DNA of 61,414 nucleotides, the filler included, from Nemertoderma westbladi (taxonomy: Eukaryota > Animalia > Xenacoelomorpha), in the NCBI GenBank assembly GCA_032718475.1. It is 3 parts of 3 records of this genome, joined end to end, with 100 filler letters (N's around TTAATTAATTAA, not from the genome) between each part and the next. Parts side by side here need not be neighbours in the genome. Positions count along the whole stretch, not along the records: positions 23,368 to 52,843 come from JAUCBJ010005403.1; 2 more parts are not named here. The stretch is one strand, 5' to 3'. A program made the position numbers and the translations under genes. Under the pieces are notes generated by a model. That model worked only from the letters and a program-made list of their open reading frames with translations, was not told the origin of the DNA and did not search any database. Positions 1 to 61,414 of this stretch are shown here, piece after piece. The stretch's first letter is position 1. Every line of letters starts with the position of its first letter.

Positions 1-495
1 CAATTAATTATATATTGTCAATAATTAAAAAACCTATTTGTATTTATTAATAACGCCTGGTGTGGCACAATGTACAGTACAAAATTCCAAGTCATTAAAA
101 AACCTATTTGTTCACTAAATTTTCAAAAGTAGGAGAATATAAAAAACCTAAAAACGGCTACTTTTTTCCATTAGTTATGTGTCCACGTGATACTGTATCA
201 CGTGGACAGTATCTCAAAAGTTGTAAAATCATTTTCGCGCTGACTTCGAGCGTTATATACTAACAAGGTCAAAACCATGGAATTGATATACTATCTAAAC
301 TTACTTTCAGAGAGTTTAGACGTTTGGAGAAAGTGGCGGTGGCGTCCTGTCGTTAGTTATTATGTCGACGAAATGTGAAACATTGTTGAGGTATTATTTA
401 TGTAATGAACGATCATCTGAATCCTGCAAAAACAGTAGCAACAATAGCAACATCTGTATCATAATCAAAAGGGGTGTAAATCTCCCGAAAACTAC

Positions 496-566
496 ACATA
501 CCGGTACTACATACCGGTACTACATACCGGTACTACATACCGGTACTACATACCGGTACTACATAC
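496..566. repeat. 13-bp minisatellite (ACATACCGGTACT) x~5
   Basis: Direct tandem copies visible in the sequence. Confidence 0.9.
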
Positions 567-1137
567 TGTGTAGTAGAAGTTTGGTTTGCTAATTTAACAC
601 CTCAACACCAGAATAACACCAGATATTCAGCGAACACAAAATTAGCTGCAGTCTGCAGATACAACAAATGGTACGGCATTGCTATTGCTGCTACGTAAAC
701 AATAAATAAATAGCAACTATTGCAGTATTTACAGAACATTGTTTGGCATAGAACACTGGCGTTTCGGTGGAACGAATAAGAAGATGGTGATAACCGATCC
801 ATTGATCTAGTTATGACGTGTCGATTCATTTGATTTTTTTTTATTTCCAGGTGATAAGAACGCGACCAAATGAATATCCTTACGAATTACGAATTATCTT
901 CGTAATTAGTTTCCGGTTTCCCTTTCCATTCGGAAAATTCGCTAGAGATCTAATTCTACTGTTTATCCATGTACTGTAGGATATCCTTGGTATCATTGTA
1001 ATCATCCGTAAATGCGCATTCCAATGAGGTAGTTCTACGCCATAAACATATAAGGTATAGAAAATATAAAATAACATAGAAAATATATTCTAGAGTTAAA
1101 ATTGTGTAATTTATTTTAATTTCTTTGAAATTTTTTT

Positions 1138-1236
1138 ATGTAACGTCCGACATGTAACGTCCGACATGTAACGTCCGACATGTAACGTCCGACATGTAAC
1201 GTCCGACATGTAACGTCCGACATGTAACTCCGACAT
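1138..1236. repeat. 14-bp minisatellite (ATGTAACGTCCGAC) x~7
   Basis: Tandem copies visible. Isolated GTAACGTCCGA motifs recur near 1369 and 1559. Confidence 0.9.
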
Positions 1237-1794
1237 CATTCCGCACAACTTTGAATTGAAAATCTCGGGTTTCAAGTATCTGCAGTGTAATTGTGCAAAG
1301 CTTACCAATCTTCGCTATTAATTGCAATCAAAAATAAAATATGTGCAATTTTAAAGTGTCCTATTTTTGTAACGTCCGAGACCTTTTTAAAAGTAAACCA
1401 CGAAAAGTAGGCCTATTTGTGTTATTCTGAAATATTAATAAATTGTCTCATTTATTAAAGGCGATCTGATGTCAAATGTAGGTCTTACAAGTAGGCCTAC
1501 GCTACTTAAGTTACTTTTGTAGTTCTAAAGAAAAAACATTCAAAAATCGATAATTTCCGTAACGTCCGACACTGGAATTAGCCATGGTTACAATATTATA
1601 GGCCTAATTCAAAACAAATTATTATGTCACATTTAGCACTATTAAAAGATGGGGAAAAAACTTAAGATAAAATAACAAAGGCGCTACACTAGTATAATAT
1701 CATACCTGCTACGCATTATACTTCATAATACTGTATAACAAATGAATTGTTCTGGGGTGGAGTGACAGCGAATTAAATATATACAGTATTGTAA

Positions 1795-1985
1795 TAGAAC
1801 AGTATGATAATGCTGTCCATAGCGAAAAATATCAACCACCCTATTGGGTCTCGAACCAGGTACCTAATGTAGGTTTCAAACTTCCGGCTGATGATAAACG
1901 GAATTTGGAACATAGGTACCGGGTTCGAGCCCTGATAGGGTCGGTTGATATTTTTCGCTATGAAGAGCATTATCATTCTGCTCTA
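1795..1985. mobile_element. MITE-like fold-back element with ~70-bp imperfect TIRs
   Basis: TAGAACAGTATGATAATGCT..CATAGCGAAAAATATCAACC..GGTACCTA is the imperfect reverse complement of TAGGTACC..GGTTGATATTTTTCGCTATG..AGCATTATCATTCTGCTCTA. Confidence 0.7.
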
Positions 1986-3054
1986 TATACATTATATAAA
2001 ATACACTCACTTTATATATACTGTAGGCCTACTTCATAATCAGTAACTGCAATTATGCAATCACGGATACCCGTTACAGTATATTGGGGATAAGGCTTAA
2101 TGTTATCAAATTTTTACCACATTAAATAAATTATTACACAGCGTAAATACTCATGTAATTTCCATTTGCGAGCGAATTTGTATTTTTCCTTTTTGGTGTA
2201 GAGTGAACATTTGGACAGTTTTCAAGCACTATAATAGGATAATTAATATAATTCATCGCTTAATATATAATTTATAGCTCAAACATTAGTCAATTCGAAG
2301 TTGGCCAACCTCCGCATCTGCACGAGTGTATATCATTGTTTATTTGAAAGAAACGCAAATAATTCGACCCCAATGAATAGTATAGTAGGCTATGCTGATA
2401 TATTCTAAACAGATGATATACAGTTACTGATGAATATTGTATAATTCGCTTAAAACTGGCCATGGAACGGGAAAATATTTTATAATTCCCATAAAATTGG
2501 AGCAACTTTACTAATTCTACGTATCTCGATCCATTATTTTATAACGCCAGAAATTAGAATTACATTGTAATTTGGTCAGTAACACATGGTGATTTAAAAA
2601 TTGTTCTTACGTTTAATTAATGGAAATATATTTTTTATTGTAGGTATTTGTGAATAACATTCGATGTACATTTTATAATTATTACCAAATGGCGACATCA
2701 AACGAAACCAACAAGAATAAATGCTGCAAAAATAGGAGAGAATACAAACAGTACAGTCGAAACATTGATCCAACATTCAGGATAAAGTTAAAAAAAGAGA
2801 AAGAAAATTAAAGGTTGGTTCATTTTTAACCGTTTTCGTCTTTATCGAAGTCATAAAAACAAAGACTAGAAACTCAACGAATAAACTGTATTGTGAACTT
2901 TTGTATAATTAAAGGGGTTAAGATCTTTTTGTTATTAATACACAGTAACTAAAGAAAGACCAACTAAAGAATAAAGAGGTAATAATAAACCTAAAATAAT
3001 AAACAGGTAATTTTTAATTTTATAGGTCAACCATCAATCATAACGATTATTACA

Positions 3055-5069
3055 ATGACGAAATTCATTATTGCTGTTCTGGCCCTGGTCATGATGTGTT
3101 CCAGTGCCCTATCAGGTGATCTTCCTTACTGAATAAACATACTGTACATTAGATCGAATTATTATGAATTATAAATTCATAAAAGTAAGATGTACTGTAC
3201 TGTACGAGCACTAGAAAGTATGGTGTCAATGTGGAAAAGAAGTGGTAATTGCGCCTAGCGCGTCTGCGGTCGTAAGTATCCGGTGCATTACAGTAAGAAG
3301 ATCTGCACTTTAAAAAAACTTTTACTTATAAATCCTCAGTATTAAATGCTGACTAAGGCCCATATTTTTGTTTATTTATTTAGTACCGTACATACAGTAT
3401 GATCTAGGACCACCATTCTAATTAATTTTATACAGTACGTTCACTAATATTACAATGTTTGTTCATAGGACAAAATACGATATACTGGCCAGCCCGTATC
3501 TAGGCGGGATATACCCACAGCACCCACCCAATATACTGGCCAGCCCGCATCTAGACGGGATATACCCACAGCACCTACCCAATATACTGGCCAGCCCGTA
3601 TCTAGACGGGATATACCCACAGCACCTACCCGATATACTGGTCAGCCCGTATCTAGGCGGGATATACCCACAGCACCTACCCGATATACTGGCCAGCCCG
3701 TATCTAGACGGGATATACCCACAGCACCTACCCGATATACTGGCCAGCCCGTATCTAGACGGGATATACCCACAGCACCTACCCGATATACTGGCCAGCC
3801 CGTATCTAGACGGGATATACCACCCACAGCACCTACCCGATATACTGGCCAGCCCGTATCTAGGCGGGATATACCCACAGCACCTACCCGATATACTGGC
3901 CAGCCCGTATCTAGACGGGATATACCCACAGCACCTACCCGATATACTGGCCAGCCCGTATCTAGGCGGGATATACCCACAGCACCTACCCGATATACTG
4001 GCCAGCCCGTATCTAGGCGGGATATACCCACAGCACCTAACCGATATACTGGCCAGCCCGTATCTAGACGGGATATACCCACAGCACCTACCCGATATAC
4101 TGGCCAGCCCGTATCTAGACGGGATATACCCACAGCACCTACCCGATATACTGGCCAGCCCGTATCTAGGCGGGATATACCCACAGCACCTACCCGATAT
4201 ACTGGCCAGCCCGTATCTAGGCGGGATATACCCACAGCACCTACAAATTTCGACCTATGGATATTGGTGTAGATGCTGGGGGTTATCTGGCATGTGTGTG
4301 TAAACCATCTACTTTAGGCTTTGATTCCTACAGTATATTTCTAAAACTCTATAATAATATATTATTTTATTTGTGTAGAAGATTGCGAGGACTCGAACAC
4401 AAACTGTCCGGGATGGGCCGCCGCAGGGGAATGTGAGTCGAACCCTGGATGGATGTTGGGGAACTGTCAGAAGTCCTGCAGTGGGTGCGCAACACCTGTA
4501 CCTGAGAGTTAGTATTTTGTAACTAAGTTAGTGTAACATTCTGAACAGTATATACTGTAATTGTAACGTACGGACAAACTTTACAACTGATTTGGCAGTT
4601 ACTCTCCAAATATTAATCACAGACTCAGACTCACAGCACAACAACAATTATGCATCCATGATTAGTGCACATGAGGTAAGAGGTAAGGTTGTTATTATAA
4701 TTGATTATATTTAATGAGTTATATATAAATCATTATATACGCCTGTGGTTGGTTTATGTATTTATTTATGTACTCAACTAGTAATAGCAAAGCAAATAAA
4801 ATTTATGTTTACATTTAGAGAGCTAGCATTATTTTTAAGGTGATAATTTTATAAGTGTCTAACATTTTGCTTTTTTTTTCTCTTCAGAACCACCTAAAAG
4901 TGAGTGTCACAACGCATGTACGTCGGTTGAGGCAATGACTGGGTTCTGTAACATCCTGTTCATTGAGCCGCTCAAGATAGCCTGTCTGGTTATAGCTAAA
5001 GGAGTTACCGGCCTTATAGGTGGCCTCGCTTGCAACACCTGGTGTGATGTTACCTACATCCTGTACTAA
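3055..5069 (+). CDS. Spliced secreted protein, 123 aa: signal peptide + ShKT (ShK toxin-like) domain + six-cysteine hydrophobic domain; exons 3055-3115, 4379-4507, 4888-5069
   Basis: Exon 1 encodes MTKFIIAVLALVMMCSSALS and ends G|gtgat. Exon 2 (ttgtgtag|AA..GAG A|gttagt) encodes EDCEDSNTNCPGWAAAGECESNPGWMLGNCQKSCSGCATPVPE, with ShKT spacing C-x6-C-x8-C-x10-C-x3-C-x2-C and the WA..GEC..NP.WM..NC.KSC motif. Exon 3 (pyrimidine tract, tcttcag|AA) encodes KPPKSECHNAC...CNTWCDVTYILY*. Both introns are GT-AG and phase 1, and the joined frame has no stops. An acceptor at 3024-3025 implies a 5' UTR exon upstream. Confidence 0.85.
3479..4243. repeat. 51-bp minisatellite x~15 in the first coding intron of the ShKT gene
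   Basis: Unit GATATACTGGCCAGCCCGTATCTAGRCGGGATATACCCACAGCACCTACCC, with one 3-bp insertion near 3820. Confidence 0.95.
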
Positions 5070-5125
5070 ACAGTACGAAGATGCCATTCTTACTGAATTC
5101 ATGTGTGGTTTCGGTTATAGGCCTC

Positions 5126-5550
5126 CCGTATTTACTCGAATAAGAGAGACACCCTCGAATAAACGCCCCCTCACCATAAAATTAGCATCTTAAACGCCTT
5201 CCCCGAATAAACGCCCCGGCGTTTATTAATATTAATACTATATTAAAATAAGAAATTGGTATTTCAGGTCAGAAGGGTCTTATAAATGACTAAAATCATA
5301 CTTTAGATTCCAATTTGGGTTAGACGGAGGGATCCCAGTTAGGGTACTTTTTTTCTAGGGTTTCGATTGCCGAGTCAAGAAGTAAACCCAGAAATAACAA
5401 ATTGTATGCGTACTGCGTAAGATGGCTATATTTAGGTCCGCGTAGCGAGACCTCTAGTATTCACTCGGTCTTTAACGCCTTCCTCGTAACGCCTCCCCAA
5501 TTGGCCTTTTATCAACTTAAACGGCTAGGCTCTTATACGAGTATATATGG
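5126..5550. mobile_element. Non-autonomous Tc1/mariner (pogo-like) MITE
   Basis: Left TIR CCGTATTTACTCGAATAAGAG matches right CTCTTATACGAGTATATATGG with 3 mismatches. The right end is followed by TA. Subterminal TAAACGCC repeats are present. Confidence 0.7.
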
Positions 5551-5778
5551 TACTTGTTGTTATTTATGGTATCTTTTGGGGTTTTATGTTAGAGTTATAA
5601 TTCTACGAATACTATATAATGATTCATTCTGTAGTAGTCAAATGAATAGAATAATAAAGTTGTGAAAATATAATAATATTGTTATGTATGAGACGTAGAC
5701 TATATTGGGACGACATAATTTAGTTGGCCAGGCCCTAATTATAAATAAAACTTTAACCTTAAGTCAGAGACTCTAATG

Positions 5779-5846
5779 AAGAATTCAAATTTTTAAGAAT
5801 TCAAATTTTTAAGAATTCAAATTTTTAAGAATACAAATTTTTAAGA
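5779..5846. repeat. 16-bp tandem repeat (AAGAATTCAAATTTTT) x4
   Basis: Visible directly. Confidence 0.9.
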
Positions 5847-6639
5847 TTAGAGACTGACAAGAGATCTTAGATTAGATGGGACAAGTTTGAGATAAAATTA
5901 TTAATATAATAAAAAAAAGCCAGCCATGCTAACCAGTTTGCCAATTGCAAGTATTTTTGTGATGGTCATTATTGACGATATAGCGACCATCCTGGCCGGT
6001 ATTCTCCTAGTAAACATCGAGGCTAGCAAAGACCTTTATCAGTGGAACTCTGGTATTTACCACTGGTGATTTACAAAAGCATCAGCCATTACCTAATCAC
6101 GGTTAACAACATTCCAAAACAAATCAGACTAAACCACTGTGTTGATAGTATAATATGCTTTATTATTATATATATAATATAAACCAAATTGAAACAAATA
6201 TTTCGATTAACATTGCAACTCAATACCATCATTTCATTACCATTATACTATATTATACTATTTGTGGATAAAGTCCACTCATATAACAACGGAAACTAAC
6301 ACCTCGCTCCCATACCACCTCAAAATTAAAAACATGCACCTCATACTGAAAGTAAGCAAATACTACGATCTTACATTAAAAAATTATTATTGTAATCTGT
6401 TCTATTTACTCTCGTTTGTTGTTTTGGTTATAACAAAATCAACATATGATGTCATTGTAACCTGCTCATTTCCCTTTACTGTAATTTATTCTCCAAAACG
6501 AGATTTTAATACATCGAAATTGGATTTGCGTAAGTCAACCCCCCCCCCCCTCCCATATCTACCGGAATCATTAACTTGGAAATAAATTCCTTCGACTCTG
6601 GAGAGCTGTAATATACTGAAGCACAAAACCGTGTTGCGA

Positions 6640-9600
6640 AAGGCCGAAATCTCGAGCCTAATGGAGGCAGATAAGGCCGAATCTCTCGTGCCTAATGGTG
6701 GCAGTCTGGCAATTAAGGCCGAATCTCTCGTGCCTGAGACAGATAAGGCCAAATCTCTCGTGCCTAATGTTGGCAGTTAAGGCCGAATCTCTCGTGCCTA
6801 ATGGTGGCAGTCTAATGGTGGCAGTTCAGGCCTAATCTATCGTGCCTAACTAATCGAGGTAGATCAAATCTCTCGTGCCCAATGGTGGCCGTTAAGGCCG
6901 AATCTCTCGTGCCTAATGGTGGCAGTAAGGCCGAATCTCTCGGGCCTAATGGTGGCAGTTAAGGCCTAATCTCTCGTGCATAATGGAGGTAGATCAAATC
7001 TCTCGTGCCTAATAGTGGCAGTTAAAACCGAATCTCTCGTGCCTGAGGCAGATAAGGCCAAATCTCTCGTGCCTAATGGTGGCCGTTAAGGCCGAATCTC
7101 TCGTGCCTAATGGTCGCAGTTAAGGCCTTATCTCTCGTACCTTATGGGGGCAGATAAGGCCGAATCTCTCGTGCATAAAGGTAAAGGTGGTAGTTAAGGC
7201 CGAATCTCACGTGCGTAATGGTGGCAGTTAAGACCAAATCTATCGTGCCTGAGGCAGATGAGGCCGAATATCTCGTGCATAATGATGGCAGTTAAGGCCG
7301 AATCTCACGTGCCTAATGGAGGCAGATAAGGCCGAATCTCGGCTGCCTAATGGTGGCAGATAAGGCCGAATCTATCGTGCCTAATGGTGGCAGTTATGGC
7401 CTAATCTCTCGTGCCTAACGGAGACAGATATGGCCGAATCTATCGTGCCTAATTGTGGCAGTTAAGGCCTAATCTATCGTGCCTAATGGAGGCAGATAAG
7501 TGATAAGGCGGAATCTCTCGTACCTAATGGAGGCAGATAAGGCCGAATCTCTCGTGTCTAATGGTGGCAGTTAAGGCCTAATCTCTCGCGCCTAATAGAG
7601 GCAGATAAGTGATAAGGCCGAATCTCTCGTGCATAATGGTGGCAGTTAAGGCCGAATCTCTCGTGCCCAATGGAGGCAGATAAGGCCGAATCTCGGCTGC
7701 TAATGGTGGCAGATAAGGCCGAATCTCTCGTGCCTAATGGTGGCAGTTTTGGCCTAATCTCTCGTACCTAACGGAGACAGATAAGGCCGAATCTATCGTG
7801 CCTAATTGTGGCAGCTAAGGCCTAATCTCTCGTACGTAATGGAGGCACATTTTAAGTGATAAGGCCGAATCTCTCGTGCCTGAGGCAGTTAAGGACAAAT
7901 TTCTCGCGCATAATGGTGGCAGTTAAGGCTGAATCTCTCGTGCCTAGTGGTGGCAGTTAAGGCCGAATCCCTCGTGCCTAATGGAGGCAATTAAGACCGA
8001 ATCTATCGTGCGTGAGGCAGATGAGGCCGAATCTCTCGTGCATAATGGTGGCAGTTAAGGCCTAATCTCTCGTGCCTAATGGCGGCAGATAAGTGATAAG
8101 GCCGAATCTCTCGTGCATAATGGTAGCAGTTAAGGCCGAATCTCTCGTGCCTAATGGAGGCAGATAAGGCCGAATCTCGGCTGCCTAATGGTGGAAGATA
8201 AGGCCGAATCTCTCGTGCCTAATGGTGGCAGATAAGGCCAAATCTCTCGTGCCTAATGGTGGCAGTTATGGCCTAATCTCTCGTGCCTAACGGAGACAGA
8301 TAAGGCCGAATCTATCGTGCCTAATTGTGGCAGTTAAGGCCTAATCTTTCGTGCCTAATGGAGGCAGATAAGTGATAAGGTGGAATCTCTCGTGCCTAAT
8401 GGTGGCAGTTAAGGCCTAATCTCTCGTGCCTAATGGAGGCAGATAAGTGATAAGACCGAACCTATCGTGCCTAATTGTGGCAGCTAAGGCCGAATCTCTC
8501 GTGCCTACTGGTGGCAGTTAAGGCCGAATCTCTCGTGCCTAATGGAGGCAGATAAGGCCGAATCTCGGCTGCCTAATGGTGGCAGATAAGGCCGAATCTC
8601 TCGTGTCTAATGGTGGCAGTTAAGGCCTAATCTCTCGCGCCTAATAGAGGCAGATAAGTGATAAGGCCGAATCTCTCGTGCATAATGGTGGCAGTTAAGG
8701 CCGAATCTCTCGTGCCCAATGGAGGCAGATAAGGCCGAATCTCGGCTGCTAATGGTGGCAGATAAGGCCGAATCTCTCGTGCCTAATGGTGGCAGTTTTG
8801 GCCTAATCTCTCGTACCTAACGGAGACAGATAAGGCCGAATCTATCGTGCCTAATTGTGGCAGCTAAGGCCTAATCTCTCGTACGTAATGGAGGCACATT
8901 TTAAGTGATAAGGCCGAATCTCTCGTGCCTGAGGCAGTTAAGGACAAATTTCTCGCGCATAATGGTGGCAGTTAAGGCTGAATCTCTCGTGCCTAGTGGT
9001 GGCAGTTAAGGCCGAATCCCTCGTGCCTAATGGAGGCAATTAAGACCGAATCTATCGTGCGTGAGGCAGATGAGGCCGAATCTCTCGTGCATAATGGTGG
9101 CAGTTAAGGCCTAATCTCTCGTGCCTAATGGCGGCAGATAAGTGATAAGGCCGAATCTCTCGTGCATAATGGTAGCAGTTAAGGCCGAATCTCTCGTGCC
9201 TAATGGAGGCAGATAAGGCCGAATCTCGGCTGCCTAATGGTGGAAGATAAGGCCGAATCTCTCGTGCCTAATGGTGGCAGATAAGGCCAAATCTCTCGTG
9301 CCTAATGGTGGCAGTTATGGCCTAATCTCTCGTGCCTAACGGAGACAGATAAGGCCGAATCTATCGTGCCTAATTGTGGCAGTTAAGGCCTAATCTTTCG
9401 TGCCTAATGGAGGCAGATAAGTGATAAGGTGGAATCTCTCGTGCCTAATGGTGGCAGTTAAGGCCTAATCTCTCGTGCCTAATGGAGGCAGATAAGTGAT
9501 AAGACCGAACCTATCGTGCCTAATTGTGGCAGCTAAGGCCGAATCTCTCGTGCCTACTGGTGGCAGTTAAGGCCGAATCTCTCGTGCCTAATGGAGGCAG

Positions 9601-10170
9601 ATAAGGCCGAATCTCGGCTGCCTAATGGTGGCAGATAAGGCCGAATCTCTCGTGCCTAATGGTGGCAGATAAGGCCGAATCTATCGTGCCTAATTGTGGA
9701 AGTTAAGGCCTAATCTATCGTGCCTAATGGAGGCAGATAAGTGATAAGGCCGAATATCTCGTGCCTAATGGTGGCAGTTAAGGTTGAATCTCTCGCGCCT
9801 AGTGGTGGCAGTTAAGGCCAAATCTCTCGTGCGTAATGGAGACAGATAAGGCCTAATCTCTCGTGCCTAATGGAGGCAGATGAGGCAGAATTTATTGTGC
9901 CTAATGGAGGCAGATAAGGCCGAATCTCTCGTGCCTAATGGTGGCAGCTGGCAGTTAAGGTCGAATCTCTCGTTGCCTAATTGTGGCAGTTAAGGCCGAA
10001 TCTCTCGTGCCTAATGGATGCTGATAAGGCCAAATCTCTCGTGCGTAATGTAAGCAGATAAGGTCAAATCTCGCGTGCGTAATGGAGGCAGATAAAGCCG
10101 AGTGGATGTCGAGAGCGATGGTGGAGGATAAGGCCGAAACTTGTGTGCGTTGGTGGCAGATTAGGCAGTC
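6640..10170. repeat. Satellite, ~34-bp monomer (AAGGCCGAATCTCTCGTGCCTAATGGTGGCAGTT), ~100 copies, with a 1049-bp higher-order duplication
   Basis: Monomer visible throughout, degenerate at the edges. Diagnostic variants recur at offset 1049 (GTGTCTA at 7554/8603; CACATTTT at 7846/8895). Confidence 0.95.
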
Positions 10171-10496
10171 TACAAATTTTCCTCATCACGACTGTTAATG
10201 AACCCAGTGAGCTCTGAGAATGATGCGCGTGAATTAGTTCGTGGTCCCCGTTTACGGGAGGATATATAGAGGGCCGTGACGGCTACAATACCGACACCAT
10301 GGACTACAGACAACACCAACAAACAGTACAGTGTCGTGGTTAAACTATTGTATAAGATAAAGGAAACAGTATCGATACATCCTTCTTGGAAGGCAACATC
10401 ATTATCGCAGGTAGATACCGAATCAAGGCAACACGACTTCGGAATAACAGCATATCCTGAAGGGCCTAAAATTATAAATATAAAGCATCAAGTATA

Positions 10497-13400
10497 CTAT
10501 ACAGCATATATTGAAGGAACTACAAAGGTAAATAAATATACAGCATATATTGAAGGAACTACAAAGGTAAATAAATATACAGATTAACTTGAAGGAACTA
10601 CAAAGGTAAATATATATACAGCATATATTGAAGGAACTACAAAGGTTAATAAATATACAGCTTAACTTGAAGGAACTACAAAGGTAAATAAATATACAGT
10701 ATATATTGAAGGAACTACAAAGGTAAATAAATATACAACATATATTGAAGGAACTACAAAGGTAAATAAATATACAGATTAACTTGAAGGAACTACAAAG
10801 GTAAATATATATACAGCATATATTGAAGGAACTACAAAGGTTAATAAATATACAGCATATATTGAAGGAACTACAAAGGTACATATACAGCATATATTGA
10901 AGGAACTACAAAGGTAAATAAATATACAGCATATATTGAAGGATCTACAAAGGTAAATATACAGCATATATTGAAGGAACTACAAAGGTAAATAAATATA
11001 CAGCATATATTGAAGGAACTACAAAGGTACATATACAGCATATATTGAAGGAACTACAAAGGTAAATAAATATACAGCATATATTGAAGGATCTACAAAG
11101 GTAAATATACAGCATATATTGAAGGAACTACAAAGGTAAATAAATATACAGCATATATTGAAGGAACTACAAAGGTAAATAAATATACAGCATATATTGA
11201 AGGAACTACAAAGGTAAATAAATATACAGCATATATTGAAGGAACTACAAAGGTAAATAAATATACAGATTAACTTGAAGGAACTACAAAGGTAAATATA
11301 TATACAGCATATATTGAAGGAACTACAAAGGTTAATAAATATACAGCATATATTGAAGGAACTACAAAGGTAAATATACAGCATATATTGAAGGAACTAC
11401 AAAGGTAAATAAATATACAGCATATATTGAAGGAACTATAAAGGTAAATAAATATACAGCATATATTGAAGGAACTACAAAGGTAAATAAATATACAGCA
11501 TATATTGAAGGAACTACAAAGGTAAATAAATATACAGCATATATTGAAGGAACTACAAAGGTAAATAAATATACAGCATATATTGAAGGAACTACAAAGG
11601 TAAATAAATATACAGCATATATTGAAGGAACTACAAAGGTAAATAAATATACAGATTAACTTGAAGGAACTACAAAGGTAAATATATATACAGCATATAT
11701 TGAAGGAACTACAAAGGTTAATAAATATACAGCATATATTGAAGGAACTACAAAGATAAATAAATATACAGCATATATTGAAGGAACTACAAAGGTACAT
11801 ATACAGCATATATTGAAGGAACTACAAAGGTAAATAAATATACAGCATATATTGAAGGAACTACAAAGGTAAATAAATATACAGCATATATTGAAGGAAC
11901 TACAAAGGTAAATAAATATACAGCATATATTGAAGGAACTACAAAGGTAAATAAATATACAGATTAACTTGAAGGAACTACAAAGGTAAATATATATACA
12001 GCATATATTGAAGGAACTACAAAGGTTAATAAATATACAGCATATATTGAAGGAACTACAAAGGTAAATAAATATACAGCATATATTGAAGGAACTACAA
12101 AGGTACATATACAGCATATATTGAAGGAACTACAAAGGTAAATAAATATACAGCATATATTGAAGGAACTACAAAGGTAAATAAATATACAGATTAACTT
12201 GAAGGAACTACAAAGGTAAATATATATACAGCATATATTGAAGGAACTATAAAGGTAAATAAATATACAGATTAACTTGAAGGAACTACAAAGGTAAATA
12301 TATATACAGCATATATTGAAGGAACTACAAAGGTTAATAAATATACAGCATATATTGAAGGAACTACAAAGGTAAATATATATACAGCATATATTGAAGG
12401 AACTATAAAGGTAAATAAATATACAGATTAACTTGAAGGAACTACAAAGGTAAATAAATATACAGCATATATTGAAGGAACTACAAAGGTTAATAAATAT
12501 ACAGCATATATTGAAGGAACTACAAAGGTAAATAAATATACAGATTAACTTGAAGGAACTACAAAGGTAAATATATATACAGCATATATTGAAGGAACTA
12601 CAAAGGTTAATAAATATACAGCATATATTGAAGGAACTACAAAGGTACATATACAGCATATATTGAAGGAACTACAAAGGTAAATAAATATACAGCATAT
12701 ATTGAAGGAACTACAAAGGTAAATATACAGCATATATTGAAGGAACTACAAAGGTAAATAAATATACAGCTTATCTTGAAGGAACTACAAAGGTAAATAA
12801 ATATACAGCATATATTGAAGGAACTACAAAGGTAAATATATATACAGCATATATTGAAGGAACTACAAAGGTTAATAAATATACAGCATATATTGAAGGA
12901 ACTACAAAGGTACATATACAGCATATATTGAAGGAACTACAAAGGTAAATAAATATACAGCATATATTGAAGGAACTACAAAGGTAAATAAATATACAGC
13001 ATATATTGAAGGAACTACAAAGGTAAATAAATATACAGCATATATTGAAGGAACTACAAAGGTAAATAAATATACAGCATATATTGAAGGAACTATAAAG
13101 GTAAATAAATATACAGCATATATTGAAGGAACTACAAAGGTAAATAAATATACAGCATATATTGAAGGAACTACAAAGGTAAATATACAGCTTATATTGA
13201 AGGAACTACAAAGGTAAATAAATATACAGCTTATCTTGAAGGAACTACAAAGGTAAATATACAGCTTATCTTGAAGGAACTACAAAGGTAAATAAATATA
13301 CAGCATATATTGAAGGAACTATAAAGGTAAATAAATATACAGCATATATTGAAGGAACTACAAAGGTAAATAAATATACAGCATATATTGAAGGAACTAC

Positions 13401-16400
13401 AAAGGTAAATAAATATACAGCATATATTGAAGGAACTACAAAGGTAAATAAATATACAGCATATATTGAAGGAACTATAAAGGTAAATAAATATACAGCA
13501 TATATTGAAGGAACTACAAAGGTAAATAAATATACAGCATATATTGAAGGAACTACAAAGGTAAATAAATATACAGCATATATTGAAGGAAACAAAGGTA
13601 AATAAATATACAGCTTATCTTGAAGGAACTACAAAGGTAAATATACAGCTTATCTTGAAGGAACTACAAAGGTAAATAAATATACAGCTTATATTGAAGG
13701 AACTACAAAGGTAAATAAATATACAGTATATATTGAAGGAACTACAAAGGTAAATATACAGCATATATTGAAGGAACTACAAAGGTAAATAAATATACAG
13801 CTTATCTTGAAGGAACTACAAAGGTAAATATACAGCTTATCTTGAAGGAACTACAAAGGTAAATAAATATACAGCTTATCTTGAAGGAACTACAAAGGTA
13901 AATAAATATACAGTATATATTGAAGGAACTACAAAGGTAAATATACAGCATATATTGAAGGAACTACAAAGGTAAATAAATATACAGCTTATCTTGAAGG
14001 AACTACAAAGGTAAATATACAGCTTATCTTGAAGGAACTACAAAGGTAAATAAATATACAGCTTATATTGAAGGAACTACAAAGGTAAATAAATATACAG
14101 CTTATCTTGAAGGAACTACAAAGGTAAATAAATATACAGTATATATTGAAGGAACTACAAAGGTAAATATACAGCATATATTGAAGGAACTACAAAGGTA
14201 AATAAATATACAGCTTATCTTGAAGGAACTACAAAGGTAAATATACAGCTTATCTTGAAGGAACTACAAAGGTAAATAAATATACAGCTTATATTGAAGG
14301 AACTACAAAGGTAAATAAATATACAGTATATATTGAAGGAACTACAAAGGTAAATATACAGCATATATTGAAGGAACTACAAAGGTAAATAAATATACAG
14401 CTTATCTTGAAGGAACTACAAAGGTAAATATACAGCTTATCTTGAAGGAACTACAAAGGTAAATAAATATACAGCTTATCTTGAAGGAACTACAAAGGTA
14501 AATAAATATACAGTATATATTGAAGGAACTACAAAGGTAAATATACAGCATATATTGAAGGAACTACAAAGGTAAATAAATATACAGCTTATCTTGAAGG
14601 AACTACAAAGGTAAATATACAGCTTATCTTGAAGGAACTACAAAGGTTAATAAATATACAGCTTATATTGAAGGAACTACAAAGGTAAATAAATATACAG
14701 CTTATCTTGAAGGAACTACAAAGGTAAATAAATATACAGTATATATTGAAGGAACTACAAAGGTAAATATACAGCATATATTGAAGGAACTACAAAGGTA
14801 AATAAATATACAGCTTATCTTGAAGGAACTACAAAGGTAAATATACAGCATATATTGTAGGAACTACAAAGGTAAATAAATATACAGCATATATTGAAGG
14901 AACTACAAAGGTAAATAAATATACAGCATATATTGAAGGAACTACAAAGGTAAATATACAGCTTATCTTGAAGGAACTACAAAGGTAAATATACAGCTTA
15001 TCTTGAAGGAACTACAAAGGTAAATAAATATACAGCTTATCTTGAAGGAACTACAAAGGTAAATATACAGCTTATCTTGAAGGAACTACAAAGGTAAATA
15101 TACAGCTTATCTTGAAGGAACTACAAAGGTAAATAAATATACAGTATATATTGAAGGAACTACAAAGGTAAATATACAGCATATATTGAAGGAACTACAA
15201 AGGTAAATAAATATACAGCATATATTGAAGGAACTACAAAGGTAAATAAATATACAGCATATATTGAAGGAACTACAAAGGTAAATAAATATACAGCATA
15301 TATTGAAGGAACTACAAAGGTAAATAAATATACAGCATATATTGAAGGAACTACAAAGGTAAATAAATATACAGCATATATTGAAGGAACTACAAAGGTA
15401 AATAAATATACAGATTAACTTGAAGGAACTACAAAGGTAAATATATATACAGCATATATTGAAGGAACTACAAAGGTAAATAAATATACAGATTAACTTG
15501 AAGGAACTACAAAGGTAAATAAATATACAGCATATATTGAAGGAACTACAAAGGTTAATAAATATACAGCATATATTGAAGGAACTACAAAGGTAAATAA
15601 ATATACAGATTAACTTGAAGGAACTACAAAGGTAAATAAATATACAGCATATATTGAAGGAACTACAAAGGTAAATAAATATACAGCATATATTGAAGGA
15701 ACTACAAAGGTAAATAAATATACAGCATATATTGAAGGAACTACAAAGGTAAATAAATATACAGCATATATTGAAGGAACTACAAAGGTAAATAAATATA
15801 CAGCATATATTGAAGGAACTACAAAGGTTAATAAATATACAGCATATATTGAAGGAACTACAAAGGTAAATAAATATACAGATTAACTTGAAGGAACTAC
15901 AAAGGTAAATAAATATACAGCATATATTGAAGGAACTACAAAGGTAAATAAATATACAGCATATATTGAAGGAACTACAAAGGTTAATAAATATACAGCA
16001 TATATTGAAGGAACTACAAAGGTAAATAAATATACAGATTAACTTGAAGGAACTACAAAGGTAAATAAATATACAGCATATATTGAAGGAACTACAAAGG
16101 TAAATAAATATACAGCATATATTGAAGGAACTACAAAGGTAAATAAATATACAGCATATATTGAAGGAACTACAAAGGTAAATAAATATACAGCATATAT
16201 TGAAGGAACTACAAAGGTAAATAAATATACAGATTAACTTGAAGGAACTACAAAGGTAAATAAATATACAGCATATATTGAAGGAACTACAAAGGTAAAT
16301 AAATATACAGCATATATTGAAGGAACTACAAAGGTAAATATACAGCATATATTGAAGGAACTACAAAGGTAAATAAATATACAGCATATATTGAAGGAAC

Positions 16401-17356
16401 TACAAAGGTAAATAAATATACAGCATATATTGAAGGAACTACAAAGGTAAATAAATATACAGCTTATCTTGAAGGAACTACAAAGGTAAATAAATATACA
16501 GCATATATTGAAGGAACTACAAAGGTAAATATATATACAGCATATATTGAAGGAACTACAAAGGTAAATAAATATACAGCTTATCTTGAAGGAACTACAA
16601 AGGTAAATAAATATACAGCATATATTGAAGGAACTACAAAGGTAAATAAATATACAGCATATATTGAAGGAATTACAAAGGTAAATAAATATACAGCATA
16701 TATTGAAGGAACTACAAAGGTAAATAAATATACAGCTTATCTTGAAGGAATTACAAAGGTAAATAAATATACAGCTTACCAGTGTACCGGTAGGTCCTGA
16801 CTTTCTTACTGGACTGTCTTGTACTATCCGCTCTGTTGTTTCTGTAGTACTGTACTGCTGTACACGCCTTCCATATTCAATTACAACCGTTTTTTGCACA
16901 CTAGCCACACCCATTATTTTGTAAATTGTTTTTTTTTGTATTGTTATTTCAATCTTCACCAGCCTTATTATTGTATTTTGTATTTAGTACTGTCTTTCAC
17001 TAATTTTCAGGTATTTATTTGTTTTTGCTTTGAAAATGATTATTGTTTAATAAATCGAAACGTCAGCTGTTTTTTAGAATCTTTATTTCTCAAATCATGA
17101 AGTTTAAGTTATTTGCGCTGTTTATTGTTGCCTTAATAAGCTTCAGGTTCCCAGTAACTCAAACTCTATCATATACAGCTTATCTTGAAGGAATTACAAA
17201 GGTAAATAAATATACAGCTTATATTGAAGGAACTACAAAGGTTAATAAATATACAGCTTAACTTGAAGGAACTACAAAGGTAAATATATATACAGCTTAA
17301 CTTGAAGGAACTACAAAGGTAAATATACAGCATATATTGAAGGAACTACAAAGGTA
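10497..17356. repeat. Satellite, 39-bp monomer (TACAGCATATATTGAAGGAACTACAAAGGTAAATAAATA) with a 35-bp deletion variant; interrupted at 16779-17170
   Basis: About 170 visible copies. This array is the source of all the 'LCSSFNICCIFIY' ORFs in the track. Confidence 0.97.
16779..17170 (+). mobile_element. 392-bp insertion in the satellite, possibly a Penelope-like pLTR fragment with a variant hammerhead motif
   Basis: Flanked by the 12-bp direct repeat ATATACAGCTTA (16767-16778 and 17171-17182). Contains GCT-TTGAAAAT-GATT..AATC-GAAACGTC-AGC at 17027-17067. Confidence 0.5.
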
Positions 17357-17399
17357 GATATAAGGCATGACAGAACTACAATGGTAAATTTACCCACGA

Positions 17400-18179
17400 A
17401 GGACCCACATGACCGTAACTGCAGAAGTAGAGTGTATGGGGATCGAGGTACGGCGGGGCTTGCTATCAGAACGATCTTCGTGACGATAGAGAGAGGCAAT
17501 GAAAAATACAAAAAAAATTGTTGATCCCTTGACTGGCCCTTTGACCAATCATCTACCAATAAGGCATAGGCCTACTGCATAAAGCACATTTTCACTTAAA
17601 GAGAGCTTGGTGGTGCCAAGGGATTACTAGAAGTGGAAAAGTTGTGTAATTAATTGGAGATGAGTGACATAATGATAACTCACCTTCACCATCACAACAA
17701 TAAAGTGCTCGTTCCAGACGACCTATCAAATCGCTGTAAGCTATAACGTACTGCATATCGTGATTCACCCACTCATTAACCAGTGAACGACCAAAAGATA
17801 AACCCAACAGCACAACGACAAACTCCACAATTAGTAGCAATATAAGTGGGATTATTATGTAAAGGAAAGTCCGAGTTATCATAACAGTACGACTAAGCCA
17901 GGCTCTTTGTCGCAAGACACAGAAACAAAGCAGACCTGAATAGAGTAATGGAATAAAACTCGTGAACAATAGTGCATAAAATCCGTTACGGTAGTAAGTC
18001 AATGTCGACGAGCTGACCATAGTGGAGGTGCTGTGATTGTTGATGACATCCAGACTCACTTTCATGGATTTTGTATATTGTTGTGAAACACAAACGCCAA
18101 TGAACGATATAGTAATGATGGGCAGGGCCACAACCCACACCATAACAGCAATTTCATGATATCGTGATCTCGGAAACAT
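17400..18179 (-). pseudogene. Divergent tetraspanin-like four-TM protein, frame broken near 17560-17620 (or a short intron there)
   Basis: ORF 17592-18227 has three hydrophobic helices (..GLLCFCV.., FLYIIIPLILLLIVEFVVVLL) and LERALYCCDG at the position of the tetraspanin EC2 CCG motif. A fourth hydrophobic segment (FFLYFSLPLSIVTKIVLIA) lies in ORF 17311-17559 in another frame. Confidence 0.55.
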
Positions 18180-18318
18180 TATGGAATTATTACTTATGTC
18201 AGTACAGTATGTTACATACAGCAGCAAAACAGTTTAATACAGTTTATAACTATAGATATGGTACCGTACTCAATGGTAGGGATAGTTGCTTTATCTACGC
18301 ATGGCCTACTATATATAC

Positions 18319-18489
18319 GGTCGATTCGCCCTCGACCTTTTCGCCCCAAGTCGATTCACCCCACATTTTAGGGGCATATGGACCTGGGGCGAATCAGTCA
18401 ACTGTCCAAGTCGATTCACCCCAGGTCCATATGCCCCTAAAATGTGGGGAAAATCGACTTGGGGCGAAAAGGTCGAGGGCGAATCGACC
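18319..18489. mobile_element. Near-perfect ~170-bp palindrome (MITE-like)
   Basis: GGTCGATTCGCCCTCGACCTTTTCGCCCCAAGTCGATT..GGACCTGGGG is mirrored by CCCCAGGTCC..AATCGACTTGGGGCGAAAAGGTCGAGGGCGAATCGACC. Confidence 0.8.
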
Positions 18490-18924
18490 CGCACCCTTAA
18501 CCGCCAGGACTACAAACAAACGAAGTCACGAAGTATTCCTAGATTTTCGTGAACCATTTTGAGGATGATTACCTAACAACATCTGGAGCTGTAAACGTGA
18601 AATTGGATTGGTACATGTCTCCCATACCAACCATCGCAGTTGCTGGGACTCCGTCCTCCATGGCTGCCCAGGTCAAACGACCGCGGCGTGAACCCACAAT
18701 TCGAGAGTACCACGCTGACGAGATGTCCCAATTCCACAGACAATTTGCAGTCTCGTCACTTGATGATATTAATGTGGATTGCTGTTCCCCTGGCTATGTC
18801 TTCGACAAAACAACCAATCGCATTCTGATCTAAGAGTTGGATTTGAGTGGCGATATGCCTCGGTTGGGCGGAGCGATACGAATATCGGCAGATTTACGAA
18901 TTAAACTCGAACTAAATCATCGCC

Positions 18925-20345
18925 TCAAGAGTCCCACAAGAAATGAAAACAAATAAGTTGGTGCCAGTTCCTAAGAAGGGCAACCTAACACTCAATGGTT
19001 CTTTTCGGGGAATCTCATTGATCTCGATTGCTGCAAAGCTATACAATAGAATTCTATTAAATCGCATCAGGGATCCCATTGAGAGACTGCTCCATGGAAA
19101 TCAGAATGGGTTCCGTAAAGGTCGTGGGACCATGGAAACCATTTTGGCACTTAGAAGGATAATTGAAGAGTTATCAAAAAAGAAAGACAGGCATCTGGCT
19201 GTTATCTTTGTTGACTTCTTCAAGGCCTTTGATTCAGTCTCCCGCTCACGTATGTTCAGCATACTTTCATTATATGGGATTCCTGATGAAATTATTGCAG
19301 CAATCAGATCAGTATACGATGGTTCGACAACATTTGTGTCTACTGTTGATGGTGACACAGAACCATTTGAAGTGTTATGGGGCGTCCTCCAGGGAGACAC
19401 ACTTGCACCATTCTTGTTCATAATTGTGGTTGACTATGTTCTACGCATGTCCTTAGATCATCATATTGATGATGGGGTGATGATAACTCCACCTACTGGC
19501 TCCAGAAGTCGAGGAAATCCTGCCAAGTACCTAACTGATCTAGACTTTGCTGATGACTTAGGAGTACTCTCAGAATCACTAGAGGGAGCCCAATGGCTCC
19601 TCAGCTCATTAGAACATGCTGCTTCTAGTGTTGGTCTTTTTATTAACTCCAGAAAGACCAAAATTTTGACAGTTAACTTTGAAAGTTCTCAGCAAGTCTC
19701 TGATCGGATGAGCATAAGCTCAAAGGATGGTATGCTTGAGCATGTGGACGACTTCTGTTACCTGGGATCATGGATCCGGAAGTCAGGTGAGGACCTTCGA
19801 ATACGTAAGGGAAAGGAATGGGCAGCCTTGAATAGGCTTTCCAGGATTTGGAAGTCACCGAGAATTAATCGGAAACTTAAGGTCCGATTATTTAGAGCAG
19901 CAGTAGTTCCAGTACTCCTCTATGGGAGTCCATGCTGGGCTCTAACTACTGAGGATACCAAATCTCTGGATGGCACATTCACAAGAACGCTACGCCGGGT
20001 TCATTGTACAGAGTACAATGCACACATCTCCAACCAGACACTATATAACATTGGAGGTGTCTCACACTAGAACAAAATCGCCTCCGCTTTGCAGGACATT
20101 GCTTTCGCCGTGAGGACCAGCCAGTGCATAATCTTGTACTTTGGCAGCCTCATGGAGTGAATAAGCATGGTGGACAGCCCATGACTTTCTTGAGACGCAT
20201 CTTAAAGGACACTGGTCTTGAAGATGCGGATGATCTAGCAATATCATGGGTGATAGGGAGTTGTGGCGGCGCAATTTTGTCGACAAGCCGGCACAGCATT
20301 CTTAAAAATGCAGCTGCAATGCAGCATGCCGATACTAGTAGTAAC
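18925..20345 (+). mobile_element. 5'-truncated RTE-clade non-LTR retrotransposon
   Basis: Flanked by the TSD TCATCGCC (18917-18924 and 20346-20353). Contains the RT ORF plus the RTE-type C-terminus LWQPHG..GGQP..F, and ends in a short TAGTAGTAA tail. Confidence 0.85.
18943..20070 (+). pseudogene. Non-LTR reverse transcriptase, partial (RTE-like)
   Basis: Motifs VPVPKKG..FRGISL, QNGFRKGR, FVDFFKAFDSV, GVLQGDTLAPFLF, DLDFADD and FCYLGS. No endonuclease domain; the C-terminus is frameshifted. Confidence 0.9.
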
Positions 20346-23267
20346 TCATCGCCCAGTTCCTCTCCCAAAATGGTTTTGGTTGGCAACCAATCACCACTGC
20401 ATATTGAATAACACCACTCAGCTCGATAACCTGGTGGTTTATCTTCGAAACACGGCCCAGAACAACAACTCTACTGTGTTCGATGAAGTTAACCGTTATC
20501 AGCACTTCGATAAGAAGGGTCGGACTCTCACAACGTAATGCGGTTCGCTCTGAAGTTACACTATACTTCACGAAAAGCCTACCAGATACTTAGTGAGGAG
20601 GTCCAATTACAGAATTACCATCTCTGACTCTCCTCAACAACCTTCAGAAAGGTGGCATTGATAGCATGAAGGTATGTTCGATTGGTTCGCGATGATAAAT
20701 TTCTGAACAGTACGCTTGGCGAGAGATTGGTTTAACTCCACAGACGGCGAATGCGTTGATTGTAACATGTCGTTCTACCGCTGACCTCTGTGACGATCTA
20801 CTGGTGGATGGATATCAGTTTGTATTAACATCGAGGTTGAACTCCGATCCGCTAGAACTAAGGTATAGTCAGTATCGGCAAATGAGCGGAGGAAGATTTC
20901 TATCAGGATTACGAGAAGTTAAAAATTTTGAACAAATTCTCGTAATGATGTCTCTTCTGCTCTTCTCGAAGCTGATATTGACTTTTGGGACGATAAGTCA
21001 CTCTTTCTCGAACCTCACGATGTATCCAGTTGGGATTCCATTCTCCAAGACCACAATGATGCAATTTTGTGTGCTGAACTATCGATAGCGTCTATCTGTC
21101 TATGGAGGTTGTGGAACACATTGCTGGGTTCATTTTCATTATAAAGAAGCTCCGGCAGTCCGGGATTTATCCAAATCCCACGATACATGCAACAACTGCC
21201 CAGTATTCTCTACGCTCTACTATCAGACTATCGCGTTTACCAGCAATGACGGACAGTCCACGAGCTATATTGGAGTGCTCAACCGAGGCGAACTTCTAAC
21301 GCCATTACCGGCGTTCACTGAGATTGTTGGCGACTGTTTTTGTCGATTGGACTATGCTGAAGGTATCAGGGTATCCTTCAGCAATCGGGTATCCCTAATC
21401 GTGCTGCATCAATGCACTATTTGGAGAACTTCGGAATTTATGCGTCGGAAATGTTTTGCGAACTCCACAAGAAGAAGATCAGTCTAGTCCACCGTACACT
21501 GATAAACATTTTCCGACAATCCGAGATATTTCTCTACAGGGGAGTCAAACTTTGAGTCCGAGCCAAGGGAGTCCAGGAGTCTCTATAAATAAATATGTTT
21601 TTTTATCATAAACAACCAAAAGCAAAAGCCATCCATGTTTATATTCAGATATTACAGCAGTAGGCCTACAGGTATACTACGTTAAGTAAATAATTAGTAC
21701 TACCGGTAGTGTAGTGCATAGTGCAGTAGTAAACTGGAAACACTGGCCTCTTTTGAAACAGGCTTATGCGCAAGCATGTTAGGCCGTATAGTAGGCCATG
21801 ATCTACGAACCAGTACTGTAGTAGTGTTAATTCAGTAATTGTTAGGCCTTTGTATAGGGTGTTCACATCACTGTCTGACTCTTCAGTTTAGTTATCAACA
21901 ATACCGTACTGATAGTGAAATACGTAGTGAGAGATTAACAAAGATGCCTGCATAAGGCTGTGTATTTGAATTTCAAATGTTAGATGATTGTGTGAAAGTG
22001 AGACAGGAGGGTAAAAGAACACCTTTTTTAAAAACTTGTCGAATCCGAGCAATCATTTATTTTTCACAAGTTTTTTTTACCTTTCCACAAAACTACCTAA
22101 TTATTTTAGCACATTTATGTAACTTTTTAACTTTTTACTTTAAATTTTAATTTAAAAGCCGCGCCCTTCTAGAACTTTGAACTAAAATTAGTAATATTTA
22201 CATTTCTTCGTCTATTATATTTATTTTATCACACTCATGTTCTTTCTAAATTATTGGAATTCGACTTAAACTCCTTTGCAATATGTACATATGTAACATA
22301 CTGTACCAACATCCATAGAACCTTTACCGATTTTAATATTTCCTAATATAGCGAGGACCCTCATGAAAACGAGACATAGTCTCATGGGCCTCGACGGCAA
22401 ATCACTACCTAATTAACTCTCAGTATAATATACGCATTGTGTATTTATAATTCCTAACTCACAGACGCGGTAAACATATTATAAATAAATACAGTACATA
22501 ATAGTTTAAAAGTAAGACAATATATAGTAAATAAATACAGTTCATAAAAATGTATTAAAAAGACAACCTAAAACCTTATTACTAATATATATATTTTATT
22601 GATGCCGAACGTTTTTATAATTATTGTGTTGTAGTTGTTGCCTTTATTAGGAGCTAATTATTAAATTAGGATTAAATCTCAGGATATATAACACTGACTG
22701 ACTGATAATTAGGAGCCCGCTTTACAGCGGTATACCCTGTAAGAATCTCAGGGATACTTTCTGTAAAAATCTCAGGATATATTGATATATAACACTGACT
22801 GACTGACTGACTGATAATTATCCAGGTTCAGGCACTTCCTGCCTGGCGATTTTGATGAAATTTTGCAAGTACATTGCTTTGGTGGTTCATAATCGCGTTA
22901 CAAAATTTCAGATCGATTCTATGTGTGGTATTCGATATATTTAGTTTTTTGACATTATTTTGTCGCGAAATTAAAAGCAATGGTAAAATAACAGCTGGTG
23001 TTCATGATGAAATATAGCTTAATATGTTATACACAGTCATAGTAAAACGTGTTGGTTGCCAAGTTTTACTAGTAGGCTATAAGGAAAGGCAATGTTTACT
23101 CACACATAAGCTGTTGGTTTCTAATGTATTACCCCATAAGCTGATTGCTCTCCCAGTGCTTCCTAAGGGTATATCTACAATAAGGTTACTCACTCTGCTA
23201 TGTTAAGGGGTGGATCAGGAGAATGAATTTTAGTTACACAAAGCAGTGTGTTGTGTCCTATTGCAGT

Positions 23268-23367
23268 NNNNNNNNNNNNNNNNNNNNNNNNNNNNNNNNN
23301 NNNNNNNNNNNTTAATTAATTAANNNNNNNNNNNNNNNNNNNNNNNNNNNNNNNNNNNNNNNNNNNN
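23268..23367. other. Artificial contig linker: 44 N + TTAATTAATTAA + 44 N
   Basis: Exactly 100 bp; the 12-mer gives stops in all six frames; an identical linker is at 52844. Confidence 0.97.
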
Positions 23368-23599
23368 CTATGCTCATCCTCTGTGTTGAACGGGAGCTTC
23401 GTGGAATAAGGGTAGTTGGTATCCTCGTATAGGGATTCTAGTCATATGATTCTTCATATGATTCTGATGTTATGTTCCCATTTTTCGCCATAACACCGGC
23501 TTTTGGGAATAACTCCAGTAAAACTGCTTAAATTATCGAAAGTATAACTGTTACCTTACTTAATAAGTCTCAATCATTTAATTTAACTGCACTAATCAT

Positions 23600-24289
23600 A
23601 TTGTTTGTACTGTTATTTACCGTCAGTTATTAATTGTATCTATTTGTTGATGAAATATTGCCCTTTGGAGAATACGGATAAATCACCCAAATTTCCCAAT
23701 TTTCTTGATACACTACAGGTTAGAGAGACAGGCTATATATAACAATTGCGATTTATATTAATGTGGTGTGTATTGAATCTAATGTTATTTAGCAGACCCT
23801 ACATGAGTCAATTGCTGCTCTCTTTATGTGTGATCAAATATACTGACGGTCGGCAGAATAGTGTGCATGATTGTGACTGGTAACAAAGTATTTCCTAAAG
23901 AATACGCCTTATACTTTAATCATAAGCGGTATCGTTGCGTTTAGTATAAGTCCTAGTTCTGTTTAAATAGATAGAGCGCCACGTCCTAAAGGAACTGTTA
24001 ATATTTCCCGAAAGCCAATAATATCTGTCAGAAATTAATTATTAACGATCTATCGAATAATACAGTAGGTTTACACTGCAACCTTACACTGCAATAATAA
24101 AATTTAAGCATCCGAATTCAGCCTCCCGGGTGTAGATCCATCGGGTGAATGATCGCGCATGGGCTGACTTCGGCTAATGTTTTGTTTATTAGCATAAAAT
24201 ATTGTCGTATGCTAAAGGTGTTTTAATTAACTAAAAGACATATAAATTTTGGCAGGTTAAACTGCTAAAGGTCTTCAAAAGCGCGAACA
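23600..24289 (-). mobile_element. Diverged copy of LTR-A (LTR-A'), probably cut by the contig gap
   Basis: Blockwise reverse-complement match to 30064-30745 (e.g. GCGCCACGTCCTAAAGGAACTGTTAATATTTCCC; GGCAGGTTAAACTGCTAAAGGTCT). The match stops exactly at the shared TGTTCGCG terminus. Strand is inferred. Confidence 0.75.
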
Positions 24290-24985
24290 GCGCCTTAGCT
24301 GACAAGTTTTTACCAGCCTTGTTTGGTGTGGTTGTTCCGCAAGCTGATCTGGACCTGTTGTTTCAGCCCGTGCGTCACGGTGGAATTGGGTTAAGTGATC
24401 CAGTGTTCAGAGCTGCTAGTGCGTATCAAGCCTCGAGGGAAGGCACCGAGCTGGTGGTGAGAGCCTTGAAGGAAAAGACTCCCCTATCAGTGGAGGATCA
24501 TAGAACATTGCTACAGGGAACCATCCGTGAAACTAGGTTGAGGGAGGCAGTGTGGGCGAGCGAGGTTCAGACAGTTGTATTGGGGGCAATGGTGCCAGAT
24601 CGAGCGTGATCAGTGAAGCGCCAGCTTTACTCGTAAACTGCTGGCTGGTTGAGTGTGACCCCATTGCTGCTTCATCAGACAGGCATTTCAGCGCAGACAT
24701 TTCGCGACGCCCTGTGTCTGCGGTATGGTTATACTCCCCCGGAGTTGCCATCACACTGTGACGGCTGTGGTGCTATCTTCACCATAGACCACGCCCTGAA
24801 CTGCAAAAAGGGTGGGCTGATATGTCGTCGACATGACGAAATGCGGGATGTGATCGGCGAGTTGTGTGGGTTGGCCTGGTGTACGAGTTCAGTCAAGCGG
24901 GAGGTAGTGCTGCGAGAGGGCCAGTATCTTGAAGACGCGGGAGTCCGAACAGATTTGCTAGTCCGGGGCGTGTGGGCACCACAGG
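24290..24985 (+). pseudogene. CRE-like (RLE-type) non-LTR retrotransposon fragment, post-RT Zn-knuckle/endonuclease region
   Basis: Motifs PVRHGGIGL, FRDALCLRYG, CDGCG..FTIDHALNCKKGG..RHDEMRD and RTDLLVRGVW; frameshifted. Confidence 0.8.
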
Positions 24986-26317
24986 TTTCGCGCCGCACTT
25001 AGCACACCTAGCATCTGAGTAACAGGTCCGCCGTTGGTGTCCTCGTCTGAGACAATTATAACACAACCGCTTATCCCACATGACATCACATCTATCCTTT
25101 AGGGATTTCTTTAAGAATTCATCACACCCACTCAAGCGATGGGGCCCGTCACACAATAGACATTTGGGCTTGATGTTACTTACTTTAACCTGTGCTGTGT
25201 GGTGCACACTTGTTCTTTCCTCGGGCTTTCTTCCATGAATTCTCTTAGGAGACGTGGGAGGAGTTTTTGTTGTCTGTTCTCTCCTGTCACTGGTTCGAGA
25301 CTTAAATTTACTTACGTCTTTAGGTGCTTTGTTGACATAGTAAGATCTTTCGGTGTCTTTCCCGTCGTCTGTATAACACACTGGTGTTACCTTTCTCCTA
25401 GAAACGGGTTTTTCACTTACCTCACTTTCAGGAGTCTTCTCTCTAGACTGTTTTAGGAGTTGTAATCTTACCTCTCGGTTTAAGAATGACAGAAGGTCCG
25501 TCATGGTTGGATCTCTATGTTGTTGGTCCATCAAATAGAGAACCTTTTTGTCCCAGCGAGTACCTACTTCACCCTTTGGCAAAGCTGATGCTAAGGCTCC
25601 TACAACCATGGAATTCTGGTATTCATGAGACTTACCCAACCAGTCTAATTGTCTACAGATCTCCTGAATCTCATCGGAAAACTCTATAATCCCGCTGCTA
25701 AGAAACTTTCGGGGCGCCATTAATTTCGCATACAAATACCGAGCTATGTTAGTCCTATTACCATACCTGATGTTTAGTGTATCCCAAACTTGTCTCAATC
25801 CATCTGGATGTCCAATAAACTTTAGCAGCATTAACTTGGGAGGTCCTTCCAAGCACTCGATGAGGAATCTAAGTCTCTCTCCGTGGGATAGTACGGAACT
25901 CTGTATGTTATCTTTATAATATTCATTAAAAGGTAACCATTTCATCTCATCTCCGTTGAACTTGACGATCTCTCCCACCTTTACCGCTTGACGGGCTTCG
26001 GTTCTAGCCATTTGACGCGTAAAACTTTCTTGGGCCATCGTATTATTTAATATCGAGTTATTGGTATATAAATTTCTTGGATTATGATCAGGTCTATATG
26101 GAATATCATTATCAACAGGTTTATAATTATCCTTAATAGGGTTTACTATAGGAGTTTCTACTTCACTAGCAGTATAGATGCGTGTAGGCTCCACACCTTG
26201 CGCATGAAATACTTCAGACCTAACAGGTTGACACATTGTTACAGGGGGTGGTGGTATACTCCTTTGTATATTTACTAATTTCGCTTGCGTCCTTCTGGGC
26301 TCCTCTATTTGGCGCAC
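24985..26317 (-). pseudogene. BEL/Pao gag C-terminal half, truncated within the third Zn knuckle
   Basis: FNGDEMKWLPF..ERLRFLIECLEG..WDTLNIRYG (DUF1759-like), followed by knuckles CLLCDGPHRLSGC, CYNCLRRGHQRRTC and CAKCG. No pol follows. Confidence 0.85.
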
Positions 26318-27502
26318 CCATGAGGCGGATGCTGTCCCACCACCCTTGGGGCCAGTCTGACTCCGTTTTTATCAGACCGGGCCGGAGGGTAGCCCGATGC
26401 TTCCCGGGTTCAATTTTCAATCCCCTGATCACACCGGCACAGCTCGTCGCGCGTGTAGCCGATCATAGCCATCGTTGATCGGCCACTGTCAACTTACTGT
26501 GGCCTGACTGTACATTGAGCCAACTCAGAGAGTCAACCGGCGGGTGGACCAGTCGATAGCGATCGAGCATCAAGGTTGTCCTTGAGCCAAACCGACGGTC
26601 TTGTCCCAAGTGGGCTTGCGCTACTCAACATGGAATATTGACACGTTTTCACCCGCCTCGCCGGCAGTATTAAGGGGAAGTCGGTTCCGCCAACAATACT
26701 GACTAGCTTAAAAGCTAAGAACAAGTCACCACTTACTAGTCACTGTACACGTGTACTCAACAGATGCTCACAAAATCAAGTACACAACTGTAAACACAAA
26801 ATCGGACACATACCATGCACACACAGAGGACATAATCGGGAAAGACAAATTGGTGACAAAATCAGAGGGGACAAAATTGTATCGACTGATAAAAGAGTCG
26901 AGAGTACCTTATTTTGCTGTCAGGGCAAAATAACTTTGTGTGCACAAAGTATGCTGGGGCGCAGTAAAGATATGGTCCTACTAATAACCAGCGGCGACTG
27001 AACCAACTGGCAAGGTTTCCCACACTCACTCACAGTGGCCATACACACACTCACGTATACCACGTACCCACAGCAACAGAAAGCTCAAGCAAACTGCCAC
27101 TGCTCGTCCACACACAAACCACAGATTCCAAAGTATCGTTCACTCGGACCACACTAAAACACCATCCCCTCCTTGCAGCGGATATTCCAGGTGCTACCTC
27201 CATTCCAATAGTAGTACCAACAGAATCATCAGAATCCTGCCCATTCCGATGCAACACCTCCATTCAAATAGTGCTACCCTGGGAAAAGACACGTGTCAGC
27301 AACCGATCGGAGACAGCAAAGAGTCTGGTCAACTCATATATACCAAACATAGACCTACCACATAGACCACAGATCACACTAAGCCACCACCCCTACTGTG
27401 TACAGGACTAGCAGTACGGCAACAGGCCGATGAGACGTGTACCACAGCACCATGTTGATTCATGGTTCGCAAGACACAAGGGCCTTCAGTAACTCCCCTG
27501 CA

Positions 27503-29437
27503 CTATATAGAGTATTTAACGTGCCCCCAGACCCTCACGAGTCCGCCGCCGCCTGTTCGCGACACCCCTATAGAGACCTCACCTCTTAAGGCATCGCGTT
27601 CTAACGCAATACTCTGCTGCACTTCTTGCAACTCTAACCTACCTTCTCTTACTGTTCCCTTGAACTGTTGCACAGTCTCCTGCATCTGCCCGAGCAGGAG
27701 ATCCATCCCCCGCCGTCCCTCATCCACCCACTCAACCGCCGAAGCGGGAGCCGCCAACATAGTAGTGGGTAGACGAGGGACGACGGGCGATAAATCATTG
27801 ATGTCTCACTCGGTGTCCAGGGCAGGAATTGTCTCAGGGGCTGTTCTACTGGGCACAGGTAGTTTAGTGCTGTGCAAAGGGAATTTAGAGCTGGGTTCTG
27901 GAAGTACAGGGGTCTCTATCACAGAGGGGGTGGCTTCGAGAACAGGACTAATTATTTCAGGCTCATCTACTATAGTAGGGAGTCTTTCTACTCTAATAAT
28001 TTGATCTGAAGGCTCAGGATTACTTAGATCTACACTAGCTAGTTGCCTTCTCACGGCTGGAGGCAAATCAGGCAATTTCTGCCGGTGCAGCGCCCTTCTA
28101 CATCCGCTGGAACGAGATTTATTTCCTCTACCTTCAGGATCTGTTGTATCGCCTTCATCAGAGGATGTAAATCCCTGTCTCTTGGGAGTAGATCGACTTA
28201 GCAGCTGCATCTGAGTAGCTGTTCTCTGTTTATTTAAGTAATCTTGCTTCATTTGAAGATTTTCCAACTCTAGTTGGGCTGTCTCTTCAGATGCCCTCCG
28301 TTCTGCTTCTACCACTGCCTCTGCCACTTTTCTTTCAGCTTCTGCCACCTTTCTTTCAAATTCTGCCGCTGTCTCATCCGCTTTTCTTTCCACTTCTGCA
28401 GCTGCCGCTGTCGCTTTTCTTTCAAATTCTGCCGCTGTCTCTGCCGCTGCCGCTGCCACTGCCTTTCTGTCTTCTATCTGTTTTTTCTTTAGTTGTTCTT
28501 CCTGTTCCATAAGGATGAGGATGCGTTCATCAAATTTAGCCTGCTCAGCGGCTAACATTTCCGCATCTAACGAGTCCAACACCAATTTGGCTCCCTCACT
28601 ATTGGGGCGAAGTCCAGCTAGCCGTCTCCTTAACTCTTTGTCACCTATAAATCGTTGATAGTCCGACAGATAGATGTCAATAGCATCCTTCTTCGGAGGT
28701 TTCTCTGATGTGACGTCGCTTTCCACCTGAGAAAAGGTAGCGTCTGTTGATTCTCCGTGGGTCATGCGCTCGGTTAGCTGAGCTTTCCATTGTGTCGTTT
28801 CTTGGACTTTAAGACTCACCCGTTGGAACCAAGTCTTTACGGCTATCTGCAACGACGTGTCTTGGCTTCTCTTCGAGGCATCCTCAAAGGCTGAAAGGAT
28901 TAGTCTGATCCTTAAGATTCGTTCTCGAACTTGATAAATCAGTTCTCCCTGCTCTTGAGGTCTTTGACGTTGTTGAAACAGGTGTTCCTCTAAGCGCTCC
29001 AAAGAGCTGAAGAATCCCTGGACATATTCTGCTGCCGACCTCTTCCACACCGCTGGATCTCGAGTGTTTCTTACTACTCCCATCCTGTATAAGTCTACCC
29101 AGGCAGCTTCCGATAATTTAAATGGGAGTCCGGGTCCGGGGAAGTTCCATTGCGTCTCGACAATAGACTTCAGTTCCTCCATCGTGTATCCCGCATAACT
29201 GTCCCTGGTCGATCGCTTACTTCTTGCCCAATCGATTGGATGTTCTTCTACAGTGATCAATACTCTAGCGAGTACGGCTCCAGGAAGAATTAGAAGTGGA
29301 TCTGGATAAACCGCTTCTGTTATCCTTGCTCCGATCTCGGGTGTCAACTCTACAGTATCTGAACTACTGGAGCTATCTGGCTGTTGAGAAATAAGTACCG
29401 GGGTTAATTTAACTATAACGGTATGTATAACAAGCAC
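27503..29437 (-). pseudogene. Coiled-coil-rich ORF, probably the N-terminal part of the same BEL/Pao gag
   Basis: The 543-aa ORF continues in frame past a single TGA (27806-27808) into ORF 27503-27760. Same strand and frame as the gag ORF, with AAEFERK coiled-coil repeats. No diagnostic motif, and ~1 kb of unexplained sequence separates it from gag. Confidence 0.45.
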
Positions 29438-31109
29438 AATTACTGTAGGAATAAACTTAGGGGTATGTATGTTGCGAATACTCGCATAGACTCTGAATAA
29501 TAAATAAATACGCTACCCGTACAGACTACACAAATAAAATACAAACCGAACGCTGGCAGACTACTATCAAGCCTAAATAAACTACAGTATATGCAGACTC
29601 CGAAATGGTTAGTTAGTATGCGTTCTAACTGAGTAGTACGACTTATTCTTTCGGGGGGGATTTACCTTACAGCACTGGATACCCCCACCTTCCTAACTAG
29701 TACTTTATCGGACATACACTCTACACACACTGCAATCTCTTCAGACTTAACAACAGCCAGACAACAATCCAGCCTAAAAATTATCTGTACAATTTGAGCA
29801 GGCTTACACGCCTTCTGCTCAATATTACACTTACATATAAATAAAACTGACAGAAATAAGTAAAATCCCAATAAAAAACCAGGGAGGCCGTCCCTGATTA
29901 AATATCAAGACCTACCGGTATATAATTATCAAAATCGAATAATACTGCTGTACCTGTAAGTACCGGTTCGGGTAGTCAGGCATTCAGGCCTACAGCTTAC
30001 CGGTCGACCGGTACGTTTGACTTTATTGCCTACGGTGCAATAAAGAATCTGGAAATCTATTATTGTTCGCGCTTTCAGACCTTTAGCAGTTTAACCTGCC
30101 AATTTTAGGTGTTCTCTTGTTTATAAATCGACTTTAGCCTATAACAATTATTTAATGCACATGAAGTAACATTAGCCGAAGCCAGTCTATGCGCGATCAT
30201 TCACCCACAGTTAAGGGAGACTGGATTCGGATGCTTTGACCTTATTGCAGTGTAGACCTACTGTATTATTCGATTGATCACTACTATATAATCTCTGACA
30301 ATATTATTCACTTTCGGGGAAATATTAACAGTTCCTTTAGGACGTGGCGCTTTAAGTATAAAACAGAGTTATGACTTATACTAAACACAACGAGATGGCT
30401 ACTGATTTTCGTAAATAGAGCATTCTTTAGGAGATGCTTTATTATCTGTCACACTGCTGCATACGATTTCACACTGCTGCACACTGATCTGCCGACCATT
30501 ACTGAATTTGATCATATATAAGGAGGATAGCAACTGACACATGTAGGGATTATAAAATAGCATTTAATGCACACTAAAACCACTGTAATGTAAGTCGCAA
30601 TTGCTATCGGTAACCGGTCCCTCTAACCTTTAGTAATCAAGAAGATTGGGGGTTTTATGATTATTTATCGATATTCTCCCAATATAACAACATATCCATC
30701 AACATATAACCATTAATAACAGACAGTAAACAGAAGTACAATAATGCGGTGATATTCAGCCAGTATCGGTAGTACCAGTACCGCAGTTGCAGGTGCAGTA
30801 TCAAAGTTGTTCAGTCAGTGCAGACTGCAGATAATAGATTTACGTTCTTATAATCAAAGCCGTCTAATGTTGGCCAAAGTCTGAAACTTCTACCGAAGTA
30901 CAGAAAAATCCTAAGCTGGTGTTCTGGGCTTAGAAAAGATACACACTGACTGAATTGCGTGGGTTTCTGTAGGCACTGTCCAACACAAAGTGAAAATCGC
31001 TCTGATTGGCCGAGCAGAACAAAGAACAAAGAAAAGCTCCACGCTGGCAGTAAATCAGCTGACAGATTTCGTCATCTGAAACTACACTCTATTTAGAGTA
31101 TTTGGCGTA

Positions 31110-31240
31110 TTGCGGCATAAAATGGCTTGTTATGTCCGCTAAAACACCTACAGGGTACATTGCGGAGAAAATGGCTTGTTATGTCCGCTAAAACAACTAA
31201 ACAGTTAATTGCGGAGAAAATGACTGGTTATATCCGCAAA
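31110..31240. repeat. Three ~50-bp tandem units (TTGCGGAGAAAATGGCTTGTTATGTCCGC..) inside LTR-A
   Basis: TGCGG starts at 31111, 31161 and 31210. Confidence 0.8.
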
Positions 31241-32144
31241 AGCTTTTACACTAGGGTGGAGTGAAAAATATTTTTTTTCAAATATTTCACTCTCCCACTC
31301 ACTAATGGACATCAATTGTTGAAAAAACCGCGTATGCCAGGTTTCATCCAAAAATATTTATCCCTTACCCCGGTACCACATATTACAATTTTTATAACGA
31401 AAATTGCAAGTATTTCGAAAAAAATTTTGTTCGCAAAATCTATCCTCCCATTCAGATTTTTAATGCATGCGACTTGAAGGTGCAAAATATAAAATTTTAG
31501 TCTATGAGAATGACCCCTTACCCCAGCACCACAAATTGAAAATTCAAGAATAAAAAGTAAATGTTCTCTTCGTACATGGCCTGGCCAGCTATGGCAAATC
31601 AATAACATATTTCACATATTTAAAACCACATAATTTTTTTTATTCGAATTTATAATACTGTACCCCAGATAATAATTTGAAACAATATTATTTTCGGTGA
31701 CTTTGAAACAAGTATTAGTTTATGGTGATACATTTATATTTGTGTAATAATCGCGTTTGGTTTCAAACATAGGTCGCTCTTTGCGTGATACAAATGTCTG
31801 GCGAATTAGACCACTACGTGATGTCCTACCACACACTGAAGCAGAAGCTTCAGTCACCAACTTAACGAGGCGTTCAACAGCTTGTGTGTGACAAGGAAAT
31901 CCAGCTACATCTGGCTTTATGTCGTACAACTACGGATATCCAATAAACTTTTCTGCTGGAATATCAGCTGTCAGTGGTGGCTCAAAGCGATTCATACGCC
32001 AGAATTCCAAGCTCACGAGATCTATATAGCTGGCTGCTTCAAAGTTCAGTTGAGGTAATACAAATCGACGAACCATTGATCTTGGGTCTATTCGAGCCTT
32101 TTCTCTGGCCATCATTATTCTACGATATCCAAGTTCACGAATAG

Positions 32145-33756
32145 TGTTGCCGTTATCCCAACACCAGGGGGGAAAAACGCCGATGCTGGAGACGTGACTT
32201 TACAGACCACCGAGCCCCGGCCAGTCACCGGATATTGATTGTGGAGAAGGAATGTTTTCTGAGATGCAAGTTTGCGGTTGATAAAAAGCTGCATTAGTTG
32301 GATATACTCTTTAATGTAACTTCCTATAGTTGAAACCTGTTCAACATCATTGAAACTTGATAAAGAATAATTTTGGGCTTCCCCAAATCAATATACACCA
32401 AATATTCACAATAATTATACACGATAATATAAATCCCTACGGTATATTATTTAATTACCCGCTGTTCGCTCAGAATTTTAGCCTACCTAATGTTCCCCAG
32501 ATTTTCCCTCGGTCCCAGTCTTAGTGCCGTAGTGTCGGTGTCGGTCGACCCTGTCGCGTGTCCGTTCCACCCCTCACGAACCCCGAAGGGAACGATCATC
32601 GAGAACCAGCACGGCTTGGCTAAGGGTCGGTCCAGTCGGTAGACTCTGTCGCGTATCCGTACCACCCCTCTCGAACCCCGAAGGGTTCGGTCATCGAGAA
32701 CCAGTACGGCTTGGCTAGGAGTCTGTCGTGTCGGTGGACCCGTTCGCGTGTCCGTTCCACCCCTCACGAACCCCGAAGGGTTCGATCATCGAGAACCAGA
32801 ACGGCTTGGCTAGGGGTCCGTCGTTTCGTCACAGAAACCCAACCACCTAGGCTTTCCGAGTCCCTTTCAGGCTCGTAGTCGCTTCGGCAGCCGAGAAACT
32901 GCTCCGAACAGTCGGTAGGCCAGTAGAGTCTAGTCGAGTCTAGTCCTTTGTCTTTCGACCCCATCGCGTGTCCGTTCCACCCCTCACGAACCCCGAAGGG
33001 AACGATCATCGAGAACCAGTACGGCTTGGCTAAGGGGTCTGTCGTCGGTTCCCGTCGCAAATCCCAGTACAAGCAGTCAGCGTTCCGAGTTCTTTTCAGT
33101 CTCGTAGTAGCTGCCGTTGACCAGAGACCGCTAAGGGCACTTCTCGTCAAACCCGTCCTGTGGCCAGCCCTTTCGCATGTCCGTCCCACCCCTCGCGAAC
33201 CCCGAAGGGATCGGTCATCGAGAACCAGTACGGCTTAGGTCAGGGGGCAGTCGTTAGTTGGCCACCCGTTCGCGTGTCCGCTCCACCCCTCACGAACCCC
33301 GAAGGGAACGATCATCGAGAACCAGAACGGCTTGGCTACTAAGGGGCCGTCGGTGCCCGTCGCAAATCCCTGACACAAGCAGTCAGCGGTCCGAGTTCTT
33401 TTCAGTCTCGTAATGGCTGCTGTTGGCCAGGGACCGCTAAGGGCAGTCCTTGTCCTTTAGGCCTGGCGCATTACCAAATCCACCCCTACAGGCAGCAGGA
33501 AGTTGGCCAGGGCCTAATAGTACTCAGGCTAACCTGAATACTGCTTGCATTTTCCATCCCCCCCTGGCCCTTATAACTATGAAATTATTCCCGTACCCTG
33601 TAAGTTGCCCCAAAGTTCGCCCATAAATCGCCCCCAGTTTATTGAATGTGCCCAAAACCCATGGTCCCGCACCCAGTAGTAATATCGGAATAATCAATTT
33701 TAAATAAATACAAAAATATTCAACTCGCGTTATGGAAAGTTGAAATACCGCGAACA
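32145..33756 (-). mobile_element. Solo LTR-B (1612 bp, BEL/Pao-like) inserted in the hAT transposase
   Basis: Termini TGTT...AACA (TGTTCGCG on the minus strand, as in LTR-A); 5-bp TSD AATAG at 32140-32144 and 33757-33761. Excision restores the transposase frame. Strand is inferred. Confidence 0.85.
32554..33346 (-). repeat. Array of six ~73-bp structured repeats (K-turn + C(UUCG)G hairpin) with variable spacers
   Basis: Units start at 32554, 32649, 32744, 32964, 33173 and 33270. Minus-strand core: CCGTWC..TTCTC-GAT-GA-Y-CGWWCCC-TTCG-GGGTTCG-N-GA-GGGG..GNRCGG. Confidence 0.8.
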
Positions 33757-36700
33757 AATAGCTTGATTCTTGTCGCAACAAAACGCCACCAATATGTTCT
33801 CCGTATGGGAGAAAAAGGCATTCCTTTGTATTGTTCTATTAACTACTGCTCGCAGATCATCTGGAAGGTAGCGGGATAATGAAATGGAATTAAAAACAAG
33901 TTTTGGTCCATTATAGCATTGCCAATGTTCCTTAATGTGGAACCACATGGGAGTGTATACTTTTACAACAAACGTTGCCAATTCCAGCAAGTTTCTACCT
34001 GGGTCTGAGGTCGAAACATAAAGCCGTAATATGCGGCTAGCGAAGGTGAGCCATCGACTCTGAACCATCTTTCCAGGTGAACGATTAGCCAAACTCTGAG
34101 AACATACTCCATTTATAACACTGTTGAAAATTTCGTACAAGTATTTTTGGTCACTGTTAAGATCTTTAGGCATTTCTGTTATTAGGCTTTGATCAGAAAT
34201 ACAAATTGGTTGAAATTGTTTAAGTTCCAAATTCTCACAGTTAACAAGGGCCTTACCAATAGGGCCAGTAAAAACGCCCGGTCCCATGGAAGTGCCATCC
34301 AGATGAAGAAATAAATGTCTGAGCGGCAGCTCATTAAAGTGGAGTAGGCACACATGCCATTGAAGTGGTTTTTTGAGTTCACATTCTGCGATTCTAATTA
34401 TACCATTAATCTTCCCTGTGTTGACTCCAGTCCCATCACAACCAATAACACGAACACTACTGAGGTCCACACTTTCCTTTATTGCCTTAAAAATATCAGT
34501 AGCTTTACCAGACTTAGGTGAAACATGATCGATGTAAACCGACCCGGGTTCAGAGAGTAAACTGATGTGCTCCTCAACTATGAGCTTTCGGCGAAACTTT
34601 CCATCGATCTTCTGAATGACCATAGTCTTGTCTTTTCGCCCATCAAAGTACAACCCAGAGAGAGCACTATCAAACTTCATTACTTGGCGGCCACTACGAC
34701 GTCGTTATATCCTATAACGATCAAGGGCTCTCCCTAACTTTGGATATGGTTTCCCGCTACTCGAACATGCAGACATGTGATCACATGATCGAAATGGGGG
34801 TACAAAATCCTCGTCGTCGGAATTGTTACTGTCATATTCAGGTGAAGAGGGTACATCGGATTCATCAGATACATCGGGTTCATAGGGTAAATCGGATTCA
34901 GAAGCTCGACGCATCCTTAATTTTCGCTTTAACCCAAGAAGATTTTTCCTAGTAGACGCCCAATCTGTTCTTCCAATGACCATTGCACGTTTATTAGTTT
35001 GATCCTCGTAAAAAGCACGTTCACACGCGGGAATATTGTTGACATCAGCCACTACAAATATATTATCGAAACTCTCCATAAACTCTGCCCTTTTTCTTTC
35101 AAACTCTGCTGCACGCCGCTCTAGTTTCCTTGGAATTCGTTCAACACTTTTACGTGAATCATACAGTCTTAATAGTTTTTCAGCTATTTTATATCGTCCG
35201 ATTGTTGGAATTGACGCAGTATTATATATCTTTATAAGTTTTTCTGTTAGCTGTAAAGCGGCAGTTTTATTCGCTACATCATATCCTGTGAGTTTCTTAG
35301 ATTCAGACTTTTCCCAAATAAATGCCCGCATTACATCAATTTGAAGAGGCAAGACATTTTCACGTAGTGGACCAGGTGTTCCAAAAAGTTCATGAGTGAG
35401 CTGCTTGCGTGTAGTCGGCCCCCCAGGTGTTGTTACTTTGTCTGTAGACATTCTATGATATATGTAGGTAGATACACTGAATGATAAATCAAAACTATAT
35501 TATTTACCGGTACCGGTAGGCAAAATGAATAAAGACTGCTGATGCTAAATTTTAAGAGCAGACATATAGTAGTTTGAATTTCCCTCTGTAATAGGCCAAC
35601 AGCATATTGATAGAAAATGCATTAATCGTTGTTGGCGAGTGCGGCTAAATAAACAAATAATACATATACTGTATTGTTACATTGATATATTTTGTTAACG
35701 GCGCCATATTAAAATAATTTAGAAAAATATATTTTCATTTTTATTGAATTTTCGCTTTGTGGTGCTGGGGTGAGGGATCATTCTCATAGACTAAAATTTT
35801 ATATTTTGCACCTTCAAGTCGCATGCATTAAAAATCTGAATGGGAGGATAGATTTTGCGAACAAAATTTTTTTCGAAATACTTGCAATTTTCGTTTTCGT
35901 TATAAAAATTGTAATATGTGGTGCCGGGGTAAGGGATTAATATTTTTGGATGAAACCTGGCATACGCGGTTTTTTCAACAATTGATGTCCATTAGTGAGT
36001 GGGAGAGTGAAATATTTGAAAAAAAATATTTTTCACTCCACCCTATTTTACACCTAACTACAGTACTTTTACCGGTAGTGTAACGTGATTGGCTACTGTC
36101 CTGAGCAATACATTGTTTAGGCTGTACCGGTACCGGTCACTGTTCTGTATTTTGCAGTTGTGTCTGTATAAATTCAAATTTATGTTTTATTTTATTTAAT
36201 AATCGCCTGAAGAAGGGTTTAGGTTTAGGTTTAGGAGGGCGAATAATAATAATACAAAACGTTTTTATTGCTGAGGGAAGACCCTCTATCCTTAACATAT
36301 TATATAAAACATGCTTGTTGGGACACACACCACATCCAATCCTTGGCCTTAACCTAAACAGATTCCTTTTAGCCTGTATAGCTGGGTAGGGTATAGACTA
36401 TGTATGTAGTTACTTCCAACTGCAGATAGGGTGGCAGGGGGGGGGGGTGGTCTTGACCCAATCAAAATTCATCCTTCTCCAGGGGAAAATCGACACAACA
36501 GCCCCGTCTGTTCTATTGACTCTATTGATGGAAATCCCCCCCCCCCCCCCCCCCCCACGTTTCAGCAAATGTGGACAGAGCCGCAACTATTCGTGATACA
36601 GAGCGATAGGATTTGTTGTGTCATTGTATCTTTTTTAAAACACATCACCTATTTTTTATTTTATTTTACCGGTTTCACAAAATTATATCACAAAACTCAA

Positions 36701-37050
36701 ACACGAGTAGTGCAATTAATACGAAACCTAACACGAAAATATCAAGAATATAAAAACAAACGAACAGAATGGAGGGTGGGGGGGTCTTGGGTTCTCATTT
36801 CAAAAAAACGAAAGTGAAAATCTGAAAAAACCGCGATGTATTAAATGAACAGTATCTAGTTCTAAAACTAATAATATTCATTATTTAAGATTATAATAAT
36901 TTAAACCATTTAATAATTACTTAAACCTCCCCATAAAGTTAACCACTTTTTTTGGGGGGGGGGGGGGGGGGGGTGGAGCAGTGACTTCTTTCTAACATTT
37001 GAAATAGCTCACGTAATTTGAAACAACTAAAAATTAAAATTAGGAACAAT

Positions 37051-38380
37051 CTAATTTGAGCTGTTCAGTCCAGCAATGAAATTGGAGACGTCATCCGGGA
37101 AATCGAAGTTCATGGCGAATATTAGTGCCAGTAGATAAAGGAACGCTTCGTCAAGAGTGGGAATTACCTTGCCGACAATAAACCCCTCCATAGTAACAAT
37201 CGCAGCCTCCATCTTTCCCTCATCCGGTTGAACCATTACTGTAATGAAGCACGGCAAATCCCCTGTTCCGGTACTCACTTCAACCGCAGAAATATTCTCC
37301 AACTCATCACCGGAATCATCTCCATGGGCAAGCTCACCCTGTCCCTCCTCAATCCCATGGGGATTACTCACATCCTCCTAAAATATATTATGAGTTTACA
37401 GTATATTTAATGTATTATCATCATCATGGTTAACCAAATTTACGAAATATTGATCACAAACATTTTCATATTGCAACAAAAAATTATAAAATAGTACTAA
37501 TTTAATTTAAAGTAAATTGAAGCTTATAAGCTTCATTATTATTACTTATAAGCTTAATTTAAAGCTTATTGACCAGGGTTTCCTGTTCACACCAGTCGCC
37601 TTTGAAACGTTTGGTCGCCCCGGTCCGGCAACGGAAGTTTTCCTGAAGGAGGTCGGTAGGAGGATACATTCATCGACACAGGATCCTCGCTCCCATCGTT
37701 TCCTGCTTCAGCGCATCGCGGTCGCAATACTCGTTGGGAACTCGGCCGCAGTCCTCGGTACAGTTGAATCTCCGTCAGAGGGCCTATTCGATATCCTAGA
37801 AAGCTAGATAGCACCTCTTCCTGCACCTGGATTATATATATTTAATAAACATTTTATTGTGATTTATGAACACTGAAAGTATTACTTTTATAATATTTAC
37901 CCCTTGATAATATTGAATAATGATTATATGTAGCAATCATAAATGGAATAAAAAAATAAAATAAAAAAAAATTTAAAGTAATAAAGTTATGAATTTAATA
38001 TTTCATTAAAGGCTGGACAGGCCATGAACCGTCATTAAAATAATAATAGTAATAATAATTAATAATTTGTGATGTAAATCATAACGGTGTATTATAGAAA
38101 TGAAATAGCGGTATTTTAAATAAATATAATACAAGTAATATAAATATATACTGAAATCCAGTCGTAAAAACAAAGGCTAACTTACCACATTCTTAACAAT
38201 GATACAGGCTGGTTCACTAAAGAACATCGACAGACCCATCAATACCTTAACTCTTTGCGAACATTTATCCTCCCATTTCTCGCACTGGGAAACGATATTA
38301 GCCACAGATTCCCGCCTGTTCTTTGGTGAAGTTTCTTTGAATATCTTCAGTATATTGACTAAGTGGAAATCAACCAATGC
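37051..38380 (-). CDS. Two 3' exons (38380-38186, 37377-37051) of a SAMD3-like protein of the kind associated with EnSpm/CACTA elements
   Basis: A phase-0 GTG|gtaagt donor and ttttag|GAG acceptor join ORFs 38177-38386 and 37051-37371. The segments LMGLSMFFSE and EGFIV..LDEAFLYLLALIFAMNFDFP resemble this family's C-terminus. Upstream exons were not identified. Confidence 0.5.
37563..37807 (+). pseudogene. CRE-like LINE 3' end (RLE C-terminus) in an intron
   Basis: FTPVAFETFGRPGP..FLLQRIAVAILVGNSAAV, clearly homologous to 56800-57014. Confidence 0.85.
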
Positions 38381-38501
38381 CTGCAATAATGCCTAGCAAT
38401 GCCAATGCCTAACATCCCTGCAATAAATTGATTCCATATAGGTACAGTCATTTGTAACTTCATAATATACCTACCAGGTGACATTTACATGGAATCCATG
38501 T

Positions 38502-41500
38502 TGTAGGATTATGGTGGGGGATTACTGGCTAGTACTGCACGACTGGGTAAGTACTAGGCCTATGGCATACTTATTTCATATTTATATTATATTGGCGAAC
38601 CTGATGTATTATATTTCAACCCAATGTCTATCATATATGGCGCTGCGAGTTACTCTCGACCTCGTATAGACTAAAGAATACAATAACGGATGGCCTATCA
38701 GCAAACCAGCATTGGCAGAAACCTTAAAAGGTTGGAATTATAGGATATAGTATTAAAATACCGGTTGTCAGGTTGTTAGGCCTACGAGAATACCGGTACT
38801 GCAAACTACAGTGAAGTTTGTCGCCAATCCTATCCTTTAGACTAGATTGTCACAATAGGGCCCAAACTTGAAATCAAACTGGAAGATCCAGCTGATGGTA
38901 ATATACCGATACCAATAAGAATAATGCCTTATGTGTTTCGCTTGAGCGATCTTCCAAAATTGGATCTCGAGGTGGAACGCTGCTCGGAATTTGAAGCATG
39001 GAAGAAGAAATGGAACTCATATCGACATCTTTCTGAATTAGTGCGGGAACCAGCAAAAAAACAGCTACAAGTACTCAATCTCTGTTTGTCTAATGAAACC
39101 TTAGCTATGGTAGACAACTTAGGCTTAACTGCTGAGCAGGCAGCAGATCAAGAGCAGGTACTTAGGCACCTTACAGCCCACATCAAAGGCCTGATAAATG
39201 AAAGTGTAGAGCGACGTCGTTTACGACAACGGCGACAACAGACTGGTGAGTCGTTTGACGATTTTCTTATCTCCTTAAGAGATCTTGTGAAAAACTGTAA
39301 CTTTTGCAATGAACTATGCAAAAGTAAGGCAATACGTGACCAAATAATTGATGGAATTATTGACACAGATACGTCGGAGTTGCTTCTTTTAGAGAGGGAC
39401 CTTACATTAGCGGATGCTGTAACAAAATCCCAAGCTTTGGAGTCAGCCAAACGTAATAATTCGAACTCAAATGCCATGGGGACGGGCACAGAAGTTAATG
39501 CATTAAACAGAAACCAGAGAGCTTCTTTTGGTACCGGTACTCCAGGAACCACTATTAATAGAAACAATAGATTTACATCTAGCAGTTCGGGTAGAAATAA
39601 TGGAAGGCCTAATATTCCACACTCTTCAACAGGGGCACATACCAATACATTTATTTGTACTAAATGTGGGCGGGCAGGATGTACCTTCAGATATTGTCCT
39701 GCACTATCGGCTACATGCCATAAGTGTGGCCGAAGGGGTCACCTTCAAGCAGCTTGTAGGACAGTTTCAAATACTAGATGGGATGGTTTCCAAGCAAATT
39801 CACTATTTGTGAACAATTGGGATCCATCTGAGACTGATCACTCTGGACAAGAGCAAGGTCAGTTCTCATACTTACACATGATCACAATTAATGGATTACA
39901 AAGTCAATCATCAGCCCCAAAAATAAATTTGGTCGCTAGAAGCTTGAATGGGTCAACAGTAATAAATGCTTTACCAGACACCGGTGCCGATATTTGTGCC
40001 GCAGGATTTTATTTGCTAGCCAAGCTAAATGAATGTGTAGAAAACATTTTTCCTTCAGAAATCAATACAACTGCGGCAAATGGTCAAAGAATGATATCCA
40101 GTGGATTCATACCAGTTAATATTAGTTATAATAACATAGAAACCACCGTTCGGTTTTATTTTTTCAGTGAATTGCACATTCTGTCATTCAGTCTTCACAT
40201 TTTGCACCCAGATTATCCCTTACCATTAGTCAATGTGAGTTCTGTAGCATACAGCAAGAAAGAACAATCACCTGTAACAGAAAATCCATCAGCAGAGAAT
40301 ATTGTAGTAGGCCAGCTCCAGGAACCCTTGAATACAATTCGTGTTGACGATCTTAAGTTAAGGTTCCCGACTGTTTTAGATGGGCAGATTCGCACTATGC
40401 CTGGGGAAATATTTAAAATTCATCTTACAGAAAATGCGAAACCCTTTTGTGTACATACTCCCCGGACTGTGCCATTTGCATTAATGGATAAATTACAGGC
40501 AGAAATTGAATTACTAGTAAACCAAGGTATTATTGCCCCAGTTACTGAACCTACAACATGGTGCTCACCAATTGTAGTTACCCCAAAGAAAGATTCTTCA
40601 AAAATAAGATTGTGTATAGACCTTTCTAAACTAAACAAATATGTCAAGCGAGAATATTACCAATCGACAACTCCAGCCTTAGCTGTTGCTGATATATCGA
40701 AACAGGCAAAGTTTTTTACAGTCATAGACGCATGGAAAGGCTATCATCAGTGCCCAATGGATGAGGAAAGTCAATTACTGACTACATTTATAACTCCATT
40801 TGGTCTATTTAAATTTTTACGTGCACCATTCGGAGTGTCCTCCATATCTGAACACTACGATAGACGCATGGCTGAGGCCTTGGAAGGAATTTCAAATATC
40901 CGACGTGTTGTTGATGACATCATTATATATGATGAGACACCAGAGAAACATTCAAAACATCTCATCGAAGTTTTCAATCGTTGCAGAGAGCGTGGAATCG
41001 CAATCAGTGTTGATAAAATGCAGTTATTTAAACGACAAGTAACTTTTGCAGGATATATTGTAAGTGAAAGTGGTTACAAGGTTGAACCTAGGATCACAGA
41101 CTCCATGCTTAACTTTCCTGCTCCAAGCTCTAGGACCGACATCCGTTCATTTTTTGGACTTGCAAATCAAGTAGCTAATGCAGTTCCAAATCTCACAGAA
41201 ACACTGAGTCCTTTACGATCACTCTTGTCCAGTAAACAAGAATTTCTTTGGACAGAAAATCATGATTTAGCTTTCGTGAAAGCAAAGAAGGTGTTATCTG
41301 AGGTGGATACATTATCATTTTATGACACTGATCATGAAACCAGACTGACGACAGATGCAAGCCGTGTTGGCTTAGGTTTTATACTGGCGCAGAAATCTGA
41401 AGGAACATGGCACCCGATCATGTATGGATCAAGGTTTTTGCACGATGCAGAAACAAGATATGCTGTTGTGGAACTGGAAATGCTGGCTGTGGCATGGGCT

Positions 41501-43341
41501 ATCTCCAAATGTGGACCATTTTTGTATGGCTTACCTCACTTTCAAGTAATAACAGACCACTATCCCATTGTGCCAATTATCAACAGCCACAGACTTGATG
41601 AAATAGAAAATCCACGTTTGCAGCGACTTAGAGCTAAGATAATGGCCTACAACATAACAGCTCAGTGGATCAAAGGTAGCAACAATGCAGCGGATGATGC
41701 CTTATCTCGTCATCCATCCACACCGGCAGAAATGATAGATGCCTTAGCAGAGGATGGTGTTTCAACTTTGGAACTTCGAGCGTTACAAACTGGGCCAAGA
41801 GAATATGAGAATCTTCGCATAACAGAACTAAGGGAGGCTGCAGAGTTGGATCAAAATTATCAAAGTCTCAGCAAACTCATCCTTAATGGTTTTCCAGACA
41901 ACAAATCCAAGATATGTGATGAGATGAAACCATACTGGAAATTTAGAGCAGACCTCTCTGTAGATGACGGTTTAGTACTCTGTGGATGCCGTCTTCTAAT
42001 TCCACAAGCACTGCGTAACACAATGTTGTATAGGATACATGAAGCTCATCAGGGGATCCAAAGGTTTCAAGCACGTGCTAGGTTAACGATTTTCTGGCCA
42101 GATATTGATGCAGATATTAAGATATATGTGGAATCATGTAAACACTGTCAGGATCATTTACCATCACACCCAGTAGAGCCTCTAATTTCTAAGCCCAGAC
42201 CTGAACGTCCATTCCAACAAATAGCTGCAGACTTTGGGGCCCATGGTGGAGAAAACTATCTCATCATAGTAGATTGTCTGACGGATTGGCCAGAAGTGAT
42301 CAGATGCGACAAGGATACAACAACAAGACAACTCACTTCGCAACTTCGTAATTTGTTCACTCGCATTCCTACACCAGATATATTATGGAGTGATGGTGGA
42401 ACACAATTCACCTCCAAGAAGTTTAAGGACTTCCTGAAAGACTGGGGAATTATCCATAAAGTGAGTAGCCCTTATCACCCATCATCAAATGGGAAAGCAG
42501 AATCGGCGGTTAAATCAGCAAAGAAGATCCTAATTGGATGTTTTCGCAATGGGAGACTGGATGAAAATACCCTTGCTAGAGCCTTAAAACAATATCGAAA
42601 TACTCCATGTAATCGTGATAGCCTCTCACCTGCACAGAAGCTTTATGGTAAACCAATCCAAGATTCCTTACCTGCTCATAGGTTATCATTTGATCCGCAG
42701 TGGCAGCGGGCGGCGGAAGTTGCAGAGAAACAATACTCAAGTCGTCAATCTTATCAAGAGGAATATTACAATTCGAGGTCACACCCTCTTCATGAGATTT
42801 GTGTTGGAACCCATGTTGCAATACAAAATGTTGTGACAAAACGGTGGGACATATATGGTATTGTTACAGAGATTAGTCCAAGAAGGCGATATTTTGTGAA
42901 GACTATTTCAGGCCGGGTTTTGGTGCGGAATAGGCGCTTTATAAGAAGACGTGTTCCGATGTCGATTCCAATGGGGATCAGAGGGAAATTGGGCGACTCT
43001 GTTGGATTGCCGGAAGTAGTCAAATCTCAGCCACCGGTGAATCCTGAAATCCCACGGCGAAGTAATAGGACTGTGAAAAAGCCGAGCCGCCTTGGTATTG
43101 AAGACTTAAGTTGGCCTTAGATCTACGTTATTACTATTAACTCAATAAACTCTTATTATTTTAGTCCTTAATTTAAACAATTTAATTAAGAACTCGAGGG
43201 GAGATGTAGGATTATGGTGGGGGATTACTGGCTAGTACTGCACGACTGGGTAAGTACTAGGCCTATGGCATACTTATTTCATATTTATATTATATTGGCG
43301 AACCTGATGTATTGATATTTCAACCCAATGTCTATCATATA
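38502..43341 (+). mobile_element. Full-length Gypsy LTR retrotransposon (Mag-like), recent insertion
   Basis: LTRs 38502-38637 and 43205-43341 differ by one visible 1-bp indel. TSD CATGT at 38497-38501 and 43342-43346; PBS TGGCGCTGCGAG at 38638; PPT GAGGGGAGA at 43196-43204. Confidence 0.95.
38924..43120 (+). CDS. Gag-Pol polyprotein (gag-PR-RT-RNase H-IN), 1398 aa
   Basis: CHKCGRRGHLQAAC knuckle; LPDTGAD protease; IDAWKGYHQ..APFG..VVDDII RT; TDAS..ELEMLAV..TDH RNase H; HEAHQG..CKHC and AADF..WSDGGTQF..SNGKAES integrase. Gypsy domain order. Confidence 0.95.
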   Translation: MPYVFRLSDLPKLDLEVERCSEFEAWKKKWNSYRHLSELVREPAKKQLQVLNLCLSNETLAMVDNLGLTAEQAADQEQVLRHLTAHIKGLINESVERRRLRQRRQQTGESFDDFLISLRDLVKNCNFCNELCKSKAIRDQIIDGIIDTDTSELLLLERDLTLADAVTKSQALESAKRNNSNSNAMGTGTEVNALNRNQRASFGTGTPGTTINRNNRFTSSSSGRNNGRPNIPHSSTGAHTNTFICTKCGRAGCTFRYCPALSATCHKCGRRGHLQAACRTVSNTRWDGFQANSLFVNNWDPSETDHSGQEQGQFSYLHMITINGLQSQSSAPKINLVARSLNGSTVINALPDTGADICAAGFYLLAKLNECVENIFPSEINTTAANGQRMISSGFIPVNISYNNIETTVRFYFFSELHILSFSLHILHPDYPLPLVNVSSVAYSKKEQSPVTENPSAENIVVGQLQEPLNTIRVDDLKLRFPTVLDGQIRTMPGEIFKIHLTENAKPFCVHTPRTVPFALMDKLQAEIELLVNQGIIAPVTEPTTWCSPIVVTPKKDSSKIRLCIDLSKLNKYVKREYYQSTTPALAVADISKQAKFFTVIDAWKGYHQCPMDEESQLLTTFITPFGLFKFLRAPFGVSSISEHYDRRMAEALEGISNIRRVVDDIIIYDETPEKHSKHLIEVFNRCRERGIAISVDKMQLFKRQVTFAGYIVSESGYKVEPRITDSMLNFPAPSSRTDIRSFFGLANQVANAVPNLTETLSPLRSLLSSKQEFLWTENHDLAFVKAKKVLSEVDTLSFYDTDHETRLTTDASRVGLGFILAQKSEGTWHPIMYGSRFLHDAETRYAVVELEMLAVAWAISKCGPFLYGLPHFQVITDHYPIVPIINSHRLDEIENPRLQRLRAKIMAYNITAQWIKGSNNAADDALSRHPSTPAEMIDALAEDGVSTLELRALQTGPREYENLRITELREAAELDQNYQSLSKLILNGFPDNKSKICDEMKPYWKFRADLSVDDGLVLCGCRLLIPQALRNTMLYRIHEAHQGIQRFQARARLTIFWPDIDADIKIYVESCKHCQDHLPSHPVEPLISKPRPERPFQQIAADFGAHGGENYLIIVDCLTDWPEVIRCDKDTTTRQLTSQLRNLFTRIPTPDILWSDGGTQFTSKKFKDFLKDWGIIHKVSSPYHPSSNGKAESAVKSAKKILIGCFRNGRLDENTLARALKQYRNTPCNRDSLSPAQKLYGKPIQDSLPAHRLSFDPQWQRAAEVAEKQYSSRQSYQEEYYNSRSHPLHEICVGTHVAIQNVVTKRWDIYGIVTEISPRRRYFVKTISGRVLVRNRRFIRRRVPMSIPMGIRGKLGDSVGLPEVVKSQPPVNPEIPRRSNRTVKKPSRLGIEDLSWP

Positions 43342-43931
43342 CATGTGTACCCAAAAAATTTTTTTTTTTAATTTAAAATATTCAAAAATGTTTTTTTTAC
43401 AAATTTTAAAATTAATTCGTATTTTGAATTCTTTATTGGGAGTGTTGTAGATGTTTGTCCACCTTGTCCCACCCATATTGTAGAAGGTGTCTAGAAAATT
43501 TCAAAACAAACGGACAGGAATTAACAAAATGACAAGCAATTTACATTTTAGAACATTATCGCCCCCTAGCGGCAGACAATTGAATATTACAGTCTAGGAT
43601 TCATTTCGTTCTATTTGTATTACTGCACCCACTAGAGGGACCTACCACACTAACCTTATCTGCATATGTATGAAGATCACCAGAAGTACCTCCACTCACA
43701 CAATCTAATGGCACAGACACACCAGAACTCTAAGCCACACGCCCAGCATTATCATCACCCACACGTACATCATCCACAACACAAACACCACCACTGACAA
43801 TTGAATTCTTCTCAATAGTTAATTCAGTAGAATTAACATCTACCATCAGTTTATGTATTGTTTTATCGTTAACCTCCTTCCCCATCTTTCTGACAAATGC
43901 ATCTAATAGATTGCATTTTGCACCAAGCGAT

Positions 43932-44180
43932 TTATTTACATTTCATCGATTTTATTTCCAGGTCCACTATCCCTGATTCTAATGTCGTATTGGATCGTTT
44001 TGCTATCTTAACCAACTGTCCAGCTTTGTTTGGTGATATTTTGTGTGTTGATGTTAGATGATCTTTTAAATATTTTAATGTTTTAGAACAGCCGTCAATA
44101 GGGCATACTTTCTCGTGGCGAGTTGGTATTTTCGTTGTGTTTGCAGCTTCGGACTCATTGGAGTAACCTTGATTAGACAT
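43932..44180 (-). pseudogene. Exon fragment with a single C2H2-like zinc finger
   Basis: CPIDGCSKTLKYLKDHLTSTH, preceded by a ttttattag acceptor. The frame ends soon after. Confidence 0.35.
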
Positions 44181-44739
44181 CTAATAAAAATATAATTAAA
44201 AAATATTATATTCATGCAATAATAAACTGTCTCAGTGGATCTGTCCCATTTTAACTAATATAATTAAACCCACCCACCACCCTAAGCATGCACTCCCTGT
44301 GATCCCCTCTGGTAGTCTGGCAATATTTAAAAAATATGTTATTGTGTTTGTAACTTACTTGAATTATTGTTATTGCAGAAACTTTGAAATCAGGAAAGAA
44401 GAATCATAAGCATAAATCAGGAAAGAAGAATCATAAGCAGAAATCAGGAAAGAAGAAGCATAAGTATTGAAATGCAGCAGATGTAATATCGAAATATTGA
44501 GATATTGAGATATATTAAGATATATATTGAGAGTTGACTAAGAAATATTGAGTGATGAATGCAACACTACATCAAATTTTCATAAATAATACATACAATA
44601 TCATAAAGCGTTGAAATGCAGCAGATGGGCTAAGAAGTATTATGGTAAGTATGATGAATCCAACTACATAACATTTTCACAAAATAAATATACAAATAGA
44701 TTGCATAAACCAACAAAAGAAAAAAATATAAAAAAAGAG

Positions 44740-45470
44740 AATTCCATAAACAATCTCCGTGAATCATGGCTTCCAAGTAAACAGCACTTGGCTGGCTTTC
44801 TACAAAATGTTACTTTGGAAAATCCAATACCACATTTTGTTGATGTTAGCCCCAATGGGGCATATGATGCCCTACTGGTTGTTGGGAACACATAAACGAT
44901 GCAGAACCACTTCCACTGAATGTAGCCCTTAACAAATATGTGCCCAGTGATTTTAAATTTGCAACCAAACAAAAACTTGTAGGTTTAAAAGATGACTGGT
45001 TAGCAACTAAAATGTTCCTTCATCACTGGGAGGTAGCACCATTTATTTTAGTTACAGCTGAGTTAGGTATATGTTTACTTACTTGTAAGAATCATAACGG
45101 TGGCAATTCCTTAAAGTATTTATATCCCCCTACGAATCCTGCCATTGATTGCTTTCTGACTCAATGTTCTGACAGACTGGGTCAAGCTGTTTTTGTACCT
45201 AGGACCTTCTATAATGCTAGGCTAGGTAAAGCAACACATACATTCCGGATGGTTAAAATTTGAAGGAGGTTACTCTGGCCTAGGTAGTTTTTTTGATGAC
45301 CACTGTACGCAAGTGGGATATACATTCTGACAGATTGGCTAAGGTTGAAAATTTAATTATGGAAAACAGGCCAGACAGCAGAGCATTGATTCAAAATTTA
45401 ATAGCTGATGAAACTTTGCCTTTATCAGTTGGAGAATGGTTTTTGAACACTCCATCCCTGATTGATGTAA
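44740..45470 (+). pseudogene. Decayed coding relic of unknown family (possibly TE-derived)
   Basis: Consecutive protein-like ORF pieces in shifting frames (..LLTCKNHNGG..YLYPPTNP..AVFVPRT..). No motif firmly recognised. Confidence 0.3.
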
Positions 45471-45479
45471 GCGGATTCA

Positions 45480-46697
45480 ATTCCCTTACATTACCCAACT
45501 GGTTCTGTGTCGAGTGCAAGTCGCCATCAGCGGTTAGCACCTCAGTCCCTAAGTCGGCGTCTGCGAAACCCATTACGGACTCCAAACCCACTATCGAGTT
45601 ACTGTGTGAGAAAATATATAAACTTAATAACTTCATTCGCGGAGGTGATGTCTATGATTGCACCTCTTCCGAAACGCGACCCGAAGATGCTTCCAGTTGT
45701 CACAAAGTCACAGGTAAACCTAGGCCGAAGAAGGGTACCAATTCCAACCATAGTCAGTCTATACCCCGAACTACCATGAATACCGGTACTAAGGGGAAAT
45801 CGAACAACCCTCCCCAGACACTGGATGAAAGAATTGCAACGACCATTGACAATGCTTTCCAGCGGCAAAAGGAATCAGAAGATGTCTGCTCATCATTTAT
45901 CGTGGAAGGATTATCGGATAGACAACCTGGCGAAGATGATTTCAAACTGATCCGAAAACTTCTCGATTCCATAAACTGCCAAGATATTCAAATCATGGGA
46001 TAGCGTCGTCTGCCGAAGCCTGCCTTTTCCAAGTATCGTAGATTAGTAAAGGTTGAAGTAAAGTCCCCTGCCGATCGACTGTTTGTTCTTAGAAGCAAAA
46101 AATTACTCTGCAATTTGACTGAGTTTAATCGAGTTTATCTCCGACCCGCTCTCACGACGGAAGCCATTGGGCATCGCAACGTTCTATGAGTACATTCTTC
46201 AACACTCAATAACCTGCGGGATAATTCTCCTAGAACTCTTGTGGTATATGATAATCGGGCTGATCATTACGTCCTACGTCGCGCGAACTCTGAGGGGAAA
46301 ATTGATTGGCGTTACGTTGTAGCGATTTCTGAGGCCGACTATGACACCGCATCTGGAAAACTCGACACTCAACGTCAGAAAAATAACTTCCGTACACCAA
46401 TTATCGGACCAAGGTTTCAGAACCCAGCAACAGTAGTACGCGCTACAGCGGAAAACAATTAGGAGGTAACCCAGTAGTAAACTTATCTAACAAAACCACC
46501 GTTCTTAATGAAACTTTGACCACTTGTAATAACAATAGCGATATTGATATTGCTAAATTATCATGTTATTTTGCTAATGCACAATCTGTACGTGACGAAA
46601 GTAAACGTGCAGAAGTGCAAGTTATATTATCTAAACACGATATAGTGGGAATTTGTGAAACTTTTCTAAAGAATGATGATGTAAATTTGTTAATAAC
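45480..46697 (+). pseudogene. CR1/Jockey-group LINE 5' part: ORF1 plus the start of the APE endonuclease, truncated by a DNA transposon
   Basis: WFCVEC (PHD end); FIVEGLSD..RLVKVEV..RVYLRPALT (ORF1 RRM-like); LSCYFANAQSV..HDIVGICETFL (APE domains I-II). Confidence 0.75.
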
Positions 46698-49600
46698 TAG
46701 GGGTAGGAGGTAGATAGTCATGTCTTAAAATATTGGGGGCACCACCCTTAAAAGATGCAGAATTTAATTCTGAGTCAGAAAATGAACTTTATTTTGAATT
46801 TCGGTAAACTAAATCCAGGATCATGGTGTTTTAAAGACCGGAGGTCCGATCGGCTGATTTTATCGATCGCGGTGTTTTCACAAGGTTCATGGTGAGTAGT
46901 GTGATTGATATATCAGAATTTAATGCTTGTATAAAGGTAAAAAACGATCTCCTGGGGTAAATATATCCACAAAATTAGAATTTGAGTTCAAAAACGACAT
47001 AATCTGCATAATAAAAGATAAATTTGACACATATGGACTTATTTAGGCCAAATGATGATAAAATCACCAAAATTCGCACCAAAAAATGAATTTACCTGCA
47101 GCCTTAGTAGAACTGAAGTGGATTTTCAGTATTAAGCTCTGCCACGACGTCAACGTGATGCAGGAGGGCAGAGTTTGGCTTTTTGGTGTCTAATACTGGA
47201 AGCCATGTAAACCAGTGGTCTAGAAACTTGGCTTTTTGATTGAACGGAAGCCACATAAACCGGATAGTACAGCTATGCTCTTATTTCAATGAATCAATAA
47301 GTTGATCAATTGAAGCACAATTCCTCAGTTTGAATGTCATATTTCTCATATTTGTTATATCCCAATGACCATCAATTGGGCATGGGAAAACTTGTTCAAT
47401 ATATATGTCTGCGATGTCTTTCACTTCTGGATATTTCCAAATAAAATGAGAATTTGCAGAAACTCTTGTAAGGTGGTCAAAAGTAAAGATATCTGTATTG
47501 TCATGTTCTGTTTTTTTCTGTGCAGTATCCCAGGTACCAATTTCTCTTCCCCCTCTCATTCCAAAGTGTTATATACATTTCATTGACAGATATGATATTA
47601 CTGTCAATGTTAGCAGGAGGTGGTGTACTTCCATCATTTAAGGCTTGCAAGGCATCCACATTTGATGGAAGTTCCTGGAATTGACCTTGGGTAGATGACT
47701 CACTGCCGTCAGAGAGAAGCACACACAAGTTCTCGAGTCTCTCTTCATGGCTGATCTTTATTAGCCTAAAAAGATCGGGTCTCATTATTGTGTCAGCTCT
47801 GTGCGTATTTCTATAGTACGTCAGTTCAGTTTTTACAATTTTTTCTTCCCTTAATTGGTTTGATTGAATAATTGATTGAAGCTCTTCAATGGACACCACT
47901 GGTCCTCCCCAGGTTTTACATAGTTCCAAGAGCTTCAACGTAGTAGCTTTAAGTGCTGTTGCTTTTTGAAATTTTACAAGCAGTTGTGCTTTTTTGATCT
48001 CTTTTTGTGAAGAGTCCCAAGTCGATTCACGACTAGATAACATTTTTAATATCTTGCTGGTAGTGGTATCAGTAGTATGCGAAAATGAGGAAGAATGAAG
48101 TGTCATATTATTTCTGATGGCTTTGGCTTTAAACTTATAATTTCGAGATTTGGCTGTCACAGCAAACCTATCAAATACAGCCAACTCTCTTTCAGCAACT
48201 ATGTTGTTTGTTGGAAGCCCATCTAGTTGTGATGTCGATAATTTAAAAAGTTCAGTAGCTCGAATAGGTTCTCCTGTTCCAAACCCATATTCCCGAGCAC
48301 ACTGAATATAAATGGATAAAGAGGAGTGCTCAGCCATTGCTTTGAGAAGGTGCTTCTCCAATTCAGACTCAGGTATATTGATGTTAATGGAACATGAAAT
48401 TTTTGCAATGTTTCAAAGTTATTATCTTTCAAATCAGTGTAGAGCTTTGGAAAGATTTCAAGAAGATCTGATTGAGAAGATACTTCGATGCAGTTAAGCA
48501 AAGGAAGCGTGACTTTATAAGTAAAATATGCAAGTACACAAAGTTCTGTAAGAAACAGTTCCGAATCTAAAAATAACCGTACAGATTCGATGTGTTGGTT
48601 GCTGTGGTTGGTTTCATTAAGCAACATGTTAAGATATGGAAGGGCATCAATTATAGATCCACATAAATATCCGAGTTTAGTGAAACGTCTTTCCTTATAT
48701 AGAGACATGTGCTTTACCTGACCCTCCCTCTCTATAATGTGGTCAAATTGATCAGCAATATTCGTAGATGCTGCCGATTTCTCATAGCTGACAAGATTGA
48801 GAATTGCCTTGATACCAGCCACTGCAGCACACTTTTCCCCTCTTAGAAATGATTTGATGGCAGGGCAATTCTTTCCAAGTCACTCTCTAAACTTCACTTT
48901 GTTTTCGAGATTGGCCAACACTTCTAAATTTGACCTATCCAGTGCTTCAACTGTATGCGATTTGCAAAGAAGGTGTAATGGTTTGTGAGATGCATGCAAT
49001 TTTTCACAAACCCCATCTTCTATGTGTAAATTTTTTGTTGCAGCATCTGTCATAATGCTGGTTGTTCTATTCCATAATTGGTTTGCTGAGACAGTTTCAC
49101 CAGTACTTATCGAAACTGCAGTGGCTAATCGAGTATAGGTCTCAACAATGAGATTAACAATATTTTCTCTATCTTCGTGGGCAAAGAAAAGTGGTCTAAG
49201 TGAGAACCGGTTCCCATTGGTAAATATGATAATTAAGGCAGGCCATTCACCATCAATTCTACATCGACTAGTAGTATCATAACGTAGAGTGACTTTCTCA
49301 TGGGGTTGCATATTATGCAACGCTAATCCTGCATCGGTTTCATGTTGAATAGCCTGTAGTTGCTTATAGTCTGCTATAGTTTTGGCAGAAGGCAACACAT
49401 ACTTATATTTATCATAATCCGAGATCGACACTGGTGGTTTTGATTTACTGATAATGTGTACTTTCGATCGTATGTTGTTCACTTCATCATTGGGACGCTT
49501 GGTGCTATGATGGTCAATAGGAGAGTCATGTTCTTGATCAGTATTTGTAATGAACCGAGACTGCGTTATACTAGTATTAGGCGACTCTTTGTGTAAGTAA

Positions 49601-51100
49601 TATGTATGGTGGTAAACATTTTTACAAACAGTTACAATTGCAAGTCTGGATTTTTCAACAGAAATGCCACATTTAACTGAAACTTCAGCACAAGCAGATT
49701 TTATATCAGTAGTGCAGTCTCTGGTCTTTCTAATAGCTGGCTTTGTAATTTCGATTGGATCTGTTTGTGCACTAGCATTTATCAATGGAACTGTACTTCT
49801 AATAATAACTGATCTATTTTTGGATTGGTTGATACTAATGTTAAGCCCAGCACTATGGATTACATTAGTAATGCGGAGGTCCGGCCACTAGAGGCCAGTG
49901 GAATTACCGGACACAATCGGCCTCACAGGCGTCAGTTATCTCCTGACGGGCTGCCTGTCTCACCCCCTACTGGAGAGAGAGCAGCCAACAATTCTTTGAG
50001 TCCCTTTCCTGATGACCTTTCTGGCCCAAACCCTGGGTTACCAGGGAGGCTAGATTGTGATGGGGAGAGGGATTCTGGAGTTGGAGGCTACTCTCATGTT
50101 CCACCCCGACCAACAAAGCCATTGGTGAATCTGAGGCAAGTCACTAGACTAGCCTCAGTAAACACCCTAACACTCGGGTCCCCAATGCGACAAGTGAGCT
50201 GACTGCCATGGCAGATAAGCTTTCTCTTAGCGCAGTGGGTGTTCAAGAGCACCGAATGCAGACTGGACAGACTGATGAGGTTCTGATTAAGGACATGGGG
50301 GGCGGTTGGCGACTCGCCCTCGCGTCAGCAGATGATAGTGGCAATGGTGGAATTGGTCTATTGATGAATCCAACTGCACATGCAGCATTGGACAAAATAG
50401 ACCAAATCTCTAACCGCATCATCCATTGCCACTTCTCATGTTCTGGAAGACTGGCAAAGAAGTTTCCTAAGGTGGTTCTGATTGTGTGCTACTCTCCAAC
50501 TAGTGTTGCCCCTGTAGAGGAGGTGGAAAATTTCTACCACAATCTACAAGCAGCTACTGATGGAGTGGATCAGCATGCATTCTTAACATTCCTGGGAGAC
50601 TTTAATGCAAGTCTGCATCAATCACCTACATCGCCCTGGGTCTATAGCAATAGTGTTAACCGAAATTCTGTCCATCTTCAGGATTTTATCTCTGGAAATG
50701 GATTGTTTTCGGCTGGAACCCAGTTCAAGAAGCGAGAATATCCCAACTTTTTGGCTTTTTGGAATATCCTCCCTCCTTGGTGGTTGTAATGTTAAATCTC
50801 TTCGCCGGTGTTACTATGTGCATGATCCTTGCTTCGAGGATCCTTCCCTCCATCAACGTCCTCCGCTGAGTCAGAGTGCGCAGATCGACGATCTGCCTAT
50901 GAGCAGCCATTCTCTGAAACATACTATAATAAAAACTTACTAGGACCACATTAGTACCAGCAGCTGGTGTTTCTATCGTTGAGTTGAAGGCAATTATCGT
51001 GTTTTCATTTTCGCTCACTCAGGGTACTGCGGTACTGGTTTGAGGGGCAGGTTCGTTTAAAGCCAGCTTGCTGGCTTTCTAGTAATATTTCTTATAAATT
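46698..51100 (-). mobile_element. DDE DNA transposon relic (hAT-like), transposase frameshifted (47281-49785); 5' end not found
   Basis: TAGGGG terminus at 46698. Motifs RYDTTSR, IMTDAATKN, LLCKSHT (CxxH), ERRFTKLG and LPTNNIVAERELAVFD lie across four minus-strand ORFs. Confidence 0.7.
49871..50745 (+). pseudogene. RTE-clade LINE 5' fragment (APE endonuclease) inserted in the transposase
   Basis: Motifs LASVNTLTL, VGVQEHR, GGIGLLM, IVCYSPT, FLGDFNA and TQFKKR. Confidence 0.85.
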
Positions 51101-51399
51101 GGGTCGCCTTCACGCCTAAAATACATATATTATTTTTAAAACACAAATTTTCTGTTAATACCTGCCTGTGAACAATCCTCTGTGTGCCTTCCTTTGGGTT
51201 GGGGTGCAGATTAAGGGGGGGGGGGGGGGGGGGGGTAGGGGGTTGAAAGCGAGCAACTTTCCCCTCTTATGATTTATTTGCGGTTTGGTTAATTTCTTAA
51301 ATACAGATTTCGTGGTCTCAATTTTAATTTGTATCTCTTAACTGAGCCTCATGCTGCGCAAAGGCCCCACGAACGTGTACGATTGCATAACGAAAATCC

Positions 51400-52095
51400 A
51401 TGCCCACCATTGCAAGGGTGAGTTTTCTATTGTTCCATATATAAACCTTGGGACAGTATTTCAGCCTGAAGCTGTTCTGTGATACCTGCGAATTCCAACA
51501 CAAATTCTCAAATGTACACTGTGAATTCTATAAATATGGCGCATGGAAAATTAATCTACGTGCTGTTTTGGCTTTTTAGATTATGGGTGAAAATCAAAAC
51601 GGCGCAAAACTGTTCTCTGAGGTATTTGGAATTCATATGCCAGTCACAAAAAGTCGTTGGATGGTATATGTTTCAACAATAAGTACAGCTGTCATAAAAC
51701 TATCTCTTGGAAACTCCCAAAATGAAGCCAAAAAATTATGGGAAAATCTAGCATTGGATGATCCGGACCGAGGTCCTGATAAAGTCTACAATATACCAGT
51801 TACTTTTGATGCCACATGGCAAAAGCGTAGACACATCTCTCTATTATGTGGCCTATATTATGTCTACCACGTCAGGTGCAGTGTTGGACATAATGGTTGT
51901 TTCGAAATATTGCAATATTTGCCACAAATGACAAATATAGCAAACTGACCCATGTACCAAGCCATAAATGTGGTGCTAATTTCCGGGGTAGTAGTGGTGC
52001 TATGGAGACATTTGCAGCTTCTGTTTTATGGTCTTGCTCAGTGGAACGCCACAATCTTTGTTATACAGAACTTTGATGGAGACAGTGCTGTTATC
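51400..52095 (+). pseudogene. Kolobok-type ('Mutator-like') transposase relic
   Basis: Motifs across frames: VTFDATWQKRRHISL, GAVLDIMVVSKYCNIC, HKCGANFRGSSGAME and DGDS. Confidence 0.75.
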
Positions 52096-52843
52096 GCAAA
52101 ACAGGGGGGGGGGGGGGGCTACTACGAAATGTGTCCCTTTTATTGTTCAACCGGAGCACCGGCTCTGGGCCAGGTTTGCCCTGTCCGGCTCCAGACCGGC
52201 CCTGGTAAAATAGTTGCCGGAGCTCCAGTAAAAAATTACATGTCCTGCAAAGCAAAAATGAAGAAATCGTGAAGTCAGTGTGTACAGATGTATGCAGTGT
52301 ATGTAGTACTGCAGTACTGTACCCGGTACCGTTACCGTGTATGCTGGTACAGTGGTATGCAATAAAATGCAGTAGGCCCCTAACTAATTGAAATCCTCTG
52401 ATCAATACATTATATTGGAAGGAAGTGGACAACCGACCGGTAGCAGGACAATATATATGTATATGATTAGTACACTACTATGGCCTTCGTCCAGTGGATA
52501 CTCTCCCCCCTGCTCTCATTGGCTGCTGGCCCACTTCACGCCTCTCACCTCTGTGGGAGTGCTTCCCCCCCCCCCCCCCCCCCCCCCCGCTGCTGTTACT
52601 TTCCTCTCCCGGAGGTTTAACCTCTGACCTCCCTTTGTGTGGCCCTTCGGGGTTTGTTGTCCCCGTTTATTGGGTGTGTGATACGAGGTTAATTGGGGAT
52701 TAAGGGGATTAACCTCGTATACCCAATATTGCTAAAAGGTGCCACTTCCCAACTTTATGGGGGTTGGTGAGGCGGAATTGAATCCGCTCACACTCCCCCC
52801 CCCCCCCCCCATGCTATCTTCTCGGTGAGAAGATAGCATCAAC

Positions 52844-52943
52844 NNNNNNNNNNNNNNNNNNNNNNNNNNNNNNNNNNNNNNNNNNNNTTAATTAATTAAN
52901 NNNNNNNNNNNNNNNNNNNNNNNNNNNNNNNNNNNNNNNNNNN
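52844..52943. other. Artificial contig linker: 44 N + TTAATTAATTAA + 44 N
   Basis: Identical to the linker at 23268. Confidence 0.97.
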
Positions 52944-55153
52944 GCGGATACCTACAGCAGCAGTAGAACCAGTACTCTTATGGGAGTCCATGCTACAGTG
53001 GATACCTACAGCAGCAGTAGAACCAGTACTCTTATGGGAGTCCATGCTGCAGTGGATACCTACAGCAGCAGTAGAACCAGTACTCTTATAGGAGTCCATG
53101 CTGCAGTAGAACCAGTACTCTTATGGGAGTCCATGCTGCAGTAGAACCAGTACTCTTATGGGAGTCCATGCTGCAGTGGATACCTACAGCAGCAGTAGAA
53201 CCAGTACTCTTATAGGAGTCCATGCAGCAGTAGAACCAGTACTCTTATGGGAGTCCATGCTGCAGTAGAACCAGTACTCTTATGGGAGTCCATGCTGCAG
53301 TAGAACCAGTACTCTTATGGGAGTCCATGCTGCAGTAGAACCAGTACTCTTATGGGAGTCCATGCTGCAGTAGAACCAGTACTCTTATGGGAGTCCATGC
53401 TGCAATAGAACCAGTACTCTTATGGGAGTCCATGCTGCAGTAGAACCAGTACTCTTATGGGAGTCCATGCTGCAGTAGAACCAGTACTCTTATGGGAGTC
53501 CATGCTGCAGTGGATACCAGTACTCTTATGGGAGTCCATGCTGCAGTAGAACCAGTACTCTTATGGGAGTCCATGCTGCAGTAGAACCAGTACTCTTATG
53601 GGAGTCCATGCTGCAGTGGATACCTACAGCAGCAGTAGAACCAGTACTCTTATAGGAGTCCATGCAGCAGTAGAACCAGTACTCTTATGGGAGTCCATGC
53701 AGCAGTAGAACCAGTACTCTTATAGGAGTCCATGCTGCAGTGGATACCTACAGCAGCAGTAGAACCAGAACTCGTATGGGAGTCCATGCTGCAGTGGATA
53801 CCTACAGCAGCAGTAGAACCAGTACTCTTATAGGAGTCCATGCTGCAGTGGATACCTACAGCAGCAGTAGAACCAGTACTCTTATGGGAGTCCATGCTGC
53901 AGTGGATACCTACAGCAGCAGTAGAACCAGTACTCTTATAGGAGTCCATGCTGCAGTGGATACCTGCAGCAGCAGTAGAACCAGTACTCTTATGGGAGTC
54001 CATGCAGCAGTAGAACCAGTACTCTTATAGGAGTCCATGCTGCAGTGGATACCTACAGCAGCAGTAGAACCAGTACTCTTATAGGAGTCCATGCTGCAGT
54101 GGATACCTACAGCAGCAGTAGAACCAGTACTCTTATGGGAGTCCATGCTGCAGTGGATACCTACAGCAGCAGTAGAACCAGTACCCTTATGGGAGTCCAT
54201 GCTGCAGTGGATACCTACAGCAGCAGTAGAACCAGTACTCTTATAGGAGTCCATGCTGCAGTGGATACCTACAGCAGCAGTAGAACCAGTACTCTTATGG
54301 GAGTCCATGCTGCAGCGGATACCTACAGCAGCAGTAGAACCAGTACTCTTATGGGAGTCCATGCTGCAGTGGATACCTACAGCAGCAGTAGAACCAGTAC
54401 TCTTATGGGAGTCCATGCTGCAGTGGATACCTACAGCAGCAGTAGAACCAGTACTCTTATAGGAGTCCATGCTGCAGTGGATGTACAGCAGCAGTAGAAC
54501 CAGTACTCTTATGGGAGTCCATGCTGCATTAGAACCAGTACTCTTATGGGAGTCCATGCTGCAGTAGAACCAGTACTCTTATGGGAGTCCATGCTGCAAT
54601 AGAACCAGTACTCTTATGGGAGTCCATGCTGCAGTAGAACCAGTACTCTTATGGGAGTCCATGCTGCAGTAGAACCAGTACTCTTATGGGAGTCCATGCT
54701 GCAGTGGATACCAGTACTCTTATGGGAGTCCATGCTGTAGTAGAACCAGTACTCTTATGGGAGTCCATGCTGCAGTAGAACCAGTACTCTTATGGGAGTC
54801 CATGCTGCAGTGGATACCAGTACTCTTATGGGAGTCCATGCTGGAGTGGATGTACAGCAGCAGTAGAACCAGTACTCTTATGGGAGTCCATGCTGCAGTG
54901 GATACCTACAGCAGCAGTAGAACCAGTACTCTTATGGGAGTCCATGCTGCAGTGGATACCAGTACTCTTATGGGAGTCCATGCTGCAGTAGAACCAGTAC
55001 TCTTATGGGAGTCCATGCTGCAGTAGAACCAGTACTCTTATGGGAGTCCATGCTGCAGTGGATACCAGTACTCTTATGGGAGTCCATGCTGCAGTGGATG
55101 TACAGCAGCAGTAGAACCAATACTCTTATGGGAGTCCATGCTGCAGTGGATAC
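52944..55153. repeat. Satellite of mixed 35-bp (GCAGTAGAACCAGTACTCTTATGGGAGTCCATGCT) and 54-bp (+GCAGTGGATACCTACAGCA) units
   Basis: Visible directly; the array begins at the contig edge, so its true length is unknown. Confidence 0.95.
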
Positions 55154-55799
55154 CAAATCTATGGATAACAAGAATATTCTCACGATATATACAATGTCAA
55201 TGATCTGGTTTGAACAGATGGGGTGGTAGAAAATGCAATAATGATGAAGCAGACATTGCAACCGCAAAATATATATGAAGTATTGACAAGATCTCGGAGA
55301 AAATTTTCCTCTTAGAATTAGTGGAATTTATTAAAAATTTGATAAAAATTGCTGGGTCGGTTCTAAAGATAAAGTCGATTAACCCAACCGCCGCAGTAGT
55401 CAGTCAACAGCCAGTCAGATCATTACAGAAAGCAAATTATTGATTGATAGAGCCTACTCTCAGCCGAATCAAAATATTAAAAGTAATAGCAAATGGGAGG
55501 AGATTAAATATGATTACCAATACATACTAGTGTACAATATTATAGTGAAAGAATTGGCACCTATTGTAACTTAATGACGTCACCTGCCTTTTATGCCAAC
55601 AGAATTTCACAATTTTGCAGATGACTTCAAAAGTAATATGACAATATAATAATTAATAATGATTAAATTAGTAATGCACGGGATATTTACGGTGGCTGAA
55701 TGTGGTCAATTTTATTAATTATTAGAATTGGAAATATAAAAAGAAATTAATGAAATATAATTAATTCAACTGTCATGCCATCTGTCCGGGCATTCGATA

Positions 55800-57014
55800 T
55801 CCCCCTTTAGACCAACTCACGATGCTGGGCGCTCCTATAGGTGACTCCGCAATAGAATCCTGCCTCACAGCAAAGGTCGGTGACTTTTCGACCTTTGTCA
55901 GCCGTTTACCACTCCTGGACGGTTCTTCCTCCTGAGGAACTCATTTGCCATCCCACGGCTAACATATTTCCTCACATTGCCAACACGAGAGTCAATGACC
56001 CAGCCTGGGCCCAGGCTTGCCTCCCCACCCGGGTTGGCGGTCTCGGACTGAGTTCTGCTGTGCAGCTCGCGCCATCAGCCTTTCTGGCCTCTGCGGCTAC
56101 CTGCTCTACGCTCTCCGACCGCCTGTTCCCGCCATCCATGGCATCCAGTCCTGCAGCCGAGTTAACCCTCGCAGCAAGGAGCTCATCCCTACCTCCCAGC
56201 TCGCCATTACCGACTGTATCAGACCAGCGTGTGTGGATGGCCCCCATCCATGAGGAGACCCTCTCTACACTGCGTCTTGTCGCCTCACCTGCAGACATAG
56301 CACGCCTCAACTCCCTTAATGACCCCACGGCCGGGTGTTATGCACTACCGAGCGCTGCACTAGGTCTAAAGCTCAACGACACCCAGTTTCGCATAGCCAT
56401 CGCCACGAGGCTGGGGTGCAAAGTCGTTGAGCCCCACTCCTGTGACCGGTGTGGCAAGCCAGTGTCCTCCGACGGACTCCACGGCCTCTCCTGCAGGTCG
56501 AGTGCTGGCCGGTTTCCTCGTCACACGATGTTAAACGACATCATTCGACGGGCACTGGTCAGCTGTGGCATTCCATCCACATTGGAGCCCCCCGGCCTAT
56601 GCAGGAGAGACGGGAAGCGAGTCGACGGCCTGACGCTGGTGCCGTGGAGCCACGGCCGCACCCTCACCTGGGATGCCACTTGACCCCCTCGCCCCGAGCT
56701 ACATCCAACAAACGATTGTAGCCGGTGGTCGGACTGCAGAACGGAGGGAAAGGGAGAAGCACCAGACGTACCTGGAGGTGATAGAGCGGGGACACCTCTT
56801 CCACCCGGTTGCATTCGAGACCTTTGGCCGGCCTGGTCCGGAGACAGCCACATTCATCCTCGAGTTAGGGTCCTGCCTACACGCCGCCCCCGCCCCGTCG
56901 CACCAGTTTCTCCTCCAGAGGATTGAGGTCGCCATTGCGATCGGGAATGCCGCCTCCATCATGGCTACAACTGGTTCGTCATCCCGGGGACTGTTCGATG
57001 ACTTGCTGGACTAA
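55800..57014 (+). pseudogene. CRE-like RLE non-LTR retrotransposon, 3' portion, internally deleted and frameshifted at ~56680
   Basis: Motifs MLGAPIG, LPTRVGGLGL, CDRCG..DGLHGLSC..RH..LNDII, DGKRVDG..WDAT, EREKH..Y and PVAFETFG. Confidence 0.9.
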
Positions 57015-57091
57015 TTAAATAAATCTAATTAATTTTATTGCAATATTATTTATTATGTTGTAACTGGGTAAATATTATTGGTGGAATTAAA

Positions 57092-58400
57092 TTAATTAAT
57101 TAAAATTAATACAATTAATTAAAATTAATACAATTAATTAAAATTAATACAATTAATTAAAATTAATACAATTAATTAAAATTAATACAATTAATTAAAA
57201 TTAATACAATTAATTAAAATTAATACAATTAATTAAAATTAATACAATTAATTAAAATTAATACAATTAATTAAAATTAATACAATTAATTAAAATTAAT
57301 ACAATTAATTAAAATTAATACAATTAATTAAAATTAATACAATTAATTAAAATTAATACAATTAATTAAAATTAATACAATTAATTAAAATTAATACAAT
57401 TAATTAAAATTAATACAATTAATTAAAATTAATACAATTAATTAAAATTAATACAATTAATTAAAATTAATACAATTAATTAAAATTAATACAATTAATT
57501 AAAATTAATACAATTAATTAAAATTAATACAATTAATTAAAATTAATACAATTAATTAAAATTAATACAATTAATTAAAATTAATACAATTAATTAAAAT
57601 TAATACAATTAATTAAAATTAATACAATTAATTAAAATTAATACAATTAATTAAAATTAATACAATTAATTAAAATTAATACAATTAATTAAAATTAATA
57701 CAATTAATTAAAATTAATACAATTAATTAAAATTAATACAATTAATTAAAATTAATACAATTAATTAAAATTAATACAATTAATTAAAATTAATACAATT
57801 AATTAAAATTAATACAATTAATTAAAATTAATACAATTAATTAAAATTAATACAATTAATTAAAATTAATACAATTAATTAAAATTAATACAATTAATTA
57901 AAATTAATACAATTAATTAAAATTAATACAATTAATTAAAATTAATACAATTAATTAAAATTAATACAATTAATTAAAATTAATACAATTAATTAAAATT
58001 AATACAATTAATTAAAATTAATACAATTAATTAAAATTAATACAATTAATTAAAATTAATACAATTAATTAAAATTAATACAATTAATTAAAATTAATAC
58101 AATTAATTAAAATTAATACAATTAATTAAAATTAATACAATTAATTAAAATTAATACAATTAATTAAAATTAATACAATTAATTAAAATTAATACAATTA
58201 ATTAAAATTAATACAATTAATTAAAATTAATACAATTAATTAAAATTAATACAATTAATTAAAATTAATACAATTAATTAAAATTAATACAATTAATTAA
58301 AATTAATACAATTAATTAAAATTAATACAATTAATTAAAATTAATACAATTAATTAAAATTAATACAATTAATTAAAATTAATACAATTAATTAAAATTA
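57092..58400. repeat. Essentially perfect 19-bp AT satellite (CAATTAATTAAAATTAATA) x~68
   Basis: The single C recurs every 19 bp from 57112 to 58385. Confidence 0.97.
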
Positions 58401-61242
58401 AAATTAATTAAAATTAATTCAACCAGAAAAAAAATAATGAAATATAATTTAGCTGATAAAGAAATTAATGAAATATTTAAACAGAAAAAAAATTCATTTA
58501 AAATATTTAAACAGAAAAAAATACATTTAAAATATTTCAACCAGAAAAAAAATAATGGAATTTGTTCGGCTTGCACTAAGATGCGGTTCCGGTGGTCCCA
58601 AAACATGGCACCCCCAGATATCACAGTCAACCACATACACCTTAAGGTGTATGTGGTACAGTAAGTAAGTACAGGTTTATCCATATTCTCAAGTTGTGTC
58701 CTAGCGTAGGTGTTTGAGGAAAGTCAATGGCTGTCCACCGCGCCTATTCTCACCAACAGGCTGCCATATCACGAGTTTGTGTATCATTCGAAAGCTGCTG
58801 GACCATGGAGTCAACCCTCCAGGCCCGTATGGTGGTCATAATATCTGGGGGGGCAGAGGCCAAATCTGAGGGGGCAAACCCAACACTGGGATTTGGGGAG
58901 CATACAACAAAGTGAGAGTTCATTTAATGCATAAAGTAAAATCAATATTGTTGAAAGGTGTCTGGGGCGAGCCACAAAGTTGGCGGAGCCTTGGCGAACT
59001 GACACTGTTAATGAGTATGTCAATAATGGCAAATAGTTGTTGACGTAACAATTTCATTAACGTAACTTTCAAATAACTTTGTCAAATGTCCTCCCATTTC
59101 TTTGCTTTTAATCCATTTAAGCGGAAACTTGGCAGAATTGTACTCGACAATTACCTGTGAGTGACATTTAAACTTTTTCTGAGGTCTTAAATCGACTCTA
59201 GCTTTCCAGACTACCTCCAGGTGTAAGATGATCATGGGACATCTGCTTAGATTTTGCTTATATTTCTTTCGAGTTGACACTTACATAAGTTTATGTGACG
59301 TGCTGCGCGAAGGACCCACTTCAGGTATTATATGGTTAAGGTCTTTAAGTTAAAACAAATTATATGGATACCAGCGCAAGCAACCCTCAGCGCCTAGCCT
59401 TTTAGCTGCAGGAGCAAGCTGGCTCCAAAATTATAGACATATAGATAATGTGTTAACAACAGACAACCCCTGGTAGCCAATGCAGCAATGAGACAACCTG
59501 CAGCTTTCGGGTATTTTTAGTAATTACAAAGGTAGGTTAATGTCATGTAGTATTATATAATTGGACCAAAATGGGATGGTGGGGAGTCAGGTCAGTGTGT
59601 AGAAGTGTGCATCCTTAGTATATCAATGTGTATCCAATAATATTAATCACTTGAGTCAACACTATTATTATTAATTAATTGTGAACAAGACGAGTGAACA
59701 AGACATGTCTGGGGGGCAGTGGAACTTGTCGGGGGCGGCAAGCGTTTTGCTCAAATATACTGTATGTGCATTTTATTTACCTACATATGTTATCTTTGTC
59801 TGATGCGTTTTGCCCAAATATAATGTGCACTTTATTTACCTATGTTGTACTTATCCTATTTCCTACTGCCATGATAAACCGTGCGTATCTACTTATATAT
59901 ATATATATATTCCTTATATATATATTTTATCTAATATAATACCGGCTCGTCCGGGTGTTTTATGAAATGAAATGAATGTACAGGTTCATCCTGCCGACAA
60001 AAACAGCGTCCAACGAGCTTTAGGTGGAGTCTGCAGGGTGATGCCGGTCTAGGCATTGATATCTTACCATAGTTATTTATATAACACCTCAATGCTTCTG
60101 CGTGCATCGTGGAAGGTAATGTTGTGCAGTGGCAGCATCCTAGACATGGTGTCTTCAGTAGTAGGCATTGGCTGCCCTCACCCCAGCAGAACCAACGCAA
60201 ATTTATTGTAATAATAACTCAAGCGTTTTAACGGACCCTTTATCATTTCAGATTGTTTCAACACTTTTTTGAAATATAGGACCAAAGCTAGATAGGGCTA
60301 TAAGTCAATTCCAAACAGCTCTCGGTGCCTTCTATCTTTTATATAAAAACGCGATCGTCCAAATTCATTTTCTCAGATTGAAACTACCCCCGCCCGTGGA
60401 AGTACAGTACCATATTCTACAGTTAAAAGAAGACACTTCATTTGACAAAAAAATCATTTCCTTGAATTAAATATTTCCTTGTAAAATTATAAAAATAGGG
60501 TCGGAGGCCATTGCTAACGGGTGCTGGTCGCTTCGCCGCAAGTCATCTCGCCGCGGATAATGTGCGGCGAGTTGTCTTTACGGGGATGTGTCTTACTGCG
60601 AATGCCATTTCGCCGCAAATTATCGGACACCTCGCCGCAAGTCAATATCAATCATTTATTTCTATATTTACAGGGAAGCCTACTAAGCCTGGTTATGGCA
60701 TTGGACATTATTATAAGAAGAAATAAAAAATACGGTAAGGTTTGTTGTTCTATTATAATAATTACTGTATTATTATAGATACAGTAAGAGTATAATTGAG
60801 TAATGAATTAGATTATAGTAAAATAGTCCTAATCGTATGTTTGTCAAAAATGTTGATTATAAAAATCAGTTGTTTAAAACAAGTGACGACGTTATGAAAG
60901 GTTCATGAAACGTTATGGAAAAAAATATATATTTAAAATTGTAAATGTATGCCTCGGCCTATTTCACTAGTTCAAATTTGGAATAAAACATTTCGTATCG
61001 AATAAAACATGGGTCGTATATCCATGTGTTGCCAGTGGAGCACGGGCCTTAGCAGTTAACCCCATGTAGTAGTAGTAGTTCCGGGATAGGCCCGGCCCTT
61101 TATTATCCGAAATATATAATAATATTAAAAATAATTAGTCAACTCCCAAATCACGTAATATGTAAGTTAATCTAATGTAAATAATGTTTATCAGACAGTC
61201 GCCGAAATAGCGATTGCTAGTACTTCAGCAGACCGTCGATGG

Positions 61243-61414
61243 GAGGAGTTGGGGTGGGGGGGGGGGGGTTGGGCAAGGTGGGTTGGGTGGGAGGAGGGGG
61301 GCGGGGAAGGGGGGGTGGCCAAGGTGGGTTGGGCAAGGTGGGTTGGGTGGGAGGAGGGGGGCGGGGAAGGGGGGGGGGGGGTGGCCAAGGTGGGTTGGGC
61401 AAGGTGGGTTGGGT
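61243..61414 (+). repeat. G-rich ~60-bp tandem repeat (G-quadruplex-prone), running off the window end
   Basis: GGGCAAGGTGGGTTGGGTGGGAGGAGGGGGGCGGGGAAGGGG.. repeated 2-3 times. Confidence 0.85.

Follow-up and report, generated by a model that had tools for sequence, protein, structure and literature searches.

Why should the long terminal repeat (LTR) of a retrotransposon contain a row of hairpins built like protein-binding RNA motifs, and are those hairpins what they seem? The question was raised by an earlier note on the window, by which we mean the whole 61,414-nucleotide stretch of repeat-rich animal DNA from Nemertoderma westbladi analyzed here. It described six units, on the minus strand and inside a solo LTR, each combining a kink-turn with a C(UUCG)G hairpin, and pattern and strict scans both agree with it. 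The array is confirmed as a real and unusual feature, correctly described in that note, although it has more RNA structure than the note saw and less proof of function than the note implied.

Six copies of a composite motif

Six copies of a 95-nt unit lie within 32538-33348 on the minus strand, inside an LTR of 1,612 bp, with spacings between successive units of 95, 95, 220, 209, and 97. The pattern GAUGA-N8-UUCG-N8-GA matches the window six times, always on the minus strand (33290-33316, 33193-33219, 32984-33010, 32764-32790, 32669-32695, and 32574-32600), while 0 of 100 shuffles contain one. Scanned strictly for kink-turns that carry a cUUCGg cap, the LTR likewise has six sites on its minus strand and none on its plus strand, and the remaining window has none; sites of this kind turn up in 4 of 5,000 shuffles of the LTR and in 0 of 20,000 shuffles of the units. 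When the loop is left out, a lax kink-turn scan returns 25 window matches, 19 of them outside the array, so rarity belongs only to the combination of loop and exact core. We name the units A1 through A6 along the minus strand. The unit numbers of the earlier note run along the plus strand, and under that numbering its unit-by-unit account of the 3b.3n pairs and outer-stem states is correct. The units differ from one another by 1-8 of 65 core columns; as near-identical duplicates they point to one origin, not six independent ones.

Relatives were sought in several collections. A covariance model of the six units scores them at 87-117 bits and retrieves no further unit from the window, the next match being at 13.6. 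Rfam, searched over 31000-36500 with E up to 10, gives five weak matches, none on the array. In viral contigs the pattern scan finds 0 relatives: 26 single matches occur, all of them short of a kink-turn with three or more C-helix pairs and four or more upper pairs, and the type-B core described below and the start of the LTR have 0 matches each. Prokaryote genomes yield 0 relatives of the array. A single metagenome match is a bacterial coding sequence with only a 23-base pattern in common, and was rejected as a relative. A protein-coding repeat is ruled out by unit spacings (95, 95, 97) that are not multiples of three, and a hammerhead ribozyme by the CUGANGA core, which has 30 matches in the window and 0 within 32145-33756.

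A solo LTR inside a DNA transposon

The LTR occupies 32145-33756 (minus strand) and reads TGTT...AACA; its termini are of the TG...CA type with a short inverted repeat, a combination used as a solo-LTR criterion (PMC3601003, in part). It is flanked by a perfect 5-bp target-site duplication, CTATT on the minus strand, whose upstream copy lies at 33757-33761 and whose identical downstream copy lies at 32140-32144. Contigs from two runs, X1 and X4, contain the empty site, joining 32139 to 33757 and skipping 1,617 bases. The solo-LTR reading in the earlier note is borne out by the duplication and the empty site; its limits for the LTR are corrected to 32145-33756 from termini, flanks, and empty site. 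A candidate pair of limits, 33780-32338, with an imperfect duplication, was dropped in favor of the perfect duplication and the empty site.

The element entered a DNA transposon (31247-36050, minus strand) with terminal inverted repeats of about 300 bp, whose transposase-like frame stops at 33757 and continues at 32144. That frame has one in-frame stop downstream of the LTR insertion, and copies of the transposon uninterrupted by the LTR are present in runs X1 and X4. The transposase has no Pfam family, and the nearest ESM Atlas clusters are unnamed and eukaryotic, most commonly from Arthropoda.

The LTR family is clearly abundant. Relative to the flank, summed contig depth in runs X1 and X4 is hundreds- to thousandfold over the LTR, and in single contigs about 19-fold, both figures being depths and not copy numbers. 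Target duplications of BEL/Pao elements measure 5-6 bp, a length common to Copia and some Gypsy elements; the 5 bp seen here fits BEL/Pao and is not diagnostic. By blastn the LTR has no likeness to the BEL/Pao, Gypsy, or other elements of the window, and searches for related loci that started from the BEL/Pao gag and the Gypsy pol of the window gave no match.

Transcribed strand and layout of the LTR

The best indication of the sense strand comes from run X6, in which a contig of 886 bases (depth 5.66) spans the LTR but for 716 skipped bases, keeping a single kink-turn unit. It extends 23 bases past 33756, and in that flank a minus-strand tract of seven G residues ends two bases before the LTR. 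Runs of seven G so placed occur at 186 of 122,364 window positions (0.15%), and runs of eight purines at 1,081 of 122,364, which puts the chance level at 0.15-0.9%. The tract is a polypurine tract at the place expected before a 3' LTR, which makes the minus strand probably sense. The minus strand also clusters RNA motifs, with six cUUCGg loops, three GAAA loops, repeated UA/GA loops, and one AGUA/GAA, and its computed fold contains 49 G.U among 325 pairs, vs. 29 among 320 on the plus strand. Purine tract, tetraloops, and G.U pairs thus support the choice of the minus strand as the RNA made in the earlier note, and we regard sense orientation as very probable, chiefly from this one contig of depth 5.66. 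Run X6 is only presumed to be of RNA, and because its contig spans from the purine tract into U5, it carries no information on expression. The flank in which a primer-binding site would follow a 5' LTR is limited to five bases, in two X1 contigs.

A putative U3 of 214 bp (33543-33756, minus strand) contains the TATA-like box TATAA at 33575-33571; the position of the array downstream of it, as given in the earlier note, is supported. Compared with the initiator consensus, GCAGT is initiator-like; it marks a putative start site at 33544, which follows the TATA-like box by 33 bases. A 10-bp hairpin extends from this putative start site (33519-33542, minus strand) and is TAR-like by position only. 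On the same strand, ATTAAA at 32450-32455, followed by a U/GU-rich tract, is a candidate poly(A) signal which, if used, would set the end of R near 32430. The layout would then be a U3 of 214 bp, an R of about 1.1 kb with the whole array, and a U5 of about 280 bp, and the array is likely to lie within R, so that the genomic RNA would carry it at either end. The U3 also contains AATAAA (33643-33638, minus strand), which precedes the TATA-like box by 68 bases. In HTLV-1, a folded R brings a poly(A) signal in U3 to the cleavage site. The AATAAA could serve in an HTLV-like manner, as an alternative to the ATTAAA at 32455.

Two kinds of predicted hairpin

Along the minus strand the predicted hairpins follow the order B1, A1, A2, B2, A3, B3, A4, A5, A6. 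Each A unit is predicted to form a rod of about 85 bases, in which a basal stem, a UA/GA loop, 2 bp, a 4x4 loop, and an 8-bp stem lead to a distal part made of a 2-base bulge, a 4-bp C-helix, the kink-turn, a 7-bp stem, and the UUCG loop. U.U occupies 3b.3n in A1 (33259-33348), A3 (32956-33040), A4 (32736-32819), and A6 (32546-32629); the most diverged unit, A2 (33165-33249), has C.C and A5 (32641-32724) has C.A. The inner stem is fully paired in A4 and A5, and A5 also has a compensated basal stem. At the base of A1, AGUA/GAA (33340-33337 with 33271-33269) carries the sarcin-ricin signature and matches a sarcin-ricin example (PMC4551918, in part).

The B hairpins end in GAAA loops. B1 (33354-33445; loop at 33403-33400) has two UA/GA internal loops, B2 (33048-33140) has its loop at 33097-33094, and B3 (32830-32902; loop at 32868-32865) is diverged. 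B1 and B2 have the same basal UA/GA loop as the A units, and a UA/GA loop near the tip occurs in all three B rods. The earlier note had overlooked the basal stems with compensatory changes, the three GAAA-capped type-B hairpins, and the recurring UA/GA (sarcin-ricin-like) loops.

Class of the kink-turn

All six units have the standard kink-turn signature reported in the earlier note, a 3-nt bulge and then tandem G.A and A.G pairs. The helix before the bulge, previously given as UUCUC/GGGG, is present with only 4 bp (UCUC/GGGG, two of them G.U) and has C:G at -1b:-1n throughout. The pair at 4b:4n is C:G in 6/6 units, and that at 3b:3n is U:U in four, C:C in one, and C:A in one. Past 3b:3n the helix forms seven of seven pairs in two units, six in one, and five in three, so that the 7-bp inner stem described before is complete in two of the six units and not in the other four.

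Published folding rules rate C:G at -1b:-1n and at 4b:4n as favorable to folding in magnesium, U:U at 3b:3n as intermediate, and C at 3b as good (PMC8191799, PMC5689011, PMC4382518, each in part). Both departures from U.U in the array are to 3b = C, the good-folding state under these rules. With this combination of C:G pairs and U:U, C:C, or C:A at 3b:3n, the units look self-folding, in the manner of ribosomal kink-turns, and not like box C/D. Under these rules magnesium would suffice for the predicted kinks to fold, and protein would then fix them. Box C/D motifs keep G:C at 4b:4n (PMC5689011, in part), and the units of the array, all six with C:G there, with G-N-G-A, and with no CUGA box D, would by the same rules not build a box C/D snoRNP. 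They do share with the box C/D kink-turn GAUGA on the bulged strand and, in 4/6 units, U.U at 3b:3n, but have a 7-bp stem and UUCG loop in place of guides. SECIS elements have a longer upper helix and an unpaired AA(R) apical motif; the units do not fit that description, their 7-bp stem being closed by UUCG, and no Rfam match falls on the array.

Kt-7, the U4 5' stem-loop, and the Actinomyces-1 kink-turn likewise have a 3-nt bulge, tandem G.A/A.G, and C:G at both -1b:-1n and 4b:4n. The Actinomyces-1 kink-turn has the same three determinant pairs as A2; in the part of its description available, it folded in magnesium and bound L7Ae. The array differs from standard kink-turns in occurring as six tandem copies in a mobile element and in having a competing, non-kinked register, and it is known here from sequence.

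That competing register is favored by nearest-neighbor folding in 6/6 units. It pairs UUCUCG with the strand of the non-bulged (second) GA, giving a 6-bp helix with a 5-nt bulge, and forcing the kink-turn instead costs 4.0-7.5 kcal/mol on cores and 3.8-7.3 kcal/mol on full units. The C at 3n of A2 also suits it, and it is a genuine competitor of the kinked fold. Only A4 (z -3.46), A5 (z -2.54), and B1 (z -3.98) clearly beat shuffles; the other four kink-turn units (z -1.30 to +0.08) do no better than shuffles, and the 1-kb region has z -1.27 on the minus strand (3/20 shuffles as good) and -1.01 on the plus strand. The nearest-neighbor model scores no kink-turn contacts, non-canonical motifs, or protein. 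Because such motifs go unscored, the poor folding scores weaken the kink-turn reading and do not refute it, and we lean toward the kinked register as the one adopted.

Variation among units and in the population

Within the core 10/65 columns vary, vs. 22/32 outside it. None of the 13 motif columns (bulge, G.A, cUUCGg) varies (P = 0.088); if the C-helix and 4b:4n are added, 0/23 columns vary (P 0.008), in a set chosen after the fact. The invariance of bulge, GA, and cUUCGg claimed in the earlier note is true of 6/6 units, and among recent duplicates, at P = 0.088, it counts for little as evidence. Facing pairs vary on both sides in 2/20 cases (P 0.053). When the structure is considered in full, 88.1% of its 168 cells are paired, and 4/28 pairs change on both sides, three of them in the basal stem. 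Shuffles equal the array in 33/500 cases by pair count, 14/500 by cell count, and 10/500 by score, figures that are not probabilities and that come from six related copies; slid controls show 0-1 double-changed pairs and 35-54% pairing. The view that variation respects the structure thus holds for the basal stem, with its compensatory changes, but not for the inner stem, where changes break pairs in 4/6 units.

Among the run variants listed inside the array, we examined 17, of which 12 come from a list with a further 42 rows and five from the single-unit comparison below: seven keep a pair, four are unpaired, five break a pair of the computed fold, and one is unmapped. The five include one at the kink-turn 3n and two inner-stem U.U states. 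A two-base deletion in the UUCG loop makes up 1.8% (X1) and 1.5% (X4) of summed depth. A comparison of single-unit variants shows them at five places, none at G.A, bulge, or loop; because its list omits the window's own differences at 32785 and 32800, this blank was not counted as conservation.

Diverged relatives retain cores with changed arms, as judged by eye. In one diverged unit (depth 2.2 in X6, 11.8 in X1) the changed arm before the bulge breaks the alternative register and keeps four kink-turn-register pairs, with a rare U.G at -1b:-1n and a 3' strand that is partly visible. A diverged type-B relative (runs X3 and X6, aligning at 33080-33111 and 32854-32888) keeps a type-B GAAA core of about 32-35 bases within new, unrelated arms that are complementary to each other; in X3, ten left-arm bases are by eye the exact reverse complement of ten right-arm bases. 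It may represent another LTR family with the same module.

The depth of the unit core relative to the rest of the LTR, in ratios of 8.1, 9.2, and 18.5 that are not copy numbers, suggests that multi-unit forms dominate. The one-unit LTR of the X6 contig makes a need for six sites doubtful. The earlier note had proposed that the array could load several proteins; six sites are not required, as unit number varies down to that single unit. We find it likely that the hairpins are under selection as RNA.

Proposed role and alternatives

The reading we favor, with a probability of roughly 0.4, is that the array is a selected RNA module whose role would be to steer the RNA of the element by recruiting a host protein of the L7Ae family, probably Snu13. 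Binding of such a protein to the array in the cell is a tentative proposal. Snu13 would be the most likely partner, rather than eL30 or SBP2, going by general knowledge of their preferences. Transcription from the TATA-like promoter would place the array at the 5' end of the RNA, and the 3' LTR would place it at the 3' end; the rods would fold, the kinks would form or be captured by Snu13/15.5K, and the coated retrotransposon RNA might be routed for export, localization, or packaging. The array most likely grew, and would shrink, by template switching or unequal recombination between units, and such gain and loss might tune the number of kink-turn sites. An extended form of this proposal, which we hold to be on the doubtful side, would have a tunable, multivalent R-region scaffold of kink-turns coat both RNA ends with Snu13/15.5K, borrowing the assembly machinery of snoRNPs or the spliceosome to route or shield genomic RNA. 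This would then be a first case of a mobile element hijacking proteins of the L7Ae family, and its RNA might belong to a wider class with multiple kink-turns.

The kinks might instead be architectural, giving a compact fold with GAAA and UA/GA tertiary contacts that is read by the element's own Gag or another protein for dimerization or packaging, with no L7Ae-family protein involved. The folding rules do group these kinks with ribosomal and riboswitch ones that fold unaided, not with the protein-dependent box C/D or U4 kink-turns, and several other architectural motifs adjoin them. We think this unlikely, however, as short stems in hairpins closed by UUCG have little besides the kink to dock, and the great majority of kink-turns bind L7Ae-family proteins (PMC8191799, in part). 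A more skeptical account holds that a GC-rich bulged hairpin in the non-kinked register was multiplied by template switching, its unit number and perhaps its motif being neutral. It gains from the preference for the alternative register in 6/6 units, the weak folding z-scores, a unit number that varies from one upward, the loop-deleted copies, and the tandem R repeats known from Pao (discussed below). It fits poorly with a kink-turn signature that is rare by chance, with the compensatory changes in basal stems, with the diverged relative that breaks the alternative register and keeps the kink-turn one (at low depth and with the rare U.G at -1b:-1n), and with the dominance of multi-unit forms by depth (ratios of 8-18, not copy numbers), and we consider it improbable.

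A third role for RNA would be ribosome recruitment, the R copy at the 5' end permitting internal initiation despite a long folded leader. The putative leader, with 12 AUGs (six of them within kink-turns) and a fold of about -400 kcal/mol, would block scanning. Viral IRES elements contain sarcin-ricin-like and GNRA loops, but we know of no IRES architecture made of repeated equal modules. The array resembles no Rfam family, the limits of the leader are themselves putative, and this role seems quite unlikely. Farther still from our preference is a function as DNA, either as enhancer or insulator repeats or as plus-strand, single-stranded hairpins with a C-GAA-G loop. The plus strand has CCCGAAGGG at each loop, and in DNA the sequence C(GAA)G forms a stable mini-hairpin. 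Transcription can also be regulated by tandem repeats in U3 (PMC3601003, in part). The array, though, is placed after the TATA-like box when read in the sense direction, the three units tried fold weakly as DNA (-6 to -13 kcal/mol), and the G.U pairs, tandem U.U, and GAAA loops make sense only as minus-strand RNA; we judge a role as DNA very improbable.

Recruitment of an L7Ae-family protein has partial parallels in known systems. No kink-turn in an LTR was found in our literature search, outside which most subscription papers lay; the earlier note, too, knew of no such module in BEL/Pao LTRs. In the archaeal l7ae 5' UTR switch, as proposed here, a leader kink-turn stem-loop is reshaped by protein, but that switch has a single site, autoregulates the binding protein, and uses a bacterial-type ribosome binding site (PMC6298567, in part). 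The retroviral RNA transport elements (the CTE of MPMV, the MTE of MusD, the RcRE in U3, and the LTR-derived MER11 CTE) are cis-acting structures located within LTRs or close to them, through which proteins controlling unspliced RNA are recruited, and they supply our functional model; the available part of the source mentions no kink-turn (PMC11379458, in part). In Pao, tandem repeats lie in the R part of an arthropod LTR (PMC554778, PMC3118150, both in part), a likeness to the array by description only. The retroposon RNAs BC1/ID and Alu/SRP carry tandem G.A motifs and are transported through hnRNP A2 (PMC4033767, PMC5579392, both in part); they differ from the array in being of SINE type, with a single motif that, as far as those sources extend, is not a standard array of kink-turns with 3-nt bulges.

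Little is known about how the unspliced RNA of invertebrate LTR retrotransposons is exported, selected, and protected. The kink-turn array points to a specific host partner, approachable with a 60-base RNA and a standard protein, and natural LTRs with one to six units provide a built-in dose series. If binding proves true, a link would exist between retroelement RNA and the factors that assemble snoRNPs. Should the kinks serve architecture alone, this would still be an unusually motif-rich LTR RNA, with kink-turn, cUUCGg, GNRA, and sarcin-ricin-like elements, absent from Rfam.

Other elements in the window

A Gypsy-type element at 38502-43313 (plus strand) has a 1,424-aa open frame with reverse transcriptase (RT), RNase H, and integrase, direct repeats identical over 109 bp, and a purine tract before the right repeat. 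It inserted recently, and blastn shows no relation between it and the studied LTR. On the minus strand, a BEL/Pao-type gag remnant (DUF1759) and a 568-aa frame that lacks a Pfam match, at 24896-26368 and 27809-29512, nest between inverted repeats at about 23857-24283 and 30068-30468. At 18319-18489, upstream of a non-LTR RT frame (18916-20067), the two 77-bp arms of a near-perfect inverted repeat are separated by a spacer of 17 bases. Large satellite arrays occupy 3478-4244 (period 51), 6812-10101 (34), 10498-16775 (39), 52946-55095 (35/54), and 57094-58422 (19). At 17592-18233 (minus strand) there is a hydrophobic frame of 213 aa with a CCDG motif, which we take to be tetraspanin-like.
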